A stretch of DNA of 64,000 bases. It comes from an uncultured virus (IMG/VR IMGVR_UViG_3300028800_000077). Taxonomy: Duplodnaviria; Heunggongvirae; Uroviricota; Caudoviricetes. The DNA lies in IMG/VR virus record IMGVR_UViG_3300028800_000077; one strand, given 5' to 3'. The position numbers and the translations under genes are program-made. Shown here in pieces: positions 1 through 64,000 of the stretch (within the stretch, counting starts at the first letter, position 1; the number at the start of each line of letters is the position of its first letter). The notes below the pieces were generated by a model. It was given only the letters and a program-made list of their open reading frames with translations. It ran no database searches and was not told where the DNA came from.

Positions 1-148
1 CGCTGGTGCCGGAGGGGATGGCGTGGACTGCTGGATGCGAGCCCGACTTTACGCCGTTTGCGCGGCTCTGGGAGCATGACCTTGTGTGGGCGTCCACTCC
101 AGCGCTCGCCCTCTGCGCCGCCGCCCTCCGTGCAAGGGCATCTCTCGT

Positions 149-475
149 ATGAGCCCGCCGCCCGGCTGGAAGCACTCGCCGGCCGCTCGCGCCAAGATCG
201 GCGACGCGACGCGCGCCCGGTGGCGTGATCCGGCCTACAAGGCATTCCTGAGCGCCCAGCATGTCGGCCGCACGCTCCCGCCGAAGTGGCGCAAGGCGAT
301 CAGCCGGGGCCGTTCCCTGCCTCCCATGACGGCGGCTGAGCGCAAGCACTACAGGGCGCTTCGCCCTATGATGTCGCGCAAGGAAGCGATCTACTGGGTT
401 TTGAGAACATCGTTTTCGGTAGAGGGGACTAAGCGGGAAGGCCGGAAAAAGCCTTCCCGTTCTTTTTGCCGATGA
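149..475 (+). CDS. Basic protein with NUMOD3-like DNA-binding motifs
   Basis: GWKHSPAARAKIGDA and GRTLPPKWRKAISRG resemble NUMOD3 repeats; ATG at 149 chosen as start. Confidence 0.45.
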   Translation: MSPPPGWKHSPAARAKIGDATRARWRDPAYKAFLSAQHVGRTLPPKWRKAISRGRSLPPMTAAERKHYRALRPMMSRKEAIYWVLRTSFSVEGTKREGRKKPSRSFCR

Positions 476-558
476 ACGTGTGGCTGGCCATGGCGACGTT
501 CGCTCTCGCGGCGGCGATGTGGCTGGCGATGGGCGTGTATCTTCATTGAAGGGAGACT

Positions 559-1185
559 GTGATGGCGAAGAAGAAGGCAGCGGGGAAGCGTGCGACGAAG
601 GCGGCGCGCTTCGCGGGTGACGGCGCGAACAAGGAGGAGATCGCCAAGCTGGCGCAGGCGGCCAAGGACAAGAACAAAAAGGCCGGCAAGAACGCGGGCG
701 AAGTCTCCGACGAGACGATCAAGATGCACTTGGGCCTGATCACGGAGGCGCGCAACACCCACAAGAAAAAGCGTGACGAGGCAACCAAGGCGAACCAGTT
801 CTATCGCAGCCGTCTCGACACCGCAAAAAAGGACGGCGTCGACACCGATGCTCTCGTGTGGGCGCTGAAGACGGCGGATCGCAGCGCCAACGAGTTCGCA
901 ACCGAGCATCGCAACGGCGCTCGCTACCTGCGCCTTATGGGTGCGCCTGTCGCCGATCCGCAGTTGAAGCTGTTCTCGTTCCTCGATGACGAGGCCGAGC
1001 CCGAAGGCGAGCCGCGCCTGCAGGGTGAGCAAGCCGGCAAGGAGGGAGCGCCGCGCGATTCCAATCCGCACATCCCCGGCAGCGACAAGTTCCAGCTTTG
1101 GGAAACTGGCTGGCAGATCGGTGTAGACACCGCCACCGAGGCGCTGTCGAAGGGCTCGCCCGGCGAAGGCGCGAAGCCGAACTAA
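559..1185 (+). CDS. Putative GapR-like DNA-binding protein with C-terminal RMF-like motif
   Basis: SD GAAGGGAG upstream; Lys-rich N-terminus, helical core (AKKDGVDTDAL), C-terminal GEQAGKEG..RDSNPH..S..FQLWETGW. Confidence 0.45.
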   Translation: MMAKKKAAGKRATKAARFAGDGANKEEIAKLAQAAKDKNKKAGKNAGEVSDETIKMHLGLITEARNTHKKKRDEATKANQFYRSRLDTAKKDGVDTDALVWALKTADRSANEFATEHRNGARYLRLMGAPVADPQLKLFSFLDDEAEPEGEPRLQGEQAGKEGAPRDSNPHIPGSDKFQLWETGWQIGVDTATEALSKGSPGEGAKPN

Positions 1186-1649
1186 TGGCCGAGAAACTTC
1201 TGGCCATCGATGGGAGCGGCGAAGTTGGCTGGGCGATCCTGATCGCCGGCCAGCCGCCGCGCTTCGGCACGCTCAATCTCAAAAAGATGAGCGACCTCGG
1301 CCGCCAGATGGGCGCGTACATGCAGTTCTTGAAAGACCTGCATTCCATCGAGCACTTCGACGGCATCGCGTGGGAGGGTCCGATCCTCTTGAAGCGCGAT
1401 GTCGTCGACACGCTCAAGCTGCTCTACGGCCTCGTCGGCATCTCCTACGGTTTTGCCGGCGTGCACGGCCTGCCTCACTGTGAAGTGACGCACCAGCAGG
1501 CCAAGGGCACGCTGACGGGCGATCATCAAGCCGACAAGACCGCGATGTTCCGCGCGGCCGACGTCGTCATGAAGTGGAAGGTCAAGAACCATCACGAAGC
1601 CGACGCGGGTGCCGTTGGCCTCGTGGCCTACGAAACGCTTTGGCCATGA
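1185..1649 (+). CDS. RuvC-like Holliday junction resolvase
   Basis: LLAIDG..GWA, IAWEGP, K..LTG...ADK, HHEADAGAV give the RuvC acidic motif pattern; start overlaps upstream stop (TAATG). Confidence 0.75.
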   Translation: MAEKLLAIDGSGEVGWAILIAGQPPRFGTLNLKKMSDLGRQMGAYMQFLKDLHSIEHFDGIAWEGPILLKRDVVDTLKLLYGLVGISYGFAGVHGLPHCEVTHQQAKGTLTGDHQADKTAMFRAADVVMKWKVKNHHEADAGAVGLVAYETLWP

Positions 1650-1858
1650 CGCGCCGCGCCAATCACAATCTTGTCGAGATCGACGTCGTGATCCGTCGCG
1701 AGACAGATCGCGCGTGGGGCCTCGCCGCCGACAAAGAACCGGGCGTGATCGTCTGGATACCGAAGTCGATGTGCGAGATCGAATGGGTGAGCCAAGTCAG
1801 CAAGACGGCGTTGATGACGCTTGAGGAAGACTTCGCTCAGGAGAAGGGGTTGATATGA
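1646..1858 (+). CDS. Conserved small phage protein
   Basis: RETDRAW..VWIPKS..EKGLI; ATGA coupling on both sides. Confidence 0.6.
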   Translation: MTRRANHNLVEIDVVIRRETDRAWGLAADKEPGVIVWIPKSMCEIEWVSQVSKTALMTLEEDFAQEKGLI

Positions 1859-2175
1859 CGGCGGACAAGGCACCGACTAACCACGAGGAATATCTGGAGC
1901 GTTTCCAGCGCAACAGCAAGATCACGGGCTACGGCATCGGTCGCGTCTATCAGACCGTGGCCTGTCCATTCTGCGCCGCGCCGGACTTCGCGCGTTACGA
2001 AATCCTGCAGATGCAGGAAGTCATGTCGCAGCCGCACGAATGCAAGGAATGCGGACGCGCCGCGAAGCTGATCTTCGCTCACTCGAATACCGGGGTGGCG
2101 TTCGAGATGGTCCAGACGAAGGGCGACGATCAGCCGGCGTGGCTGAACATGCCGCCGATCAGGCGTGCGCCGTGA
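1855..2175 (+). CDS. Hypothetical zinc-ribbon protein
   Basis: CPFC...CKEC; translational coupling. Confidence 0.55.
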   Translation: MTADKAPTNHEEYLERFQRNSKITGYGIGRVYQTVACPFCAAPDFARYEILQMQEVMSQPHECKECGRAAKLIFAHSNTGVAFEMVQTKGDDQPAWLNMPPIRRAP

Positions 2176-2981
2176 ACTGCGCCTGCGGCCGGGAGCTTCC
2201 GCATAGGGGCCTCTGTAGTGCGCAGTGGGCGGCGCGTCAGGGTAAGAACTATCAGCCCAAGCCGAAGCGCCGCTTCAAGGAGCACACTGCGCCAGCCGGC
2301 AATCCGCTCGTGCTGGCGGTTGGCCATCCGTCTGTGCTTGGGGGCCGCACGCTGTTCAGGAAGCGCGTCGTCGATCCTGCGAGCATGGTGCGCCTGCTCA
2401 AATCGGCCGAGCACAACAAGAAGATCGGCAGCCCTGTCGTGCGCGGCAAGCTGTCCGGCGTGCCGGTCTACACGTTGACGCTGGAGGAGCGCGCGACCTG
2501 CCCGACCGATTGCCCGCACTGGCGCTCGTGCTACGGCAACGCGATGAACTGGTCATCACGGATCGACGTGACGCCTTCGCTGATCCCTATCCTGCGCGTC
2601 GAGTTGCTGTCGCTCGCTAGGAAGTACCCGCGCTTCATGGTGCGCCTGCATGTGCTGGGCGACTTCTACAGCGTCGAGTATGTGCGGTTCTGGCACGAGA
2701 TGCTGCGCAGCCTGCCGGGCTTGCGCGTCTACGGCTACACCGCGCGCCTGCATGGTCCGATCAAGGATGCCATCCAAGAGATGAACCATCATCCGCGTTC
2801 GTGGATCAGGTACAGCGACGGGCCGGAGAAGTCCTTCCGCGCCGTCACGGTCGACAACGCAGAGCAGGCCGAGGCTGCTGGGCTGATCGTATGCCCAGCG
2901 CAGACGGGCAAGACAGATTGCTGTGCGACCTGCGCGCTGTGCTGGGCGACCGACAAAACCATCGCGTTCTTGAGGCACTGA
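2172..2981 (+). CDS. GP88-like Cys-rich protein
   Basis: NKKIG, TLTL...TCPTDC...CYG, RLHVLGDFY, YGYT, CPAQTGK..CATCALCW..IAF..H. Confidence 0.6.
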   Translation: MNCACGRELPHRGLCSAQWAARQGKNYQPKPKRRFKEHTAPAGNPLVLAVGHPSVLGGRTLFRKRVVDPASMVRLLKSAEHNKKIGSPVVRGKLSGVPVYTLTLEERATCPTDCPHWRSCYGNAMNWSSRIDVTPSLIPILRVELLSLARKYPRFMVRLHVLGDFYSVEYVRFWHEMLRSLPGLRVYGYTARLHGPIKDAIQEMNHHPRSWIRYSDGPEKSFRAVTVDNAEQAEAAGLIVCPAQTGKTDCCATCALCWATDKTIAFLRH

Positions 2982-3455
2982 ATGCTCGTCACGCTGACAT
3001 GGTCGGAGATGATGATCGCGCACGTCGTCGCGGGCCAGCGGATCGTGCTGAACGCGAAGCGCAACGTGCAGCCGAAGTTCGGAGCGCCAACAGGAGCGGA
3101 AGGCGACGCGCTTCACATCTCGTCGTGCCGAGCGGAGATGGCCGTGGCCAAGGCGTTCAATCTCTATTGGAGTGGATCGATGGGCGACTATACGGCGGTC
3201 GACGTCGGCGGGAAGATCGAGGCACGTTCAATCGTGAGACAGAGCCATCGCCTGATCATGCACAAAGAGGACAAGGACGACCTGCCGTTCGTCGTGGCCA
3301 ACGTGGCAGACGCGCCGCGCATCAAGCTCTGCGGCTGGATCATGGGCCGCGACGGCAAGCAAGAACAGTGGTGGGCGGACCCGCAGAACAGCAACCGATG
3401 GGCCTACTTCATCCCTCAGTCTGCGCTGAATCGGATGGACGACTTGAAGGTCTAG
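2982..3455 (+). CDS. Hypothetical phage protein (possible PD-(D/E)xK-like fold)
   Basis: AEMAVAK...DVGGKIEARS...GWI; follows upstream stop directly. Confidence 0.5.
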   Translation: MLVTLTWSEMMIAHVVAGQRIVLNAKRNVQPKFGAPTGAEGDALHISSCRAEMAVAKAFNLYWSGSMGDYTAVDVGGKIEARSIVRQSHRLIMHKEDKDDLPFVVANVADAPRIKLCGWIMGRDGKQEQWWADPQNSNRWAYFIPQSALNRMDDLKV

Positions 3456-3645
3456 TGGCGGGAAGGTGAACTTTCGCCGCCTCGTAGTGCTGCAGGTGAT
3501 AGCAGTGCCGGCAGCGGTCCCAGTAGATGAAGTAGTACGGCTGGCCGGGCTTGGGCTTCCAAGCCGGCGTGTGCTCGTAGCGCTGCATCGGCTTGAAGCA
3601 CTTGCGGCACGCCAGACCGCCGGTGATCGGACGCGCCTTTTTCAT
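3409..3645 (-). CDS. Small zinc-finger protein
   Basis: CRKC..PMQR.EH...YWDRCRHC; last gene of the minus-strand Ro operon. Confidence 0.5.
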   Translation of the reverse strand: MKKARPITGGLACRKCFKPMQRYEHTPAWKPKPGQPYYFIYWDRCRHCYHLQHYEAAKVHLPATRPSSRPSDSAQTEG

Positions 3646-3839
3646 TTGATGAGACGGCGCATTGCCGCTTGCAGTTCTTCGCCGGAAAGGCGACGCCCGG
3701 TGCTGGCGGGGCCGAACGATGTCGATCCATGGAGCGGCTTGTTGCGGGCCGACGCCTTGGCCTTGCGCTCCTCTCGCTCGCGGTCTGGATCGCTTTGCAG
3801 GATGGCGCGGACTTCCTTGCGCAGTCGTGGACGCTTCAT
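3642..3839 (-). CDS. Small basic hypothetical protein
   Basis: ATG at 3839 overlaps upstream stop; coupled to the downstream gene. Confidence 0.4.
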   Translation of the reverse strand: MKRPRLRKEVRAILQSDPDREREERKAKASARNKPLHGSTSFGPASTGRRLSGEELQAAMRRLIK

Positions 3840-3997
3840 TTCACCCTCGACGCCAGACACCGCAAGGCCACCAGCACGCTTGCCGGTGGCCCGTTTTTCT
3901 CCCAACGCCAGACAGTGATCTTGTCGACCATCATCTCGGCAGCGAGCTTCCGCCGCCAGCCATCCGCGCCGTAGCGGACGACTGACAGGCGGCGCAT
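3836..3997 (-). CDS. Small Cro-like helix-turn-helix protein
   Basis: YGADGWRRKLAAEMMVDKITVWRWE matches an HTH pattern; starts 4 nt after the Ro60 stop. Confidence 0.6.
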   Translation of the reverse strand: MRRLSVVRYGADGWRRKLAAEMMVDKITVWRWEKNGPPASVLVALRCLASRVK

Positions 3998-4001
3998 CTC
4001 G

Positions 4002-5402
4002 CTACACGAGCGAGGCGGTTTCGATCTCGTGCATGAAGGCGAAGACCGCCTCGCTGAAGCCATCGATGTGCGTCCACTTCCCATAGCCCACGCCGTTCTT
4101 CGCGGAGGCGACGTTGATCATGTAACCCCGGCCCTTCGGATCGGGGAGCGTCTTCACGTTGCCGTGCAGGCGGTTGAAACCGTAGAGGCTGCTGGCCGAG
4201 CCGGTCGCCTGCTCGTCCGTCACCACAACGACGCGGTCGTAGTCGACGTGCGCGTTCAGGTGCGCGATGGAGTCGAACAGGAACGTGCCCTGATGCGGCT
4301 GGCTGTTCTTCAGCACATCCACGCCTGCCATGCCACGACGCGCCGGCACTTCAACCGTGCTGTTCGAGAACGAGAACATGCGGACGGCGTCGGCCGGAAA
4401 CATCGAGGCCAAAGCGCAGGCAGCATCCATGCGCGTCAGGTCCGACTTCGCCGACAGCTTCTCGTTCATCGAGTCCGACACGTCGACCACAACAGCCGTG
4501 CGGCCCGGCAGCTTGGGCATCGAGCCGATGCTGGCGATCAGCGCCGCATCAAGCTCGCGCTCGAAGCGGGGAGCCGCACGCGCCGCCGCGACGTAGCGGA
4601 ACGGCAGCACCATCTCGGCACCGCCCTTCTGTGCCACGATGGCCTCGCGCACCAGCGTCTCGTCGCAGCCGGCCTCGACCATGTTGCGCAGGTTGCGCAG
4701 CAGAGCGAGGTAGCCCAGCTTGCCCTCGCGGATCAGGCGCTCGAACGTGTCCTTCTTGCTCGCGCCTCCAGACAGGTTCGTCTCCCAAGTGTCAGGCGTC
4801 TCCAGCTTGCGCTCGGCGATGCGCTTGTAGAGCGCCGCGCGCTCGTCGTCGGCCGGCTCGGGATGCACGAGGAACATCACGTCGCGCAGCTTCACGGCAC
4901 CTTCGCGGTCGTACTTCGCGAAGTGGTATTCCTTGAAGTTGCCGAAGGCAGCCGCGAGGCCGCGCTTCATCTGCGCCGTGAGATCGCGCTGCTTCTGCGT
5001 CTGTCCAGCCTTCGGCTTCGTGGGCGGATTGGCCTTCCAGTAGAGCGAAATGAACTCGGCCATGTCGTCGACGCGGCGGATCACGTGCGGGATCGCATCG
5101 CCAAGGATCGGCGTGCCCGAGCCCGTCTTGGCCAGCGCCACGAGCAACCACAACGGCACGTGCCGCAGCTTGAACTGATTGCGCGCCTGAATGGCCAGCG
5201 CCGCCAGATCGGCGGGCGGCACGGCGAGCGCGAGTTCGCGGATGCGGTCGGCGACGCTGACGCCGTCCTCGTAGTGCTCGTCCTCCCAAAGCATGCACGA
5301 CAGGACAGAGCGACGGAGCGCCTGCATCGTGGTCATGCGAGCGGCCGGAGCACCCTCGGCCGTCTTCTCGGTGAACTTCAAAGCCTTGTTGGTACGAGCC
5401 AT
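4002..5402 (-). CDS. rsr: Ro60/Rsr TROVE-domain RNA-binding protein with C-terminal vWA domain
   Basis: EGAPA, LRRSVLSCMLWED..YEDG, KYDREGAVKLRDV, TPDTWE, ALLRNLRN, VLPFRY, vWA MIDAS DVSDSM, VTDEQ, IDGFSE; purine-rich SD GAAGGGAAG. Confidence 0.93.
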   Translation of the reverse strand: MARTNKALKFTEKTAEGAPAARMTTMQALRRSVLSCMLWEDEHYEDGVSVADRIRELALAVPPADLAALAIQARNQFKLRHVPLWLLVALAKTGSGTPILGDAIPHVIRRVDDMAEFISLYWKANPPTKPKAGQTQKQRDLTAQMKRGLAAAFGNFKEYHFAKYDREGAVKLRDVMFLVHPEPADDERAALYKRIAERKLETPDTWETNLSGGASKKDTFERLIREGKLGYLALLRNLRNMVEAGCDETLVREAIVAQKGGAEMVLPFRYVAAARAAPRFERELDAALIASIGSMPKLPGRTAVVVDVSDSMNEKLSAKSDLTRMDAACALASMFPADAVRMFSFSNSTVEVPARRGMAGVDVLKNSQPHQGTFLFDSIAHLNAHVDYDRVVVVTDEQATGSASSLYGFNRLHGNVKTLPDPKGRGYMINVASAKNGVGYGKWTHIDGFSEAVFAFMHEIETASLV

Positions 5403-5447
5403 GATCATCTTCCCTTCATCAAATTGAGAGTGACCCGGCAACAGTGC

Positions 5448-5582
5448 AGTGCAGGAACAAACGAAGACGGTAACGTGTGCGCTCTAACCGCTGAGCTACG
5501 CCGAAGATTGCCTCCGGCGACGGGACTCGAACCCGCGACCTCACCCTCCAATGGGAAGTAACCGTTCTCTACGCCATGCACT
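5448..5582 (-). ncRNA. yrlA: Y RNA, YrlA-type with permuted tRNA-like module (fifth of 5 in transcription order)
   Basis: Minus strand: terminal stem AGUGCA/UGCACU, handle UGGCGUAG..CGGUUACUUC/UUGUUCC, T-arm GCGGG-UUCGAGU-CCCGU, loop-closed acceptor-like stem, then D-arm UAGCUCAGCGGUUAGAGC; adjacent to Ro60. Confidence 0.88.
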
Positions 5583-5590
5583 ACATCGAA

Positions 5591-5721
5591 GCCGGGGAAC
5601 AAGCGATGACGGCACTGCCCTTGCGGGCTTTCCTTGCTCTACCACTGAGCTACCGAGGCGTTAGCCCCGAGGCGGGATCGAACCGCCGCACTAAGAAGTA
5701 GCCGTAACCTACGCCACCGAC
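5591..5721 (-). ncRNA. yrlA: Y RNA, YrlA-type (fourth of 5)
   Basis: Same handle; T-arm GGCGG-UUCGAUC-CCGCC, stem UCGGGGC-UAAC-GCCUCGG, D-arm UAGCUCAGUGGUAGAGC, extra GCCC-GCAA-GGGC hairpin. Confidence 0.85.
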
Positions 5722-5750
5722 GAACTCTACGCACTCGAACGCGCCTCGAA

Positions 5751-5833
5751 GTTGGGGAACAATCGTCGCCTGCGATGCTGGCCTTGCGGCCACACTTTAC
5801 AAGAGTGATGCAACAGACAACTACGCCACCAAC
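5751..5833 (-). ncRNA. Y-RNA-like unit without tRNA module (third of 5)
   Basis: GUUGG-UGGCGUAG ... AUUGUUCC-CCAAC; internal UGGCC-GCAA-GGCCA hairpin. Confidence 0.75.
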
Positions 5834-5842
5834 CATCTCAAA

Positions 5843-5953
5843 TCCGGGGAACAATCGGCGCATCGTGCTTAGAGGATTTGAACCTCCGTGCCGGCTGCGA
5901 CTGCTCGCCCCGGCACTCACACCAACGAAGTAACGACGACCTACGCCACCGGA
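5843..5953 (-). ncRNA. Y-RNA-like unit with GC hairpin plus T-arm (second of 5)
   Basis: UCCGG-UGGCGUAG..CGUUACUUC ... AUUGUUCC-CCGGA; GUGCCGG/CCGGCAC stem followed by GGAGG-UUCAAAU-CCUCU. Confidence 0.78.
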
Positions 5954-5964
5954 CAAATCTCGAA

Positions 5965-6030
5965 GCCGAGGAACAAACTCAAGCGGTGCTTTTTCAATTG
6001 CATGAAGTAACCGCCCGATACGCCATCGGC
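5965..6030 (-). ncRNA. Minimal Y-RNA-like unit (first of 5)
   Basis: GCCGA-UGGCGUA..GCGGUUACUUC ... ACCGC..UUUGUUCC-UCGGC, 66 nt. Confidence 0.72.
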
Positions 6031-6036
6031 AGCGAC

Positions 6037-6065
6037 GGTTTAATTGCAGAATGCAATTCGGTCAA
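6037..6065 (-). promoter_or_regulatory. Sigma70-like promoter for the Y RNA-Ro60 operon
   Basis: Minus strand TTGACC-N17-TAAACC ending 6 nt before the first RNA unit; the AATTGCA-GAA-TGCAATT palindrome (6042-6058) spans the spacer. Confidence 0.6.
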
Positions 6066-6272
6066 CCCTCAAAATGAAAAGGGCCACCGACAGGGTGGCC
6101 CCTCACCGCTACCTCGCCAACTTCAACGCGAGGATGCACTTTGCGGAAAATGTAACTGGCCTCTACGCTTGGGTGCTCTACATGGCGGCCTCCGGGCTGC
6201 GGGACGCTCGGCCATCAACCTGCGTCAACTCCCGCAATTTGCGCGTCTCACCGGATGTTCGCAAGATTGGCG

Positions 6273-6468
6273 TTGCAAAAAAGTGACGGTCGGGCGCATG
6301 ATCCGCCCCGAAAAGCAGAATGCCTCGGCTTGTGAGGCCGAGGCATTCAAGGGACCGGCGACTGTGGACCGCGCGGCACCTGAGAGGGAGGGATGAAACT
6401 CCCAAGGGCTTGAATATAAGCCCAGCTTCTCCGTTGTCCATCGCGTTTTGACCGGATGCGGGGGCACC
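6273..6468 (+). promoter_or_regulatory. Putative promoter and structured leader of the replication operon
   Basis: TTGCAA-N18-CATGAT (6273-6302); perfect 12-bp hairpin 6318-6348; further hairpins GGGAG/CTCCC and GGGCTT/AAGCCC. Confidence 0.4.
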
Positions 6469-7695
6469 ATGAGCTACACAAAGCTGTTTAACACGCTGCT
6501 TACCTCGACAATTTGGAATGAAGACAATGAGACTCGCATTGTGTGGATCACGATGCTGGTCATGGCTGACCGTAACGGCGAGGTATTAGGGACCATTCCG
6601 GGGCTTGCCCATATGGCGCGAGTTTCGCCCGAAGCCTGTCGGCGCGCTTTGACGAAGTTTATGTCGGCCGATCTTTACTCTCGGACGCAAGACGCTGAGG
6701 GCCGCCGCATCGAGGAGATCGATGGTGGCTGGGTTCTTTTGAATCACGCAAAGTATCGAGAGATGGCCAGCAAGGAGCAATCCCGCACGGCCAATGTGGA
6801 GCGCCAGAGGCGCTACCGCGAAAAGACAGCCGGGCTTGCCGGCCCTAACAGGCTTTGCGCCTACTGCGGCGAAAAGGCCACGGGGGCTGATCACGTAATT
6901 CCCAAGACGAAGGGAGGAGGAGACGGGCCGCACAACACCGTGGCGGCTTGTGGACGTTGCAATGTCTACAAGGGAGCGCGTGACCTTGTTGATTTCCTTA
7001 ATGACTTCACGTTGCCATTCAAAATCGACCGCGAGAGGGTCTTGTCGCATCCCCTTTTGGCGAAAATCGTAACGACCTGTAACGGTTCGTTCGTCGCCGT
7101 AACGCAAGGGAGGGACATAGCAGAAGCAGATACAGAAGCAGATACAGAAGCAAAGAATAAAATATCGGGTGCTAACGCACCCTCGTCATCTGGCGATGAC
7201 CGCCAGCGCCCGTTCAACCTCGCATTGCCGACGCGCAAGTCGATCATCGAGGAGGCGGTGGACTGCTGGAATGAGTTCGCCGTGAAAAGCAACTGGCCGA
7301 AGGTCAACAACGGAAAGCTGTCGACGGCGCGTCGTACCAGCCTCAAGGCGCGCATGGAGGAGATTGGCGGCATCGAGGGCTGGCGCATCGCGGTGGCGCG
7401 TGCGGCCAAGAGCGACTTCCTCTGCGGTCGCACTGGGCGCGGCGACGGTCACGAGAACTGGCGCTTCGACTTCGACGACATGATCAAGGCGAAGTTCTTC
7501 ACGCGGATTATGGAGGGCAAGTACGACGGCAGTGGCGCGAAGCCGAAAGTCGACGGCGCTCACGAAGGCATTCAGCAGGCGATGACGCCTCGCACCTACG
7601 AACAGCAGATGGAGGATTTTTTCAATGGCCAACGAGATCACGACGGCGAAGGCGCAACCATCATTGAGGGAACCTATGAGACGAGCGCTGGCTGA
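6469..7695 (+). CDS. Phage replication initiator with internal HNH domain
   Basis: N-terminal YTKLF...STIW.E..TRIVWITML..AD..G.V (replisome-organiser style); CAYCG..DHVIPK.KGG...N.VAACGRCN..KG; EADTEADTEA linker; C-terminal DFLCG..WRFDFD..I....FTRIMEGKY. Confidence 0.75.
   Translation: MSYTKLFNTLLTSTIWNEDNETRIVWITMLVMADRNGEVLGTIPGLAHMARVSPEACRRALTKFMSADLYSRTQDAEGRRIEEIDGGWVLLNHAKYREMASKEQSRTANVERQRRYREKTAGLAGPNRLCAYCGEKATGADHVIPKTKGGGDGPHNTVAACGRCNVYKGARDLVDFLNDFTLPFKIDRERVLSHPLLAKIVTTCNGSFVAVTQGRDIAEADTEADTEAKNKISGANAPSSSGDDRQRPFNLALPTRKSIIEEAVDCWNEFAVKSNWPKVNNGKLSTARRTSLKARMEEIGGIEGWRIAVARAAKSDFLCGRTGRGDGHENWRFDFDDMIKAKFFTRIMEGKYDGSGAKPKVDGAHEGIQQAMTPRTYEQQMEDFFNGQRDHDGEGATIIEGTYETSAG
7068..7165. 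repeat. Probable replication origin (iterons plus AT-rich tract) inside the initiator gene
   Basis: GTAACG x3 (7068-7104), CAGAAGCAGATA x2.7 (7121-7152), then AAGAATAAAATAT. Confidence 0.5.
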
Positions 7696-8500
7696 TAACC
7701 TGCGGCTCGATAATGCAGACATCCCGTGGTCGCCTCCGAAAGTGTTGCCATCGAGTGCCGATCTTCGCGAGGGCATCGCGACGTTGAAGGAGCTTCTGAC
7801 GCCAGCGCCTCGGCCGCACATCCTGTTCTGCTACGGCACGCTGCTGAGTTCGTTCGAGCCGAACGTGAAGGCCGAGCCGGCAAAGGCGCAGATGCGCGCT
7901 GAAGCATGGATCGAGGCGACGGGTGACATCCCTGCCGACTTGTGGACGTTGGCGACGAAGGAAGCGCTGCGCTCGTTCAAGTTCATGCCGAGGCCGGTCG
8001 AGATCAGGGCGCTGATCGACAATCGGTTGACCGAGCGTCGCAACTTCCTCGCTCGCGCCGAGCGCATGTTGTCGGTGAGCGGCCCGAAGGACGCGCCGTT
8101 TGTCGAGGACACCGAGGAGGTGAAGTTGAGGACCATCCTCAAATGGAAAAAGGCGGCGAACAAATGGGCCGAGGCTGCGCCGCTTGAGATCAGGTTGGCG
8201 AAGCTCGAAGGGCGCGAGCCTGAAAGCTGGGTGCTTGATGGTGGGGCGCGGAACATGAGCCCGGTGATCTCCGACCGTCCGCCGCTGCCGGAGCCGAGCC
8301 CGCGCATGCGAGCGGCCACCTTGCGAGCGGCGGCACGCAATCACGAAAAGGATCGGCCGGCTTATGCCGCTCTTCTGAACAGGCAGGCCGACCTGATCGA
8401 CCCGCCGACGATCCCTGCCGGATCGCACGCGCACCCTGCCGCGCCAGTGCCGGCGCAGGCCGATGCAGAGCCGGTGTACGATGCGGGCGCAGACGAATAG
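7625..8500 (+). CDS. Putative helicase loader/inhibitor (G39P-like position and motif)
   Basis: Directly after the initiator; AW...TGDIPADLW..A...ALRSFKFMPRPVEIR. Confidence 0.5.
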   Translation: MANEITTAKAQPSLREPMRRALADNLRLDNADIPWSPPKVLPSSADLREGIATLKELLTPAPRPHILFCYGTLLSSFEPNVKAEPAKAQMRAEAWIEATGDIPADLWTLATKEALRSFKFMPRPVEIRALIDNRLTERRNFLARAERMLSVSGPKDAPFVEDTEEVKLRTILKWKKAANKWAEAAPLEIRLAKLEGREPESWVLDGGARNMSPVISDRPPLPEPSPRMRAATLRAAARNHEKDRPAYAALLNRQADLIDPPTIPAGSHAHPAAPVPAQADAEPVYDAGADE

Positions 8501-8506
8501 CGGCCC

Positions 8507-8537
8507 TTGCAAAATGAGAAAGCGTCCTCATATTGAG
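8507..8537 (+). promoter_or_regulatory. Repeated early promoter/operator box, copy 1
   Basis: TTGCAAAATGAG-N8-CTCATATTGAG. Confidence 0.75.
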
Positions 8538-8655
8538 AGCGTGGCCGGAGAGCAGTCACGGTGAAAGGAACGGACCAGTGATGGTCCCTCTGGAGGGAAC
8601 CCCTCACCAGCCTGCTTCTGCACTTCGGCCCGCCTACCTTCTGAGGAGCAATTTT

Positions 8656-9537
8656 ATGACCCGCACTGACCTTCATCGCCCGAGCGCGATCATCCCCGCC
8701 GACTACCGCCTTGTAGCGCTTGACTATTATGGCGGTGGCATCGAGGCGATTTCGTTTCAGTACGACCGCGCCGCCTTCCGCGCCGACATGGAGCGCACTG
8801 GCGGCAAGTTCAGCCAGCATGAGCATGGCGGCACCTGCCACGTTTGCGGTGCACACGCCATGTACGTGGCGAAGTATCACCACGCGCCGACCAACAGCTA
8901 CATCGTGACCGGCATGGATTGCGCCGAGAAGATGGACATTGCAGACGAAGTGGCGTTCCGCTCGTTCAAAAAGCGGGTTGCCGCCGGCCGCAAGGCGTTC
9001 CGTGGCAAGGCCAAGGCGCAGGAAGTTCTCGCTGCATCTGGACTGCAGGCCGCTTGGGCTATTTACACTTCGACTGACACGGTCGGCTTCCAGAAGGCCG
9101 AGATGATCGTGGTCGACATCGTCGGGAAGCTCGTCCAGTACGGGTCGCTCTCAGAGAAGCGGCTAGGGCTGGTTTCTCGCCTGCTGAGCGACATCGCGGC
9201 TCGCCCTGCCCGTCTGGCCGCCCGGCAGGCCGAACTGGCTGTAACGGCCGCTAATAGCCGCCACGTTGGCACGGTCGGCGAGCGCCGGGACTTCACCCTT
9301 ACTGCGAAGTTCCGCACTTCATTCGATACGCAATATGGGGTGCTGTTCATCCATGTGTTCGAGGACGCCGACCGCAATGTCCTCGTCTACAAGGGCGGCA
9401 AGGCCATTGCCGAGCGCGGGGAGACGATTTCGCTCAAGGCGACCATCAAGGCCCACGGTGAGCGCGAAGGCGTCCAGCAGACCATTTTGAGCCGCCCGGT
9501 GGTGGCGGCTCAGGAGGCTCAAAAGATTGCGGCCTAG
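8656..9537 (+). CDS. Early phage protein with C-terminal OB-like domain
   Basis: SD GAGGAG; CHVCG..G.DCAEK; HVGTVGER..FDTQYG..LKATIKAH...QTILSRP. Confidence 0.65.
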   Translation: MTRTDLHRPSAIIPADYRLVALDYYGGGIEAISFQYDRAAFRADMERTGGKFSQHEHGGTCHVCGAHAMYVAKYHHAPTNSYIVTGMDCAEKMDIADEVAFRSFKKRVAAGRKAFRGKAKAQEVLAASGLQAAWAIYTSTDTVGFQKAEMIVVDIVGKLVQYGSLSEKRLGLVSRLLSDIAARPARLAARQAELAVTAANSRHVGTVGERRDFTLTAKFRTSFDTQYGVLFIHVFEDADRNVLVYKGGKAIAERGETISLKATIKAHGEREGVQQTILSRPVVAAQEAQKIAA

Positions 9538-9540
9538 CCC

Positions 9541-9571
9541 TTGCAATTTGAGAAACAATCCTCAAATTGAG
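9541..9571 (+). promoter_or_regulatory. Repeated early promoter/operator box, copy 2
   Basis: TTGCAATTTGAG-N8-CTCAAATTGAG. Confidence 0.75.
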
Positions 9572-9603
9572 GGTGCGGGCGATCCTGCCCAACGGAGCAC
9601 CAG

Positions 9604-9777
9604 ATGACGAAGAAAGATTTTGAACTGATCGCGGACATCGTCGGCACCCTCACATGGGACGATCCCGAGACGGTCCGGGCTCACAAGGCCGGCGTCGTCG
9701 CCAACCGCCTCGCCGGCACGAACCCTCGGTTCGACAAGGATCGGTTCGTCAAGGCGGCCCTCGCGGTCAAGCACTAA
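9604..9777 (+). CDS. 57-aa conserved phage protein (not in ORF track)
   Basis: SD GGAG; MTKKDFELIA...NPRFDKDRFVKAA. Confidence 0.7.
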   Translation: MTKKDFELIADIVGTLTWDDPETVRAHKAGVVANRLAGTNPRFDKDRFVKAALAVKH

Positions 9778-9844
9778 CCCCACAACCCCGCCCAGCCCTG
9801 AGAAGCTGGTGCGGGGTCGGGGCGTTGAAAGAACCCACTGGAGA
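9778..9844 (+). repeat. Structured intergenic repeat R1
   Basis: ACCCCGC-CCAGC-CCTGAGAA-GCTGG-T-GCGGGGT then GGCGTTGAAA..GGAGA. Confidence 0.8.
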
Positions 9845-9849
9845 TTTTC

Positions 9850-10101
9850 ATGCTCACCTATCAGGAACCCGTTGGTCGTTACGTCGTGCTCAAGCACACC
9901 GATCTTCCCGAGGCTCACAAGGCCGAGTACCGCGCGGACGGCATCGACCCCGACACCATTTGGTCGCTGTACTACAGCACCAGCAGCGAGGCGGACGCCA
10001 AGCGGGTCCTCGCCGAGAGCATCGAGGAGGCCCGTAGTTACCAGACCTTCCGGTTCGAGGATCGCGGCGCACCCTCGGTCATCGAGCGGCCCGCCTACTA
10101 A
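9850..10101 (+). CDS. Hypothetical early protein
   Basis: SD GGAGA; bounded by R1 and R2. Confidence 0.65.
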   Translation: MLTYQEPVGRYVVLKHTDLPEAHKAEYRADGIDPDTIWSLYYSTSSEADAKRVLAESIEEARSYQTFRFEDRGAPSVIERPAY

Positions 10102-10102
10102 A

Positions 10103-10160
10103 CTCCACCAGCCCCGCTAGGCCCTGAGAAGCCTACGCGGGGCCGAGGTGTCAGAGGAGA
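10103..10160 (+). repeat. Structured intergenic repeat R2
   Basis: GCCCCGC-TAGGC-CCTGAGAA-GCCTA-C-GCGGGGC then GGTGTCAGAGGAG. Confidence 0.8.
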
Positions 10161-10165
10161 TCGCC

Positions 10166-10927
10166 ATGACCATCGAAGCATCGAACCGCGCGCCGCTCGT
10201 AGTAGCCTACGGCATGGGCGTGGACAGCACCGCGATGCTGATCGGCATGCACCAGCGCGGCGAGCGGCCCGACTTGATCCTGTTCGCCGACACGGGCGAC
10301 GAGAAGGCGGCGACCTACGCCTACCTGCCGACGATCAATGCGTGGTTGGCCGGCGTCGGCTTCCCGCAGGTCACTGTCGTCAAGAACGCGCGGCCGATCT
10401 CGGGCGACAAGAGCCTGTCGGATAGCTGCTTGCGGCTCGGCACCCTGCCGGCGCTCGCCTACGGCATGCACCAGTGCTCGCTCGTGTGGAAGCGCGATCC
10501 GCAGGTGAAGTTCATCAAGAAGTGGGAGCCGGCCGTTGCGGCGTGGGCGCGCGGCGAGCTTGTCACGACCTGCATCGGCTACGACGCCGGCCCGCGCGAT
10601 AGCTGCCGGTCCTACAAGGCCGAAGGAAAGGCCACGAAGGGCTTCACCAACCGCTTCCCGCTGATCGAGTGGGGTTGGGATCGCGAGGAGTGCGTTCGCC
10701 AGATCGCGGCGGCCGGACTGCCCGTGCCGGTGAAGTCGGCTTGCTTCCACTGCCCGGCCTCGAAGCTGGCCGAGATCGACTGGCTGGCCAAGTTTCAGCC
10801 CGAGCTTGCGGAGAAGGCCAAGGCGATGGAAGCCGGCGCGCACGCTCGCGGATTGAAGACGATCAAGGGCCTCGGCCGGAAGTTTAGCTGGACCGATTAT
10901 TTAGCGAAGCCGGCCCTTGCAAAATGA
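10166..10927 (+). CDS. PAPS-reductase-like (PP-loop) protein
   Basis: VAYGMGVDST, ILFADTGDE, CS...K..P, IGYDA, FPLIEWGWDREEC, KSACFHCP. Confidence 0.75.
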   Translation: MTIEASNRAPLVVAYGMGVDSTAMLIGMHQRGERPDLILFADTGDEKAATYAYLPTINAWLAGVGFPQVTVVKNARPISGDKSLSDSCLRLGTLPALAYGMHQCSLVWKRDPQVKFIKKWEPAVAAWARGELVTTCIGYDAGPRDSCRSYKAEGKATKGFTNRFPLIEWGWDREECVRQIAAAGLPVPVKSACFHCPASKLAEIDWLAKFQPELAEKAKAMEAGAHARGLKTIKGLGRKFSWTDYLAKPALAK

Positions 10928-10947
10928 GACGGCACTCTCATATTGAG
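10917..10947 (+). promoter_or_regulatory. Repeated early promoter/operator box, copy 3
   Basis: TTGCAAAATGAG-N8-CTCATATTGAG. Confidence 0.75.
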
Positions 10948-10979
10948 GGTGTCGAGACGCCAACCCCACGGAGATCAAG

Positions 10980-11165
10980 ATGTCTGTTCAAGCTGCTGTC
11001 GATGCCTTCAAGGAAGTGAAGGCCCATTCTGAGATCGCGCCCATCGATGCCTTTCGGTTCATCGACACCTACAAGGCGCAGACCGGCCATCGGCCGAGCC
11101 TGTCGGCGATGACCCTCCTGTACTTGCGCGAGAAGGCGCAGAGGGAGGCCCTTGAAAGCCGCTAA
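10980..11165 (+). CDS. Hypothetical early protein
   Basis: SD GGAGA after promoter copy 3. Confidence 0.6.
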   Translation: MSVQAAVDAFKEVKAHSEIAPIDAFRFIDTYKAQTGHRPSLSAMTLLYLREKAQREALESR

Positions 11166-11176
11166 CCGCGCGACAA

Positions 11177-11245
11177 CCCCAACAGCCCCGCCTCGGCCTG
11201 AGAACCGAGCGCGGGGTTAGGGCGTCGAGAGCAACCCAACGGAGA
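11177..11245 (+). repeat. Structured intergenic repeat R3
   Basis: AGCCCCGC-CTCGG-CCTGAGAA-CCGAG-C-GCGGGGTT then GGCGTCGAGA..GGAGA. Confidence 0.8.
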
Positions 11246-11250
11246 GATCG

Positions 11251-11484
11251 ATGAACGCCAAGACGCGCAAGGAACTGAACAAGATTTATTCCGAGATCGA
11301 GGGCCACAAGAACCGGCTCGAAGAAATCGCCTCGGAGGAGCAGGACAAGTTCGACAATTTGTCCGAGGGCCTGCAGGCCGCCGAGAGTGGCCAGAAACTT
11401 GAGCAGGCATCGAGCGACCTGCAGGAAGCGGTCGGAAGTCTTGAGGAGGCACTTGGCCAGATTGAGACGGTTCGAGACGCCTAG
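11251..11484 (+). CDS. Conserved acidic coiled-coil phage protein
   Basis: MN...RK.L...EEQDKFDNLSEGLQ....G. Confidence 0.7.
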   Translation: MNAKTRKELNKIYSEIEGHKNRLEEIASEEQDKFDNLSEGLQAAESGQKLEQASSDLQEAVGSLEEALGQIETVRDA

Positions 11485-11491
11485 AGGTTCA

Positions 11492-11551
11492 GCGCCCCAA
11501 CAGCCCCGCCACGGATTGAGCCCCGTGAGCGGGGCCAAGGCGTCAGAGGAG
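11492..11551 (+). repeat. Structured intergenic repeat R4
   Basis: GCCCCGC-CACGG-ATTGAGCC-CCGTG-A-GCGGGGC then GGCGTCAGAGGAG. Confidence 0.75.
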
Positions 11552-11561
11552 TATCACACCA

Positions 11562-11780
11562 ATGGCACGCAAACTTTCCACGAAGCAGATCGCCAAGCTG
11601 AACGACGAGCGCATCAACCGGCTTTGCGGCCAGCGCTGCAGCGGCGTCCAGATTTCCATCATGGACATCCCTAAGGTGTTCAAGGTGGCCAATCAGGCCA
11701 TCGTCGAGAACGCCGAGATCAGCGATCAGGCGCTCGGCGACAAGATCGCCGAGTACGTCAACACCATCCGCAAGAACTAG
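11562..11780 (+). CDS. Hypothetical early protein
   Basis: SD GAGGAG. Confidence 0.65.
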   Translation: MARKLSTKQIAKLNDERINRLCGQRCSGVQISIMDIPKVFKVANQAIVENAEISDQALGDKIAEYVNTIRKN

Positions 11781-11790
11781 GAGGAGCATC

Positions 11791-12066
11791 ATGGGACGGA
11801 ATTGGAAACCAAAGAAACCGCGCCGGCCATCGTGGCGGCTGCCGTTTCGGGTTGATTGCGGAAACGGTGTCCGCAGCGCCTTCAACGATTACTCGGAGGC
11901 GATGAACTACGGGCAGTGGCGCAGCGCGGTGTCTGGCGGCCGGACGGAGATCAGCAACAAGCACGGCGATCTCGTCGGCCAGTACAGCGCAGGGAAGACC
12001 ACGCCGGAGTTTTCTTCGCATCACGTCAGCGCCGGAGCGCCGGCCTACGCTCTGGATGGAGGCTGA
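11791..12066 (+). CDS. Hypothetical protein
   Basis: SD GGAGGAG. Confidence 0.6.
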   Translation: MGRNWKPKKPRRPSWRLPFRVDCGNGVRSAFNDYSEAMNYGQWRSAVSGGRTEISNKHGDLVGQYSAGKTTPEFSSHHVSAGAPAYALDGG

Positions 12067-12067
12067 C

Positions 12068-12238
12068 ATGGCACGCAAGCCCGTCAAACTGTCGGACGTT
12101 CGGACCATCCCGGCCTATGCGGTGATCATCCGCGCAACGTGGGAACGTGGCGCGGTTCAGGCCGAGGCATTGGCGGAACTGGATCGTCGAGGGTTGTGGC
12201 TGTCCGATGCGCAGCGCAAGCAAGCGGGGCTCGTCTGA
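12068..12238 (+). CDS. Hypothetical protein
   Basis: SD GGAGG; tight packing. Confidence 0.55.
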   Translation: MARKPVKLSDVRTIPAYAVIIRATWERGAVQAEALAELDRRGLWLSDAQRKQAGLV

Positions 12239-12239
12239 C

Positions 12240-12479
12240 ATGCCGATCCCCGATCCCCGTGGCTGGTCGCAAGATCAGCTTGCCGTCAAGGAAGGCCGCA
12301 AGGTCGTCGGCATCATTCAGCGCAAGCTGATCGATCAGGGCGACGTCGCGGCGAACGCGATCTACCCAAAGTACGAATACACGTCGCTGCATCTTGGCCG
12401 CGTCATCTACGGCGGCACGTCCTACGACAGCGCGGTCGACGCCTTCGGATCGGTCGATGCTTGGGGCTACGGAGGCTGA
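12240..12479 (+). CDS. Hypothetical protein
   Basis: ATG 1 nt after upstream stop. Confidence 0.5.
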   Translation: MPIPDPRGWSQDQLAVKEGRKVVGIIQRKLIDQGDVAANAIYPKYEYTSLHLGRVIYGGTSYDSAVDAFGSVDAWGYGG

Positions 12480-12480
12480 G

Positions 12481-12753
12481 ATGCAGAAGTACAGAGCCGA
12501 TATTGCTGAGAAGCAGAGCGACGGCGCGACCGTCTGGCGCGCGAACTGGATGGGCGGCAGGCCGCTCTCGAAGATCGTCGACTGCCGGCTGGACAATCTC
12601 GTCGGCGACATGCGGACCACGGTCTACATCACGGGCGAGCCCGACACGTGGTTCTCGACGCCGGCCGTCTGCCGGCTCTTTGGGAAGCGCGTCAAAGGCT
12701 ACGTCACTGGCGACGGCGACGGCAATCTCGTTTTTCGTCACTGCTACTACTGA
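12481..12753 (+). CDS. Hypothetical phage protein
   Basis: SD GGAGG; ITGEPDTWFSTPA...VKGYVT. Confidence 0.6.
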   Translation: MQKYRADIAEKQSDGATVWRANWMGGRPLSKIVDCRLDNLVGDMRTTVYITGEPDTWFSTPAVCRLFGKRVKGYVTGDGDGNLVFRHCYY

Positions 12754-12763
12754 GGAGCACAAC

Positions 12764-13294
12764 ATGACACGTCCAACCATCACGACGCCTTGCGCCGCCG
12801 ACCGACATCACACCGGAGCCGAGCGAATTGCCGAGTTTTCGACCAGCAAGGGACAAGGCGGCCTGATCTCAGTCCGAGAGATGGTCGATGGTTCTGCGCA
12901 GGTTTCGCTCTACCGTCTCGACAAGGGCACGGTCGTCTTCTGCGATCCCGAGCATTCTCGGCCGAGCACGAACAGCAAGGTTTTGGATGCTCTCGAAGCC
13001 GGCCGCCGCATGCTGGACGCGCTGCGCAGCTTGGAAGCGATCATGGCCACCATCATCACTGAGGCCGCACGCAGCGGCTACCGCGACCCCACGAACAAGA
13101 ACCCGTTCCCGCATTCGAGCCCGGCTTGGTACGGGTTCGAGGCTGGCCGCACGCATCGCCGGTCAGGGCGCACCGAGATCATCAAGGCCACCATGGGCCG
13201 AGGCTACACCGTCAACCTTGAGACGGCATCGCGGATGCGTCTCGTCGCCAAGTTTGGCGTCGCGCTGCCGCCGATCATCGAGCGGAAGGATTGA
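12764..13294 (+). CDS. Hypothetical protein
   Basis: SD GAGGAG. Confidence 0.6.
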   Translation: MTRPTITTPCAADRHHTGAERIAEFSTSKGQGGLISVREMVDGSAQVSLYRLDKGTVVFCDPEHSRPSTNSKVLDALEAGRRMLDALRSLEAIMATIITEAARSGYRDPTNKNPFPHSSPAWYGFEAGRTHRRSGRTEIIKATMGRGYTVNLETASRMRLVAKFGVALPPIIERKD

Positions 13295-13298
13295 ACCA

Positions 13299-13526
13299 AT
13301 GGCCGACCATATTAGCCCGACCACGCGCGTCCTGTTGGACATTACCGACGCGGTGCGGCCCGAGAAGCTATCGTGGAGTGAGTTCATCATCTTGGCGTCG
13401 CACCTGCCGGCTGGCACGGTGGAGCGCATCGAGGGCGCGCTGTTAAGATCGCCGCCGGGCACTGCGATCTATGTCGAGGGGCCGGCGACCGACCGCGTCA
13501 CGGTCAAGCTGGAGGCCAAGCCGTGA
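13299..13526 (+). CDS. Hypothetical protein
   Basis: SD AAGGA; coupled to next gene. Confidence 0.5.
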   Translation: MADHISPTTRVLLDITDAVRPEKLSWSEFIILASHLPAGTVERIEGALLRSPPGTAIYVEGPATDRVTVKLEAKP

Positions 13527-13771
13527 GCCGGCCCATCGAGATCGGCGACAAGGTCGCCTATTCGGCGGACTTCCTGCGTGACACGGTCCAGCAGGCCAGC
13601 CCGGACGACAAGGGTGGCTGGCGCGGCGTCGTCACGGCCATCGACGGCGGCCCGGATTGGCGGCTTTGCGTCGTCGACTGGAACGACCGGCAGGGCCGGA
13701 AAATTGGCCAAGGCCGCGTGCTGGACAAGAACCTAGCTAGGGAGGGATCGCCTCAGATGTATGCCCGCTAG
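13523..13771 (+). CDS. Small SH3-like beta protein
   Basis: IEIGDKV...RGVVTAI...VDW...NL. Confidence 0.55.
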   Translation: MSRPIEIGDKVAYSADFLRDTVQQASPDDKGGWRGVVTAIDGGPDWRLCVVDWNDRQGRKIGQGRVLDKNLAREGSPQMYAR

Positions 13772-13799
13772 GGGCTCGAAAATAGGCGCGGGGAGGCTA

Positions 13800-13831
13800 T
13801 TGCAAAATGAGATGCCTCCCCTCATATTGAG
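13800..13831 (+). promoter_or_regulatory. Repeated early promoter/operator box, copy 4
   Basis: TTGCAAAATGAG-N9-CTCATATTGAG. Confidence 0.75.
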
Positions 13832-13887
13832 ACTGTCAAAGACGCTTTCGGTCGGATGGTCCGGCCGGGCAGAGAGAGAAGGATGAA

Positions 13888-15012
13888 ATGCAAAAAGGTT
13901 TGTCACTGACTGAGTTGGCCGCTCGCATCGAGGGCCTGAAGACTGAGAAGAAGGACTTCATCGCGGACACGTCCGCTGTGACGATGCTCGACGGCACTGC
14001 CACGGGCAGCGCTCCGAAGCTCGCGGTTGCTGGTCAGGGCGAGTTCCCGATCCGCCCGCTGGCTCACAACCAGATCGCCGGCCGCCTCGGCATCCCGTCG
14101 AAGTATTACGACCGGATGCTGGCCGAGCAGCCCACGTTGTTGGCGAACAATGTCAATACGTGGTTTCACGCCAACCCCGAGAAGCGGATGATCCGCACGC
14201 TGAAGGCCGAGACGCGCGCCTTCTTGTCGAACCGCTACCAGCGGATCGAGAACGAGGAGATTGCGCAGGTTGCCCTGCCGATCCTGCTCAACATCCCCGA
14301 GGTGAAGATCGTCTCGTGCGAAGTCACCGAGCGCCGGATGTATATCCAAGCCGTCAGCCCGCGTGTCGAGGGCGAGGTGAAGCGCGGCGACGTCGTGCAG
14401 GCCGGCGTCGTGATCAGCAACAGCGAGATCGGCTTCGGCGCGGTGTCGGTGTCGCCGATGATCTACCGCCTCGTGTGCCTGAACGGCATGATCGCGCCGG
14501 ATGGCAAGTACCGCGCCTACCACGTTGGTCGGCAGGTCGAGGACAACGCGGCTCTGTGGGCGCAGGACACGCAGCAGGCCGATGACCGTGCGGTGCTCCT
14601 CAAGGTGCGCGACATGGTGACGGCGGCGGTCGACGCGGTTCGCTTCTCGGAGCGCGTGGCCAAGATGGCCGGGCTGACCGACATCAAGATCGGCGCGAAC
14701 CCGGCGGCTGCCATCGAAGTGCTCGGCCAGAAGATTGGCGCGACGCAGGACGAGACTGGCGGCATCCTGAAGGCGCTGATCGAGGGCGGCGACCTGTCGG
14801 CTTGGGGCGTGCTGAACGCCGTGACCGCTCAGGCGCATACCGCGAAGTCCTATGACCGCGCGGTGGAGTTCGAGGCGGCCGGCGGCCAGTTGCTTGAGTT
14901 CAAGCCGGCCGAGTGGCGCGAAGTTCTCGACGCCAGCGTCGCTTCCAAGCGTCGCCGCAGCGCCGCCACGGTGATCGACGCCACCTTCACCGAAGTCAGC
15001 CAAGCGGCTTAG
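13888..15012 (+). CDS. DUF932-like protein
   Basis: AHNQIA..LGIP.KYY, RAFLSNRY..I.N, GVVISNSE.G, YRLVCLNG, WG..NAVT. Confidence 0.75.
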   Translation: MQKGLSLTELAARIEGLKTEKKDFIADTSAVTMLDGTATGSAPKLAVAGQGEFPIRPLAHNQIAGRLGIPSKYYDRMLAEQPTLLANNVNTWFHANPEKRMIRTLKAETRAFLSNRYQRIENEEIAQVALPILLNIPEVKIVSCEVTERRMYIQAVSPRVEGEVKRGDVVQAGVVISNSEIGFGAVSVSPMIYRLVCLNGMIAPDGKYRAYHVGRQVEDNAALWAQDTQQADDRAVLLKVRDMVTAAVDAVRFSERVAKMAGLTDIKIGANPAAAIEVLGQKIGATQDETGGILKALIEGGDLSAWGVLNAVTAQAHTAKSYDRAVEFEAAGGQLLEFKPAEWREVLDASVASKRRRSAATVIDATFTEVSQAA

Positions 15013-15023
15013 GAGCCCGCAAA

Positions 15024-15081
15024 CCCCTCGCCCCGCTCGGCCCTGAAAAGCCGACGCGGGGTTGAGGCGTCGAAAGAGGAG
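15024..15081 (+). repeat. Structured intergenic repeat R5
   Basis: GCCCCGC-TCGGC-CCTGAAAA-GCCGA-C-GCGGGGT then GGCGTCGAAAGAGGAG. Confidence 0.8.
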
Positions 15082-15085
15082 CATC

Positions 15086-15487
15086 ATGAGCACGCTGATC
15101 GAAAAGATGGCCATGGCCATCGTCGCCCACAAGCACTGCGAGGTTGGCGCTGTTGTTGCGGAAGGTTGGCGCGACCGCTGGGCCGCGCGGTTGGAGCACA
15201 TAGAGCGCAACGCTTTGCCCAGCGGCAGCGGCATCGACGCCGGCACGAAGATCGACGTTGATCGCAGCACGCTCGACAAGATCGTTCTGACGACATCGTT
15301 TCATCACATGGACGAGAGCGGCGGATACAACGGTTGGTCCGATCATACGGTTGTCGTGACGCCGTCTTTCGTCTCGAACTTCGAGATCAATGTGACCGGA
15401 CGCAATCGCAACGGCATCAAGGAATATCTGGCCGACACGTTCCGCGCCGCGCTGGATGCGCCCTACGAATACACGGACATCATCTAA
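15086..15487 (+). CDS. Conserved phage protein
   Basis: LPSGSGID.G, FHHMDE.G.Y.GW.DH.V.VTPS. Confidence 0.65.
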   Translation: MSTLIEKMAMAIVAHKHCEVGAVVAEGWRDRWAARLEHIERNALPSGSGIDAGTKIDVDRSTLDKIVLTTSFHHMDESGGYNGWSDHTVVVTPSFVSNFEINVTGRNRNGIKEYLADTFRAALDAPYEYTDII

Positions 15488-15993
15488 TGAACATTCTGTT
15501 CAATCTGTCGACGATCCCGCACTGGGAGTTCATGATCGAGGCGCAGCGTTGGGAAGCCTTGCCGCCGGCCTATCGCGAGTTCATGACGACGAAGCCGAAC
15601 CCGCCGGGCCACGCCGAATATCTGGCGCGGGCTCGCAAGAAATACCCATCGCTTCCCGGCGGCGCGGCGCAGGCTGCGTTGAACTGCTTTGAGATGCGCG
15701 GGGCCAAGGCTGCCGCTCGCTACGCTGCCAATGCCGGCGCACGCTGGCGGGTGCAGGGCAAGTTCAAGTTCGTGATGCCAGCGCCATCGATGCGCGGCGT
15801 CTGGAACATGACGGCCAAGGATAAGCGCGAGCAGGCCGAGCGACTGGAGCGCTACCGCGAGCACATGGAGGCCGGTCGACAGGCGCTCGAACAGCAGCGG
15901 CTTGAGAAGGCCGCCAAGCGCAAGGCGCAGCGGGAAAACCGGAGGGCGAAAAGTAACGTCGTCAAGTTGAGCGACTATCGGAGGGCCGCGTGA
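15487..15993 (+). CDS. Hypothetical protein
   Basis: TAATG coupling; ends NVVKLSDYRRAA. Confidence 0.6.
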   Translation: MNILFNLSTIPHWEFMIEAQRWEALPPAYREFMTTKPNPPGHAEYLARARKKYPSLPGGAAQAALNCFEMRGAKAAARYAANAGARWRVQGKFKFVMPAPSMRGVWNMTAKDKREQAERLERYREHMEAGRQALEQQRLEKAAKRKAQRENRRAKSNVVKLSDYRRAA

Positions 15994-16211
15994 TGAACAC
16001 CATCGCCGATCTTCTGCGCGATCTCCTGCCGAGCGGGAAAGTATATTATCACGACCCTCGTTTCCCGCGCCTGATCCGTGTCCATAAAACGTCTTTCGTC
16101 GAGATGTTGAAGGACATGGAGCCGAGCGATCCGATTGAATACAGGGTCCGCAATCCCGAGGGCACCGGACGGTATTCCCAGCCGCGCCGCTACGTTTGTG
16201 TGTGGCCATGA
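15990..16211 (+). CDS. Hypothetical protein
   Basis: Coupled on both sides. Confidence 0.5.
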   Translation: MMNTIADLLRDLLPSGKVYYHDPRFPRLIRVHKTSFVEMLKDMEPSDPIEYRVRNPEGTGRYSQPRRYVCVWP

Positions 16212-16618
16212 GCGCTATCACTGTGGCCAAAGCGCCGTGCAAGTCGTGCCCTTATCGGCGCGACGTGCCGAGCGGGGTTTGGTCGGCCGACGCATACAGC
16301 AAGCTGCCCGAGTATGACGGCGGCATTGGCGGTCAGGTCAGTGCTGGCGCGACCCGCGCGTTCATGTGCCACCAGCAGGACGGGAAGCTCTGCGCGGGCT
16401 GGGTGGGCTGCCACGGCGCGAGCGAACTGCTGGCGTTGCGGCTGCAGGCTGCTCTCGTGGCCCCTTCGGTGTGGACCTACAAGAGCCCGGTGCCGCTGTT
16501 CAAGTCAGGAGCGGCAGCGGCGGCGCACGGGATGCGCGCCATCGCGCGGCCGGGCGTTCGCGCTCGCCGCACCATCCAGCAGTTGATGCGGAAGCGCGAA
16601 GCACGGAGGGATGCGTGA
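16208..16618 (+). CDS. DUF6283-like Cys-rich protein
   Basis: PCKSCPYRRDVPSGVW, KLPEYD, FMCHQ, CAGW..CH. Confidence 0.65.
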   Translation: MSAITVAKAPCKSCPYRRDVPSGVWSADAYSKLPEYDGGIGGQVSAGATRAFMCHQQDGKLCAGWVGCHGASELLALRLQAALVAPSVWTYKSPVPLFKSGAAAAAHGMRAIARPGVRARRTIQQLMRKREARRDA

Positions 16619-16854
16619 TGGCGCAGGGTGAGTTCTCGGTGTGTCAGTTCTTTGCGGACGACAGCTACGAATACGTGCGGCGGTTCGTCGACGCCGAGAC
16701 GGCGGTGGTTGCCTCGAAGCACTACACGACGAGCGTCGGTGCGCGCATGGGCTTCACGAAGCGTGTGATCATCACGGACGGCGGCGATTGCTGCGTGTTC
16801 GAGTGGAAGTTCGGCGAGGGCATCACGTTCCCGCCGATGGAAAAGAAAGGTTGA
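16618..16854 (+). CDS. Conserved small phage protein
   Basis: EFSVCQFF, RVIITDGGD..VFEWK.GEG.TFP. Confidence 0.6.
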   Translation: MAQGEFSVCQFFADDSYEYVRRFVDAETAVVASKHYTTSVGARMGFTKRVIITDGGDCCVFEWKFGEGITFPPMEKKG

Positions 16855-16876
16855 GAAAAGGGATAGCAGTCGCAAT

Positions 16877-17161
16877 ATGACTGGGCTAGTCTCGTTTCGA
16901 GAGGCAACGACAATGGAAGGAATTGAAGTGGCAAAGTCTACGACAGAGCGCAGCATGGGCGACCGTCTCATTGCTGCGCAGGAAAAGCTCGGCCTCACCA
17001 ACGAGGCGGCGGCCGAGGAGGCGTGCGTGGCGATTTCGACGTTCTACAAGTTCAAGAACGGCACGCGCCCGGTGCAGGAGTTTGCGGTCAAGCTGCTCGA
17101 ACGCCGAGTTGAAGTGGAGCGTCTGCAAGAGCGCGTTCGCCGCATGAAGGAAGCGGCCTAG
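16877..17161 (+). CDS. XRE/Cro-like HTH regulator
   Basis: RLIAAQEKLGLTNEAAAEEACVAISTFYKFKNG; exact start uncertain. Confidence 0.7.
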   Translation: MTGLVSFREATTMEGIEVAKSTTERSMGDRLIAAQEKLGLTNEAAAEEACVAISTFYKFKNGTRPVQEFAVKLLERRVEVERLQERVRRMKEAA

Positions 17162-17491
17162 ATGGACACCGGCATCCCCTGCCCGGCATGCGGCAGCGAC
17201 TCGTCCGACGTCGTCGATAGTCGGCCGACGCACGGCGCGTTCCGTCGTCGCCGGCAATGCGGATGCGGAGCCCGCTTCACGACCTACGAGATGGTCGACG
17301 AGGCGCAGCCTTCTCAGCGCAGCGTGATGCGCCAGCGGATCGCCGAGATGTCCAACGAGGAAGTGCTGGCGCTGGCCACGATACTCGAACAGGTCGACGT
17401 GCTGTTGAAGGCGTGCGGTGCGCCGACCTATCCACGATTTCAGAGGATGGCGCGGCGTCGCCCAGTGCCAGCCGAGAAGGTCGAGGCATGA
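17162..17491 (+). CDS. Protein with NrdR-like N-terminal zinc ribbon
   Basis: CPACG....VVDSR....[16 protein letters not shown]; no ATP-cone. Confidence 0.75.
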
Positions 17492-17655
17492 TTTACATCG
17501 TCATCGCCGGCATCCTGACCTTGCTGACTATCGGGATGTTGTCGGCGGCGGTTCATCGTCGGGACAAGGCCCGCTTCCCGATGATGTTCGCGACTGCCTT
17601 GATGGCATACACGGCCTATCTCGTGCTGTCGCTGGGGCTGAGACTGGCAAACTGA
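17488..17655 (+). CDS. Small two-TM membrane protein
   Basis: Two hydrophobic stretches; ATGA coupling. Confidence 0.5.
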
Positions 17656-17677
17656 GGGATCAGAGGAGGATACTGGG

Positions 17678-18376
17678 GTGAGTAATTTCTTGAAGGACCA
17701 TCCGGAGGACTATTCGTTCATCGTCAAGAGCCGCGCGGTGGAGGGTGGCGAGTTCCGCCCCTTCGCTATCGCCAACTGCACGGACTGCGGTCGCGAGCAC
17801 GCGATGCGGGGAAAGGCAAACGATCCGATCCATCCGGTCGCCGTGCGCAAGTATTTCGTCAAGCTCGGTTGGGACTTCGACGAGAACAACAAACGCCGGT
17901 GCGTCTGTCCCAGCTGCATCACTATCCGCCGTCAAAAGAGGAAGGGTGAGAGCCCGAAGGGGAACAACGTCGTGTCCATCACCGTCAATCCATCGACCGC
18001 CGCACCACCGTCGCGCACCGTGCTCTCTGTTGTAGAGCGGGAGAAGTTGCGCGAAGTTTTGCAGGGCATCTTCGATGCGCCGGCTGGCCTCTACATCGAG
18101 AAGTCCGACGCCATCGTGGCGAAGGAACTCAACATGCCGATGGCGTTGGTCGTGCAGTATCGAGAGCTTGCCTTCGGCCCGTTGAAGTCCGTGCCCGAGC
18201 TTGAGGCGCTGGCGGCGCGCATCGACGAAGTCGAGAAAAGCATCCGGGGGCTCTCCGATGCCAGCGAGACGTGGCAGAAGAACGTGACCGCGAAGGGCCT
18301 CGAACTGCAGGAGATTTTGGAGTCCCTGCGTCGGCAGGTGAAAGACGCCTACGCCAAGCTGGGGCTGCCGCAGTGA
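17678..18376 (+). CDS. Zinc-finger/coiled-coil hypothetical protein
   Basis: CTDCG...GW...CPSC; SDAIVAKEL..P...V..YRE..FG. Confidence 0.6.
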   Translation: MSNFLKDHPEDYSFIVKSRAVEGGEFRPFAIANCTDCGREHAMRGKANDPIHPVAVRKYFVKLGWDFDENNKRRCVCPSCITIRRQKRKGESPKGNNVVSITVNPSTAAPPSRTVLSVVEREKLREVLQGIFDAPAGLYIEKSDAIVAKELNMPMALVVQYRELAFGPLKSVPELEALAARIDEVEKSIRGLSDASETWQKNVTAKGLELQEILESLRRQVKDAYAKLGLPQ

Positions 18377-18600
18377 GCGTCTATCCGTGGCGCAACACCG
18401 CGAACCCGGAAGCCGCCGCTGACTTCTGGAACGCGCATTACCCGCCGGGCACGGCCGTCACTGTGCAAGGCATCGAGACGCAGACGCGCGGCAAGGCATG
18501 GGCGAGTCGTGGCCGCGCCTACTGTTGCGCCAATGGCGTCGACGGCGCTCAGCCGTTGGCGTCGTTCACTCCGAAATGCAAGAAGCGGGTGCCGGCATGA
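18373..18600 (+). CDS. Hypothetical protein
   Basis: GTGA coupling; WNAHYPPGT.V. Confidence 0.55.
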   Translation: MSVYPWRNTANPEAAADFWNAHYPPGTAVTVQGIETQTRGKAWASRGRAYCCANGVDGAQPLASFTPKCKKRVPA

Positions 18601-18860
18601 ACGCGCCATCATCGCCGCGTGATCCGGGGCTCGCGAACGCGGACTTGATCGAGGCCGCCTTCGCGTTCGGCTATGCGCTCGGTATGGATCGCGCGCTCAA
18701 CATCGTGGCTGAGAATGGCAAGAGATCGCCGTTCGTCGATGTCAAATCGGCGGTTGCGGCGATGTGCAGCAAGATTGTCGAGGAGGAGAAGGCCCCGCCG
18801 ACCTTTACCGAGGCGCGCGTGGCAGCAGCAAGGCGACAGGCAGAAGGGCTCAAGACATGA
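18597..18860 (+). CDS. Hypothetical protein
   Basis: ATGA coupling both sides. Confidence 0.5.
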   Translation: MNAPSSPRDPGLANADLIEAAFAFGYALGMDRALNIVAENGKRSPFVDVKSAVAAMCSKIVEEEKAPPTFTEARVAAARRQAEGLKT

Positions 18861-19738
18861 GTTACGATTTCGAGAAAATGGCCGACGAGCTTGAAGCGGC
18901 GGGCGACTATCGTGTGCTGCGCCACGTGCCGCAGTGGCCCGGCCCGCAGCCGTCGACGTGGGGTGAGTACGAGGACATTAAGGCCGCGATCTTCCTCGAC
19001 GTCGAGACGACCGGGCTCAATCCCAAGACCGACAAGGTGATCGAGCTTGTCATGATGCCGTTCGCCTATGGCGCAATGAGCGGTGTGATCACCGACATCG
19101 GCGAGCCGTACCACGCCTACAACGATCCGGGCATCGCTATCCCGCCCAAGATCACGAAGCTCACCGGCATCACCGACGAGATGGTGAAGGGCAAGAGCTT
19201 CGACGTGAAGGCCATCGACACGTTCGCGTCTGGCTTCCGCTTCTGCATCGCGCACCACGCCAAGTTCGACCGGCCGTTCGTCGAAACGATCTCGCCTGTC
19301 TTCACTGGGCTGCACTGGGCTTGCTCTATGGAGCAGGTGCCATGGGACGAGTTCGAGATCACGGGCCGCAAGCTGGACTACATCGCGTTCCGCCTTGGCT
19401 GGTTCTACGAAGCGCACAAGGCGCAGAACGATTGCCACGCCGCGCTGAGCATTCTCGCGCGCACGATCCCCGGCCGCGACACGACGTTCATGCACGCGCT
19501 GCTGAGCGAGGCACGCAAGCCGAACTATCGCGTGTGGGCGACGGGCTCTCCCATCGGCGAGAAAGACAAGCTCAAGGATCGCGGCTATCGATGGGAGCCG
19601 GCGCGGAAGACGTGGCACACCGAAGTCGGCAAGGACGAAGTCGACGCTGAACTCGCGTGGCTGGCGACGAACGCCAAGACGCCGGGCGCAGAGGCGGTCC
19701 CGATCTCGCCGCTCAATCGCTTCACCGACAGGGTGTGA
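18857..19738 (+). CDS. DEDDh 3'-5' exonuclease (DnaQ-like)
   Basis: FLDVETTGL, IAHHAKFDRPF, AHKAQNDC. Confidence 0.9.
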   Translation: MSYDFEKMADELEAAGDYRVLRHVPQWPGPQPSTWGEYEDIKAAIFLDVETTGLNPKTDKVIELVMMPFAYGAMSGVITDIGEPYHAYNDPGIAIPPKITKLTGITDEMVKGKSFDVKAIDTFASGFRFCIAHHAKFDRPFVETISPVFTGLHWACSMEQVPWDEFEITGRKLDYIAFRLGWFYEAHKAQNDCHAALSILARTIPGRDTTFMHALLSEARKPNYRVWATGSPIGEKDKLKDRGYRWEPARKTWHTEVGKDEVDAELAWLATNAKTPGAEAVPISPLNRFTDRV

Positions 19739-19740
19739 CC

Positions 19741-20019
19741 ATGGGCCTGTTGCCGACCATGCCAATGATCCCCGAGGCCGAACTGAAGCGCGGCTGGACT
19801 CCCTACATGGGCGAGATCGAGCGCGGCATGATCTTCGCGTGGGAGCCGGACGAACCGAAGGCCCGCGAACTGATCATCGTGATCCGCGTTGATAGAGGCG
19901 ACGAAACTTACGTTTGGTCGCGCCCCTTGAGTGATAAGCATGCTCGCGCGACATGGGCCTCGGAGGGTCGCTTTCGCGAGGCCGTTGTCGAGACGCTCTA
20001 CAAGCCGCAGAACCCATGA
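19741..20019 (+). CDS. Hypothetical protein
   Basis: Tight packing. Confidence 0.5.
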   Translation: MGLLPTMPMIPEAELKRGWTPYMGEIERGMIFAWEPDEPKARELIIVIRVDRGDETYVWSRPLSDKHARATWASEGRFREAVVETLYKPQNP

Positions 20020-20164
20020 ACGACTTCATCCTGTTCATGATCTTGTTGGCGACGATGACGACATGCTCGAACGTCGAAAAGCTCGTTCCGGGCGACGGCA
20101 ACGCCTGCCCTGCCGTTTCCAGTAGCCGTGCCGGCTGGACCTGTCTCGACGAGAAGTGGAAGCC

Positions 20165-20605
20165 ATGAAAAAGCTCGATCCCGAACTGCAGGACACGCGC
20201 GATCAGGCCAAGGTCGTTGGCGTCATGGTGCTGATCCTGTTCGTGGTGCCGCTCGCCATCGGCTTGCCGATTGCGTGGCTGCGTCGGAACTACGGCATCG
20301 ACGAGAGCGCGCTGCTGTTCTTCCTCGTGTGGCTCGGCGCTGGCGCAGGCGTGTTGTGGGTCGAGAGCCGCACCGCGCCGCCGCGCAAGCCGGACGTCGT
20401 CGAGTTGCCGGCGGACTGGCCCAAGATCGCGAAGATGCCGTTCGCCGAGCGCACGTTGGCGTCGCAGAGTTTCTTCTATTGCTCTGCTTGCAAGCGGCCG
20501 AGGACGGCATGGAACTCATGCGATCTCGGTGCCTGCCCGCACGCATATCGACACAACCCCGACTGGGCGCAATGGTCCGGTGATGACGAGGAGCGCATAG
20601 GATGA
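20165..20605 (+). CDS. Hypothetical membrane protein with Cys-rich tail
   Basis: Two TM segments; CSAC..CDLGACP. Confidence 0.5.
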   Translation: MKKLDPELQDTRDQAKVVGVMVLILFVVPLAIGLPIAWLRRNYGIDESALLFFLVWLGAGAGVLWVESRTAPPRKPDVVELPADWPKIAKMPFAERTLASQSFFYCSACKRPRTAWNSCDLGACPHAYRHNPDWAQWSGDDEERIG

Positions 20606-20865
20606 CGACGATCTCTCAAAAGGCGGACTACGTTCGCGGCGAGCGCCAGACGCGCAACCACGAATGCCACTGGCCGGGTTGCGACAAGCAGGTCCCGCCG
20701 GCAATGTGGGGTTGCAAGGTGCACTGGTTCGCTCTGCCGCAGCGCCTTCGCAATGCCATCTGGCGCACCTACCAGCCGGGGCAGGAGAAAACCATGACGC
20801 CGAGCGCCGACTATCTGGCGGCGGCCGACGAAGTGCAGCGGTGGATCGCGGAGAATGCGAAGTGA
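20602..20865 (+). CDS. Conserved Cys/His phage protein
   Basis: HECHWPGC...VPPAMWGC..HW..LP. Confidence 0.65.
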   Translation: MTTISQKADYVRGERQTRNHECHWPGCDKQVPPAMWGCKVHWFALPQRLRNAIWRTYQPGQEKTMTPSADYLAAADEVQRWIAENAK

Positions 20866-21083
20866 CCAACGCTGAAATGGATGCCCCCCTAGAGGCCGGG
20901 GAAGCCTCGTGGGAGCGAGGCGAGCCGATGCCGGCATATCCGGGCGACCATTTCCCGATCACGTCTGGCGACCTGTTTTGGGTAGGCTACGTGCACGCCA
21001 GAGCGCGAGATTTTTACGCCGTCGCAAAATGGCGCTTTACCCTGATCGCATCGAGCCGAGGCCGTGAGAACCACGAGCATTAG
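20862..21083 (+). CDS. Hypothetical protein
   Basis: GTGA coupling. Confidence 0.45.
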   Translation: MTNAEMDAPLEAGEASWERGEPMPAYPGDHFPITSGDLFWVGYVHARARDFYAVAKWRFTLIASSRGRENHEH

Positions 21084-21225
21084 AATAGCCACCGAGGGTG
21101 GAAAGTATTTCGTTCAGGTGGTCGTGCAGCGGCCCGAGGAGCCGGCGCGCGTGCAGGTTTCGCATGGCCCGTATGACAACCGGAAGGCGGCGCTCAAGGC
21201 GCGCAAGGAACTGTACGGAGGGTGA
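21064..21225 (+). CDS. 53-aa hypothetical protein (not in ORF track)
   Basis: GTG start; KYFVQV...GPYDNRKAALKARKEL. Confidence 0.4.
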   Translation: MRTTSIRIATEGGKYFVQVVVQRPEEPARVQVSHGPYDNRKAALKARKELYGG

Positions 21226-21260
21226 CGACAGCGACCGGATCGGCTGGTGCAAGGAAAAAC

Positions 21261-21369
21261 TGCAGGTCTTACACTATGACCTGCATGTTTTGCGTTGACC
21301 AGCATCACCTGCAGTAACTATCTTGACCAGCATCGCCTGCAGGTTTTGCGGGCGACAGCATCACCAGCA
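21261..21369. repeat. 28-bp-period direct repeat array with inverted copy
   Basis: CC(T/A)GCA at 21280, 21308, 21336, 21364; TTGACCAGCATCRCCTGCAG twice; inverted TGCAGGTC/GACCTGCA. Confidence 0.65.
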
Positions 21370-21558
21370 AGGGAACGGCCGCCTGAGAAATCTCGCGGCG
21401 TCGCTCGGGCGTGAGGCGTTGGCGCGATCTTTGCCGCCGCCCTTTCCTTGGCCGCCCTTGGTCCTGTCCTCAGCTTCACCAGACGCGATTCGCACAATGT
21501 CGAATGCTCGCCGGTTCGGATCGGCAGCCCGTTTCTCGCCTTTTGGTCCTTTTGCCAT
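21361..21558 (-). pseudogene. Frameshifted small basic KGG-motif protein
   Basis: MAKGPKGEKR.AD...RIASGE...GG..RANA continues as LTPERRREISQAA only if one base is inserted near 21415. Confidence 0.55.
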
Positions 21559-21576
21559 GGTGTCATGATCGCGGCG

Positions 21577-22005
21577 TCAGGAATTGGCGCAGGCTGCGAG
21601 ACGGTTCATCGCCTCTGCCCGGTGCCGGGCATTGCCGGCCAGCAGGTGCCACGGGTTGATGCAGCCCTTGGTGCGGCATTCCCTGAACACGACGACGCCG
21701 CGCGGTAGCGGACCATGGGCGGCCTCCCACGCGAGATGGTGAGACTTCTGGCCGTCGATCATGCCTCGGTGCCCGGTCACGCAGGCGTCGATTTCGTTTT
21801 GCAGGCAGCGGCGGACTGCCAGCCTGAACGCGGCGGACTGCATGGCGCGCTTCCGGTCGCGCACGCGAACCTTTTCGATGCGCTTTTTGCGCGTCTTGCG
21901 AGGCTTCCTTTTGGGGACGGGCGGGTTGGCATGCAGATGCAGCGTCTCGCCGACATCGGGTTCATTAGCCGCCAGCCACAAGGTCTGTGGGGCGTGTTTC
22001 ACGGG
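21577..22005 (-). CDS. Degenerate HNH endonuclease-like protein (start uncertain)
   Basis: HHLAWEAAHGPLPRG.VV..ECRTKGCINPWHL; Arg-Glu where the family normally has His. Confidence 0.5.
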   Translation of the reverse strand, partial: PVKHAPQTLWLAANEPDVGETLHLHANPPVPKRKPRKTRKKRIEKVRVRDRKRAMQSAAFRLAVRRCLQNEIDACVTGHRGMIDGQKSHHLAWEAAHGPLPRGVVVFRECRTKGCINPWHLLAGNARHRAEAMNRLAACANS

Positions 22006-22057
22006 CTGAGATCGACGAAAGTTCGACACGTCGAGGAGAGTAGCCGGGGAGCAGTGA

Positions 22058-22705
22058 ATGCTCCACCTTGATTTTGGTTGCCAAGAGAGTAGTTTCCCTT
22101 CCCTAGCCAAAAGCTGGCCCGGCACCGCAACCGATAGCGGTGCGGTAGCCGTAGTGGGGGATTTTCCGCTGAGACGCTGGTACGTTGCGACCACGCAGCC
22201 TTGTGCTGAGCTTGTCGCCGAGGAGCAGCTTGGCCTACAGGGTTTTCAGCCCTTTGTGCCCAAGTGCCTGATCACACGCACGACCCGAGGGCGTCGCGTG
22301 ACCACCGAGCGTCCCTACCTGCCGAGCTACGTCTTCGTGCGGTTCGACATCCACGAAGACTACTGGGGCGCAATCAACAACACTCGCGGCGTGAAGCGCC
22401 TGATCTGCGGCGCTCCCGAGCGGCCATCGCCGATTCGTGACGAGGCGATGAAGATCATCCTTGATCGCTGCATTGGCCAGTACGTCAAGGCCGAGGAGAT
22501 CGACACGGCATGGTCCGGGCTGATAAAAGCCGGGACGATAATTCGCGTGACAGATGGGCCGTTCGAGGGGTTCGAGGGGCCGGTCATGTGGTCGCAAGCT
22601 GATCGCGTGCGAGCGCTGTTCACGTTCTTCGGCGCGCAGCGGGAAATCCCGTTGAACGTCAAGCAGGTTCGAGTTGTAGGCGAGGCAGCACGAAGGGTCG
22701 CGTGA
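22058..22705 (+). CDS. NusG/RfaH-family transcription antiterminator (true start may be GTG 22154)
   Basis: NGN: WYVATT, F.PFVP, PYLPSYVFVRFD, INNTRGV; KOW: GT.IRVTDGPFEGFEG, FFG. Confidence 0.88.
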   Translation: MLHLDFGCQESSFPSLAKSWPGTATDSGAVAVVGDFPLRRWYVATTQPCAELVAEEQLGLQGFQPFVPKCLITRTTRGRRVTTERPYLPSYVFVRFDIHEDYWGAINNTRGVKRLICGAPERPSPIRDEAMKIILDRCIGQYVKAEEIDTAWSGLIKAGTIIRVTDGPFEGFEGPVMWSQADRVRALFTFFGAQREIPLNVKQVRVVGEAARRVA

Positions 22706-22956
22706 TGTCGAAGTTGGAGCAGTTGCGCAAGTTGCGCGAGGCGAAGTACGAGCGGGACCGTGCGGCGGTTGTTGTGCTGGCAAAGCGCAAGCCGATCACG
22801 AAGAAGCTCCGTGACGCCGTTACGAAATTGTCCGTTACGAAATCCAGCCATGTCCCCGTCCCCGGCGTCAAGGGTAGCAAGGCCGGTCGGCCGCGCGTAC
22901 ACGAGTCGGCGGCCGACCGGCAGCGTTCCTACCGCGAGCGGAAGGCTGGCGCATGA
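22702..22956 (+). CDS. Small basic protein
   Basis: GRPRVHESAADRQRSYRERK. Confidence 0.6.
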   Translation: MMSKLEQLRKLREAKYERDRAAVVVLAKRKPITKKLRDAVTKLSVTKSSHVPVPGVKGSKAGRPRVHESAADRQRSYRERKAGA

Positions 22957-23135
22957 ACGCGCGGGGTGAGCGGCACGGCCGCGCCAAGCTCTCGATGTGG
23001 GACGTCATAGCGATCCGCTGCCTGCTGTCGATCCGCATCGACCCGCCGTCAGTGTCGGCCATCGCGCGGGCGTTCGAGATCAGCCGGCGCACCGTGACAG
23101 GCATCCGCTCCGGCAAGAACTGGGGCTGGCTGTGA
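22953..23135 (+). CDS. Small HTH protein (HNH-associated C-terminal type)
   Basis: GERHGRAKL...V..IR...IARAFEISRRTV..I..GKNW. Confidence 0.6.
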   Translation: MNARGERHGRAKLSMWDVIAIRCLLSIRIDPPSVSAIARAFEISRRTVTGIRSGKNWGWL

Positions 23136-23339
23136 CCACCAAGCACATCACGCTGCCACCGGGCGGCGGGACGTTCACGCACAACACGCCGGGCACCTAC
23201 ACTGTGACGATGGGCGGCGGGTGTTCCCCTGTCGAGGGGGCTTTCAGGGTCGGCGATCCAGTTGAGTTCCTGCTTGGGACTGGCGAGAACCATGGCGTCA
23301 TCACTCAGACATGGCCGCCATCGAAGGCCCGCAACCGCC

Positions 23340-23564
23340 ATGAGCGCAGAGCCGAGCGCCATGCCCGCTAGGTGCATCGCCCTCCTCGTCGGTGGGTCCA
23401 AGCATGGGACTTGGAAGGCTGTCGGCGAGAACGACACCACCATGATTTTCCCGACCGAAAACGGGTTCGAGGAATATCGCCAGCGCATTGTCGACGTCGG
23501 CGTTTATCGTGTTTGGGTGTTGGACGGATTGTCTGGCGAAGAAGTCGCGGCGGCTCTCCGATGA
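23340..23564 (+). CDS. Hypothetical protein
   Basis: LVGGSKHG; coupled to next ORF. Confidence 0.45.
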   Translation: MSAEPSAMPARCIALLVGGSKHGTWKAVGENDTTMIFPTENGFEEYRQRIVDVGVYRVWVLDGLSGEEVAAALR

Positions 23565-23705
23565 ACCCCGTGCTCTCGCCTGATTCGTGGCGTGCCGCCA
23601 TGCTGGCCGCCGCCGCTGCGATCCCGGTGCTGATCGCCAAGGGCCACTTTGAGGACGCTGCCCTGCTGGGCAAGCGTGGCCGCCAGTTCCAAGAGCGGGC
23701 GGGCG

Positions 23706-24407
23706 ATGGCGCGTAAGCCGAAGAAGCCCAAGCGCAAGAAGGCCGAACGCCTGCCGGCCGTGGTCGTGCCGGGCGATCTCGAAGTCGCGCCCGAACTCGA
23801 CGCCGAGGGCAAGCCCGTTACGATATTCGGCAGGCCGAGCGCCTACCGTCCCGAGTATGCGACCTTGGCCGCCCGTGCTTGTTTGGTGTACGGCAGCACG
23901 AACGACGATCTCGCGAAGTTTTTCGGTGTGGCCATTGCCACCATCGAGCGCTGGATCGAGGCCCACGCAGAGTTTCGAGGGGCCTTAAAGGGCGGCAAGG
24001 CACTCTCGAACCTCAAGGTCAACGAGAGCCTGTATCGCCGGGCAACTGGATGGGAGCATCCGGCCGAGAAGATTTTCATGGTCGACGTGACGACCACGCG
24101 CACGGCGGCCGATGGCAGCGTAGTGACGAGGACCACGAAGCGCCCGGTGCGCGTGCCGTACATCGAGCACTATCCGGGCGACACGACGGCCGCGATCTAC
24201 TGGACGAAGAACCGCGAGCCCGCGCTGTGGCGGGACAGGCCGAAGGACGACACCGAGGCCGCGACGGATCAGATGGGCGGCGAGATGCACTACCACCTGC
24301 ACATGCAGATGCCGAAGCCGGCGTCGGCTGACGAGGATCGCAGCTACCGAGATGGCCCTGTCATCGAGCACCAACCAGCAGCGCGAGAAGACAGCCAGTC
24401 GGGGTGA
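23706..24407 (+). CDS. terS: Terminase small subunit
   Basis: GRPSAY, G.T..DLAKFFGV...TIERW...H.EF, V..SLYRRATG, DTTAAIYWTKNR.P..WRD; precedes TerL. Confidence 0.85.
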   Translation: MARKPKKPKRKKAERLPAVVVPGDLEVAPELDAEGKPVTIFGRPSAYRPEYATLAARACLVYGSTNDDLAKFFGVAIATIERWIEAHAEFRGALKGGKALSNLKVNESLYRRATGWEHPAEKIFMVDVTTTRTAADGSVVTRTTKRPVRVPYIEHYPGDTTAAIYWTKNREPALWRDRPKDDTEAATDQMGGEMHYHLHMQMPKPASADEDRSYRDGPVIEHQPAAREDSQSG

Positions 24408-25656
24408 AGCCCGGCACATCACCTACACGCGGCCGTGGCTGTATCCCAAGCAGGAACACGCCATCTTCTATCCGCGAGATCGGTGGGGCCATCCAGCGCG
24501 GTTCAGCTTCATCGAAGCGGGGACGAAGACCGGCAAGACGGTTGGATGTATCGCGTGGCTATTCGAGAAAGCGCTGTTCGGCCGCAAGGGTCAGAACTAT
24601 TGGTGGGTCGCTCCCGTCTCGCAGCAAGCCGACATCGCATACAAGCGCATGTTGGCGGCCTACCCGGTCGGCACGTTCATCGCGAACGCCTCGAAGCACA
24701 CGCTGACGCTCGTGACCATCGGCACGGTGATCACGTTCAAGAGCGCCGAGAAGCCCGACAATCTGTTCGGTGAGGACGTCTACGCGGCGGTGTACGACGA
24801 GGCATCGCGCGGCCGACCGGAAAGCTGGCACGCGCTGCGGTCGACGCTGACCTTCACGAAGGGCGAGTGCCGGTTCATCGGCAACGTCAAGGGTCGCAAG
24901 AACTGGTTCTATCTGGCCGCGCACAAGGCCAAGGCTGGTGAGCCCGGCCGCGCCTACTTCAAGATCGTGGCGGCCGATGCGGTGAAGGCTGGCGTGCTGG
25001 ACGCGACCGAGATCGAGGACGCGAAGCGCGACTTGCCCGAGCAGGTCTTCAAGGAACTCTATCTCGCCGAGCCGTCCGACGATGGCGGCAACCCGTTCGG
25101 CCTCGCGGCCATCGCGTCGAACATTCATCCGATGTCGTCTGGCATCCCTGCGGTGTGGGGATGGGACTTGGCCAAGAGCCAAGACTGGACGGTCGGCATC
25201 GCGCTCGATCAGGCCGGCTATGTCTGCCGCTTCGAGCGGTTTCAGCAGCCGTGGGACTCGACGATGACGCGGATCATCGCGTGCACGGGCGTCGTGCCGG
25301 CGCTGGTTGATTCGACGGGCGTGGGCGATCCGATTGTCGAGATGCTGCAGAAGCGCTCAGGCACGAACTTCGAGGGCTATCACTTCACGGGGCCATCGAA
25401 GCAGAAGCTCATGGAGGCGCTGGCCGTGGCGATCCAAGGCCACGAGCTTACCTATCCGAAGGGGCCAATCGTCGATGAGCTTGACGAGTTCGAGTACGAG
25501 TACACGCGAACCGGCGTCCGCTACACCGCGCCGGAGGGCTACCATGATGACTGCGTCTGCGCTCTCGCGCTGGCGAACATGCACCGACTGACGGCGAGGA
25601 GGCCAATGGTTATCACCGACGCGATTCTGGCCCGCGCCGATCAGATGGGGCGATAA
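24352..25656 (+). CDS. terL: Terminase large subunit
   Basis: Walker A AGTKTGKT, Walker B VYDEAS, nuclease GWDLAKSQDWT, DSTGVGDP, HDDCVCALALA. Confidence 0.92.
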   Translation: MALSSSTNQQREKTASRGEARHITYTRPWLYPKQEHAIFYPRDRWGHPARFSFIEAGTKTGKTVGCIAWLFEKALFGRKGQNYWWVAPVSQQADIAYKRMLAAYPVGTFIANASKHTLTLVTIGTVITFKSAEKPDNLFGEDVYAAVYDEASRGRPESWHALRSTLTFTKGECRFIGNVKGRKNWFYLAAHKAKAGEPGRAYFKIVAADAVKAGVLDATEIEDAKRDLPEQVFKELYLAEPSDDGGNPFGLAAIASNIHPMSSGIPAVWGWDLAKSQDWTVGIALDQAGYVCRFERFQQPWDSTMTRIIACTGVVPALVDSTGVGDPIVEMLQKRSGTNFEGYHFTGPSKQKLMEALAVAIQGHELTYPKGPIVDELDEFEYEYTRTGVRYTAPEGYHDDCVCALALANMHRLTARRPMVITDAILARADQMGR

Positions 25657-25673
25657 CCTGAAGGAGAGAGACG

Positions 25674-25910
25674 ATGACAACGATCAAGACCGTCAACGCC
25701 ACGCAGTCCGAAAACGCGCCGGTAAGCTCGCTCCAGCCGGGCGATTGCTTCATGGGCGACGGCAATACCCCTTTCATGCTGACGAACATCGCGCCGACGA
25801 CGCCGGGCACGCTCGTAGCGATCAGCCTGCTCACCGGGCAGTCCAGCGACTTTTCGCCCGACGCTGTCGTGGTGAAGGTCGCCGATCTGGCGATGTCGAT
25901 CACGCTCTAG
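25674..25910 (+). CDS. Hypothetical protein
   Basis: Strong SD AAGGAG. Confidence 0.6.
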   Translation: MTTIKTVNATQSENAPVSSLQPGDCFMGDGNTPFMLTNIAPTTPGTLVAISLLTGQSSDFSPDAVVVKVADLAMSITL

Positions 25911-25916
25911 GGTTTG

Positions 25917-27701
25917 ATGGCCAAGACGCCTAAGCCTCGGGCACGACGCAAGCCCAAGGCCAAGCCGGCATCGGTGAACGTCCAGCAGGCCGCGCTGGAC
26001 GCTCTCGATACCGTCACGGAGATCAAGCCGTGGATGCGTATTCCCGACGACGCGGTGTTCCGCGCCGGGCTGCGCAGCCGCAACATGATCCCGAACGCCT
26101 TCCGCATCCCCAAGCCGCCGCCGGGCGTGGTGCCCGAGGGCGCGAAGCTGGCGATGGACAGCAGCCCGGTGATCGAGGCGAACGCATGGGCGGCGAACTC
26201 GGTCTACAACGCGGCCTTCGTCAACGGCACGACGTTCCTCGGCTATCCCTACCTGAGCGAGCTTTCGCAGGTGCCGGAGTACCGGCGCATCTCGGAAGTG
26301 CTGGCGACGGAGATGACGCGGAAGTGGATCAAGCTGCGCTCGCGCACGAAGGGCGACGACAGCAAGACCGCGACGATTCTCGCGATCACAGCCGAGATGA
26401 CCCGCATGGATGTGCAGGGCGTCTTTCGCAAGCTGGTTGAACTCGATGGGTTCTTCGGGATCGCGCATCTCTACATCGACACGGGTGATGGCGAGAACCG
26501 TGACGAGTTGAAGCTGCCCATCGGCAACGGCCGCAACGAGCTATCGAAGCTCAAGTTCGCCGGCCGCAAGGGCTTCCTGCGTGGCATCAAGGCCATCGAG
26601 CCGCTTTGGTGCTACCCGAACGAATACGACTCGATCAATCCGCTGTCGTCGAACTGGTACAACCCGCAATCGTGGTTCGTGCAGGCCATCGAGACTCACG
26701 TCTCCCGCCTGCTCACCTTCGTCGGCCGCGATGTTCCCGACCTGCTCAAGCCGGCCTATCTGTTCGGCGGTCTGTCGATGTCGCAGATGGCCAAGCCGTA
26801 CATCGACAACTGGCTGCGCACGCGGCAGGCGATTGCCGATCTCATTTGGTCGTTCAGCGTTCGCGGGCTCAAGACGAACATGGCCGCCTCGATGGGCACG
26901 GGCGGCGATCAACTGTTCAAGCGGCTTGCCTTGTGGGCGAAGTTCCAGACGAACCAAGGCTTGTTCGTCATGGACAAAGACACCGAGGATTTCTTCAACG
27001 TCGCCACGCCGCTCGGCACGTTGAACGAGTTGCAGGCGCAGGCGCAGGAGCACATCTGCAGCGTCACCGGCATCCCGGTCGTGATCCTGCTGGGCATCCA
27101 GCCGGCTGGCCTGAACGCTTCGAGCGAAGGCGAGTTGAGCGCGTGGTATGCGTGGGTCGAGGCGTTTCAGGAGAAGTTCTTCACGGAGAAGTTGGGCCGT
27201 GTGATCGACTTCATCCAGTTGTCGCTGTTCGGCCAAGTCGACCCCGACATCACGTTCGACTACGTGTCCCTGCGGCCGATGTCCGAGAAGGACAAGGCGG
27301 ACTTGCAGAAGGTCAAGATGGACACGCACTCGACGGGCGTGCAGGCCGGCATCATCGATCCCGAGGAGGCGCGCGAGAGCTTGGCCGCCGACGAGGACTC
27401 GTTCTACGACGGCCTCGTGCCGAATGACGTGCCGCAACAGCCGGGCGCGGCTGGCGATCCGCTGGCGCAGCCGGGCGGCCCGAGCGCACTGTCCGGCATG
27501 CCCGGCGTGCCGCCGCGCGATCCGCAGAAGGAACAGGACCGCCAAGACCGTGGCGACGACCCTGCGAGGCAGGAGCGCGGGCGCGAGGATGGTGGCGAGC
27601 CGAGGCGCGATGACGACCCACGGCCTGCGGGCGACCGCACAGAGCGTCTTGCGCGGCCGGATGGCGGGCGCAGCACGCGCCAACTGGATCAAGCGGCATA
27701 A
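25917..27701 (+). CDS. Portal protein (DUF1073/HI1409-like)
   Basis: FLGYPYLSELSQ.PEYR..SE..A.EMTRKW, IP...LLGI.PAGLNASSEGE; position after TerL; low-complexity tail. Confidence 0.88.
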   Translation: MAKTPKPRARRKPKAKPASVNVQQAALDALDTVTEIKPWMRIPDDAVFRAGLRSRNMIPNAFRIPKPPPGVVPEGAKLAMDSSPVIEANAWAANSVYNAAFVNGTTFLGYPYLSELSQVPEYRRISEVLATEMTRKWIKLRSRTKGDDSKTATILAITAEMTRMDVQGVFRKLVELDGFFGIAHLYIDTGDGENRDELKLPIGNGRNELSKLKFAGRKGFLRGIKAIEPLWCYPNEYDSINPLSSNWYNPQSWFVQAIETHVSRLLTFVGRDVPDLLKPAYLFGGLSMSQMAKPYIDNWLRTRQAIADLIWSFSVRGLKTNMAASMGTGGDQLFKRLALWAKFQTNQGLFVMDKDTEDFFNVATPLGTLNELQAQAQEHICSVTGIPVVILLGIQPAGLNASSEGELSAWYAWVEAFQEKFFTEKLGRVIDFIQLSLFGQVDPDITFDYVSLRPMSEKDKADLQKVKMDTHSTGVQAGIIDPEEARESLAADEDSFYDGLVPNDVPQQPGAAGDPLAQPGGPSALSGMPGVPPRDPQKEQDRQDRGDDPARQERGREDGGEPRRDDDPRPAGDRTERLARPDGGRSTRQLDQAA

Positions 27702-27838
27702 GCTCTGCGGCCGGGGACGCTCGGCTGAGACGACCAACCGGGCGCTCCACTATTCAGGAGCTTGCGGGTTGGCACGTGACGCAGACGTCTGAACCACCGC
27801 GCCCGGCGGCACCGGGCCTCTATCGGAGTTAGAACCCG

Positions 27839-28213
27839 ATGAACGACGTGAAGAAGCAGATTGAGGGCCTGATCATGAAGGCCGGCGCGGTTCTCGACTC
27901 GAACGATGCGATGAAGTTCGCGCAGGCAGCGCTGAACGCATCGAATGCGATGGCGTGCGAATGGATGCACCCTGTTCGTCTATCGACGATGCGGGGAGGC
28001 GGCGTCGTGATCGATGCCGCCATGTGCAAGCTCATGGTCGACCGCTTCCTGCGCTGGAAGCTGCCGCTGGGCTTCGCGCCAGACGCAGGGATCAAGTTCG
28101 ATAAGCCGTCCTACATGGCGCTGGGCGACGACATGCCGACAGGCACGAACCTGTTCAGCGCCGATCAGGCGGCGGCGATGGTCCGCTTCATGATCACGGG
28201 CATGACGCAATGA
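27839..28213 (+). CDS. Conserved phage protein
   Basis: MVDRFLRWKLP..F.PD.GI.F, PTGTNL. Confidence 0.6.
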   Translation: MNDVKKQIEGLIMKAGAVLDSNDAMKFAQAALNASNAMACEWMHPVRLSTMRGGGVVIDAAMCKLMVDRFLRWKLPLGFAPDAGIKFDKPSYMALGDDMPTGTNLFSADQAAAMVRFMITGMTQ

Positions 28214-28410
28214 CCTTCGCCCGCGTCGGCATGATTCGCTTGGATGGTCGCTACTTCGCGATCTCCGTGCCGCAGGAAGTGCTGATTCGGGCGGGTGCGG
28301 TCGACCGCATGTCGGTGCCGGGTGAGCCCGTCACGATGCGCGGTGTGACGATGCAATTCGAGGAGATCGAGCCGATCTTGGCTCGGCCGCCGAGTGGCGA
28401 GATTTCGTAA
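28210..28410 (+). CDS. Hypothetical protein
   Basis: ATGA coupling. Confidence 0.45.
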   Translation: MTFARVGMIRLDGRYFAISVPQEVLIRAGAVDRMSVPGEPVTMRGVTMQFEEIEPILARPPSGEIS

Positions 28411-28429
28411 CAGCGAAGGGGTTCGCGCG

Positions 28430-28819
28430 ATGTGGCTTCCGATGGATGATCCGAGGCTTGAGAACTACAAGGACCAGATGATCATGGCGCATATCGTGCG
28501 CCAGCGTCAGACGGGCGACGCCAAGCCGGAGCATCTCATGATGTTTGCGCGCTGGCACAAGGACCTGCAGCAGTGGCTCGACATGACCACGATGCAGTCC
28601 GATGGCTTCGTGGAGTGGGCGTCGCTTCCCGAGACGTTTGCGCGCGAGAAGTTGAGCACCGAGATGATGGTGGCATGGGACCTTGGCTATCCGTTGCGCA
28701 CGGTCGAGGACATCATGCGCGAGGTTGATCGTCGGCGGGTGAACGAGGCGCAGGCGAACGGCGCGCACAGCGACGAGGGCGGCCTGTACTCGACGGCCAA
28801 GAATGGCGCGTCCGCCTAA
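28430..28819 (+). CDS. Hypothetical protein
   Basis: SD GAAGGG. Confidence 0.5.
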   Translation: MWLPMDDPRLENYKDQMIMAHIVRQRQTGDAKPEHLMMFARWHKDLQQWLDMTTMQSDGFVEWASLPETFAREKLSTEMMVAWDLGYPLRTVEDIMREVDRRRVNEAQANGAHSDEGGLYSTAKNGASA

Positions 28820-30242
28820 GTATCTGCCGGCGGTGCAGCCCAACGCCGGGCTGCGCGTGATGTACGACAAGCGGATCATGAAGCTGATCCGCAAGATGGT
28901 CGACGACGTGACCGACGCGGTGCTCAAGGTCTACGAGGAGAACCCGCCGCGCGTCGCCGAGCTTGCCGCCGCGATGGCCGAGGACGCCTTCGACCCGAGC
29001 GAGCGCCGCGACGAGGAGGGACGATGGACCGAGGGCGGCGGTGCAGGAAAGTCCGCTCAGGTGCATACGCCAGAGTTCAAGGCGTGGTTCGGAAAGAGCA
29101 AGGCGGCATCTCGCGGTGTGCCGATGGTCGTCTATCACGGGACCGGAGAACTCGGCATTAAGGAGTTCAACACGGAGACGGGCGCGTGGTTCTCCACGAA
29201 GCCGGCGCTGGCCGACAAGTATTCTGGCGCGAAGTCATATGGCGAGGGTCAATCGCCAACGGTTTATCCGGTGTTTCTCAAGATCGAGAAGCCGGTCGTG
29301 ATCAAGAAGGACATGAACGACAAATCGACCTACGCAGAGATACGCAAGCTCACGGGCTTGAACTTCACAGTCGGCAAGTACGGCGATGAAGTGGTCGACG
29401 GCACCGAGCAAAAGTTTCTGGTGCATCGGATCATTCACACGCCGGAGTTCGTCGCGGCAGCCAAGGCGGCCGGCTATGACGGCGTGAAGGTGAACGAGGG
29501 CAAGATACCGACGTTCGCCGTGTTCGATCCGAAGCAGGTCAAGAGCGCCTACGGCAACAAGGGCACGTTCGATCCGAATAGCCCGGTGATCACGGACATG
29601 GCGATGGACGAGCTACCGTCCGATCAGTTGCGCCGGCTGTTCAGGGAACTCTCGAAGCAGTGGCGCGCGAGCTTCGACACCGGGGCGCAGGAACTTGCGG
29701 AGTATTTCGCGCAGGCGGCCAGCCAGCGCAGTGACATGCAGTTGAAGGCGATCTTGACGAAGGCCGGCTTCGCCGTGGCGTTCAAGCTGACGCCAGCGCA
29801 GAGGGACATCCTCGAAGCGGTCGTGGCCGAGAACGTGACGCTGATCAAGAGCATCCCCGAGCAATACCTGACTGCGGTCGGTGGCGCGGTGATGCGGTCG
29901 GTGCAGACGGGGCGTGACGTCGGCGGGCTGCGCAAAGAGCTTGAGGAGCAGTTCGGTGTCACACGAAGGCGGGCGTCTCTCATTGCGAGAGATCAAAATC
30001 AGAAAGCTACATCCGCTTTCAATAGGGCGAGGCAGCTTGAGATAGGGGTGACAAAGGCGCGCTGGAAACATTCTCATGCGGGAAAGACGCCGCGCCCTAC
30101 GCACTTGGCAAACGATGGCAACCTCTACGATGTCGCGACTGGATGGTATGATCCGCACGAGAAAGAATGGATTTGGCCCGGTCAGCTTATAAATTGTCGA
30201 TGCACCAGCCAGTCATTGTTTCCGGGGTTGCAGCGTCCGTAA
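28803..30242 (+). CDS. MuF/gp7-type minor head protein with inserted ART-PolyVal-like domain
   Basis: PNAG..Y...I..LI..M N-terminus; [24 protein letters not shown].....[14 protein letters not shown]; insert [31 protein letters not shown]. Confidence 0.88.
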
Positions 30243-30252
30243 TGAAGACCTG

Positions 30253-30390
30253 CACGTCTATCCATTGCAGGGCCGCACGGTTTGCGGTCTGCACGTTCAC
30301 ACCAACCTGCAGGTCTTGCCGGCCCGAGACAATCTGTCGAAGGCCAACAAGCTGCCAACGGAAAGGGACCAAAATGCGCTTTCATCTTGA
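30253..30390 (+). pseudogene. C-terminal remnant of HNH endonuclease
   Basis: [33 protein letters not shown]; no start codon after the in-frame stop at 30190-30192. Confidence 0.6.
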
Positions 30391-30598
30391 TCTCGCCGAT
30401 GGCTGCAAGTTTTCGATGCGGCCCACTGATCTTGGTATCAGCGATGATCAAGCCAAGTCCATCATCGCTGGCGAGGCCGACATGCACTTCGCGTCGGAGA
30501 TCGGAGCGATGCTCCACAATCACGCGGACTGGCTTCGCCGCGTCGCGCCGAGATCGGTCGACATGAAGCGCAACGACAAGGACTTCGAGGAGTGCTGA
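30374..30598 (+). CDS. Hypothetical protein
   Basis: SD AAGGGA. Confidence 0.5.
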
Positions 30599-30600
30599 GA

Positions 30601-30969
30601 ATGGGTCGCTGTATCTCTCTGCTCTGCGCGTTGCTCACCCTGCTCGTCACGAGCAAGGTCGAGGCGCAAGGGTTCAATCAACGTGCGGTGCTGTCGTTTA
30701 GCGCGAGCGGCGACAATACCGTCGTCGCTGGCCAGACGGGCAAGCGCATCTTCGTGTGGGGCTGGGACATCTCGTGCGCCACGCCGACGAACTTGACGTT
30801 CAAGTCCGGCGCGTCGACGAGCCTCACGGGCGCGATCCTGCTCTCAGCTTACAGCAAACCGCTCACGGCGACGGCCGCCTACCTGATCACGAACGCGGGT
30901 GACGCGCTGGTGATCAACGACATCTCGGCGACCGCGTGCGCTGGCATCCTTTGGTACAGCGTGCAGTAA
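30601..30969 (+). CDS. Secreted-type beta-sandwich protein
   Basis: Signal-peptide-like N-terminus ending VEA|Q; jelly-roll-like beta pattern. Confidence 0.6.
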   Translation: MGRCISLLCALLTLLVTSKVEAQGFNQRAVLSFSASGDNTVVAGQTGKRIFVWGWDISCATPTNLTFKSGASTSLTGAILLSAYSKPLTATAAYLITNAGDALVINDISATACAGILWYSVQ

Positions 30970-32246
30970 TGAAGTTCCGGGCTCTCCTCCTCGCGGTGAT
31001 GCTGGCGTGGGCATGGCCTGCGCTGGCGCAGAACGTCGGCGGTGGCATCGACAACGGATCGGGCGGCGGTGGTGGTGGTCCTCCGACCGGGCCAGCCGGC
31101 GGCGCGCTCGGCGGCGTCTATCCGAACCCGAACCTTGCCGACGCGGCGGCCAACACGGTCCTCGCGAACGCGACGTCGGGATCGACCGGCCCGACCCCGT
31201 TCTCCATGCCGTCTTGCGACACGGCCAGCAAGGCGCTGCAGTGGACGACCAACACGGGCTTCGCTTGCAATTCGGCAATCGCCGCAACCGTGGCCATTAC
31301 CGATGTGACCGGGCTCGGCACGGGCATCGCCACGGCGCTGGGCGTCAATGTGGGCAACGCAGGCGCTCCCGTGTTGTTCAACGGCGCGGGCGGCACTCCG
31401 TCCTCGCTGACGCTGACCAACGCCGCGGGACTGCCCAAGGCGAGCATCACGGGCTTCGGGACAGGTGTCTCAACGGCGCTCGGCAACAACATTGGAAGCG
31501 CTGGCGCTCCAGTCACTTTCAATGGTGCGGGCGGCACGCCTTCATCGATCACGCTGACTAACGCTACGTCGCTTCCGATAAGCACGGGCGTCTCTGGCCT
31601 CGGAACGGGCGTAGCGACCTTCCTCGGGACGCCATCGGCGGCCAACTTCACGTCGATGATGACTGGCCCGGTGAACGTCGCGGGCGGCGGCACTGGCAAT
31701 GCCACGCTGACCGCGTATGCGCCTGTCTTCGGCGGCACGACGGGAACGGCCGCCCTGCAGAGCGGCACCGTAGGCACCGCTGGACAAGTTCTGACTTCCA
31801 ATGGCGCGGGCGCTCTGCCGACGTTCCAGACGGCGGGCGGTGGCGGCTGCACGACCATCTGCACGATGACGTCGCTCGCGCTCAATGGCGCGAGCATTGG
31901 CTCATACGATTTGGCGACTACAGGGCAGGCGAAGTTTGGTGACACGATCACCATCACCAGCATGTACGTCCCATCTGGAAACTCTCAGTGGTATGTGAAT
32001 GGTGGTACGGCCCTGATCAATGCAACCACCGTTACGCTCAACACTAACAGCGTGTCTTGGCTTTTTAGCTCGTCGTCGATGGCCGGTCCGACAGGAAGCG
32101 CTCTTTCGACGGGTGCGCCTGCGGGCTCCAGTTCTCCCCTTTGGAAGTTCGGCGCGTTGCAGACTGGTGCGGTCGTACTGGACACGACGCGCTCGATCTT
32201 CGTCGACATCGGCGGAACGGTCTACAAGCTCATGGTGGCGCAATGA
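30969..32246 (+). CDS. Gly/Thr-rich fibre-like protein with signal peptide
   Basis: MKFRALLLAVMLAWAWPALA|Q; ~47-aa repeats; GGTG and GQVLTSNG fibre motifs. Confidence 0.7.
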   Translation: MKFRALLLAVMLAWAWPALAQNVGGGIDNGSGGGGGGPPTGPAGGALGGVYPNPNLADAAANTVLANATSGSTGPTPFSMPSCDTASKALQWTTNTGFACNSAIAATVAITDVTGLGTGIATALGVNVGNAGAPVLFNGAGGTPSSLTLTNAAGLPKASITGFGTGVSTALGNNIGSAGAPVTFNGAGGTPSSITLTNATSLPISTGVSGLGTGVATFLGTPSAANFTSMMTGPVNVAGGGTGNATLTAYAPVFGGTTGTAALQSGTVGTAGQVLTSNGAGALPTFQTAGGGGCTTICTMTSLALNGASIGSYDLATTGQAKFGDTITITSMYVPSGNSQWYVNGGTALINATTVTLNTNSVSWLFSSSSMAGPTGSALSTGAPAGSSSPLWKFGALQTGAVVLDTTRSIFVDIGGTVYKLMVAQ

Positions 32247-32509
32247 TCTCTCGCCAGATGGTTGTCGGCTGCGTCACGAACAGGTGGCTGCTTGCTGCAA
32301 TTCTTGCTGCCGCATACATCCTGACCGTGGGTCTTGCCTATGCCCAACAGGCGACGCCGCAGGATCACATGCTTAACGCCTACCAGCAGCTTTTGACGGA
32401 AGCGAACACGCGCATCGTCGGGCTGTCGGCCAAGGTGCAGATGCTCGAAGCCGAGGCGGCGAAGCGCAAGGCCGAAGACGGCGCGGCGGCGAAGGCTAAA
32501 GAGAAGTAG
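32243..32509 (+). CDS. Small coiled-coil protein with signal/TM segment
   Basis: Hydrophobic stretch ending AYA|Q then coiled coil. Confidence 0.55.
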   Translation: MISRQMVVGCVTNRWLLAAILAAAYILTVGLAYAQQATPQDHMLNAYQQLLTEANTRIVGLSAKVQMLEAEAAKRKAEDGAAAKAKEK

Positions 32510-32511
32510 CC

Positions 32512-35500
32512 GTGCCGCTCCAGAAGGGCTCGTCGCAGGCTGCGATCTCGGCGAACATCGCCGAGCTTGTCCGCGCGGGCCATCCGCAGAAGCAGGCCGA
32601 GGCCATCGCCGAGAAGACGGCGCGCGGCAACGACGATTTCAGCGACCTGATCTATCAGTTCCTCTCGCAGAAGGCGTGGTGGGACTACCCGCGCAAGCTG
32701 GTGAAGGACGCGGCCTCGAAGCGCAAGATCGCGAAGCTGATCTCGGGCTTCGTCGGCGACGGCTTCGATCCGAGCGAGCAGCGCGAAGCCGATGGCAAGT
32801 GGACCGCCGGTGGTGGTGGCCTCCAGAAGGGCGCTAAGAAAAACACCAAATGGACAGTCGCTCACGTCGGGAAAAACAAAGTAGAGGTCGCGATCAACCC
32901 CACGCAGGACGACATCGAGACGTTGCTCGCGAACGCTGACGACGACGATCCTTCGGTTCGACTGATCAAAGACACCGATGGGAAGGTGTACGCTTGGGAT
33001 GGGTTTTGGGCGACCCATCGCAGGATGGCGGACGTCCTTGGTATTACGCCGGACGAAATGGATGAGGGTTTTGGCTTCCCGTTGGCTTGGAAGGACGGGC
33101 GCAAGCTCAAGTTCACTGACGACAGCGGCAGCGTTATCGACAAGAAAGGCTGGATCGCTCAGGACGAATACGATCCGGGTGAGCCGCGCGAACAGGACGG
33201 CAAGTGGACGAGCGGCGGCGGTGGCGGTGGTGCTGCGCCCAAGCCCAAGGCAGCGAAGCCAAACCGAGAGAAGACCAACACGCCGGCCTTCAAGAACTGG
33301 TTTGGCAAGAGCAAGGTCCGAAGCGCCACGGGCAAGCCGCTCGTGCTGTACCACGGCACCACGGTCGACTTCGATCAGTTCGACCGCTCGAAGGCGAACC
33401 CGGAAAGCGACTGGGGCTCAGGTTTCTACTTCACTAACACGCCGGAAGACGTGTCGGTGAACTACGCCGGCTTCGGGCCGGACCTGACGAACAAGATTCA
33501 GAACCGCGCCGAGCAAATCGCAGGCGAGGAGGACAAGAACTACGACGACCCCGACATCCAAGCCCGTGCGCGTGCCGAGTTCGCACAGCATGAGGGCGCG
33601 GTGATGCCGGTCTACCTCAAGATGGACAAGCCGTTCGTGGTCGGTGGCGACAACGAGACGAGCTTGGACTACGAGGAGGAGCGCGACGACGAGGGCGAGC
33701 CGACCGGAGTAGAGAAGGGCACGCTCGTCGACTTCATCAAGAACCTTCGCGGGATCGCCGAGGAGTACCACGACGGAGACGTCGATGATCTGGTCGGCAA
33801 GCTGGTTGAGGCTGGCTATGGCGGCGGCATCTCGGCTTCTGATCTCTCGAAGCTCGCAAGCGAGGACGAGAAGTTCGGTTACTACACGGACGACGACGGA
33901 AAACTCGTCTCGAAGGAAATCCTGCGCCGCGCGCTGCAAGAGACTGGCTTCGATGGGATTGTAGATCACACCGTCGACACGAAGTTCGGAAGCTCGAAGA
34001 AGATCGGCAAGCCCATGGAGGGCGTGACGCCGGACACGACACACTACATCGCGTTCGAGCCGACGCAGATCAAGAGCGCCAGCGGCAACAAGGGCACCTA
34101 CGATCCCAAGTCGCCGAAGGTCAACGACGAATGGAACGAGGCCGATCATCCTCGCGGCCAGCCGGAGAATGCGGGCGAGTTCGCGAGCAACCCGAGCGGC
34201 GGCGCGTCGGCCCAGCCGCCGGCACCGCCAGCGAAGGAGCCGCATCCCGAGGTGGTGAACGTCGGCGGCGACTTGTGGAACAAGAAAACAGCCGGGCGTC
34301 TGGAGAACGAGTACGTCGCGGCCTATCCTGAGATCGACAAGATCGTTACGAAATCGGTCGGCGAGACTGCGCCGGCCGCCGCGAGCGAGGAAGACGAAGA
34401 CGAATCGGACGATGATGCGCCCTACATTCCCGAAGACTGGGACATGGTGAGCGACGACGACAAAGAGGAGACGAAGAACAAGTGGAAGCAGGACGCCTTC
34501 GATGACTTCTACAACAGCGAAGTCGAAAGCTGGATCGACAACGGCGACCAACTGAAAGAGTCCGTCGAGAACGTCGTCAACGATTTCAAGGATGGCAGCG
34601 AACGCGACTGGGCGCACGAGGCGATCCAAGACTACTTGGACGACAACGACGGGGAGAACGGCAAGGCGATCCCGTTCACGACCGAGCAACTGTTGAGCGC
34701 CATCAACGTGGAATCGGTCGATGCGGGAAAATACAGCGACAGCAAGGAAGTCGACGCGAGCTTCGACGAGGACGTGCTGGAGAAGTTGGCCGCCGCTGCC
34801 GGCGTGAAGCCGGACGTTCTCAGCGAGGACGTGCGGAAGGATTTGCTCGATGCCGTCAACAAGGAAGGCAACGCCTACGCCGAGAAGGTCGCCTACAAGG
34901 TCGATCCGCCTGAGTACCTGAAGGACGGCGTTGACGAGCAGGAAGAAGACTACTGGGATCAGATCGAGGACAAGCAGAAGTTCAAGCACGCCGAGCAGTA
35001 TCTAAGCCACAAGTGGGAGCAGGCCGTCTCCGATCACGGGGCGTCGAAGGACGATGACGCCGAGGGCGATGAGATTACGGCGCTCCCGAAGAAGTTCGAT
35101 CCGATGCAGTCGGATGAGGGCTCGCAGAATTACAAGCTGACGCAGCAAGTCGCCCGGCATGTGAGCGTCCAGCGCGCGGCCGACCTTATCAAGCAGCGCG
35201 GCCTGTCGAAGCTCTCGGCTGGCAATCTATTCGGGACCATCTCGCATCTGGATGGGAAGATTTGGCACGCATGGAAGGGCAGTTCCACAAGCCCCGACGC
35301 TATCGCGCTGCAGGTCGCGGTCGCTGACGAACTGGGCGGCCGGCTCTACGAGTTCAAGGATGTGTCCCGTCAGCGCGGCGTCGACTACGCCAACAGCAAC
35401 TACGCCAGCATCGGCGGCTACGAGGGCCTGAAAGCCTACGTCCGCGCGAAGTGGGAGACGACGCAGTACATGATGGACAAGGCCGGCATCCACACGGTCG

Positions 35501-37032
35501 AAGCCTATCGCGGGATCGACAAGCCGGACGCCTACGGAGAGCCGGCCAAGTTCACCGTCGACATCCATTCTGCCATTGAAGCGGGCAAGAAAGAATTGAC
35601 CGCTGAAAAGAATCTCGCGCTCGGCAAGGAGGTTTCGGAGAACAACGACTACGACGAGCAAGTGAAGATTGTCGGGTACTACCAAGGCAAGATGGACGAA
35701 CTGAACATGATCGATCAGTTGCGCCCGTTGGAGTTCGGCAACAAGTCCGACGCCGACAACTACGTCAAGCGCATCCGCTCGAAGTTCGAGAAGAAGGAGG
35801 AGCACAAGCTCAACCTGAAGCCGTTCAAGACGGAACTGCTGACGAAGCTGCGTGAAGACGTGAAGGAGATCGACAAAAAGTTCGACGAGTCTGCGCTGGG
35901 TCGCCGTTTCACCGAGGAGGAGTACAAGGCGAAGAAGGATGCGCTGGCTGAGATTTATCACAAGCGAGATCAGATCGTGGGTGAGTTCGCGCGCAGTCCT
36001 TACTCCACCAACAGCGGAGACGCGGCATCTGCTCCAACGCGCGCAGGCATCGAACAGATGATCGACGTGAACAAGGTAATGACGCCGGAGCAGAAGGCGG
36101 CAGCCAAGGCGGCCATCGTGTCGACGCCAGAAGTGAAAGCGCCGTGGCTCGACAAGATGGTGACAGCAGAGATTCCGGCATCGGGCGGCTCGCGTCAGGA
36201 GCCGGTGAAGGCGGGCTACGCCGACGAGCCGTTCGTGAAGCTGCCGGACATGCACATCGACCGGAACGGTTGCGCGTCGACGTCGCTCAAGGCGGGCGTC
36301 TCGAATGACTGGGACGGTGACGAGCATCGTGTCGTCTTGCGCGTGCAGGTGCCGCGTACCGCAGTGATCTCGGTGCCGGCTTACGGCATCAACATCAAAG
36401 CGGAGCGTGAAGTGGTCGTGGCTGGTACGGCTTGGAACAAGTGGGATGCGTGGGCGCACAAGGCCCCGGAGTTTGGCGTGCTGCCGATGGACGGCATGAA
36501 GTCTGACGATCTTGCGCTTGCGGCCGAGCCGGCGAATGCTTCGCCAAAGCCGTCATGGAAGGTCGCCGAACTTCTCAAGCCCGGTGGTCAGGCGTGGGAA
36601 ATGACGCCGACGGAAGTCGAGAAGTATGCGGACTATCAGAAGCTCTCGCCCGAGGACAAGGCGGCACTGATCGCCGGTCACGCGGCGCTCTACAAGGACT
36701 GGACAGCGCCGAAGGCGGAGGGCGGCATGGACCCGGCGGAAGCGGATAAGTGGGCCGAGCATTTGAGCCTTTCGGACAACGACAAGGCCGCGCTCGTGGC
36801 TGGCCATGTGAAGCTGTCGGACTTGGCGTCGAAGGATGACATCGAGGACGCGAAGCTGAAGATGCACATCAACAAGGGCAACGCGGCGTGGGCGAAGCAG
36901 GAGGCCGACGCGAAGAAGGCGTGGGAAGCGATGACGCCTGAGCAACAAGCGCAGGCCAAGGCCGACACCGACAAGTATGTGAAGGAAATGTCCGCCGAGA
37001 TGGACAAGGCAGAGTTGGCGCAGGCGGCGTGA
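32512..37032 (+). CDS. 1506-aa multidomain putative internal head protein: three tagged modules including ART-PolyVal-like and R-S-E ADP-ribosyltransferase-like domains
   Basis: MPLQKG.SQ..IS.NI.EL..AG.PQKQA.AIA N-terminus; tags at 32761, 33166, 34129; LYHGT..GFYFT..GFDGI..QIKSA; AYRG (35503), ASTS (36274), EREVVV (36403). Confidence 0.75.
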   Translation: MPLQKGSSQAAISANIAELVRAGHPQKQAEAIAEKTARGNDDFSDLIYQFLSQKAWWDYPRKLVKDAASKRKIAKLISGFVGDGFDPSEQREADGKWTAGGGGLQKGAKKNTKWTVAHVGKNKVEVAINPTQDDIETLLANADDDDPSVRLIKDTDGKVYAWDGFWATHRRMADVLGITPDEMDEGFGFPLAWKDGRKLKFTDDSGSVIDKKGWIAQDEYDPGEPREQDGKWTSGGGGGGAAPKPKAAKPNREKTNTPAFKNWFGKSKVRSATGKPLVLYHGTTVDFDQFDRSKANPESDWGSGFYFTNTPEDVSVNYAGFGPDLTNKIQNRAEQIAGEEDKNYDDPDIQARARAEFAQHEGAVMPVYLKMDKPFVVGGDNETSLDYEEERDDEGEPTGVEKGTLVDFIKNLRGIAEEYHDGDVDDLVGKLVEAGYGGGISASDLSKLASEDEKFGYYTDDDGKLVSKEILRRALQETGFDGIVDHTVDTKFGSSKKIGKPMEGVTPDTTHYIAFEPTQIKSASGNKGTYDPKSPKVNDEWNEADHPRGQPENAGEFASNPSGGASAQPPAPPAKEPHPEVVNVGGDLWNKKTAGRLENEYVAAYPEIDKIVTKSVGETAPAAASEEDEDESDDDAPYIPEDWDMVSDDDKEETKNKWKQDAFDDFYNSEVESWIDNGDQLKESVENVVNDFKDGSERDWAHEAIQDYLDDNDGENGKAIPFTTEQLLSAINVESVDAGKYSDSKEVDASFDEDVLEKLAAAAGVKPDVLSEDVRKDLLDAVNKEGNAYAEKVAYKVDPPEYLKDGVDEQEEDYWDQIEDKQKFKHAEQYLSHKWEQAVSDHGASKDDDAEGDEITALPKKFDPMQSDEGSQNYKLTQQVARHVSVQRAADLIKQRGLSKLSAGNLFGTISHLDGKIWHAWKGSSTSPDAIALQVAVADELGGRLYEFKDVSRQRGVDYANSNYASIGGYEGLKAYVRAKWETTQYMMDKAGIHTVEAYRGIDKPDAYGEPAKFTVDIHSAIEAGKKELTAEKNLALGKEVSENNDYDEQVKIVGYYQGKMDELNMIDQLRPLEFGNKSDADNYVKRIRSKFEKKEEHKLNLKPFKTELLTKLREDVKEIDKKFDESALGRRFTEEEYKAKKDALAEIYHKRDQIVGEFARSPYSTNSGDAASAPTRAGIEQMIDVNKVMTPEQKAAAKAAIVSTPEVKAPWLDKMVTAEIPASGGSRQEPVKAGYADEPFVKLPDMHIDRNGCASTSLKAGVSNDWDGDEHRVVLRVQVPRTAVISVPAYGINIKAEREVVVAGTAWNKWDAWAHKAPEFGVLPMDGMKSDDLALAAEPANASPKPSWKVAELLKPGGQAWEMTPTEVEKYADYQKLSPEDKAALIAGHAALYKDWTAPKAEGGMDPAEADKWAEHLSLSDNDKAALVAGHVKLSDLASKDDIEDAKLKMHINKGNAAWAKQEADAKKAWEAMTPEQQAQAKADTDKYVKEMSAEMDKAELAQAA

Positions 37033-40000
37033 TGGGCAACCCCAACGTCGTCGACATCCTGCACATGGAAGTGAGCCAGAACCTACCGTACTGGTTGTCG
37101 CCGGAAGTGAAGGACGCGCACAGCAAGGCGAAGATCAGGGCGTTCGTGAAGGCGAAGCGCGCGAAGCCGAAGCGTGCCGAGGACAAAGCGCCGGGCGTGC
37201 GCTGGGTGGAGAGTGAGCATCCGCGCGGCCAGCCGCAGAACGCTGGAGAGTTTACGTCCGCTGGGGGCGGGGGTGGTCCTGCTGTTCGTCACGGAGGCAA
37301 GCAGCCCAGTGGCGAACAGCAGCCAACCAAAGTGAGCCTGCCGAGCGGGAGCGCTGCGTTCCTGTCGATGAAGCAAGCACACGAGCTTCGCGAGACGCTG
37401 CGGCACGCGCTGTCGCAGCCGGCCGAGCGCCAGCCGAACGGTGAGGAGCAGCCGATCAAGGCGGAACTGCCCAGCGGTGGCGTCGAGTACATGACGCGCA
37501 AGCAGGCGAAGTCGCTGCACGACACGCTTTGGAACAGGCTCGGCGGATCTCCGGATAGTCCGCCAGTGGAGTTGCAGTCGGTGCCGGCCGATGCGTTCGT
37601 GAAGGCGCGCGACAAGTCGACGAAGCCGGAGTTCCTGTCGCCGCATCCTGCGGAGGAACTGGCCGATCACAAGCTGCTCATGAACAAGGATGGGACGGTC
37701 GGCGTTTCGGTTGACCCCAAGGGAGACATCCAGAACGTCTTCAACAACGGCGGCCCCAAAGGCGCTGGTGCCATGGCGATGGTCGCGGCCATCTTGGCGG
37801 GTGGCAAGACGCTGGATTGCTACGACGGCTTCCTGCCGAGCTTCTATCACCAGTTCGGGTTCGAGGAAGATCAGCGCATGAAGTTCAATCCGGACTTCGC
37901 GCCGCCGGGCTGGGACTTCTCAAAACGAGGGCAGCCGGACATTGTATTCATGTCCCTGCGTCACCATATGGGAAGTGAAGGTGTGTCTGAGGCTCTGGAC
38001 CGCGCTGCGGATCATGAGCATTGGACGACCCCGGAAAGGAGCAAGGTTTATGGCAACGACTGGGACGCCGCAAAAGAGCGAAGCCGCGCAGCAGCAGCCG
38101 CAGCGGACGCCGGAAGAACTGAAGCTCCTCGCGACGCTGGAGCGGGCGCTGGGTCGGAAGATGACCCCGCAGGAAGCCTTTCTGTCTTTGGAGCAGGCGC
38201 ACTATCTCGGCGAACTGTAGCCGCTGACGCGCAGCCTACGGGTTGGCGCGGCCTGCTTTCTGGACTTCTAAAGCTATTCATCGAAGACAAGCCCGAGCCG
38301 GTTGCGGCCGGGGTTGCGATCTTCTGCCGTCCCGATCACGACGGAACGCCGATGCGCGTGCTGCTGTTGCGCCGCTCGCCGGATGAGGAGAACTACGCCG
38401 GCTACTGGAGCCTGCCGGGCGGCCACATCGACGAGGACGAGACGCCGGAGCAGGCTGTCCGCCGCGAGGCGTCGGAGGAGATCGGCTGGATACCGGGCGA
38501 TCTCAAGGTGCTGGATCAGACGGACAAATACGTCACCTATTGCGCGTTCGTCGACGACGAGTTCGCGCCGATGCTGAACAGTGAGCACACGGACTATCAG
38601 TGGTGCCCGCTCGATAACCTGCCGAAGCCGGTGCATCCGGGCGTGCGGGCCACGCTGGAAGGCACGACGCGCAAGGTCGCCGACGACAGCCTGCCGGTGA
38701 CGTTTGCGATGGATCGCTTGGTGGTCGAGGCGCAGTACCGCGACACGTTCCCGGTGATGGCCAACGATTTCGAGAGCGCGCGGTCGCTCGATGTCGACGG
38801 CAAGATGCACGTGGCGATGACGCACATCTCGAAGGCGTGCGTGTCGCCGTATCTCGGCTCTGAGATTCCCGACTGCCTCAAGCTCGGGCTCGATCCGAAG
38901 AAGGTCTATCACCTGTTGCGCGATCCGAGCGAGCTTGCCAAGGCAGCCGCCACGTCGAACCGCATGCAGGTCTTGATCAAGCATGAGCCCGTGAACGCGG
39001 CTGACTACAAGCCGAGTATCACCGTGGGCGCGACAGGATCGGATGCGACGTTCAACGCGCCGTATCTCGATAACTCGATGGTCATTTGGTCACAGAAGGC
39101 CATCGATAAGGTCTTGGACGGCGAGCAGGAAGAACTCTCGTCCTCGTACCGCTACACGCCGGACATGACGCCGGGTGTTTACGAGGGCGTGCCCTTTGAC
39201 GGTGTGATGCGCGGCATCGTCTTCAACCACGTAGCGCTGGTCAAAAAAGGTAGAGCCGGACCCGACGTTGTCGTGGCCGACGAAGCCATGGTTCAACAAC
39301 AGGAGACAGAAATGCCGGAAGCTGTGAAGCTCTCGCGAATTGCGGCTCGGACTCAGGCGGCGCTCACCGTCTACTTGATGCCGAAGCTCGCCAAGGATGC
39401 GGCTCTCGATCTCACGTCGGTTCTCAAGGACGTGACGCCGCAGAACTTCAAGGCGCGCAAGGCCGCCATCTGGAAGGGCGCGAAGGATGCGGCCGACCCG
39501 ATGCTCAACCCGGCCGCCAAGGCTGCCGGTCCCGGCGGCCACGGTCCCGATGACATCGCGATGCGCCTGCTGGACATGATCGAAGGCCAGTCGGCCGCCG
39601 ATCCCGTGCCGGACGTCGCGCCGGCCGCTGTTGCGGCTCCTGCCGCTGCGGCCGCGCCGCCGGCTGCAGCCGCTACCGCACCGAACTCTGCCGTTCCGGC
39701 CAAGCCGGACGACAAGAACAAGAAGGTCATGGACGCCTTGCGCGCCAAGGGCATGAGCGAAGACGACATCTCCGAGATCGGCAGCATGATGGGCGGCGAG
39801 CCCGCAGAAGACGAGGACGACCCCAAGATGAAGCCTGAAGTCACCAAGGCCGCGATGGACGAAGCCATCAAGAGCGCGGTCGCTGAAACCAACGCGGCCA
39901 ATCGCGCGAAGGCCGAGGCCATCGAGATCGCTCGCCCGTTCGTGGGCGTCGTCTCTCCGCTGGCTCACGACAGCGCCGAGGCCGTCCTGCGCGCCACGCT

Positions 40001-40178
40001 GGGCACGCTCGGCGTCGACCACAAGGACCTGCCGGCGGAGGCGCTGAAGCCTCTCCTGCTCAAGCTGCCCAAGCCCGGCAGCACCACCACGCCGAAGCCG
40101 GCTCTCGCCATGGATGCGAAGGCGGCCGAGGGCTACGCGGGCCGTTGGGCGAACGCTCAGCGCATCAGCCACGCCTAA
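37029..40178 (+). CDS. Fusion: tagged GNAT-like domain + Nudix hydrolase + DUF2213 prohead protease/scaffold
   Basis: KGAG...A...GG.TLDCYD..LP.FY..FGF; Nudix box GGHIDEDETPEQAVRREASEEIG; ISKA.V.PY.G.EIP, ELSSSYRY, NHVALV..GRAGPDV; Ala/Pro-rich scaffold tail; position before capsid. Confidence 0.85.
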   Translation: MMGNPNVVDILHMEVSQNLPYWLSPEVKDAHSKAKIRAFVKAKRAKPKRAEDKAPGVRWVESEHPRGQPQNAGEFTSAGGGGGPAVRHGGKQPSGEQQPTKVSLPSGSAAFLSMKQAHELRETLRHALSQPAERQPNGEEQPIKAELPSGGVEYMTRKQAKSLHDTLWNRLGGSPDSPPVELQSVPADAFVKARDKSTKPEFLSPHPAEELADHKLLMNKDGTVGVSVDPKGDIQNVFNNGGPKGAGAMAMVAAILAGGKTLDCYDGFLPSFYHQFGFEEDQRMKFNPDFAPPGWDFSKRGQPDIVFMSLRHHMGSEGVSEALDRAADHEHWTTPERSKVYGNDWDAAKERSRAAAAAADAGRTEAPRDAGAGAGSEDDPAGSLSVFGAGALSRRTVAADAQPTGWRGLLSGLLKLFIEDKPEPVAAGVAIFCRPDHDGTPMRVLLLRRSPDEENYAGYWSLPGGHIDEDETPEQAVRREASEEIGWIPGDLKVLDQTDKYVTYCAFVDDEFAPMLNSEHTDYQWCPLDNLPKPVHPGVRATLEGTTRKVADDSLPVTFAMDRLVVEAQYRDTFPVMANDFESARSLDVDGKMHVAMTHISKACVSPYLGSEIPDCLKLGLDPKKVYHLLRDPSELAKAAATSNRMQVLIKHEPVNAADYKPSITVGATGSDATFNAPYLDNSMVIWSQKAIDKVLDGEQEELSSSYRYTPDMTPGVYEGVPFDGVMRGIVFNHVALVKKGRAGPDVVVADEAMVQQQETEMPEAVKLSRIAARTQAALTVYLMPKLAKDAALDLTSVLKDVTPQNFKARKAAIWKGAKDAADPMLNPAAKAAGPGGHGPDDIAMRLLDMIEGQSAADPVPDVAPAAVAAPAAAAAPPAAAATAPNSAVPAKPDDKNKKVMDALRAKGMSEDDISEIGSMMGGEPAEDEDDPKMKPEVTKAAMDEAIKSAVAETNAANRAKAEAIEIARPFVGVVSPLAHDSAEAVLRATLGTLGVDHKDLPAEALKPLLLKLPKPGSTTTPKPALAMDAKAAEGYAGRWANAQRISHA
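38050..38220 (+). CDS. 56-aa gene nested out of frame within the protease fusion gene
   Basis: SD AGGAG 8 nt before ATG; amphipathic helical product LLATLERALGRKMTPQEAFLSLEQAHYLGEL; host frame is low-complexity here. Confidence 0.55.
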   Translation: MATTGTPQKSEAAQQQPQRTPEELKLLATLERALGRKMTPQEAFLSLEQAHYLGEL

Positions 40179-40193
40179 CAAGGAGACGAAAAC

Positions 40194-41132
40194 ATGACTG
40201 CGACGAACGGCTTTCAGACTGGGGTTGCTTCGCAGCCCGCAGTCGCGATTGCGGGTGACTTCTGCGATCACAACCCGCGCTTCACGGTGGACGCCGGGCA
40301 GGGCGCGCTCGTGGTTGGGGCCGCTGGCCTCACCATCGGCCGCTTCGCTTGGGCCACGCAGCCCGTCGACAATGACGGCGCTGCCGCCATCGTCAGCAAC
40401 AACGGCACCGGGCCTGTCACTGGCTTCGTTGCTCGCGAGCAGCAAGCGCTGATCACGAAGTATCTGGACGATGCCAGCATGGTCATCGCGCCGGGCTTCA
40501 TGTGCACACTCTACAGCGGCGGTGGCTTTTGGGTCGTCAACGATGGTGCCACGCAGGCGCTCGTCGGCCAGACGGCCTACGCCAACTACGCTGACGGCAA
40601 GGTGACGTTCGCATCGGCCGCTGCCGCTGCATCCGTGACCGGCACCATCGCGGCGGGCACGTTCTCCTCGACGGGCTCGATCACGAACGAAATCCTGACC
40701 GTCACGGCAGGCACCGTTCAGGTCGGCGGCCTGATCACTTCGGGCGCTGCGGCTGGCACGATCATCACCAGCCAGCTTACCGGCACTCCCAACGGTGTCG
40801 GCACCTACACCCTGAGCATCCCGGCGCAGACCGTGTCCTCGACCACGATCTCGGGCACGTTCGGCACCTTCACGGCTGTCTCGGGCCTCACTGGCCTGTT
40901 CGGCATCGGCGATGTCCTCGCCGGCTCCGGCGGCGGCGGCGTGACGGCCGGCACCATGATCACCGCGCTGGGCACCGGCACGGGCGGGCTCGGCACGTAC
41001 ATCGTGCAGACCACGCAGACCGTGACCAGTTCGTCCATCACGGCGACCCTCAATGTCGCGACGAAGTGGGTTGCGATGTCTTCGGCGGTGGCCGGCGGCC
41101 TCGTCAAGATTTCCGACCACCTGCTCGGCTAA
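40194..41132 (+). CDS. Capsid decoration/minor structural protein with two inserted beta modules
   Basis: GFQT.V..QPA.A.AGDF...NPR, GRFAW, GFV.REQQALIT, GGFW; between protease and MCP. Confidence 0.75.
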   Translation: MTATNGFQTGVASQPAVAIAGDFCDHNPRFTVDAGQGALVVGAAGLTIGRFAWATQPVDNDGAAAIVSNNGTGPVTGFVAREQQALITKYLDDASMVIAPGFMCTLYSGGGFWVVNDGATQALVGQTAYANYADGKVTFASAAAAASVTGTIAAGTFSSTGSITNEILTVTAGTVQVGGLITSGAAAGTIITSQLTGTPNGVGTYTLSIPAQTVSSTTISGTFGTFTAVSGLTGLFGIGDVLAGSGGGGVTAGTMITALGTGTGGLGTYIVQTTQTVTSSSITATLNVATKWVAMSSAVAGGLVKISDHLLG

Positions 41133-41155
41133 CCCCAAGAAAGGAAGCCAGACAA

Positions 41156-42280
41156 ATGCCTACCCGCTTTGCAAACACCCAAGAGGCGTTCAGCGCTTGG
41201 GAACAGGATCGTGCTCAGCACGAGGAAAACGGCATCTACATCGGTGCGCGCTCCTACCTGCCTGAGCCTGTCCGCCGCAACGCCATGCTGGCCAACGAGA
41301 TGTTGGCCATGGACGCGGCCTATCAGCCGGGCCTCGCCACCGACCCGAACTCGGGTGTGCCGGCGATGCTCACCACCTACATCGATCCGGCCATCTTCGA
41401 GATTCTGTTCTCGCCGTCGAAGGCCGCGATCATCCTCGGCGAGAAGCGCTACGGCGACTGGATCACCGACACGGCGATGTTCCCGGTCACTGAGGCGACC
41501 GGCGAAGTGTCGTCCTACGGCGACCGCTCGATGAACGGCCGCGCTGGTGTCAACACCAACTGGCCGCAGTTCCAGAACTACCTGTTCCAGACGATCATGG
41601 AGTACGGCGAGCGCGAGCTTGCGCGTGCCGGCCTCGCCAAGATCAACTGGGTGTCGCAGATCAACGCGGCTGCCGCGACGATCATGCAGAAGTACGCGAA
41701 CGTCACCTACTTCTTCGGCGTGCGCGGCCTTCGCAACTACGGCCTGCTCAACAACCCGTACTTCGCGGCGTCGCTCACGCCGGCCACGAAGGCCAACGGC
41801 GGCCAGACGTGGTTCACCAACACGGGCGCACCGAACGCCACGGCGAACGAGGTCTACAACGACATCGTCACCATGTTCGAGTCGCTGGTTCAGCAGACCG
41901 GCGGCCTCGCCGACAAGGACACCAAGGTCGTGCTGGCGATGTCGCCCGGCTCGGAAGTGGCCCTGACCTTCACGAACTCGTTCAACGTGAACGTCGAAGA
42001 CCTGCTCAAGAAGAACTTCCCGAACATCCGCATCGAGAACGCCGTGCAATACGGCGTGCAGTCGGCGTCCAACCCGCAAGGCGTGGTCGGCGGCAACCTC
42101 GTGCAGCTTTTCGCGGAAAGCCTCGAAGGGCAGGAGAGCGGCTACTGCGGCTTCTCCGAGAAGATGCGCAGCCACACCATCGTCAAGGGCCTGTCGGACT
42201 TCCGTCAGAAGGTCACTGGCGGCACTTGGGGTGCGGTCATCCGCATGCCCGTCTCGTTCGTCTCGATGCTCGGAGTGTAA
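41156..42280 (+). CDS. Major capsid protein (DUF2184-like)
   Basis: LAMDA..P.L.T..NSG.PA.LTTYIDP, GDW, SYGD, FFGV.GL.NYGLLN.P, FSEKMRSH, GGTWGA.IR.P. Confidence 0.9.
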   Translation: MPTRFANTQEAFSAWEQDRAQHEENGIYIGARSYLPEPVRRNAMLANEMLAMDAAYQPGLATDPNSGVPAMLTTYIDPAIFEILFSPSKAAIILGEKRYGDWITDTAMFPVTEATGEVSSYGDRSMNGRAGVNTNWPQFQNYLFQTIMEYGERELARAGLAKINWVSQINAAAATIMQKYANVTYFFGVRGLRNYGLLNNPYFAASLTPATKANGGQTWFTNTGAPNATANEVYNDIVTMFESLVQQTGGLADKDTKVVLAMSPGSEVALTFTNSFNVNVEDLLKKNFPNIRIENAVQYGVQSASNPQGVVGGNLVQLFAESLEGQESGYCGFSEKMRSHTIVKGLSDFRQKVTGGTWGAVIRMPVSFVSMLGV

Positions 42281-42287
42281 CGTCGCC

Positions 42288-42821
42288 ATGGCACAAGTGG
42301 ATAAGGGTCCTTCACAGCAGCCGTCTTCGGGCGGCGCGAAAGTCAACGTCTTCTGCAACCTGCCGAACGGCCTCGTTCTGCAGTTGGAGAAGGCAGAGGA
42401 ATCGCGGGAGCCGGTCATGGGCGGCGGCTCCCGCACCGTCACGCTGTACCGCAAGGTCGGCTTGCCGGTGAAGGTGAAGGGGACCGCCTCGAACATCGAT
42501 CATCCGAACCCGGCCCGCATCGTGGTGGGCTATGCCGTCACCGAAGGCGTCGACAAGGCGTTTTGGGACGAGTGGGTCAAGGCTCACGCAGATTCGGCCT
42601 ACGTCAAGAACGGCTGCATCTTTGCCCACGAAAAGCTCGACTACGGCGTCGACATGGCGACCGAGCAGGGCAAGGGCGGCTTCCGCTCGGGGCTTGAGCC
42701 GCTTGAGCACGACAACGACTATCGTGCGCCGCGCTCCACCGACACGCAGAAGCAAGTCGGCACCGAGGAGGACTTGGCGAAGAAGATCGCCCAGCGCGAG
42801 CCGCAGCGCGCGGTCCAGTAG
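42288..42821 (+). CDS. Conserved virion-module protein
   Basis: V.CNLPNGL.L, GY..TEGVDK.FWDEW, NG.IFA, SGLEPL. Confidence 0.7.
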   Translation: MAQVDKGPSQQPSSGGAKVNVFCNLPNGLVLQLEKAEESREPVMGGGSRTVTLYRKVGLPVKVKGTASNIDHPNPARIVVGYAVTEGVDKAFWDEWVKAHADSAYVKNGCIFAHEKLDYGVDMATEQGKGGFRSGLEPLEHDNDYRAPRSTDTQKQVGTEEDLAKKIAQREPQRAVQ

Positions 42822-42822
42822 C

Positions 42823-43311
42823 ATGGGCTACGTCGTCACGTTCGACTACACGACATGGACCGCACGGTTCCCGGCGCTGGCGAGCGTCGCGCAGCCGCTT
42901 GCGCAGATGTATTTCGACGAGGCGACGCTCTACTGGGACAACACCGGGGCCTCGCCTGCGCCCACGGCTGGCATCCAGTCGTTGCTCATGAACCTCATGA
43001 CGGCGCACATCGCGGCGCTGAACACGCAGACGCAGGGTGACGAGAGCCCCGGATCGGCCAAGGACGCCAACACGCCGGTCGGCCGGGTGTCCTCGGCAAC
43101 GCAGGGCAGCGTCACCATCCAGACGGACATGACCGGGCCGCCGGCCATGTCAAAGGCGTGGTTCGATCAGACGCAGTATGGGGCCTCTTTTTGGGCCGCC
43201 ACGGCACAGTTCCGGACGGCGCAGTATATGCCCGGCTGCCTGCAGCCCGGTGGCCTGCCGGGCAACGGCGGCATTCCGGGGGCCGGTTGGAGCGGGTGGT
43301 ACAGCCGGTGA
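42823..43311 (+). CDS. Head-tail adaptor (DUF4054-like)
   Basis: FD...W.ARFP, L..AHIA.L, VGRVSSAT.GSV, WF.QT.YG..FW. Confidence 0.8.
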   Translation: MGYVVTFDYTTWTARFPALASVAQPLAQMYFDEATLYWDNTGASPAPTAGIQSLLMNLMTAHIAALNTQTQGDESPGSAKDANTPVGRVSSATQGSVTIQTDMTGPPAMSKAWFDQTQYGASFWAATAQFRTAQYMPGCLQPGGLPGNGGIPGAGWSGWYSR

Positions 43312-43772
43312 GCACCAAGATCACGGGCGGCGACAGGTTCGAGAGCGCCGTCAAGGAACTGGCAGACGGCATGAGGGGGCGGGGAGCCTACGTCGACGTC
43401 GGCTTTCAGAACGGGGCGACCGAGGACGATGGCATGCTGACGGCCGCCGTGGCTGCGCTGAACGAGTACGGCGTGCCATCGCGCGGCCAGCCGCCTCGTC
43501 CGTTCTTCCGGCGCATGATCGCCAAGGAAAAGGGCCAGTGGCCAGCCACGGCCGGGAAGCTGCTCAAGCAGGCCGACTACGACGTGGTCGAGGCGGTCGG
43601 CGTCATGGGCGATGTCATCAAGGAACAGATTGAAAACTCGATCCGCGAGTTGGTGTCGCCGCCGTTGGCGCAGTCGACCGTCGACCGGAAGGGTTTCAGC
43701 AAGCCGCTGATCGATACGGGCAACATGCTCAACAGCGTGACCAAGGTCGTCAAAACAGGAGACGCAGAATGA
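43308..43772 (+). CDS. Neck/tail completion protein
   Basis: VGF, A.LNEYG, PPRPFFR, PPLA.ST..RKG..KPLIDTG.M. Confidence 0.8.
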   Translation: MSTKITGGDRFESAVKELADGMRGRGAYVDVGFQNGATEDDGMLTAAVAALNEYGVPSRGQPPRPFFRRMIAKEKGQWPATAGKLLKQADYDVVEAVGVMGDVIKEQIENSIRELVSPPLAQSTVDRKGFSKPLIDTGNMLNSVTKVVKTGDAE

Positions 43773-44224
43773 AGCTCAATTTCGACACCATCGCGGGTGG
43801 CGCTCAACTCGATACGGCCGCTCCCGGCGCAATCGGCGGCACGACGCCGGCTCCCGGCAACTTCACTACGCTCGGCAGCACCGGGCTTGCGTCGCTTCAG
43901 TCGACGCAGGTCGATACCGGAACGAAGACGGCGGCGGCCACGGCCGGCGCGGCCACGTTGAACAAGAACGCGGGCGTGATCACGTCGGAAGCTCTGACGA
44001 CGGCGGCCGGCGCGCAGTACACACTGACGCTGACCAACTCGCAGGTCGCGGCGGCCGATCAGGTGATGGTATCGGTCCAACTCGGCACGGCGACTACCGG
44101 CACGCCAAACGTCTGCACCGTGACGCCTGCCGCCGGCTCCGTGGTGATCGTGATCCAGAACATCCACGCCACGGTGGCGTTGAACGGCACGATCAAGATC
44201 GCCTTCGTCGTTCTCAAGAACTGA
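43769..44224 (+). CDS. Small fibre-like structural protein
   Basis: AIGGTTPA.G.FTTL; ATLNK.AG.IT. Confidence 0.6.
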   Translation: MKLNFDTIAGGAQLDTAAPGAIGGTTPAPGNFTTLGSTGLASLQSTQVDTGTKTAAATAGAATLNKNAGVITSEALTTAAGAQYTLTLTNSQVAAADQVMVSVQLGTATTGTPNVCTVTPAAGSVVIVIQNIHATVALNGTIKIAFVVLKN

Positions 44225-44227
44225 TCG

Positions 44228-44602
44228 ATGAACCTGCTCTCGATGTCCCGTGGAATGATCCAAGCGGTCGTTCCAGCGGTGCCGCTCGTGGTGCAGGTGT
44301 CGACCGGCGAGACGGTCAACGGCGCGGGCAAGCCAACACCTACCTACGCCGCTCCAGTGACGGTGCAGGGCAACATCCAGCCGATCTCCTACAAGGACAT
44401 TCAAATCCTTGACGGGCTCAACCTTCAGGGGACTCGGCAGCGCATCTATCTCTATGGCCACATCGATGGGCTCGTGCGCGTCTCGAACAAGGGTGGCGAC
44501 CTGATCACCGATCCGGACGGCAACGTGTGGCTCGTGGCGCTCGTGGCAGAGCAGTGGCCAACGTGGGTCGCGTGCCTCGCGACGTTGCAGAATGGATCGT
44601 AG
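44228..44602 (+). CDS. Head closure-type protein
   Basis: QP.S..D...LDGLNLQG, KGGDL, WLV..V.E.WP.W. Confidence 0.75.
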   Translation: MNLLSMSRGMIQAVVPAVPLVVQVSTGETVNGAGKPTPTYAAPVTVQGNIQPISYKDIQILDGLNLQGTRQRIYLYGHIDGLVRVSNKGGDLITDPDGNVWLVALVAEQWPTWVACLATLQNGS

Positions 44603-44604
44603 CG

Positions 44605-45345
44605 ATGATCCTCTCTGTCGTTCCTACGCAAGAGGACATCTTCACGGCGGTCGTCGGCTTCCTGTCGGCCGTTCTGCCGCCGGGTACGCCGATCCGGCAG
44701 GGACAGGCCAACCGCGTTCCTGAGCCGCATGCCGGCGACTTCGTCGTGATGTGGCCGATCCTGACGCCGCGCATCGGCACGAACGTCGATCAGGTGTTCG
44801 ACGCGGTGTTCACGGGATCGATTGCGCTCACGACGCTGACGATCACGGACGTCAATCCGAACTGGAACACGCCGCTGGCGGTCGGTCACACGATCTTCGG
44901 CATCGGCATCGCGGCCAACACCGTGATCCAATCCCAGCTTTCGGGAACGCCGGGCGGCATCGGGACCTATCGCGTCAGCATCTCGCAGACGTTCGCGTCG
45001 GGCGTGATCGCTGCCGGCATCCAGACCTTGATGGAGTGCGTCGAGGTCGTGATGCAGTGGGACGTTCACGGCCCGAACGCTTGGGACAACACAACGCTGA
45101 TCTCGGCGACGTTCCGCGACGAGGTTGGCTGCGATCTCTTTGCCGCATCTGGCTTCGAGATCGCGCCGCTCTACTTGGACGACCCGAGGCAGGTTCCGTT
45201 CGTGAACGCGGAACAGCAAGTCGAAAATCGATTCGTCATCACCGCACACATGGAGGCGAACCAAACGGTGACGGTGCCGCAGCAATTCGCCGATCAACTC
45301 GTCGTCACGCCGATCTCTGTCGACGTCGACTATCCACCATCTTGA
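44605..45345 (+). CDS. Tail terminator-type protein with inserted beta module
   Basis: GQANRVPEP, Q.DVHGP, PLY.DDP.Q.PF.N.EQQ.E.R. Confidence 0.75.
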   Translation: MILSVVPTQEDIFTAVVGFLSAVLPPGTPIRQGQANRVPEPHAGDFVVMWPILTPRIGTNVDQVFDAVFTGSIALTTLTITDVNPNWNTPLAVGHTIFGIGIAANTVIQSQLSGTPGGIGTYRVSISQTFASGVIAAGIQTLMECVEVVMQWDVHGPNAWDNTTLISATFRDEVGCDLFAASGFEIAPLYLDDPRQVPFVNAEQQVENRFVITAHMEANQTVTVPQQFADQLVVTPISVDVDYPPS

Positions 45346-45364
45346 TTGAGGAGAAACAGTAACC

Positions 45365-47101
45365 ATGCAGACGATCCCGGCTTCTGACATCGTCACGGTC
45401 AATCCCGGCGTTCTCGCTGCCGGCGGCAGTGGCCTCGCGCTGAACGGCATGATCTTGACCGAGAGCACGCGCGTTCCGACCGGCACGGCCGCTCCCTTCG
45501 GCAGCGCCACGGCGGTCGGCAACTACTTCGGCAACAACACGCCGGAGTATCAGGCCGCGCTCAACTACTTCGCCGGCTTCGATAACTCGAACATCAAGCC
45601 CGGCAAGCTCTACTACACGCAGTACACCAATGCGGCGGTGGCGGCCTACCTGCGCGGCGGCACGATCACGGGCATCCCGATTGCCACGCTGGGTGGCTAC
45701 TCGGGCAGCCTCACCGTGCTGGTTGACGGCTACACGCACACGGCCGCTTCCATCAACCTCACCGGCTGCACGAGCTACAGCAACGCCGCCTCTATTATCC
45801 AGACGGGCCTCACCGCTTCCGAGCCGACCGAGGCGACGTCGTCCGCCGGCACGATTGCCGGCACCGCGATGACTGTCGGCGGCTCGATCACCGGCACGTT
45901 CGCGCCGGGCCAGACGGTCACGGGCACGGGCGTTACGGCGAACTCGATCATCGTGGCTCAGGTTTCCGGCACGACCGGCGGCGCTGGCGTCTACACGCTC
46001 AGCCAGTCGTCCACCGTGGGCAGCCCCATCGCGATCACTGCCGTTGCCACGGCTCCGACCGTGACCTTCGACAGCACGGCGGGCGCGTTCGTGGTCACGT
46101 CCGGCATCACTGGCGTCCCGTCGACCGTCGCCTTCGCGACCGGCACGTTGGCTCCGCAGATTTTCCTGCAGGCCGCGCAAGGTGCGGTGCTCTCGCAGGG
46201 CGCTGCGGCGACGACGCCGGCCACGTTCATGGCGTCACTCGTGCAGATCACGCAGAACTGGGCCGGCTACACGACCCTGTTCGATCCCGATGGTGGCTCG
46301 GGCAACACGCAGAAGCTCGCGTTCGCGAACTGGACGGCGGCGCAGAACAACCGCTGGCTTTACGTCTGCAACGATAACGACGCGACGGCGACCAACACGG
46401 TGCCGGCGACTTCGAGCCTCGGCTACCTGCTCACGCAGTCGAACGCCTCGGGCATTTGCCTGATCTACGATCCGGTCAACACCTATCAGACGTCGGCCTT
46501 CATCTTGGGCGCTATGGCGTCCATCGACTTCACCGAGACGCAAGGCCGGATCACCTTCAAGTTCAAGTCACAGTCCGGCCTGCCGCCGGGCGTGACGAAC
46601 CAGACGACCGCCGAGAACCTGATCGCCAACGCCTACAACTTCTATGGCGCATACGCGACGGCCAATCAGAACTTCACGTTCTTCTCGCCGGGCTCTGTCA
46701 CCGGCAAGTTCGTGTGGCTCGACTCTTACGTCGATCAGATTTGGCTGAACAATTCGTTCCAGTCCGATCTCATGATCTTTCTGACGCAGGTCAAGTCGGT
46801 CCCCTACACGCAAGCCGGTCGCGACGCGATCATTGCGGCGTGCGGCACCACGATCAACGCCGGACTCAACTTCGGCGCGTTCTCGCCGGGTGTGGAACTC
46901 ACGAGCCTGCAGAAGCAGGAAGTGAACAACGCCGCCGGCCTCGACATCACGGGCGCGCTGTTCACGCAGGGCTACTACTTCCAAGTCCTGCCGGGCAATC
47001 CGAGCGCTCGCGCGGCGCGCACGTCGCCGCCTTGCACCTTTTGGTACTGCGATGGCGGCAGCGTCCAGCAGATCAACCTCGCCAGCATCGAAATCCAGTA
47101 A
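45365..47101 (+). CDS. Contractile tail sheath (DUF3383-like)
   Basis: IPAS.IV.V.PGVL.AGG, YF.GFDNS..KP, NW..YTT, YNFYG.YAT, WYCDGGSVQ.I. Confidence 0.9.
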   Translation: MQTIPASDIVTVNPGVLAAGGSGLALNGMILTESTRVPTGTAAPFGSATAVGNYFGNNTPEYQAALNYFAGFDNSNIKPGKLYYTQYTNAAVAAYLRGGTITGIPIATLGGYSGSLTVLVDGYTHTAASINLTGCTSYSNAASIIQTGLTASEPTEATSSAGTIAGTAMTVGGSITGTFAPGQTVTGTGVTANSIIVAQVSGTTGGAGVYTLSQSSTVGSPIAITAVATAPTVTFDSTAGAFVVTSGITGVPSTVAFATGTLAPQIFLQAAQGAVLSQGAAATTPATFMASLVQITQNWAGYTTLFDPDGGSGNTQKLAFANWTAAQNNRWLYVCNDNDATATNTVPATSSLGYLLTQSNASGICLIYDPVNTYQTSAFILGAMASIDFTETQGRITFKFKSQSGLPPGVTNQTTAENLIANAYNFYGAYATANQNFTFFSPGSVTGKFVWLDSYVDQIWLNNSFQSDLMIFLTQVKSVPYTQAGRDAIIAACGTTINAGLNFGAFSPGVELTSLQKQEVNNAAGLDITGALFTQGYYFQVLPGNPSARAARTSPPCTFWYCDGGSVQQINLASIEIQ

Positions 47102-47113
47102 GGGAGCGCCACG

Positions 47114-47545
47114 ATGGCCACGATCACTTCCAACAATGCGGTGTTCACGCTGACGATCCCGTTGGTGTTCCCGACGCCGCAACGCCTGCAAGGGTTTTCC
47201 GTCGAGGACATCTTCTCGACGGAGCCTATCAAGGCGGCCGAGACGCAGATGGGCGTCGACGGCATTCTCTCCGGCGGCTTTGTCTTCACGGAGACGAAGC
47301 AGTCGATCACGCTCGAAGCCAACTCGGCCTCGAACGACATCTTCGATGCGTGGTGGCAGGCCCAGCAGACGCTCGGCGATCTTTACACGTGCTACGGCTC
47401 GGTGAGCATCAATGCCATCCGCAAGCGTTGGGACATGCAGAACGGCTTCCTGACGATGTATCCGCCGATCCCCGACGCCGGCAAGGTGCTCAAGCCGCGC
47501 AAGTACGAGATCACGTGGAATCAGATGATCGCGGTGCCGTACTAG
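47114..47545 (+). CDS. Tail tube protein
   Basis: TITS.NA, LQGF, E.QMGVDG.LSGG, ITL.A.S.S; after sheath. Confidence 0.85.
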   Translation: MATITSNNAVFTLTIPLVFPTPQRLQGFSVEDIFSTEPIKAAETQMGVDGILSGGFVFTETKQSITLEANSASNDIFDAWWQAQQTLGDLYTCYGSVSINAIRKRWDMQNGFLTMYPPIPDAGKVLKPRKYEITWNQMIAVPY

Positions 47546-47603
47546 GCCGCGATTTCCCGGCGACACGTCGCCATCACTCTCATTCCGAGGAAGGGTCTAA
47601 GGA

Positions 47604-48089
47604 ATGCGCAAGTCAAAGCTGGTAACGATCTCGGCCGAAGGCCGCGACAAGGGCAAGCTGTTCGTGGTGAACGAGAAGTCTGCGGCGGCTGCCGAATGGT
47701 GGGCGACGCGGGCTCTCCTCGCGTTGGGGAAGGCGGGAGCCGACATCGGCGACACCGACAACCTTGGCATGCAGAAGCTCGCCACCATCGGCCTCACGTC
47801 TCTCATGAAGGTCGATCCGTTCGATCTCAAGCCGTTGCTGGACGAGATCATGGAGTGTGTTCGCATCATTCCAGACAAGAACAACATCGACTTCTCGCGG
47901 CCACTCAGGATCGACTCAACGTCAGGCGAGGACGACATCGAGGAGTTCGCCACCTACGTCCGGCTGCGCACTGAAGTCTTCGAGCTTCACACGGGTTTTT
48001 CCATTCCCGTCGTCGGCCAGACATCGAATACGGCGACGGGAGCGACTACGTCAGCTACGCCAATGTCCCCGCCATCATTGGCACCGTAG
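47604..48089 (+). CDS. Tail assembly chaperone
   Basis: GRDKGK.F...E..A..AEWWA.RA, DIEE..T...LR.EVFELH.GF. Confidence 0.8.
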   Translation: MRKSKLVTISAEGRDKGKLFVVNEKSAAAAEWWATRALLALGKAGADIGDTDNLGMQKLATIGLTSLMKVDPFDLKPLLDEIMECVRIIPDKNNIDFSRPLRIDSTSGEDDIEEFATYVRLRTEVFELHTGFSIPVVGQTSNTATGATTSATPMSPPSLAP

Positions 48090-48229
48090 TCAGCGCCAAC
48101 AAGGCCACGCTGATCGAGTGTCAGACGGTTTACTCGCTGCAGGATGTCTATGACCTGCACGAGATCATCGTCGTCGATGCTCACAACGAGCGCGTCCTGC
48201 GTCGCCGCCAAGCGGAGATGAACAAGTGA
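47993..48229 (+). other. -1 programmed frameshift site G GGT TTT and chaperone extension
   Basis: In-frame X XXY YYZ heptamer at 47993-47999; -1 frame open to TGA 48227-48229 encoding ATLIECQTVYSLQDVYDLHEI; immediately before tape measure. Confidence 0.75.
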
Positions 48230-50415
48230 ACATCATCGACACTTTTGTCGTCCGGTTCGGCTTCGATACCTCGGATACCAAACGGGGTTCGGACGAAACA
48301 CGCGACCATCTCAAAAAGGTCAAGGACGAAGCCAGCAAGACCGGCAAAGAGATCGGTGAGACGGCCAAGCATGCCAGCGAGTTCGTGCGCGAGCTTCGCG
48401 GGCAGGTGATCGAACTGTTCCTCGCCTTCACTGGCGGCAAGGCGCTGAAAGAGTTCGCCGAGGACGTGTTTAAGTCGGACGCCGCGACCGGCCGGCTGGC
48501 GCGCATCCTCGGCGTCACGACTCAGCAGCTTGGCATGTGGCAGAACGCGGCCCGGCTGGCGGGCGGCTCGGCCGAGAGCGTGGCGGCATCCATGGCCGCC
48601 TTTGATCGCCAGTTGGTGAACATCTCCCTGATCCCCGAGCAGGGGAAGGCCGTGTTGCCCTATTTGCGGGCGCTGGGCGTGTCCTTGCGCGGGGCCAACG
48701 GTCAGATCATGGGCGTGATGGAAGCCATTCCACGGCTCAGAAAAGCCGTGCAGGATCGCCATCTGGACCCGCGCCGGGCGTCCTCCCTGCTGGCGGGCCT
48801 CGGGCTCGATCCCACGCTGATCAATCTCGTGCTCATGGAGGAGAAGAAATATCAGGCCATGATGGCCAAGGCGGCGCACTACGCGCCGACGAAGGGCGAG
48901 ACTGACATGGCCGAGCGGGTGCAGACCGCATGGTCCGGCACGACGCTGGCGCTGGAAAAGCTGCAGTCGACCATGAACGAAAAGCTCGGGCCGACGCTCG
49001 TGTCGATCATGGGGCGCATCGAGCACATCTTCGACTATCTTGGCCAGCACGAGGAAGAGGCCAACCGGGTGTTCACGGCGATGGCCGTGGGGGCGACCGC
49101 CGTGGGCGTGGCGCTGTTCGGCTGGATCGCCATTATCCCGGCGCTGATCGCCGGCATCCTGCTGTTGTGGGACGACTGGTCGACATGGACGGAGGGCGGC
49201 AAGTCCAAGTTCGGCGACTTCTATCAGGCCGTGGCCGATTGGTGGCGAGAGATTTCCGCCATCGCGATCCGCACGTGGAACGACATCAAGGGCGTGATGG
49301 TCCCGATCTTCGAGTGGATGTGGAAAACCATCAACGACACGCTCGCGGTCTACAGCAGCGTGCTCAACCTGATCTATCAGTTGTTCTTCGGGAAGGCCGA
49401 GGACATCAAGCGGGCGTGGAGCCAGATGATCGGCTCCATGGAGCGGCTGTTCAAGGATTGGTGGACTGGCCTGCCGGCGATGATCGCTAACGTGGGACCG
49501 GCGGTGTGGGATGCGGTGAAGTACGTCTTCGGCCGCGCGTTCGACTGGGTGACGGATCGAGCGAACACCATCTGGCGCGCGATCACGGGTGAAGACCTGT
49601 TCAAGACCAACGGGCCGTTCGACAAGCAGTCCGGCAAGGTCGGCGGCGCGGTCAAGGAAGGCGTCGTGGGCGGCGGTGGCGGCGCGGTCAACCCGGCCAG
49701 CATGGCGCAGCTTCAAAAGGACATCCGCACACTGCAGGGGATGGGGTGGACGAAGGAACAGGCCATCGGCATCGTCGCCAACGAATCACGTGAGAGCAGT
49801 GGCGACATCAACGCGGTCGGCGACAACGGCCGCTCGAAGGGTTTGTTCCAGTGGGACGCCGGGCGTCGCGCGATGTTCCAGAAGGTGTTCGGCTACGACA
49901 TGATGGACAAGACCATCGACGCCGAGAAGCGCCGCCTCGATCAGTTGAAGTTTATCACGCACGAACTGCGCACCGGCTCCGATCCGCAGTCAGGCACGGC
50001 CGGGCGGCAGATCGCCATCATGAAGAACTCGGGCGATGTCGCTGCCGCGTTCAGCACGCAGGTCGAACGGCCGTTGCATCCGGGCGAGGAGGCAGCGATC
50101 CGTCGTGGTCGCGCTGATGATTTGGAGAAGCACTACAACGACCTGACGCCGGAAGAGAAAACGAGTGCGCTGAAAAAGCTCCCGGCTGGCGCAACGGCAG
50201 GAGCCGGCGCTGGCGCGGCGATTGCGGCGCGCGACACGACCACGACGACCACGAACAACACAATCCAGAAGGGCCAAGGTTCTAGCATTTATATGGGGCC
50301 GGTCACGATCACCGGAGTCTCTGATCCCGATGCTGTGGCGCGGGCTCTTTGGGAAAAGGTGAGTGAAGCTAAAGCCGAGGCGACGGCGACCGCTCAGGTC
50401 GGAGGCACGAACTAG
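48226..50415 (+). CDS. Tape measure protein with C-terminal lysozyme-like domain
   Basis: Helical Trp-periodic middle; GW..EQA.GIVAN..RES, GDNG...GLFQW...R, ERP. Confidence 0.85.
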   Translation: MNIIDTFVVRFGFDTSDTKRGSDETRDHLKKVKDEASKTGKEIGETAKHASEFVRELRGQVIELFLAFTGGKALKEFAEDVFKSDAATGRLARILGVTTQQLGMWQNAARLAGGSAESVAASMAAFDRQLVNISLIPEQGKAVLPYLRALGVSLRGANGQIMGVMEAIPRLRKAVQDRHLDPRRASSLLAGLGLDPTLINLVLMEEKKYQAMMAKAAHYAPTKGETDMAERVQTAWSGTTLALEKLQSTMNEKLGPTLVSIMGRIEHIFDYLGQHEEEANRVFTAMAVGATAVGVALFGWIAIIPALIAGILLLWDDWSTWTEGGKSKFGDFYQAVADWWREISAIAIRTWNDIKGVMVPIFEWMWKTINDTLAVYSSVLNLIYQLFFGKAEDIKRAWSQMIGSMERLFKDWWTGLPAMIANVGPAVWDAVKYVFGRAFDWVTDRANTIWRAITGEDLFKTNGPFDKQSGKVGGAVKEGVVGGGGGAVNPASMAQLQKDIRTLQGMGWTKEQAIGIVANESRESSGDINAVGDNGRSKGLFQWDAGRRAMFQKVFGYDMMDKTIDAEKRRLDQLKFITHELRTGSDPQSGTAGRQIAIMKNSGDVAAAFSTQVERPLHPGEEAAIRRGRADDLEKHYNDLTPEEKTSALKKLPAGATAGAGAGAAIAARDTTTTTTNNTIQKGQGSSIYMGPVTITGVSDPDAVARALWEKVSEAKAEATATAQVGGTN

Positions 50416-51045
50416 ATGGCGCTTCCCCTTAGCAATCTCATTCCGGGCACTTCGCTGGCGGGTGGCGGCGGCCTGATCTCGCGCGATCTCGCCGCGATTG
50501 GCATCCTGCCGCCGCAATGGGGTATCTTCGACAGCAACGGCAATTCGGTCGTCAACTTCGATACCGTGCTTCAGTTCGAGTACAAGAACGAGACGACGGT
50601 GGCGGACTATCCGCTGGAGCGCGGGGCGTTCGAGAGCTACGACAAGGTCGCGTCGCCCTATTCGGCGCGCTTCGTGTTCGCGTCTGGCGGCAGCCTGCCC
50701 AACCGCACGGCGTTGCTTCGCTCGCTGGATACGATTGCCGGCGATCTCAAGCTCTACGATGTGATCACGCCTGAGTTCACCTATCTCAGCGCCAACATCA
50801 TCCACATCGACTACAATCGGCAGGCGGCGACCGTTGGCTTGTTGAAGGTCGCGGTATGGCTGGCCGAGATTCGCGTGACGACGGATGCGAGCCTGAGCGC
50901 GACGGCCGCGCCTAGCGGGGCGGACTCGTCGAACGGCGGACAGGTTCAGGCAGAGCCGGTTGCGCCGCAAACGGCGGCTCAGATTAAAGCGAAGGTTGAC
51001 GCAACAGCGCCGCCTGCGGCCGTCATAGGGGGAGGCCCAAGTTGA
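50416..51045 (+). CDS. Baseplate/tail tube initiator protein
   Basis: WGIFD, DYPLE.G.F.SYDKV..P, YDVITPE..Y. Confidence 0.75.
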   Translation: MALPLSNLIPGTSLAGGGGLISRDLAAIGILPPQWGIFDSNGNSVVNFDTVLQFEYKNETTVADYPLERGAFESYDKVASPYSARFVFASGGSLPNRTALLRSLDTIAGDLKLYDVITPEFTYLSANIIHIDYNRQAATVGLLKVAVWLAEIRVTTDASLSATAAPSGADSSNGGQVQAEPVAPQTAAQIKAKVDATAPPAAVIGGGPS

Positions 51046-51377
51046 GACTCGTCCCAACTCAGCCGCTTCCTTCGCAGGTTTTCAACGTGATCCTCGACGA
51101 GCAATCGATCACGGTGACGTTGCGCCAGCTTGCGAGCGGCCTGTTCATGAACATCCAGTTGAACGGCCAGCAGATGCTCGGGCTGGTGATTTGCCAAAAC
51201 CTGAACCGCATCGTGCGCAATACCTACTTCGGCATGGCCGGCGATTTCATATTTTACGACGAGAATGGCACCGGCCTCGATCCTGTCTTCACTGGGCTCG
51301 GCGCGCAATTCAGTCTGTACTATATCGAAGCCGCCGAGCTTTCCGGTTTCGCGGGATTTCCGGGGATGACCGGCTGA
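51042..51377 (+). CDS. Baseplate protein
   Basis: P.PSQ...V.L..Q, GDF.F.D..G..DP.FTGLG. Confidence 0.75.
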   Translation: MRLVPTQPLPSQVFNVILDEQSITVTLRQLASGLFMNIQLNGQQMLGLVICQNLNRIVRNTYFGMAGDFIFYDENGTGLDPVFTGLGAQFSLYYIEAAELSGFAGFPGMTG

Positions 51378-52294
51378 TGGCATTCGTCCAGCGCCTTATC
51401 CAAGTGCAGTTCGTGCTGGCCAATGGATCGTTCGGCAACACGCCTGTCGCGCGCCAGCAGGAAGGGCTCAACACGCTCAGCCTGAACACAGCGGATAAAC
51501 CGGGGCTGCGCATTACGACCAAGGTCGTCAATCCGGGCGGCGAGACGGCACCGACTCTCGATATGGCCATCTACGGCATGACGCTGTCGCAGATGAACCA
51601 ACTCTCGACGCTCGGCGTGAAAATCCAGTTGCTCCCGACGAACACGGTCACGGTCCTCGCGGGCGACAAGGAAAGCGGGATGACGGTGGTCTTCATCGGC
51701 ACCGTCACGGGCGCGTTCGCCGATATGACGTCGGCTCCCGACGTGGCCTTCCGTGTGACAGGGCAGACCGCCATCAATGGGCAGGTCGATCAGGCAGACC
51801 CGGTGAGCTTCAACGGCGCGGTCAAGATCGAGACGATCTTGAAACCGCTGGCGGAAAACCTCGGGCTCAAGTTCGAGAACAACAACGTGAACAAAGTTCT
51901 CTCGAACCCCTATTGTTCGAGTTCGACCTTCGATCAGATCGCACAGATTTGCCTCGCGGCGGATGTCGACTGGACGATTGAGAAAGGCGTGCTCGCCATC
52001 TGGCCGCGCAACCGCTCGCGCGATACGACGTCGATCCCGCTGATCTCGCGCAAGAGCATTATGGTCGGTTATCCGACCTACACGGCCGAAGGCATTCTCG
52101 TGAAGGCGCTGTTCACGCCGGGCATCGACTTCGGCAAGCGACTCAAGGTCGAGAGCGATCTCGTCGGCGCGAGCAACGAGTGGGCGACGAACAAGATCGA
52201 GTTGGACTTGGACTCCAACGTGAACCACGGGAAATGGTTCATGACGCTAAGCTGCATCGATCCCAACTATCCAGAGACGGTGCCTAGTGGCTGA
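51377..52294 (+). CDS. Baseplate hub protein
   Basis: IYGM....MN.L, V.AGD, VF.GT...A, FENN.V, GYP. Confidence 0.8.
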   Translation: MAFVQRLIQVQFVLANGSFGNTPVARQQEGLNTLSLNTADKPGLRITTKVVNPGGETAPTLDMAIYGMTLSQMNQLSTLGVKIQLLPTNTVTVLAGDKESGMTVVFIGTVTGAFADMTSAPDVAFRVTGQTAINGQVDQADPVSFNGAVKIETILKPLAENLGLKFENNNVNKVLSNPYCSSSTFDQIAQICLAADVDWTIEKGVLAIWPRNRSRDTTSIPLISRKSIMVGYPTYTAEGILVKALFTPGIDFGKRLKVESDLVGASNEWATNKIELDLDSNVNHGKWFMTLSCIDPNYPETVPSG

Positions 52295-53153
52295 CGACAA
52301 AGGCACTGGCTATCTGCAGAAGAAGCCGCAGACCAACAATACGCTGGAAAAGCAAATCCGCTTCATCGTCCAGCGCATGATGTCGAAGCAGGCCACGAAC
52401 CTGCCGGTCAAGGTCGTGGCGGTCTACGATGCGGATGGCAACAAGGTCGGCGCGGATGGCACGGGCATCGTCGGCAAGGCCGGCTTCGTCGATGTGCAGC
52501 CGATGGTCAATCAGTACGACGGCGTCGGCAACGCGCGCCCGCATGGTATCATTCAGCGCATCCCGTTCTCGCGCCGGCAGGGCGGCAAGAGCGCGATTAT
52601 CAACGACCCGGTCGAAGGAGACATCGGCGTGATGTCGGTCGCCATGCGCGACATCTCGGCGGTGAAGGAAAGCGGCGACATCGCCAACGCAGGCTCGTTC
52701 CGCAGTTTTGATTTCGCCGATGGCATGTATCAGGACGCCTTGCTTGCCGACGAGCCGGATCAATATCTGCGCTACAGACACGACGGCCTCGAACTGATCG
52801 ACAAGAACGGCAACAAGTATCTCGCGACGCCGGACGGCATCACGCTGATTGACACGAACGGCAACACCGTCGAGTTGACGAAGAACGGGATGAAGCTGAC
52901 GGATCGGTTCAGCAACATCATCGACATGAAGTCGGGAAAGATCGAGATGACGACACCGCTATTCAAGCTCAACGGATCGTTCGAGTTCAGTGGCACCGGC
53001 AACATCACGGGCGACATCACGCAGGACGGTTCGTTCACCGCGACGAAGGAAGTCAAGGCGTTCAACACGCACACCGTCAGCCAGCACACCCACACGCAGG
53101 GCAACGACAGCCACGGCGATACGGAAGTGCCGACCAACACGCCGACAGGGTAG
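52287..53153 (+). CDS. Baseplate central spike (Gp138-like N-terminus)
   Basis: VDVQPMV, QGG..A.I.DP..GDIG, RDIS, C-terminal HTH metal-binding motif. Confidence 0.85.
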   Translation: MADDKGTGYLQKKPQTNNTLEKQIRFIVQRMMSKQATNLPVKVVAVYDADGNKVGADGTGIVGKAGFVDVQPMVNQYDGVGNARPHGIIQRIPFSRRQGGKSAIINDPVEGDIGVMSVAMRDISAVKESGDIANAGSFRSFDFADGMYQDALLADEPDQYLRYRHDGLELIDKNGNKYLATPDGITLIDTNGNTVELTKNGMKLTDRFSNIIDMKSGKIEMTTPLFKLNGSFEFSGTGNITGDITQDGSFTATKEVKAFNTHTVSQHTHTQGNDSHGDTEVPTNTPTG

Positions 53154-53156
53154 GAC

Positions 53157-53507
53157 ATGGACACGCTTCTGCTCGATCTACAATCATGGGACCTGACGCT
53201 CAATCAAAGCGGCAACATCGCCGTGGCGACCGGGCTCTATGCGCAGGCGCAGGATGCGGCCAGCGAGCTTCGTCTGTTTCAGGGCGAGCTTTGGTACAAC
53301 ACCGGGCGCGGCGTTCCCTACTGGCAGCAAATCCTCGGCCGCTTGCCGCCGGCCGCGCTCATGAAGGCGAAGTTCGTGCAGGCGGCGTTGCTCGTGCCGG
53401 GCACGGCCTCTGCCCAGTGTTTCATCCAAAGCACCGAGGGCCGGCGCGTGACCGGCCAAGTCCAGATCACCAACGGTCTAGGCCAAACCGGAGTAGCGAG
53501 TTTCTAA
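53157..53507 (+). CDS. Baseplate wedge protein
   Basis: WDL.L...GNIA, AQD, LF.GELWY...GVPY. Confidence 0.75.
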   Translation: MDTLLLDLQSWDLTLNQSGNIAVATGLYAQAQDAASELRLFQGELWYNTGRGVPYWQQILGRLPPAALMKAKFVQAALLVPGTASAQCFIQSTEGRRVTGQVQITNGLGQTGVASF

Positions 53508-55364
53508 ATGCCGACAGCCGTTCCCGTTCCAGCCTTCACCGATACCGGATTCGACCCGCCGCTTGAGTCCGACATCCTTGCGGGCGTCGAGGCCGACTTC
53601 AACGCGGCCTTCAACACGACGCTCAACTTCGGCACGCCGGTCAATCCAACGCCACAAGGTCAACTCGCGTCGACAGAGACGGCGGTGATCGGCAATGCGA
53701 ACGATCAGTTCTGCGAACTGGCCAACAGTGTCGACCCGGCTTTCGCGAGCGGTCGCATGCAGGACGCCATCGCGCGCATCTACTTTCTGTCGCGGCTGCC
53801 GGCCGAGCCGACCGTGGTGTCCTGTCTGTGCATCGGTGACATCGGAGTTACGATCCCGCCGGGCTCGCTGGCGCAGGCGACCGATGGGAACATCTACTAC
53901 GCCGTCGACGGCGGAACGATCCCGCTCTCGGGCAACATCACGCTGCAATTCGCATGTCAGGTCACGGGGCCGATTCCATGCCCGTCCAACACGCTGAACC
54001 GGATTTACCGGATCGTTCCCGGCTGGAACACGATCAACAATCCGGCTGACGGCGTGCTGGGCAACGACGTCGAGAGCCGCGCGGCCTTCGAGTTCCGGCG
54101 CGAGCAGTCGGTTGCCGCGAACTCCGTGGGCTTCCTGCCGTCCGTGCTCGGATCGGTGCTCAAGGTGTCCGGCGTTCTCGACGCCTATGCGACGGACAAT
54201 CCGAACGCCTTCGATGTGGCGGCCACGCCGAGCGCCGTCATCCAAGGCCACATCTCCGGCACGACGCTGACGGTGACGGGCGTGCTGAGCGGCACCATCG
54301 CAATCGGCCAGACGGTCACGGGTTCGTCCGGTGGCGTTGCGGTGCAGAGCGGGACCGTGATCACGGGCGGCAGCGGCACGTCATGGACGGTCAATCACTC
54401 GCAGACGGTTGGCGCAAGCACGATGAACCTTGGCGGTGTCGTCCTCGGGCCGAACGCGCTCTACGTGGCGGCGGTCGGCGGCGACTCGACGGACGTGGCC
54501 ACGGCCATCTGGAACAAGAAAGCGCCCGGCTGCCCGTACTACGCGGGCAACACGACGGTCACGGTGTACGACGCGAGCGTCCAGTACACGCCGCCCGGCG
54601 TGCCCTACACGGTCATCTATGAGACGCCGCCGGCCCTGCCGTTCGCCTTCACCGTCACGATTGCCAACAGCCCGTTCGTGCCGGCCAATGCGACGGCCTT
54701 GATCCAGAACGCCATCATCAACGCCTTTGCCGGCGCGGATGGTGGCTCGCGCGCACGCATCGGCGGGACCGTCTTCGCGAGCCGGTTCTATGCTCCCGTG
54801 CTGGCGCTGGGCACGTGGGCTGAAATCATCTCGCTCCTGCTGGGAACACAGAACGCTCCGACCGCGACCGCGACCGCGACCATGGGCTCAGCCTTCACGG
54901 CAACGGGTTCGGGCACGAACCTCACCGTGTCAGCGATCTCCTCGGGCTATCTCTCGGCGGGCGACATCATCGCGGGCGCGGGCATCACGCTCGGCACCAC
55001 CATCCTCTCGCAGACGAGCGGCACGCCGGGCGGCACGGGCGTCTATGTCACGAGCGTCGCCACGTCGGCGACGGCCGCGTCGTGCACGGCCATGTCGAGT
55101 GTGCTGAACGTGACGGCGATCACCGGCACGGCTGCGGCTGGCCAGTTCGTGTTCGACAATACGTCGACCGTGACAGAGGGCACGCTGATCTCGTCGCAAC
55201 TCACCGGCTCGGCCGGAAGCACCGGCACCTATCAGACGAGCATCGTCCAGAGCTTCGCCAGCGAGAGCGTGCAGTTGGTGGCTCCGACGCTGACGTCGGT
55301 CGGCGTGCGGATCAATCAGGTGCCGACGTTGACGCCGGCTTGCATCAACGTGGTGTTCGTATGA
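53508..55364 (+). CDS. Baseplate J-like protein with three inserted beta modules
   Basis: TPQGQLA, DP..A.GRMQDAI.RIYFL.R, G.DVESRA.FE.RR, KKAPGC, IG..V.ASRFY. Confidence 0.88.
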   Translation: MPTAVPVPAFTDTGFDPPLESDILAGVEADFNAAFNTTLNFGTPVNPTPQGQLASTETAVIGNANDQFCELANSVDPAFASGRMQDAIARIYFLSRLPAEPTVVSCLCIGDIGVTIPPGSLAQATDGNIYYAVDGGTIPLSGNITLQFACQVTGPIPCPSNTLNRIYRIVPGWNTINNPADGVLGNDVESRAAFEFRREQSVAANSVGFLPSVLGSVLKVSGVLDAYATDNPNAFDVAATPSAVIQGHISGTTLTVTGVLSGTIAIGQTVTGSSGGVAVQSGTVITGGSGTSWTVNHSQTVGASTMNLGGVVLGPNALYVAAVGGDSTDVATAIWNKKAPGCPYYAGNTTVTVYDASVQYTPPGVPYTVIYETPPALPFAFTVTIANSPFVPANATALIQNAIINAFAGADGGSRARIGGTVFASRFYAPVLALGTWAEIISLLLGTQNAPTATATATMGSAFTATGSGTNLTVSAISSGYLSAGDIIAGAGITLGTTILSQTSGTPGGTGVYVTSVATSATAASCTAMSSVLNVTAITGTAAAGQFVFDNTSTVTEGTLISSQLTGSAGSTGTYQTSIVQSFASESVQLVAPTLTSVGVRINQVPTLTPACINVVFV

Positions 55365-55933
55365 CGGCTCCGTTCGACTGGGAAGCCACCGTTATCAGCC
55401 AGTACGCGAACAGCAACACGATCCTGTCGCTGCTGGAAAGTTATGCCGCTTCCGTCGACCCGACGCTCAACATCGATCGCTTCTACAATCTCGTGTGGAA
55501 CGTGGCGACGGCTCAGGGCTGGGGCCTCGATGTGTGGGGCCGCATCGTCGTGGTGAGCCGGGCGCTCAAGGTGAACTCGCGCTATTTCGGCTTCCACGAG
55601 GGAGCGCCGGATTTCGATCCTTTCAACGTGTCCCCGTTCTTCAACGGGCAGGACACGACACAGAACTTCATCCTGTCGGACGATGCCTATCGCATCCTGA
55701 TCTACGCCAAGGCGCTGGCGAACATCACCTACGGCTCGATCCCCGGCATCAATCGCGTGCTGCAGCTTCTCTTTCCCGGTCGCGGCCCGTGCTACGTGAC
55801 GGACGGTCAGGATATGACCATGACCTACACGTTCAATTTCCAGCCGACGCAGGTCGAGTTGGCGATCATCGAAACCTCGAATGTCTTGCCTCGCCCGACC
55901 GGCGTGGCAGTCTCCTATGTGGTGAGCCCGTAG
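55361..55933 (+). CDS. Baseplate wedge protein (DUF2612-like)
   Basis: ISQYANS, TAQG.GLD.WGRIV, LSDDAYR.LI..KA..NI, LPRP.GV. Confidence 0.85.
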   Translation: MTAPFDWEATVISQYANSNTILSLLESYAASVDPTLNIDRFYNLVWNVATAQGWGLDVWGRIVVVSRALKVNSRYFGFHEGAPDFDPFNVSPFFNGQDTTQNFILSDDAYRILIYAKALANITYGSIPGINRVLQLLFPGRGPCYVTDGQDMTMTYTFNFQPTQVELAIIETSNVLPRPTGVAVSYVVSP

Positions 55934-55934
55934 T

Positions 55935-57098
55935 ATGAACGCTGCAGACATCCCTACCCTGATCTCGGTGCCGTTCGCGCTCGATGCCGGCGGCGCTACC
56001 CGTTCAACGATCCCGCCGACGACGGTCACGCCGGGACGCGCGTCATGGCACGTCGGATTCAGTGGCGTGAACATGGAGCCGATTGCCAGCGGCGGCATTG
56101 CGCCATTCGGGCAGGACATGAACGGTGTGCTCTACTCGATGAGCGTGTGGCTGCAGTGGCTCAATGCCGGCGGCCCGCTGCCCTACAGTGCTGCCTTCTC
56201 GTCCATCGTTGGCGGCTATCCGCAAGGTGCCGTGATCATGGCGGCTGGCGGCCTCGGTTGGTGGCTGTCGCTGATCGACGCCAACACGAGCGATCCCGAC
56301 ACGGGTGGATCGAACTGGCAATTCCTCGGCTTCCAGCAAGTATGGGCCGGCGATCCGAACGGTCATGTTGCTGGCGTCGCGGCCACGGCCGCATCGTCGC
56401 CGTCGCTCTGCTGGGATAGCACGGACGGCGCGTTTTGGGTGTGCACCACGACCGGCAACGCGGCGAGCGCGGTGTGGCAGAGCCAAGCCAATCTCGTGCC
56501 GGTCAATCCCAACGTCACGGGCACGACGAAGAATTACACGCGCTCGGACTTCGGGCAGGTGCGCGTTCGCAACAACACCATCATCGGCGCGAACATGGTG
56601 GACACGCTGCCGACGCTGGGCTCGGTCGCGAACGGTTGGTGGACTACGATCATCAACGGCGATCCGGTCTACACCGACACGGTCGGCGTTCCCACGGGGC
56701 GCAAGCTCAATGGCCTGATCAACGGCACCGTGACGCTGTCGTCCGGGCAGAGCATCACGGTGAACTGCGACGTCAATGGCGACTACTGGCTGACGGTGCC
56801 GCCGATCCCGACGTTTTTCACCGGGCAGGCGATCTACATCACGACGAGCGGCACCTATCCGCCGGGCCTCTACGATCTCGACAGTCGCGGCGGCCCTTTC
56901 ACCTTCACGATGGAATTGTTGGCCTCGAACGGCGACAACTACCAACTGCGTGATGTTGGCTTCGCGATGGGCCTCAACAATGTCACGCTCAATCCCAACG
57001 GTCGCACCATCGACGGCATCGCCGGCAATCAGGCGTTGAACGTCAACGGGTTCGACATGGTTTACTCTTTGACCGGCACTGACTGGAGTCCGCAATGA
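55935..57098 (+). CDS. Tail fibre protein
   Basis: PFA, AS...GF, GG..P.GQDMNG.L, GGYP.GA baseplate-attachment N-terminus. Confidence 0.8.
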   Translation: MNAADIPTLISVPFALDAGGATRSTIPPTTVTPGRASWHVGFSGVNMEPIASGGIAPFGQDMNGVLYSMSVWLQWLNAGGPLPYSAAFSSIVGGYPQGAVIMAAGGLGWWLSLIDANTSDPDTGGSNWQFLGFQQVWAGDPNGHVAGVAATAASSPSLCWDSTDGAFWVCTTTGNAASAVWQSQANLVPVNPNVTGTTKNYTRSDFGQVRVRNNTIIGANMVDTLPTLGSVANGWWTTIINGDPVYTDTVGVPTGRKLNGLINGTVTLSSGQSITVNCDVNGDYWLTVPPIPTFFTGQAIYITTSGTYPPGLYDLDSRGGPFTFTMELLASNGDNYQLRDVGFAMGLNNVTLNPNGRTIDGIAGNQALNVNGFDMVYSLTGTDWSPQ

Positions 57099-59557
57099 CC
57101 GCGCTTTCCAATACCATCAAGAACGGCCAGATCACGAACGTCCCGGCGGGCTATGCCGCCATCGCGGCCAACTCGCTCGTCGAGATCGGCGGCCCCGGCA
57201 ACGAGGCGTGGCCCGTCGCGACTACGGACTATGCTGTCATCGGTGCTGGACCGATTGTTCCCGAGACGAAGTTCTCGTCCTACTACGTGGAATACGGCTC
57301 GTACATTCCGATGGCGAGAGATCGGGCGGGCAACGTCTACACGCTCTTTCCGGGGGCGGGTAACGCTCAAGGGCTGCAGGTCAACAAGACGCCGCCGGCC
57401 GATGGTAGCGTGACGCTGACGGCGCAGCTTTCGGGCGCCACCTACTTCACGTCAGCGCTCGCGCAGCTTTCCAACGGCACGTTCGTCGCCGCCTACAATG
57501 CCACCAACACATACTTCACGATCTTCGACGCGGGCCTGAACATCCTCGCCGGCCCAATCAATATCGGCCTCGCCTACAGTCCGTCGCCGGCTAACTATCA
57601 GTTGTTCGGACTTTGCGCCTTGTCGGGCGGCGGTTTCGCCATCGCCTTCCAGTCCAGCGCAGGCACGTCTGTCCAGTTCGCGACCTACACCAATGCCGGC
57701 GTCCAGATCGTCGCGCCGACGAACATCCAGACGCTTGCTGGGGGCACCGTTGTGTCGCTTGCGATGGCGCAGCTTTCGAGCGGCAACATCGTCGTGGCCT
57801 TCAACGGCACGGCGACGGCTGGCGGCACTGCCGGCATCAATCACGTCGTCGTCACGGTTGGCGGCGCGGCTGTCGCTGGTCCGACGAACACGGCGTCGTC
57901 TAGCGCGGCGGCTGGGCAGCTTGTCCAGATCGCCACGATGACCGGCTTCTATTCTGTTGCCGGTGCTCATGGGACTACCGCAACGTCCGGCGTCTATAGC
58001 AATGCGGGAGCCGTTCAGGGGACGCCTGCGAACATCACAATCGGAGGATCGGCGTCTGTCGCTCCCAAGTTCAAGGTACTTTCTGACGGCATCCAATTCT
58101 GGTTCCTCGGGCTGTCGTCGCCTTCAATCGTTTGCAGCAGGATTTCGACAGCCGGCGTTGTCCTCGCAACGAACTCCTCTATCGGCGGATCGACGGCGAC
58201 TTACCTAAACTACAACATGGACGCCGCTCTCGTGAACGATGTGATTATCGTTCTGCTTGTGCCGTGTTATGGGCACTCTCTTTCTTCGCCTACATATGCG
58301 TCGTGGTTGAGCATCGGTCTGGCCGATGCGTCGCTCGGCGTCGTCGGTCCCTATCAGCGCAAGGGCATCACCGCGTTCGGTGCGGTCAACTACAATGGCA
58401 CCGATTGCGTAGCGCTGGGATGCCTAAGCGGCGGTGGTGGCCTCTATACGGGAACGAGCCCGCCGACCGGGCATCCGGCAACGCCGTCCGTGGTCGGCGA
58501 CTACACGGCACTTTTTGCTTATGACAACCAAGGATCGCAGGGCACGTATTTCGCCGCTTCCAAAGTGGAGTCGACGGCCGTCGTCGGCGTCGGGCAGCCT
58601 GCGCTCGCGCAAGGATTTTCCGGGCTCGCCTATTCGGTCAATGCAGGCCCCGGCTCGTACAGCGCCAATCCCGTGGCGGGCACGAACGGGCTCTACTTCA
58701 ACAACGCCTATTCGACGCCGTCCGGCGGCATCGGCACGATCTACAACGACGGGATCGACATCGGCCGTGATCCGAACGTCATAAGCGGCCTACTCCCCGG
58801 CACGGCGACGCTGCCGTCGAATGGCGGCGCGTTCAAGTCGTCAATCATTCTGTTCGACACGAAGCCGGGCACGCGCAACTTCACCGTACCGGCGGGCGTC
58901 ACGCGCATTCGTCCGTTCATCTGCGGCGGCGGCGCGTCGGAAGGCGGCGGCGGCGGCGGCTATTCCGAGATCGTGCTGACAGTGAAGCCGGGACAGGTTT
59001 ACGCCTACACGGTCGGCAATAGCGGAAGTCCCGCCGGCCAAACTTCGGCCTTCGGCGGCATCCTCTCTGCTACAGGTGGAAATTACAACGGCGGCGTTGG
59101 CGGCGCGGGCTCGGGCGGCAGCATCAACACGAGCGGCGGCACTGGCAATGCGAGCGGCGGCGGTGGTGCCGCAGGCAATCGCTTCGGCGATGGCTTCTCG
59201 GCGGTCGGACTGGCGGGAGCGGGATGGTCATCTGCCGGCTATCTCGTCGGCGGCTCGAATTGCATCGACGGCTGGGGGCTCGGCCTACTTCCGGGCGTCC
59301 CTGCATCATACTCCGTTCTAGCCTCGTCGGGCTCCGGGTATGGCGTCGGCATTGCCGTGACGCCATCCGGCTACGGTTGCGGCGGCTCGGCCGAAAACTC
59401 GGGCACCGGCGTTTCTGGCCCCGGTGGTCCCGGTGGCGGCGGTGGCGGCGGCGGTACTCTTGGTGCGCCCGCTGGCATTGCCGGCGGCGGCGGCTACGGT
59501 GCAAGTGGCGCTGGCAGCGGTGGCGTCGGCTTTGTCGGAGTGGAGATTTTGGGATGA
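57095..59557 (+). CDS. Putative receptor-binding/tail protein with Gly-rich C-terminus
   Basis: Beta-rich repeats; FTVPAGVT.I....GGG Gly-rich domain. Confidence 0.7.
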   Translation: MTALSNTIKNGQITNVPAGYAAIAANSLVEIGGPGNEAWPVATTDYAVIGAGPIVPETKFSSYYVEYGSYIPMARDRAGNVYTLFPGAGNAQGLQVNKTPPADGSVTLTAQLSGATYFTSALAQLSNGTFVAAYNATNTYFTIFDAGLNILAGPINIGLAYSPSPANYQLFGLCALSGGGFAIAFQSSAGTSVQFATYTNAGVQIVAPTNIQTLAGGTVVSLAMAQLSSGNIVVAFNGTATAGGTAGINHVVVTVGGAAVAGPTNTASSSAAAGQLVQIATMTGFYSVAGAHGTTATSGVYSNAGAVQGTPANITIGGSASVAPKFKVLSDGIQFWFLGLSSPSIVCSRISTAGVVLATNSSIGGSTATYLNYNMDAALVNDVIIVLLVPCYGHSLSSPTYASWLSIGLADASLGVVGPYQRKGITAFGAVNYNGTDCVALGCLSGGGGLYTGTSPPTGHPATPSVVGDYTALFAYDNQGSQGTYFAASKVESTAVVGVGQPALAQGFSGLAYSVNAGPGSYSANPVAGTNGLYFNNAYSTPSGGIGTIYNDGIDIGRDPNVISGLLPGTATLPSNGGAFKSSIILFDTKPGTRNFTVPAGVTRIRPFICGGGASEGGGGGGYSEIVLTVKPGQVYAYTVGNSGSPAGQTSAFGGILSATGGNYNGGVGGAGSGGSINTSGGTGNASGGGGAAGNRFGDGFSAVGLAGAGWSSAGYLVGGSNCIDGWGLGLLPGVPASYSVLASSGSGYGVGIAVTPSGYGCGGSAENSGTGVSGPGGPGGGGGGGGTLGAPAGIAGGGGYGASGAGSGGVGFVGVEILG

Positions 59558-59721
59558 CCATGTACGCTCGCGTTGTGAACACTCTCGTTGTCGAGGTGGC
59601 CGATCAGGCCGCCTACAACACGTTCAACCCCACGGTACAGGCGATGTTCATCGTCTGCCCGGACAACGTCGAACCTTTCTGGACCTACACGCCGCCGTCG
59701 ACTTGGACGCCGCCGGCCTGA
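59554..59721 (+). CDS. Small tail-fibre-associated protein
   Basis: YARV....VVE...CPD.V...WTY....WTPP. Confidence 0.65.
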   Translation: MTMYARVVNTLVVEVADQAAYNTFNPTVQAMFIVCPDNVEPFWTYTPPSTWTPPA

Positions 59722-59948
59722 GCCTGTGGTGAGGCTGGCGCGGGTGCCGTCCCTTGGGGTGGCACCCTGATAGCCTCCCGCCCGGTCGCCCTCTGGCGGC
59801 CATCTACGTCAATTCTGGAGCTACCTTGCGGCCCTTACCCTTCAGGGCTTGCCGGGCGGGGGTCGCGGACCCTCTGCCGCCGGGGGTGTTTGCCTTCGGC
59901 GGCAGGCGGCTCCTCTCTCAAGAACGGGGGGAAGAAAGGCCAAGAGCA

Positions 59949-60239
59949 ATGGCAAACGTCAATGGAAACGGCAACGGCAACCTTGCGAACATGAGCCTGT
60001 CAGTTCGCGACATCGTGGTGGGGGGTGTCATCGTGATCCCCATGATCATCGCGGCTGCTGTCACCTACAACACGATTGTCAGTGATGTCGGGGCTCTGAA
60101 AAGAGACGTTCAGGAAATCCGCGACCACCAAAAGCAGACATTCCGGACGCTCAATCGCATCCTGACGAGCTTGGGAGTCGAGCCGGCCGCCGATCAGGAT
60201 GGCGACGCTCCGGTCATCCCGGCGGTGAAGCGCAAGTGA
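59949..60239 (+). CDS. Single-TM coiled-coil protein (holin-like)
   Basis: One TM followed by coiled coil; upstream of endolysin. Confidence 0.55.
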   Translation: MANVNGNGNGNLANMSLSVRDIVVGGVIVIPMIIAAAVTYNTIVSDVGALKRDVQEIRDHQKQTFRTLNRILTSLGVEPAADQDGDAPVIPAVKRK

Positions 60240-60258
60240 CATGGAACGGGGGCTTTGA

Positions 60259-60642
60259 ATGCCATTCGATACCATCATCGGACTGGTAAGCGTCATTATC
60301 GCCGGCATCGTGGCGCTGGTGTCCATTCGTCAGAGCATGGTGAGACAGAACAACGATCTCACGACTAGGCTGGAGAAGCAGACAAACGATCTCGCAACTA
60401 AGCTGGAACGACAGGTCGCCGATCTTGCGGACAAGCTGGAAAAGCACACCGCCGACATGGCGGCGCGGTTGGCGGAAAAGACAAAGAGCGATCTCGATCA
60501 TCTTCGCGAGATGATGGACTTGAAGTTCAACCTGCTGTCTGTCCTGAATGTAAAGGACAGCGCCACGCTGTTTCAGATGATCGACCGCAAGATCGAAGAA
60601 TCGCGCGCAGAGCGAGCGGCAGCAGAAGGGAAGAAATCATGA
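60259..60642 (+). CDS. N-terminal TM coiled-coil protein (holin/antiholin-like)
   Basis: TM then 11-residue repeats (NDLTTRLEKQT/NDLATKLERQV/ADLADKLEKHT). Confidence 0.55.
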   Translation: MPFDTIIGLVSVIIAGIVALVSIRQSMVRQNNDLTTRLEKQTNDLATKLERQVADLADKLEKHTADMAARLAEKTKSDLDHLREMMDLKFNLLSVLNVKDSATLFQMIDRKIEESRAERAAAEGKKS

Positions 60643-61364
60643 CGACGTGGATTGTTGCCTCGCCATTTGCTGATCCCGCTTTGGAGCGCGAACTAGTGTG
60701 GGTGGCGCAGATGTTGACGGCGGCCGAGGCTACGGCGCTCAAGCTCAAGGTGTCGCCGGCCGCCATCGTAGCGCAGGCCGCGCTCGAAAGCGGCTGGGGC
60801 CAGAGCCGCGTCGGCAACTGCAACCTGTTCGGCATCAAGGCCGATCACGCTTGGACCGGCGCGAAGGTCAAGGTTCGCACGCGCGAGTTCTTGGCCGGTG
60901 AGTGGGAGGAGGAGGACGACTGGTTTCGGGATTACCCGGACTATGCCGCCTGCATCGCCGACCATCTCGCGTTCCTGAGCCAGAACGAGCGCTACCGTGA
61001 TGCCGGCGTGTTCGACGGCAAAGGCGATGCGGCGTTCTTCGAGGCGCTGCAGCGCGCCGGCTACGCCACCGACCCGCACTATGCGGAGTCGCTGATCGCG
61101 ATTGAGAACACGGTCATGACCTACTTCATGCCGCACCTGTCGAGCGATGGGACATCGTTCCCGCCGATCCCTCCTACGCCTCGCACCATGCTGATCGGCT
61201 GCTCAGGCGCAGATGTGGCGGCCCTGCAGCGCAAGCTCGGTATCTCCGACGATGGCGTCTTCGGCCCGCAAACCGCGAGTGCAATCCGCGAGGCGCAGAA
61301 GTATCATGGCTTGCAAGCCGATGGCATCGTCGGCCCAGCGACGCGGGCGGCTATCGGCCTGTAA
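60639..61364 (+). CDS. Endolysin: GH73 glucosaminidase/FlgJ-like plus peptidoglycan-binding domain
   Basis: AQAALESGWG, NLFGIKA, FRDY, GYATDP.Y; DGVFGP.T...Q...GL.ADGIVGP.T. Confidence 0.92.
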   Translation: MTTWIVASPFADPALERELVWVAQMLTAAEATALKLKVSPAAIVAQAALESGWGQSRVGNCNLFGIKADHAWTGAKVKVRTREFLAGEWEEEDDWFRDYPDYAACIADHLAFLSQNERYRDAGVFDGKGDAAFFEALQRAGYATDPHYAESLIAIENTVMTYFMPHLSSDGTSFPPIPPTPRTMLIGCSGADVAALQRKLGISDDGVFGPQTASAIREAQKYHGLQADGIVGPATRAAIGL

Positions 61365-61382
61365 GAAACGAAGGGGAACTCA

Positions 61383-61727
61383 ATGTTCAAAACGCTCATG
61401 GGCAATAACGATCAACTTTGGGCGCAGTTGACCACGCTGTTCGCGGCAGGCGGTCCCATTGCCGCGCTGTTGTTGCAGATCGGTTTGCCGGCCGATCAGA
61501 CGTCGAACTTCATCAAGATCGTGCAGGCGCTTCTCGTCGTCATCCCGCTTGTCATCAAGATTATTCACGACCGCTCGGCCAACAGTGACCCGGCTCTGCT
61601 CAAGTCGGCCGCCACCGTGAAGGGCGCGGAAGTCTCGGTCGATACGACACGAGGAACTGAGGCGTCGCCCGCAGTCGTTGCCGCCGCGCTGGACACGAGC
61701 AACGCCATCGTGCCGAAGGTCGAGTGA
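61383..61727 (+). CDS. Putative holin
   Basis: Two TM segments; after endolysin. Confidence 0.55.
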   Translation: MFKTLMGNNDQLWAQLTTLFAAGGPIAALLLQIGLPADQTSNFIKIVQALLVVIPLVIKIIHDRSANSDPALLKSAATVKGAEVSVDTTRGTEASPAVVAAALDTSNAIVPKVE

Positions 61728-62506
61728 TGACGGCATGGTACGGGTGCCTTCCCGACATCAAGGACCATCGTGACATCATGCTCGGCCGCATGTCGGCCGC
61801 GCCGCCGCCGCTGATCGCCGATCTCGGCCCGTGGATGCCGCCGACGATGAATCAAGGCCCCATCGGAAGCTGCACTGCGCACGGCGTCTCGGGAGCCGCG
61901 CGCTTCCACATCATCAAGCGTGGCACCACCTACGACTTCCCGATGTCGCGCCTGCAGCTTTACTACGACAGCCGCAAGTCGGAGAACTCGGTGCGCAGCG
62001 ACAGTGGCGCGCAAATCCGCGACGTGATCAAGGTGCTCTCTCAAAGGGGCGTTGGTCACGAGGACTTGTGGCCCTACGACACGGAGAAGTGGTCGCAGGA
62101 GCCGCCGGCAGAACTCTACGATGATGCGGCGCAGTACAAGGCGCTCACCTATCGTCGAGTGAACGTCGACACTAACTCGATCAAGCTCGCTATCGCCTCG
62201 GGCTCGCCGGTCATCGTTGGCATCTCTGTCTACGAGAGCTTCGAGAGCGGCATCGTTGAGAGGACCGGCGTCGTGCCGATGCCCGAGCATGGCGACAAGC
62301 TCGTGGGCGGACACTGCATGCTAGCGTTTGGCTACGGCCAGAAGCCGGGCTACTTCACCGTGCGCAACTCGTGGGGTGAAGACTGGGGCGTGAACGGGAA
62401 CTGCTACATCCCCGACGCCTACCTTGGCAGTTCGGTCTATGGGTCGGACTACTGGGTGATCGACCTGTTCGGCAGCGATGCCGAGCTTGCTGGGCATGTT
62501 GCGTGA
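61727..62506 (+). CDS. Papain-like (C1) cysteine peptidase
   Basis: NQGPIGSCTAH, GGHCM..FGY, RNSWG.DWG..G. Confidence 0.9.
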   Translation: MTAWYGCLPDIKDHRDIMLGRMSAAPPPLIADLGPWMPPTMNQGPIGSCTAHGVSGAARFHIIKRGTTYDFPMSRLQLYYDSRKSENSVRSDSGAQIRDVIKVLSQRGVGHEDLWPYDTEKWSQEPPAELYDDAAQYKALTYRRVNVDTNSIKLAIASGSPVIVGISVYESFESGIVERTGVVPMPEHGDKLVGGHCMLAFGYGQKPGYFTVRNSWGEDWGVNGNCYIPDAYLGSSVYGSDYWVIDLFGSDAELAGHVA

Positions 62507-62904
62507 CGTTCCGCCAGTCTTGGCTCGGCGCGAAGCTCGTGCGGCGCGAAGGCTGGCATGGAGTGCCGACGATCAATCATTGGTGTCCTGCCTGCGGCGA
62601 GGTTCATGGCTTCGCCGTAGACGCTCCATTCAGCAACGGGGCGAAGTGGAGCTTCGACGGCAACATTGAAGCGCCTACGTTCGCGCCGAGCATGAACATC
62701 ACGAACGGGCCGTTTCCAGTGGGATCGAGCCGGGCGGGCAAGACTGAGGTTTGCCACTACTTCCTGCGCGAGGGAAAAATCCAGTACCTCGGCGACTGCA
62801 CACACGAGCTTGCCGGGCAGACCGTTCCCCTGCCTGACATCCCGGCCGAGATCGTTGGTCGGTGGACGCCCATTGAGGGAACGAAGGAGAAGGGCAATGG
62901 CTAA
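62503..62904 (+). CDS. DUF6527-like protein
   Basis: WCPAC...H, WSFDGN...PTF.PS, CH.F...G.I.YL.DCTH.LAGQTV. Confidence 0.75.
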   Translation: MTFRQSWLGAKLVRREGWHGVPTINHWCPACGEVHGFAVDAPFSNGAKWSFDGNIEAPTFAPSMNITNGPFPVGSSRAGKTEVCHYFLREGKIQYLGDCTHELAGQTVPLPDIPAEIVGRWTPIEGTKEKGNG

Positions 62905-63136
62905 GACACCAGCGGAAGTGACCGGCGCGGAGATCGTCGCCGGCAAGGAGGCGCTTCACAAGTTCCTCGAAGCGAACCTGTCTTCGTGGAAGCGCTCGAT
63001 GATTCCCGAGGACATGATCGACAAGGCGATGGAGGAAGTCATCGTGGCGGTCGACGCGGCCCGCGCGCTGGCCGTCCAGCCGAACGAGCCCGAGCAGCCG
63101 CCGCAGCCCGACGAAAACGACGGGGGCGGCACGTGA
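62897..63136 (+). CDS. Hypothetical protein
   Basis: SD AAGGAG. Confidence 0.55.
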   Translation: MAKTPAEVTGAEIVAGKEALHKFLEANLSSWKRSMIPEDMIDKAMEEVIVAVDAARALAVQPNEPEQPPQPDENDGGGT

Positions 63137-63447
63137 GCCGCGTCCGCACGCTCCTCGCGGCGGTTGCGGCCATAGCGATGGGAGCGGGGCTGCCGGGCTG
63201 CGTGACGACGTCCGGCACGACACTGAATGTGCAGGACGTACAGGCCGCCGCCGTGGCCGCCTGCGCCTTCCTGCCGACCGCGACGACCGTGGCCAGCCTG
63301 ATCGCGGCCAATAATCCGGCCTTGAACACGGCCGAGGCCATTGCAGCCGCCATCTGTGCCGCCGTAACGGCCAAATCCGCCCCGCTGGGCGCGTCCGGCC
63401 CCGCCGTGGCAGGTGTGCCCATCCGTGGGCAGTTTACCCTCCAGTGA
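63133..63447 (+). CDS. Putative lipoprotein
   Basis: Signal plus lipobox-like LPG|C. Confidence 0.6.
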   Translation: MSRVRTLLAAVAAIAMGAGLPGCVTTSGTTLNVQDVQAAAVAACAFLPTATTVASLIAANNPALNTAEAIAAAICAAVTAKSAPLGASGPAVAGVPIRGQFTLQ

Positions 63448-63677
63448 ACCCGCTGGCCGCGCTGGCGCTGCTGGAAAACAGCATCAAGCTGGCGCTGGCC
63501 ATAGCCGACGCCGTCCATGACGCCAAGTTGGTCGACATGGGCGCGTCGCTGGCGATCCGGGCGAGCCTGCAGGACGGGCTCAGCCGGATCGCGGCGGCGA
63601 ACAAGGCGGCGGCGGCCGTCGTCGACAGCCCGGAGGCAATCGCCAATGACCCGAACAATCTGGATCGTGGCCTGTAG
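63444..63677 (+). CDS. Putative i-spanin-like protein
   Basis: Hydrophobic N-terminus, helical, ends D..NLDR; overlaps a lipoprotein gene. Confidence 0.5.
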   Translation: MNPLAALALLENSIKLALAIADAVHDAKLVDMGASLAIRASLQDGLSRIAAANKAAAAVVDSPEAIANDPNNLDRGL

Positions 63678-63843
63678 CCTCGGGATCGCCGGGTGCTCCA
63701 CCATGGTCGCCCCGGCCGACAATGCCTCGGTGTGCGAGGCGCTGCGGCCTGACATGCCGGTGAAGTTCCACGCGACCGATTCCCCGGACACCATCGCGCG
63801 CATTCGCAGGATCAATGCACGCTTTTCAGCCGCCTGCCCTTGA
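63646..63843 (+). CDS. Putative o-spanin-like lipoprotein
   Basis: Lipobox IAG|C; C....P...D...T...I...NA....C. Confidence 0.6.
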   Translation: MTRTIWIVACSLGIAGCSTMVAPADNASVCEALRPDMPVKFHATDSPDTIARIRRINARFSAACP

Positions 63844-63902
63844 GCTATGATGCAGCCTTGGCGGCCCCAAAGACGCCAAGGTGTATCCTCCCTGATACGA
63901 AG

Positions 63903-63935
63903 CGCCGCCGGTCCCCTCAGTCCGGCGGCGTTTTT
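63903..63935 (+). terminator. Rho-independent terminator of late/lysis operon
   Basis: CGCCGCCGG-N10-CCGGCGGCG followed by TTTTT. Confidence 0.8.
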
Positions 63936-64000
63936 CGTTCGTGGCTACTGGTTCGGCCCGAGTTGCACGCCGGTCGAACCCTCTACATCGATGGTGCCCG

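Follow-up and report, generated by a model that had tools for sequence, protein, structure and literature searches.

The locus analysed here raises the question of why a phage gene for a Ro60-type protein should be preceded by a row of five short segments that each close on themselves, and of what such a row might encode. The window, by which we mean the whole 64 kb (64,000 nucleotides) of DNA that was analysed, comes from an uncultured soil phage. Much of the relevant background is already known: Y RNAs lie beside Ro60 genes, several per genome and also in phages, and have modular handles and varied effector domains. In the portions of the literature drawn on here, the terminal stem of a Y RNA is described as binding Ro60, mostly via its 5′ strand, and a second module as binding an effector (PMC4201824; bioRxiv 10.1101/312249); the recognition motif on the 5′ strand is given by Chen et al. 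2014 (PMC4201824) as GNCGAAN0-1G in bacteria and GGUCCGA in vertebrates. Salmonella, M. smegmatis and D. radiodurans are each reported to have two or more Y RNAs (PMC4201824; bioRxiv 10.1101/312249), and vertebrates two to four (introduction of Chen et al. 2014, PMC4201824).

The protein-coding part of the locus is a 466-aa TROVE plus vWA gene on the minus strand (4002..5402), with its ATG at 5402 and GAAGGGAAG directly 5′ of it. The TROVE domain matches Pfam PF05731 (E 2.8e-17; 63.5 bits, cut-off 23), the gene matches phrog_850, ‘RNA-binding protein’ (E 6.2e-51), and residues 12-399 align with the Ro60 of Thermus phage phiLo (9KOP; E 1.4e-16). In the vWA part, the MIDAS motif D-x-S-x-S reads D307-V-S309-D-S311, aligned to VDVSGSM of phiLo Ro60, and D307, S309 and S311 do not vary among 15 homologues. 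An AF2 model (pLDDT 76.7, pTM 0.74) has alternating strands and helices from residue 302 on. Of the 13 Foldseek matches counted at E <= 0.001, the 12 listed are all Ro60 chains, with TM values of 0.61-0.71, and come from phiLo, D. radiodurans, Xenopus and human; among these, phiLo Ro60 (PMC12135203; 9KOP, 9L5Y) is the closest solved structure, with TM 0.71. By sequence, MIDAS residues and predicted fold, the window protein is thus identified as a Ro60 homologue with a putative ring-type HEAT-repeat plus vWA fold. Neither the Pfam scan, which covered 51 ORFs, nor the PHROGs scan, which covered 25, revealed an RtcB or RNA ligase, in agreement with the original prediction, in which no RtcB had been recognised in the window.

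Five units, U1 to U5, occupy positions 6030-5449 of the same strand, with a promoter-like site 5′ and the Ro60 gene 3′ of them; their distance from the gene ranges from 46 to 628 nt, and spacers of 9 to 29 nt separate them from one another. Each is closed by a different stem of 5 bp: GCCGA/UCGGC in U1 (6030-5965, minus strand, 66 nt), UCCGG/CCGGA in U2 (5953-5843, minus, 111 nt), GUUGG/CCAAC in U3 (5833-5751, minus, 83 nt), GUCGG/CCGGC in U4 (5721-5591, minus, 131 nt) and GUGCA/UGCAC in U5 (5581-5449, minus, 133 nt), the last being extendable to 9 bp (5585-5445). In all five, UGGCGUA follows directly 3′ of the stem’s 5′ strand and UUGUUCC stands directly 5′ of its 3′ strand, while G(U/C)UACUUC is found in U1, U2, U4 and U5 and is represented in U3 by GUUGCAUC. 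The original prediction had described this arrangement, namely five self-closing units between a promoter-like site and the TROVE-vWA gene, with differing terminal stems, the two constant motifs and G(U/C)UACUUC in four units, and it holds in each of these respects; the predicted unit lengths stand for U1 to U4, and U5 is 133 rather than 135 nt long. Five of the 13 minus-strand copies of TGGCGTA in the window, and five of the nine copies of TTGTTCC, fall inside the 580-nt array stretch, and a gapped motif pattern (gap 30-60 nt) gave 2 matches against 0.01 expected.

The units were also delimited by a covariance model, R2, trained on 118 units from 37 other loci with the window units excluded, its training alignment having been gathered with a model, R1, that itself included them. 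When the whole window was searched on both strands, R2 returned exactly five matches (E 9e-16 to 6.6e-10), with the coordinates of U1-U5, and no further match up to E = 1. The scores were 49.5 bits for U1 (E 3.5e-10), 49.6 for U2 (E 3.3e-10), 48.4 for U3 (E 6.6e-10), 57.4 for U4 and 71.7 for U5 (E 9e-16). Single-sequence folding z-scores are modest (U1 -2.3, U2 -1.6, U3 -2.1, U4 -0.8, U5 -0.6), the folding energies of U4 and U5 being no better than those of shuffled sequence. A regular-expression match at 36553-36427 (minus strand), inside an ORF of 1506 aa, was taken as chance because neither R1 nor R2 recovered it.

The part that the units have in common, which we refer to as the handle, begins with the terminal stem and a bulged U; next come a 2-bp element and an internal loop that is asymmetric, its 5′ strand reading GGCGUAG and its 3′ strand UUGUU. 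A second helix of 8 bp, which ends in CGG:CCG, and the motif UACUUC follow. The handle thus comprises two helices with 15 pairs in total, and both-sided changes occur at 15 of the 15 pairs in an alignment of 70 units. Pairing holds in 95.0% of the cells of this alignment, compared with 63.2% after shuffling and 38-52% in slid controls, and on 118 units not used for model building the values were 94.4% and 63.0%; for the terminal stem such covariation is partly circular, because a stem was demanded by the initial script and the model guided the fitting of the alignments, whereas the second helix had no role in the first selection of units. RNAalifold finds both helices without the supplied structure. 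The prediction that covariation would extend across homologous loci is therefore borne out in both the 70 and the 118 units. A loose stem-plus-motif search, with 75 matches against 14 in reversed and 7-18 in shuffled sequence, was used only to seed the model; a strict script with exact GGCGNA plus TTGNNCC gave nothing useful among the relatives, and plain motif listing was too noisy. One tRNA-bearing unit, from locus L002, was left out of alignment A2 because MAFFT misaligned it; the model still scores it at 30.5 bits.

Two features of the handle may bear on recognition by Ro60. In U1-U5 the motif reads GGCG-U-A, one mismatch from GNCGAA, and is followed by G in U2-U5 and by U in U1; GGCGUAG is accordingly a one-letter variant of the published recognition motif, with U in place of A at a position that reads A, U or C across the family. 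In 70 of 86 loci (shuffled mean 30.7, maximum 40) all units share one form of the 2-bp element next to the bulge, in keeping with a single protein that reads every unit of its locus; the resemblance of units within a locus may instead reflect shared descent.

Beyond the handle the five units diverge, and their folds agree with the payloads originally described (an AU-rich loop, a GC hairpin plus T-arm, a GCAA hairpin and two permuted modules). U1 is a short Y RNA, a handle with a loop of about 24 nt (UACUUC...UUGAAAAA) and no tRNA-like part; its class has 98 distinct short units in related loci, with the common loop UACUUC...UGAAA. In U2 the handle carries a long GC hairpin and a T-arm (GGAGG-UUCAAAU-CCUCU) without a D-arm, and from 16 units of this class RNAalifold recovered, with compensatory changes, the T-arm along with the two helices of the handle. 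U3 has a 4-bp hairpin, whose anticodon-like loop of 7 nt reads CUUGUAA, and a second hairpin with a GCAA tetraloop, with GUUGCAUC occupying the position of GUUACUUC; U3-like units (UGCAUC/UUUCAUC plus UUGUA) are present in L027, L029 and L042. U4 is of YrlA type, with a T-arm, a closed 7-bp acceptor-like stem, a D-arm and an extra GCAA-tetraloop hairpin, as is U5, with a small hairpin, T-arm, closed 7-bp acceptor-like stem and D-arm. Both are permuted tRNA mimics that keep the UA linker of the tRNA elbow.

The assignment of U4 and U5 was examined with the Rfam YrlA model (RF02553), as had been suggested. In the cmscan alignments, with which constrained folds agree, T, AS and D are paired in YrlA order inside the Y stem, and U4 matches the full model (positions 1-114; 37.5 bits, E 2e-6) and U5 its core only (positions 23-86; 32.0 bits). 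The expected resemblance is therefore present in both, yet both stay far below the YrlA gathering score of 69 bits, and no family reached its gathering score in the Rfam scan of the window. Relatives likewise remain under 69 bits (34.6-48.3 bits in L001, L002, L003, L007, L008 and L009), and for these reasons we call U4 and U5 YrlA-type rather than Rfam-certified members. When the presence of both a D-arm and a T-arm is used as the test for YrlA, U1 has neither, U2 the T-arm only and U3 neither; U1, U2 and U3 are Y-like RNAs outside YrlA.

It might be supposed that the row is a decayed or rearranged remnant of a phage tRNA cluster with no functional tie to Ro60. Indeed, ARAGORN reports a ‘tRNA-Ser(act)’ at 5510-5591, overlapping U5, GenBank-annotated tRNA genes lie inside units of CcrColossus and Kikimora, and the T-arm/D-arm sequences match tRNAs of other organisms in metagenome contigs. 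However, more than 270 units keep the handle, with compensatory changes, the D-arm is missing from three of the five units, the arm order of U4 and U5 is permuted and a TROVE gene adjoins every locus tallied. Whole-genome searches point the same way: when four bacterial genomes and that of CcrColossus were searched in full (150 candidates scored per genome), strong full-length matches clustered at TROVE loci, plus one further pair in genome G003. An origin as non-functional tRNA debris is thus disfavoured and in our judgement highly improbable, and the ARAGORN call is most likely a false one. The 17 sequencing runs found were all of rhizosphere metagenome DNA, with no RNA run among those listed, and a search of four of them returned DNA contigs and stray tRNA-like matches only.

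The same tRNA-like features admit another reading, in which the main role of these units is to serve as decoys for, or to inhibit competitively, tRNA-targeting defence nucleases or tRNA-binding defence proteins, Ro60 merely stabilizing them. Competitive inhibition of an anticodon nuclease by the tRNA-like domain has been raised as an idea for YrlA (Hughes et al. 2020, PMC7790460), and a Ro60-like protein of phage Bas63 is reported to counter the Ppl defence system (PMC11482910). U4 and U5 retain the T-arm, D-arm and UA linker of a tRNA elbow, and in U3 and many units of relatives there is an anticodon-like loop of 7 nt, which ARAGORN takes for an anticodon. Against this, the handle replaces the anticodon stem in U4 and U5, so that they have no anticodon loop, and a simple decoy for anticodon nucleases is correspondingly harder to sustain. 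Furthermore, U1 and its class, the commonest in the family, have no tRNA-like part (135 of 272 family units lack a tRNA-like arm by regular expression), and the Pfam and PHROGs scans recognised neither defence nor counter-defence genes next to the locus. We therefore give a mainly decoy function little chance.

Whether the row is peculiar to this phage can be judged from its relatives. Handle-bearing units were present in all 90 related loci tallied: one unit in three loci, two in 35, three in 28, four in 11, five in ten, and six, seven and eight in one locus each, the last being that of Caulobacter phage CcrColossus. Arrays of two to eight units are the rule, with at least five in 13 loci, or 12 once L035 is corrected, two locus counts each being inflated by one likely tRNA match. 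Each of the window’s five unit types recurs among other loci. The original prediction regarded five distinct adaptors for one Ro60 as unusual, a view that these figures do not sustain, while the scan of Ro60 loci that it proposed has yielded array lengths of one to eight and unit classes common to distant loci. We found no description of heterogeneous phage arrays with at least five Y RNAs in the open-access literature, and the array region is absent from the nearest virus record (G001, a 40-kb fragment).

The position of the units is equally regular: in all 90 loci tallied, R1 matches with E below 1e-3 share the strand of the TROVE gene and precede it, at a median distance of 52 nt. In the window only 46 nt separate U5 from the start codon, and a terminator scan of this gap called no terminator-like site. 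Such proximity would suit an array whose main role is a cis-acting one, forming at the 5′ end of the Ro60 mRNA a structured leader to which Ro60 binds and so controls translation, processing or stability. A leader of binding sites would, however, need no distal modules, and their classes are conserved across distant loci; in L086, two units sit downstream of the gene. Y RNAs of Salmonella are also described as encoded 3′ of rsr, and those of M. smegmatis, which lie upstream of rsr, as cut from a single precursor and found bound to Rsr (PMC4201824; bioRxiv 10.1101/312249). We consider a principally cis-acting role improbable, and it would in any case be compatible with a trans-acting one, neither excluding the other.

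Upstream of U1, a terminator-like element made up of a GC hairpin and then a T run (6078..6104, minus strand; an 11-pair stem with 7 GC pairs) closes the upstream transcription unit just 5′ of the array promoter. The latter is a promoter-like site, TTGACC-17 nt-TAAACC (6037..6065, minus strand), whose -10 end is 6 nt from U1. It matches the consensus at 8 of 12 positions, the -10 element being weak, and a consensus promoter scan passed it over because of this score. Its position is typical of the family: a site of at least 9/12 occurs within 60 nt 5′ of the first unit in 31 of 86 loci, against none of 86 in-gene control windows, and the median distance from the -10 end to the first unit is 6 nt. 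Of the sigma70-like promoter originally proposed, the placement is thus upheld and the match to consensus is only partial. Within the spacer, 6058-6052 and 6048-6042 form an inverted repeat of 7 nt, a possible operator.

Comparison with known systems gives the same general picture. The YrlA and YrlB RNAs of S. Typhimurium and M. smegmatis (PMC4201824; RF02553), as far as the sources consulted describe them, resemble the window units in lying on the same strand beside the Ro60 gene and in having a terminal stem whose 5′ strand bears a motif of the GNCGAA type, in the window one letter off. YrlA of both species shares the permuted T-arm, closed acceptor stem and D-arm with U4 and U5, and the second RNA is smaller and without a full tRNA mimic, M. 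smegmatis YrlB having a T-arm only, like U2; the upstream location and, possibly, the single precursor are further likenesses to M. smegmatis. These species differ from the window in having two units rather than five and GNCGAA(N)G rather than GGCGUAG, and the window locus is phage-borne, without RtcB or RtcA nearby by the Pfam and PHROGs scans. Phage phiLo has Y-like RNAs encoded 5′ of its Ro60 gene, and its Ro60 was reported to bind them in vitro and to form complexes with host PNPase (PMC12135203), but there are two such RNAs (Yrl1 and Yrl2) rather than five and its protein is only 22-23% identical to that of the window. CcrColossus (JX100810) belongs to the same TROVE clade as the window, with about 69% DNA identity over the gene, and shares the handle UGGCGUA ... 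UUGUUCC, the upstream array and the mix of short, T-arm-only and YrlA-type units, although it has longer closing stems, of up to about 25 bp. The Yrn1/Yrn2 RNAs and the Rsr-Y RNA-PNPase complex (RYPER) of D. radiodurans, and vertebrate Y RNAs, likewise combine a Ro60-binding stem with an effector-binding module and occur as several distinct RNAs per genome; no sequence similarity between them and the window units was detected.

Taken on their sequence, U1-U5 are supported as Y-RNA-like units with a constant Ro60-type handle and differing distal modules, directly 5′ of a phage Ro60 homologue. Our preferred reading, to which we assign a probability of about 0.8, is that the locus is a phage Y-RNA operon in which a single promoter would give a single transcript of five Y RNAs followed by the Ro60 mRNA. 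Each RNA would close on itself via the common handle, host nucleases would cut the precursor within the spacers and the phage Ro60 ring would bind the handle of every unit. The distal modules, from a short purine-rich loop through T-arm only and hairpins to a full tRNA-like elbow, may then engage different host factors, for which the S1/KH domains of PNPase and tRNA-elbow-binding proteins are conceivable candidates. RNA decay or repair might thereby be redirected during infection, or access to the Ro60 ring gated. That extra Y RNAs allow Ro60 to join a wider range of components was proposed by Chen et al. 2014 (PMC4201824).

A bolder and rather doubtful extension is that phage Ro60 loci maintain at least three conserved Y RNA classes (short UACUUC...UGAAA, T-arm-only and full tRNA elbow), each recruiting a different host factor, with the 2-bp element (GG:CC, GC:GC, AG:CU, GA:UC or GU:AC) as a locus-specific code pairing the RNAs with their own Ro60 rather than that of the host or a rival phage. 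If this were true, the handle would be a general display scaffold, able to hold a near-complete tRNA, as in L002.

As a discovery the significance of this locus is modest, in that the array is, as judged from sequence, a real multi-Y-RNA operon of a kind that is usual in its phage group. It matters for annotation, since Rfam YrlA at threshold misses U1-U5 and tRNA finders and GenBank mislabel such units as tRNA-Ser or tRNA-Gln. The handle model captures non-tRNA-like classes that homology searches missed, and in CcrColossus, whose host Caulobacter crescentus is tractable, it finds eight units (109694-108503) where Table S2 of Chen et al. 2014 (PMC4201824) has three. Finally, the uniformity of the handle element within each locus provides a concrete hypothesis on the specificity between Ro60 and its Y RNAs.

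The five Y-RNA-like units (U1–U5) encoded on the minus strand upstream of the Ro60 gene are real and are members of a large family. Rfam searched at its own thresholds gave no match in the window, and in permissive mode its YrlA model matched U4 (37.5 bits, full model) and U5 (32.0 bits, core), both below the gathering score of 69. Relatives were gathered by protein (15 IMG/VR loci, 8 genome loci and 3 phage records) and the best 80 of 370 IMG/VR relatives were added later; L036, L048, L068, L079, L081, L082, L089 and L101 were dropped as duplicates of earlier loci, and L066 and L075 for want of upstream DNA. Upstream units of the same architecture were recognized by eye in L001 (two), L007 (two) and L002 (five). 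A loose script yielded 47 seed units, which were aligned (A2) and used to build R1, a covariance model with a 15-pair structure of the handle, the two-helix stem common to the units. At E < 1e-3, R1 gave 73 matches spread over 27 sources, each lying on the strand of the TROVE gene and upstream of it, found U1–U5 alone in the window, and gave 118 and 88 matches on 70 further loci; it matched nothing in 6 of 97 sources (L011–L015 and L023), the TROVE sequences of L011–L015 being only 36–37% identical. A second model, R2, trained solely on the 118 units from the further loci searched by R1, recovered precisely the five units originally predicted in the window (E 9e-16 to 6.6e-10) and nothing beyond them up to E = 1. 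When four bacterial genomes and that of CcrColossus were searched in full, with 150 candidates scored per genome, strong full-length matches concentrated at TROVE loci, and the few weak partial matches are probably tRNAs. A second pair of strong handle-model matches lies apart from the L021 locus in the same Bradyrhizobium genome (G003, contig 174, 22151–22362) and may point to another TROVE locus or a prophage there.

Along the minus strand, a terminator-like hairpin (6104–6078) and a promoter-like site (TTGACC-17-TAAACC; 6065–6037) precede U1 (6030–5965, 66 nt, closing stem GCCGA/UCGGC), U2 (5953–5843, 111 nt, UCCGG/CCGGA), U3 (5833–5751, 83 nt, GUUGG/CCAAC), U4 (5721–5591, 131 nt, GUCGG/CCGGC) and U5 (5581–5449, 133 nt, GUGCA/UGCAC), with spacers of 11, 9, 29 and 9 nt; a gap of 46 nt, carrying GAAGGGAAG ahead of the ATG, separates U5 from the Ro60 gene (5402–4002, 466 codons). 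Each unit opens with one strand of its 5-bp stem followed by UGGCGUA and closes with UUGUUCC followed by the complementary strand, and the array accounts for five of 13 TGGCGTA and five of nine TTGTTCC motifs on the minus strand of the 64 kb. The 3' end of the Ro60 gene is overlapped, in another frame, by an 82-codon ORF (3836–4084, minus strand) that lacks a Pfam match and may continue the operon. Gene content places the locus in a phage, since genes for small and large terminase, portal, head protease, major head protein, tail sheath, tape measure, baseplate and tail fibre lie downstream on the plus strand (PHROGs). Further phage genes fall within 17162–17491, 18764–19738, 22058–22705 and 37029–40178 (Pfam, PHROGs), the products listed being an NrdR-like zinc ribbon, an RNase T-family exonuclease, a NusG-like protein and a 1049-aa protein in which a NUDIX-like region is fused to a head maturation protease. 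The window DNA is present in rhizosphere metagenome runs; the nearest TROVE genes in named genomes are those of Mesorhizobium, Hoeflea, other Rhizobiaceae and Bradyrhizobium, and among phage records those of Caulobacter, Brevundimonas and Xanthomonas phages.

In the handle, the terminal stem leads to a bulged U, replaced by C in some loci, and then to a 2-bp element; beyond an internal loop (5' side Y-G-W-A; 3' side about seven nucleotides ending U-K-U-U) comes an 8-bp second helix ending CGG:CCG, followed by the motif N-UACUUC. In alignments fitted to the model, 95.0% of cells were paired among 70 units (A3), against 63.2% when shuffled (0 of 500 shuffles as high), and 94.4% against 63.0% among 118 units from loci outside the building of R1 (A5); slid controls had 38–52% of cells paired in A3 and 43–52% in A5. 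The predicted covariation was upheld in both alignments, with both-side changes at 15 of 15 pairs. For the seeds, helix 1 involves some circularity because the seeding script required a terminal stem; helix 2 was at no stage used for selecting units, and the two helices, like the T-arm, also emerge from RNAalifold by itself. The 5' strand, GGCGUAG, differs in one letter from GNCGAAN0-1G, which Chen et al. (2014; PMC4201824) proposed as the Rsr recognition element and likened to vertebrate GGUCCGA. The 2-bp element beside the bulge varies between loci (GG:CC, GC:GC, AG:CU, GA:UC, GU:AC). In 70 of 86 loci every unit has the same element, as in L040 (five units GA:UC), L096 (four GC:GC) and L058 (four AG:CU); 1000 shuffles averaged 30.7 such loci and never exceeded 40. 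Such uniformity fits one Ro60 reading all RNAs of its own locus, and it could also stem from shared descent of tandem units.

Beyond the handle, constrained folds support the original prediction of five differing inserts: a loop of about 24 nt (UACUUC...UUGAAAAA) in U1; a long GC hairpin and T-arm in U2; a 4-bp hairpin with 7-nt loop CUUGUAA and a GCAA hairpin in U3; and, in the two units with YrlA matches, a T-arm, closed 7-bp acceptor-like stem and D-arm, with an extra GCAA hairpin in U4 and a preceding small hairpin in U5. Every insert type was found again in other loci: the UACUUC...UGAAA loop is common to 98 distinct short units, T-arm-only inserts occur in 30 distinct units no longer than 125 nt, and L027, L029 and L042 contain units resembling U3. 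By a simple motif classifier, 135 of 272 upstream units are without a tRNA-like arm, 85 have T- and D-arms, 49 a T-arm only and three a D-arm only. One of the five units of L002 (2656–2813) has a closing stem of 19 bp along with the usual handle, and its insert is a nearly complete tRNA whose arms keep their natural order (D-arm, anticodon arm with UAC, T-arm; Rfam tRNA 62.5 bits; ARAGORN tRNA-Val), with an imperfect acceptor stem and a competing closed hairpin upstream of the D-arm. The 5' half of YrlA-type units is labelled a tRNA gene by tRNA finders and GenBank in Brevundimonas phage Kikimora (L026, 3924–3998), L025 (3884–3954), L019 (2425–2497) and the window (5510–5591), as Ser, Asn, Tyr and Ser, respectively; the small hairpin before the T-arm is read as an anticodon arm, and these annotations are probably false.

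Five units had been thought an unusual number, a view that the related loci do not sustain. In a tally of 90 loci that includes duplicates or fragments (L060 of L058, L071 of L070 and probably L043 of L045), one upstream unit was counted in 3 loci, two in 35, three in 28, four in 11, five in 10, and six, seven and eight in one each. Thirteen loci thus have at least five, the counts for L035 and L047 each being inflated by one partial match that is probably a real tRNA, and the window therefore ranks in the upper seventh of these counts and is unexceptional. The maximum is that of CcrColossus (JX100810, 108503–109694; L024 3901–5104, minus strand), with eight handle-bearing units upstream of gp139, whereas Table S2 of Chen et al. 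(2014; PMC4201824) gives three YrlAs for this phage and a single one for each of 21 other phages; in GenBank, part of one unit is annotated as a tRNA-Gln and several stems as rho-independent terminators. In L086, two units (3812–4016) lie just downstream of the TROVE gene, resembling the Salmonella arrangement, and one lies upstream.

Of 86 loci, 31 have a sigma-70-like site scoring at least 9 of 12 in the 60 nt ahead of the first unit, against none of 86 in-gene control windows, the median distance from the end of the -10 element to unit 1 being 6 nt. The sigma-70-like promoter of the original prediction stands at this family-typical position, likewise 6 nt before U1, but scores 8 of 12. Given the promoter position and a terminator scan that found no terminator-like site between U5 and the Ro60 gene, co-transcription of array and gene followed by processing appears likely, by analogy with Mycobacterium smegmatis, in which a single precursor gives two Y RNAs upstream of rsr (PMC4201824). 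The promoter spacer contains a 7-nt inverted repeat (AATTGCA, 3 nt, TGCAATT; 6042–6058, minus strand) that may be an operator, and 24 of 89 loci carry similar TTGCA...TGCAA palindromes, or TTGCAA words, ahead of their first unit.

The product of 5402–4002 is assigned as a Ro60 from its sequence and predicted structure. It matches Pfam TROVE (E 2.8e-17) and phrog_850 ‘RNA-binding protein’ (E 6.2e-51); its best solved relative by sequence is Thermus phage phiLo Ro60 (E 1.4e-16, residues 12–399), and MIDAS residues D307, S309 and S311 are invariant across 15 homologues. With an AlphaFold model (pLDDT 76.7), Foldseek listed 12 rows at E up to 0.001 (13 by the tool's count), all Ro60 chains (TM 0.61–0.71). 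No RtcB or RNA ligase was found among 51 ORFs searched with Pfam and 25 with PHROGs, in agreement with the original reading of the window.

That U1–U5 are Y RNAs is well supported. Y RNAs are described as tethering Ro60 to effectors such as PNPase or gating its ring (PMC4201824; 10.1101/312249), and phiLo Ro60 forms a complex in vitro with its two Y-like RNAs and host PNPase (PMC12135203). The Ppl defence system is countered by a Ro60-like protein of phage Bas63 (PMC11482910), and YrlA has been suggested to be a competitive inhibitor of an anticodon nuclease (PMC7790460). That the units act as decoys is the weaker alternative, as U4 and U5 are without an anticodon loop and the commonest unit class is without any tRNA-like part. 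On our analysis, the best reading is that the units would form an adaptor set serving one phage Ro60. The main value of these findings lies in the annotation of such units, and CcrColossus, with its eight-unit array, offers a tractable system.

Follow-up and report, generated by a model that had tools for sequence, protein, structure and literature searches.

Structured RNA signals inside phage operons are, to our knowledge, known from only a few model phages. Lambda nut sites combine a boxA with a boxB, the latter consisting of a 5-bp stem with a 5-nt loop. RNase III sites of the T7 type comprise about 20 bp of double-stranded RNA (about two helical turns), usually with an internal loop, and the early RNase III hairpins of T7-like phages are not known to have a conserved loop or a linear box. 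The hairpin of the Rhodobacter puf operon and the REP elements are intercistronic decay-terminator hairpins, the plastid intercistronic expression element is reportedly a protein-binding single strand, and integron attC sites carry inverse core and core boxes at both ends and go together with an integron integrase. The PeSL repeats of T4-like phages are described as composite units of a terminator and a promoter (PMC4122927, PMC2839356) and provide a precedent for gene shuffling (PMC4122927). LoaP, a NusG paralog, is described as requiring a small leader RNA hairpin (PMC12691694).

The window analyzed here, a 64-kb stretch of DNA from an uncultured virus of the Caudoviricetes, contains exactly five copies of a bulged hairpin, all on the + strand and located between small early genes (Table 1). 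A strict pattern gave four matches at two or fewer mismatches, against 0.00 expected from 100 shuffles, and the copy with a divergent loop (11503-11535) was recovered with a looser pattern. A covariance model built from 21 instances and run with its filters off over the 64 kb returned exactly the five copies at 68-79 bits, and the next-best matches (17 bits or less) were the reverse strands of the same five sites. The original prediction of five bulged hairpins between genes was thus confirmed by both pattern and covariance-model searches, and the starts that it gave (9778, 10103, 11177, 11492, and 15024) precede the first paired base by 6-11 nt.

Table 1. Coordinates and features of the hairpin copies, their tails, and a related leader in the 64-kb window
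Feature	Coordinates	Strand	Inner stem	Loop	Bulge	Score (bits)	Other features
Copy 1 hairpin	9785..9817	+	CCAGC/GCUGG	CCUGAGAA	U	78.6	outer stem
Copy 1 tail	9818..9833	+					4-nt spacer, GGGCGUU box, purine run; ATG 9850
Copy 2 hairpin	10111..10143	+	UAGGC/GCCUA	CCUGAGAA	C	76.6	
Copy 2 tail	10144..10159	+					AGGUGUC box merging into SD AGAGGAG; ATG 10166
Leader behind promoter repeat 10917	10946..10979	+					box, CA-rich spacer, and SD like copy 3 tail; no hairpin upstream
Copy 3 hairpin	11185..11217	+	CUCGG/CCGAG	CCUGAGAA	C	72.9	
Copy 3 tail and long leader	11218..11250	+					GGGCGUC box, CA-rich spacer, SD; ATG 11251
Copy 4 hairpin	11503..11535	+	CACGG/CCGUG	AUUGAGCC	A	68.4	
Copy 4 tail	11536..11551	+					AGGCGUC box, purine run; ATG 11562
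Copy 5 hairpin	15030..15062	+	UCGGC/GCCGA	CCUGAAAA	C	74.6	3' of DUF932 gene
Copy 5 tail	15063..15078	+					AGGCGUC box, purine run including SD; ATG 15086

Each window copy has an outer stem of 7-8 bp (CCCCGC/GCGGGG) and a 1-nt bulge on the 3' side, the size of which was correctly predicted to be fixed (5/5 copies). The inner stem of 5 bp differs in sequence in all five copies; the five stems had been listed correctly and all of them pair. The loop is likewise fixed in size (8 nt in 5/5), as had been noted; its sequence, given earlier as a single consensus, is shared by only three of the five copies. The loop and inner stem of copy 4 recur identically in two other phages. As had been noted, a U-tract is absent from all five copies, and each lies between a stop codon and the next SD, 7-19 nt after the stop (7, 9, 19, 18, and 17 nt for copies 1-5) and 22-33 nt before the ATG (32, 22, 33, 26, and 23 nt). 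Exactly 4 nt 3' of each window hairpin is the box RGGMGUC, followed by purines. None of the four promoter repeats (8507, 9541, 10917, and 13801) is part of any of the five hairpins. Within the window, the first gene after three of these four repeats is followed by a copy, and copies 1, 2, and 4 are each immediately followed by a gene that lacks its own promoter repeat.

The covariation proposed as a check on the copies and their homologues gave a strong signal. Among 50 distinct instances, 98.3% of 597 stem cells were paired versus 80.0% in shuffles, compensatory changes on both sides were detected in 7 of 12 pairs, and the covariation score was 0.480 versus 0.138, a value reached by 0/500 shuffles. 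The inner stem had been left unconstrained in the search pattern; of 41 distinct matches outside the window, it was paired at 5/5 positions in 23 and at 4/5 in 10, the chance of 5/5 pairing being about 0.7% per match by hand arithmetic. Overall, the element is a GC-rich hairpin of 12-13 bp in which the 1-nt 3' bulge is fixed, the 5-bp inner stem covaries freely, and the loop of 7-8 nt carries a U-N-R turn; two to four loop types occur per genome. The closing pair was G-U in 14 of 48 instances and all copies were co-oriented with genes, pointing to an RNA- rather than a DNA-level element. The claim of a structured cis-element therefore stands as real, co-oriented with genes and strongly covarying.

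Folding extended the helix to 17-20 bp in each window copy without a fixed register, and column-wise covariation was not found in this basal extension, where the six additional pairs formed in as few as 2 and at most 29 of 42-45 cells. Upstream of the hairpin, the flank is rich in C and terminates in CAAC, ACAG, or UCG. No match was found between the box variant and its complement upstream. The pairing energies of the flanks were -10.5 kcal/mol for cognate, -9.1 kcal/mol for non-cognate, and -8.7 kcal/mol for shuffled pairs; the flank pairing is mostly compositional.

The consensus of the tail is Y-Y-R-R-G-G-M-G-U-C. In the class-1 rows, the interval between hairpin and box contained no indel (38/38), and the box was conserved at G66 (38 of 38 rows), G63 (36), G64 (35), U67 (35), and C68 (32), ending mostly in GUC, not GUU. 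It is thus conserved as sequence and not as a pairing partner, it resembles an SD (AGGAG in 11/38 rows), and its C is located 10 nt from the stem. In some relatives 2-3 U residues directly follow the stem, within at most the first three positions, before the sequence becomes G-rich. The distances from hairpin to ATG fall into two classes, about 22-26 nt, with the SD following directly, and about 32-36 nt, with a CA-rich spacer and then the SD. The predicted resemblance between the tail of copy 3 and the leader behind promoter repeat 3 (10917) was borne out, and this leader is the one clear case of such a box behind a promoter. At the syntenic site 3' of the DUF932 gene, the bulged hairpin is replaced in two phages by a plain one with spacing and box unchanged; the core of the element is therefore a strong hairpin plus the box.

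As the original prediction held, no known family could be assigned: Rfam 15 gave 0 matches at the gathering score in the whole window and, at E values up to 5, no match at the copies (9700-15150). ARAGORN found no tRNA at the copies, its sole call being at 5510-5591 on the - strand. A canonical intrinsic terminator was rejected because the hairpin is not followed by a U-tract, and a terminator scan listed 0/5 copies. The conserved terminator motif of phiKZ is likewise described as a GC-rich hairpin repeated after genes with a common motif (PMC10914365); in contrast to intrinsic terminators, including this motif, the element has no U-tract and the genes behind it have no promoter of their own. 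Its resemblance to boxB, suggested earlier, proved superficial, as the similar letters are split between the 8-nt loop and the variable stem above the 7-8 bp outer stem, and the loops vary even within one genome. A boxB hairpin of the lambda type was rejected, since a bulged stem of 12-13 bp with an 8-nt loop falls outside its definition. Lambda-type nut sites are also expected to have one cognate, arginine-rich N-like protein that reads one loop type; here two to four loop types occur per genome, and the one basic 91-aa protein of the window is not conserved in relatives. With nut sites and the LoaP leader hairpin the element shares a two-part arrangement of hairpin and linear box in untranslated RNA, a position in the window after the first gene behind a promoter, and a phage encoding a NusG paralog. 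However, the order of nut sites is reversed, with the hairpin first, and the element differs from both systems in having 2-5 copies and several loop types per genome and in occurring without the paralog. A LoaP-type leader was also rejected: the LoaP hairpin is described as a small UNCG hairpin in an operon leader ahead of a NusA-dependent terminator (PMC12691694), whereas the element has an 8-nt loop that is not UNCG on its 12-13 bp stem, its copies are intercistronic, and a complete phage with four copies has no paralog.

The element is comparable to the RNase III hairpins of T7-like phages, cutting of which leaves the upstream message with the hairpin and the downstream message with a short leader: it too recurs several times per genome between the cistrons of an early polycistronic transcript and has no U-tract. 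It differs in conserving only 12-13 bp, with a conserved loop and box and a basal extension that does not covary. The T7-type reading is weakened because the proposed basal helix shows no column-wise covariation. The puf hairpin, REP, and the plastid element similarly lie between cistrons and give stable, translatable segments of operon transcripts, but are not known to have such a conserved loop, bulge, and box at a fixed distance. Integron attC was rejected, since the flanks do not fit the consensus of the core boxes and no integrase was found among the 111 distinct window ORFs scanned. Like the element, PeSL are described as short, conserved regulatory repeats that carry a stem-loop and lie among small variable early genes, and gene content shifts at PeSL (PMC4122927, PMC2839356). 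A composite unit of the PeSL type was rejected because no promoter lies within the hairpin unit, the four promoter repeats being located elsewhere, and the host and phage group also differ.

At least seven related phage contigs contain the element, each in 2-5 copies, and it also occurs in additional contigs of viral and metagenomic origin; overall, it is spread across phage contigs from 34 metagenome loci and from the viral collection. In bacterial genomes, one from each of 185,579 species, the pattern had seven matches, of which only one was bulged (L222) and two others paired in another register, and a REP-like repeat of host genomes was rejected on these counts. Between phages, the identity of the element was 58-71% and that of the flanks 51-63%, the latter at the level of random 79-nt pairs (mean 52%, maximum 61%), which suggests that the element is under constraint between phages with diverged flanks.

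Taken together, the comparisons point to a cis-acting RNA module that is conserved, carried by phages, and placed where cistrons meet in polycistronic early or accessory transcripts. We tentatively favor, with a probability of roughly 0.4, a post-transcriptional role in which it would combine a decay barrier or processing determinant with a standard leader. The stable hairpin would block exonucleases and/or direct an adjacent endonucleolytic cut, so that the upstream cistron would end in a protective hairpin and the downstream cistron would receive a standard leader that is unstructured and favorable to ribosomes; this processed leader would be the same as that of the primary transcript from promoter 10917. 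Against this reading, a plain decay barrier would need no conserved loop, fixed bulge, or invariant box, and a conserved helix of 12-13 bp would be short for RNase III.

A hairpin-stabilized RNA polymerase pause would also be compatible in geometry with the 10 nt that separate the stem from the C of the box. It is possible, if less probable, that the nascent hairpin and the box act during transcription, halting or attenuating the polymerase between cistrons and perhaps loading an elongation factor there, like nut sites or the leader hairpins of NusG paralogs, and so set an early-operon polarity that could be overridden later. The strict stem-box spacing, kept in the plain-hairpin variants, the conservation of the box as sequence, the copies behind the first gene after three promoter repeats, and the U residues after the stem in some relatives are consistent with this, as is the presence of a NusG paralog (PF02357, E value 1e-18) in 5/6 relatives with several copies; a NusG paralog is known to need a small leader RNA hairpin (PMC12691694). 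However, the paralog is absent from a phage rated 100% complete with four copies, and of 14 further paralog-bearing contigs, many of them fragments, only two match the element. In addition, the RNA-DNA hybrid formed by the G+C-rich box would be strong, unlike that of a terminator, the three or four loop types within one genome would be odd for a single loop-reading factor, the box also occurs directly behind a promoter where the hairpin cannot form, and the downstream + strand has no clear terminators (15 found versus 15.1 expected). Ro60/TROVE was detected in 0/10 element-bearing relatives in a search without a positive control; the earlier proposal of Ro60 or the NusG paralog as partner is thus weakened, as neither tracks the element consistently. 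The stronger version, that a two-part RNA signal of a new kind is read by the transcription machinery at every marked boundary, with the polymerase pausing 10 nt past the stem and an elongation factor (the phage NusG paralog or host NusA/NusG) being loaded or released, seems unlikely; if true, a non-lambdoid myovirus would time its early-to-late switch via many nut-like sites, and the fast-changing inner stem would prevent mispairing among copies. Somewhat more doubtful still is an operator for a phage or host RNA-binding protein controlling downstream translation, in which a single binding surface near the ribosome landing site would be made up of the bulged hairpin together with the box 4 nt from it. 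The fixed bulge position, conserved loop types with the U-N-R turn, invariant SD-like box, and start codon 22-36 nt downstream would suit such an operator, but the SD and ATG are not covered by the hairpin, a plain hairpin substitutes at the syntenic site, the downstream genes are mutually unrelated, and a conserved candidate protein was not detected: the basic 91-aa protein encoded at 11791-12066 has no homologue in the six relatives.

The arrangement of genes around the copies bears on an improbable reading, a DNA-level recombination or mobility site, similar to attC or REP, that moves single-gene cassettes. Single genes are flanked by copies in the window and five relatives; in four phages the same 61-aa gene precedes the element and the genes beyond it differ, with 0, 2, or 4 extra genes, bounded by copies, before a common 216-aa gene; and behind the DUF932 gene and the element, each phage has a different gene. 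PeSL would be the precedent for such shuffling (PMC4122927). On the other hand, the position of the copies relative to stop codon, SD, and start is fixed, they lie on the sense strand throughout, and bracketed orphan genes are not enriched, orphan ORFs being common throughout these regions. Thus, of the recombination handle proposed originally, the change of genes behind a shared gene and element was observed, but neither an integrase or other recombinase (Pfam scan of 111 distinct window ORFs) nor attC core boxes were found. With regard to gene gain or loss at the repeats, gene order behind the element differs in several phage pairs, whose flanks are too diverged to reveal recent exchange. 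The copies are probably recombination points as well, given that the order of genes changes at them; under the favored post-transcriptional role this would be a side effect, islands of nucleotide identity doubling as crossovers at which genes are gained, lost, or reordered. Very improbable is a decoy of a host RNA, a CRISPR repeat or tRNA arm, titrating a defense or processing protein. In its six pairs the outer stem matches the stem of the E. coli type I-E repeat, and the 5-bp inner stem with its 7-8 nt U-turn loop loosely resembles an anticodon arm; however, an insert of 19 nt stands where the CRISPR repeat has a short loop, the flanks are unlike the repeat handles, neither ARAGORN nor Rfam gave a match at the copies, and the element is tied to gene starts.

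In summary, the element is well defined by its covarying stems, fixed bulge, few loop types, and box at a fixed spacing, and has no Rfam entry. Being compact and portable, it lends itself to direct tests of how it affects the ends and stability of mRNA, pausing, and translation, and it might be used as an insulator when operons are designed for high-GC bacteria. As it appears to mark points at which accessory genes are swapped, it may also aid in reading mosaic phage genomes.

A covariance model of the element (R1), built from 21 instances, was run against the window with the filters off. The search returned exactly five strong matches (68-79 bits), all on the + strand and within 9.7-15.1 kb, and the remaining matches reached 17 bits at most. 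The strict sequence pattern gave four matches in the window, against 0.00 expected from 100 shuffles. The five copies of the original prediction are real. A further candidate, lying just before promoter repeat 4, was rejected as a sixth copy because R1 did not match it and its fold was no better than those of shuffled sequences. Its outer-stem letters are as in the element and its interior is unpaired; it may be a decayed copy.

Each copy has an outer 7-8-pair stem (N-CCCCGC with GCGGGG-N), a one-base bulge of any identity in the 3' strand, and an inner stem of 5 bp, which differs in all five window copies. The loops of the window copies are 8 nt long (CCUGAGAA in three, CCUGAAAA in one, and AUUGAGCC in one), and further loop types found elsewhere are YUAGGAC (7 nt), CAUGACAC, and CGUGACAA; a U-N-R turn is kept at the same place in all of them. 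The tail consensus is Y-Y-R-R-G-G-M-G-U-C, which leads into a purine run. In 38 distinct full-length instances, drawn from every source, its length was invariant, and box positions G66, U67, and C68 were conserved in 38/38, 35/38, and 32/38, respectively. In the window, the hairpin starts 7-19 nt after a stop codon and precedes the ATG by 22-26 nt where the box runs into the Shine-Dalgarno sequence (SD), or by 32-33 nt where a CA-rich spacer precedes the SD. Both spacing classes recur in the relatives.

Covariation was computed on 50 distinct rows (597 stem cells), in which the outer six pairs were preset by the search patterns and thus uninformative, and the inner five and the closing pair were left free. 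The results showed that 98.3% of the stem cells were paired, against 80.0% after shuffling and 30-50% with slid partners, and both sides had changed in 7 of the 12 stem pairs. The covariation score was 0.480 compared with 0.138 for shuffled rows, and none of 500 shuffles matched it. Among 41 distinct pattern matches outside the window, all five inner pairs formed in 23 and four of five in 10, two of the latter having another pairing register; the other 8 are probably chance matches. The closing pair was A-U in 18, G-C in 15, and G-U in 14 cases. At one site in four related phages, four different inner stems precede a downstream gene that is 77-88% identical, and between phages the element is 58-71% identical with flanks at random level.

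In single-sequence folds, the C-rich 5' flank paired with the G-rich box, and every window copy was thereby lengthened to 17-20 bp. When flanks were swapped among 45 instances, the cognate combinations averaged -10.5 kcal/mol versus -9.1 kcal/mol for non-cognate ones (0/5000 permutations as low) and -8.7 kcal/mol for shuffled upstream flanks. The variable box position was not matched by a complement upstream, and the six in-register basal pairs were paired in just 2 to 29 of 42-45 cells. Because the small swap gain, the missing complement, and the mostly unpaired register all weaken basal pairing, this helix was not counted as conserved structure; we take the flank pairing to be compositional and the box to be conserved as sequence.

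The strict pattern was found at 14 loci in the viral collection and 34 in the metagenome collection, but at only 7 loci in 185,579 species genomes, and the element is therefore phage-borne rather than a host repeat. R1 detected 2 to 4 full-length copies in each of six related phage contigs of 57-79 kb (G002, G004, G006, G010, G011, and G014), always in a cluster and in the same orientation as small genes. In six more contigs it gave one match each, to the hairpin only, and in four contigs sharing only a PAPS-reductase-like gene it gave none. With a broader pattern on viral contigs, 7 of 80 loci among the matches listed fitted R1, 3 of them above 40 bits, the matches being mostly chance. In a second context class, YUUC, GGUGCC, and another hairpin come, in this order, after the same hairpin; this arrangement occurs once per contig in other phages (loci L192, L202, L207, L213, L029, L185, L019, L199, and L205), with 45-58 nt to the next start.

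The element follows the 61-aa gene of the window and its homologues in G006, G010, and G011, with three different loop types and different downstream genes. The extra genes that separate this gene from a shared 216-aa gene number 0 (G011), 2 (G006), or 4 (G010), with copies as bounds. A DUF932 gene likewise precedes the element in the window and in G004, as does a distant homologue in G010. In G011 and G006, what follows the DUF932 gene is a strong but plain hairpin, whose 4-nt spacing and box are the same. The gene that comes next is a different one in each phage. Single genes with a copy on either side are present in the window as well as in five relatives. Bracketed orphan genes were rejected as evidence of cassette turnover, since ORFs lacking homologues are frequent throughout these loci. 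For PeSLs, the stem-loop repeats of T4-like phages, gene exchange at the repeats is described (PMC4122927), and the gene order around the element fits such exchange. The proposed recombination handle has descriptive support in that gene order changes at the copies, but the divergence between these phages is too great for the exchange itself to be seen, and orphan ORFs are frequent everywhere in these regions. Mobility at the DNA level as the role of the element appears quite improbable.

No Rfam family matched the element, which the original prediction had assigned to no known family, and full-text literature searches found no description of it. A canonical terminator was rejected, since the tail alignment bore out the lack of a U-tract noted originally and the genes after copies 1, 2, and 4 have no promoter repeat. 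A tRNA was rejected with ARAGORN. Inspection by eye also led to the rejection of an ECF-type or sigma-70 promoter within the unit, because no -10 lies at the right distance and the stem position adjoining the loop varies. A CcrM site (GANTC) in the box was confined to the GGAGUC variant (11/38 rows) and rejected. The suggested likeness to boxB was lost on folding, the shared letters being split between the loop and the variable stem.

Two protein partners had also been proposed. The Ro60 gene adjoins two YrlA-like (Y RNA-like) matches below the gathering score (37.5 bits, E 6e-6; 32 bits, E 3e-4), likely forming a phage Ro60 plus Y RNA module in which these RNAs would be Ro60's own partners. 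A Ro60 gene was found in 0/10 element-bearing relatives, in a search without positive control whose empty answer shows little; the proposal of Ro60 is weakened. The NusG paralog is present in 5/6 multi-copy relatives, but it is absent from G006 (rated 100% complete, four copies), and only 2 of 14 further contigs with the paralog gave an element match. In the window, it is encoded ahead of the small terminase, a placement resembling that of a late-gene antiterminator. A 91-aa protein encoded in the window has a very basic, proline-rich N-terminus (pI 9.9) and no homologue in six related loci.

The window has a G+C content of 63%, and its genes, almost all on the + strand, include replication genes, many small ORFs, the NusG paralog, terminase, portal, and contractile-tail genes. 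In the virion region, one of the large ART-PolyVal proteins is fused to MuF, and NUDIX and DUF2213 occur together in a 1049-aa protein. The promoter-like repeat consists of TTGCAA, 16-17 nt, CATATT, and then GAG, and its spacer carries an inverted repeat (ATGAG...CTCAT) that resembles an operator placed within the promoter. Where leftward and rightward genes diverge, two long-stem hairpins with U-tails follow a promoter-like site; together they may give short RNAs, and the hairpins demonstrate that this phage does have canonical terminators.

Positions of the element and other features in the window
Feature	Position	Strand	Remark
Element hairpin, copy 1	9785-9817	+	
Element hairpin, copy 2	10111-10143	+	
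Element hairpin, copy 3	11185-11217	+	
Element hairpin, copy 4	11503-11535	+	
Element hairpin, copy 5	15030-15062	+	
Rejected sixth copy	13763-13793	+	overlaps stop codon of 13523-13771
Promoter-like repeats 1-4	8507-8537, 9541-9571, 10917-10947, 13801-13832	+	
Leader behind promoter	10946-10979		
61-aa gene	10980-11165		
91-aa protein	11791-12066	+	
TROVE/Ro60 gene	4002-5441	-	
YrlA-like matches	5476-5717	-	directly upstream of TROVE/Ro60 gene
tRNA-like fold	5510-5591		ARAGORN
Promoter-like site	6440-6413	-	match 10/12
U-tailed hairpins	6078-6104, 6318-6348	-	11 and 12 pairs
NusG paralog	22058-22705	+	PF02357, E 1e-18; PHROG 'transcription antiterminator'
Large proteins with ADP-ribosyltransferase (ART-PolyVal) domains or NUDIX and DUF2213	28803-30242, 32512-37032, 37029-40178	+	virion region
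208-aa protein	559-1185	+	weak C-terminal match, ribosome modulation factor (PF04957, E 3e-5, below curated cut-off)

The unit is linked to the start region of the gene behind it, and hairpin, box, spacer, and SD travel together before unrelated genes. The leader behind the third promoter repeat, whose likeness to the hairpin tail the original prediction had noticed, is the same as that of the unit but lacks the hairpin. A close rival reading, a signal read by RNA polymerase, would better account for the strict 10-nt geometry and for the conservation of the box as sequence; the hairpin-free leader fits a leader element and makes no sense for a hairpin-dependent pause, and this reading is possible but rather doubtful. 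That the unit acts as an operator seems improbable, and mimicry would be very surprising.

In summary, the element is tentatively proposed to be a post-transcriptional boundary module (probability about 0.4), a reading favoured because the unit is linked to the start behind it, travels whole, and has a hairpin-free counterpart after a promoter. It falls within a broad known kind, the phage intercistronic RNA signals, and its combination of features is new.
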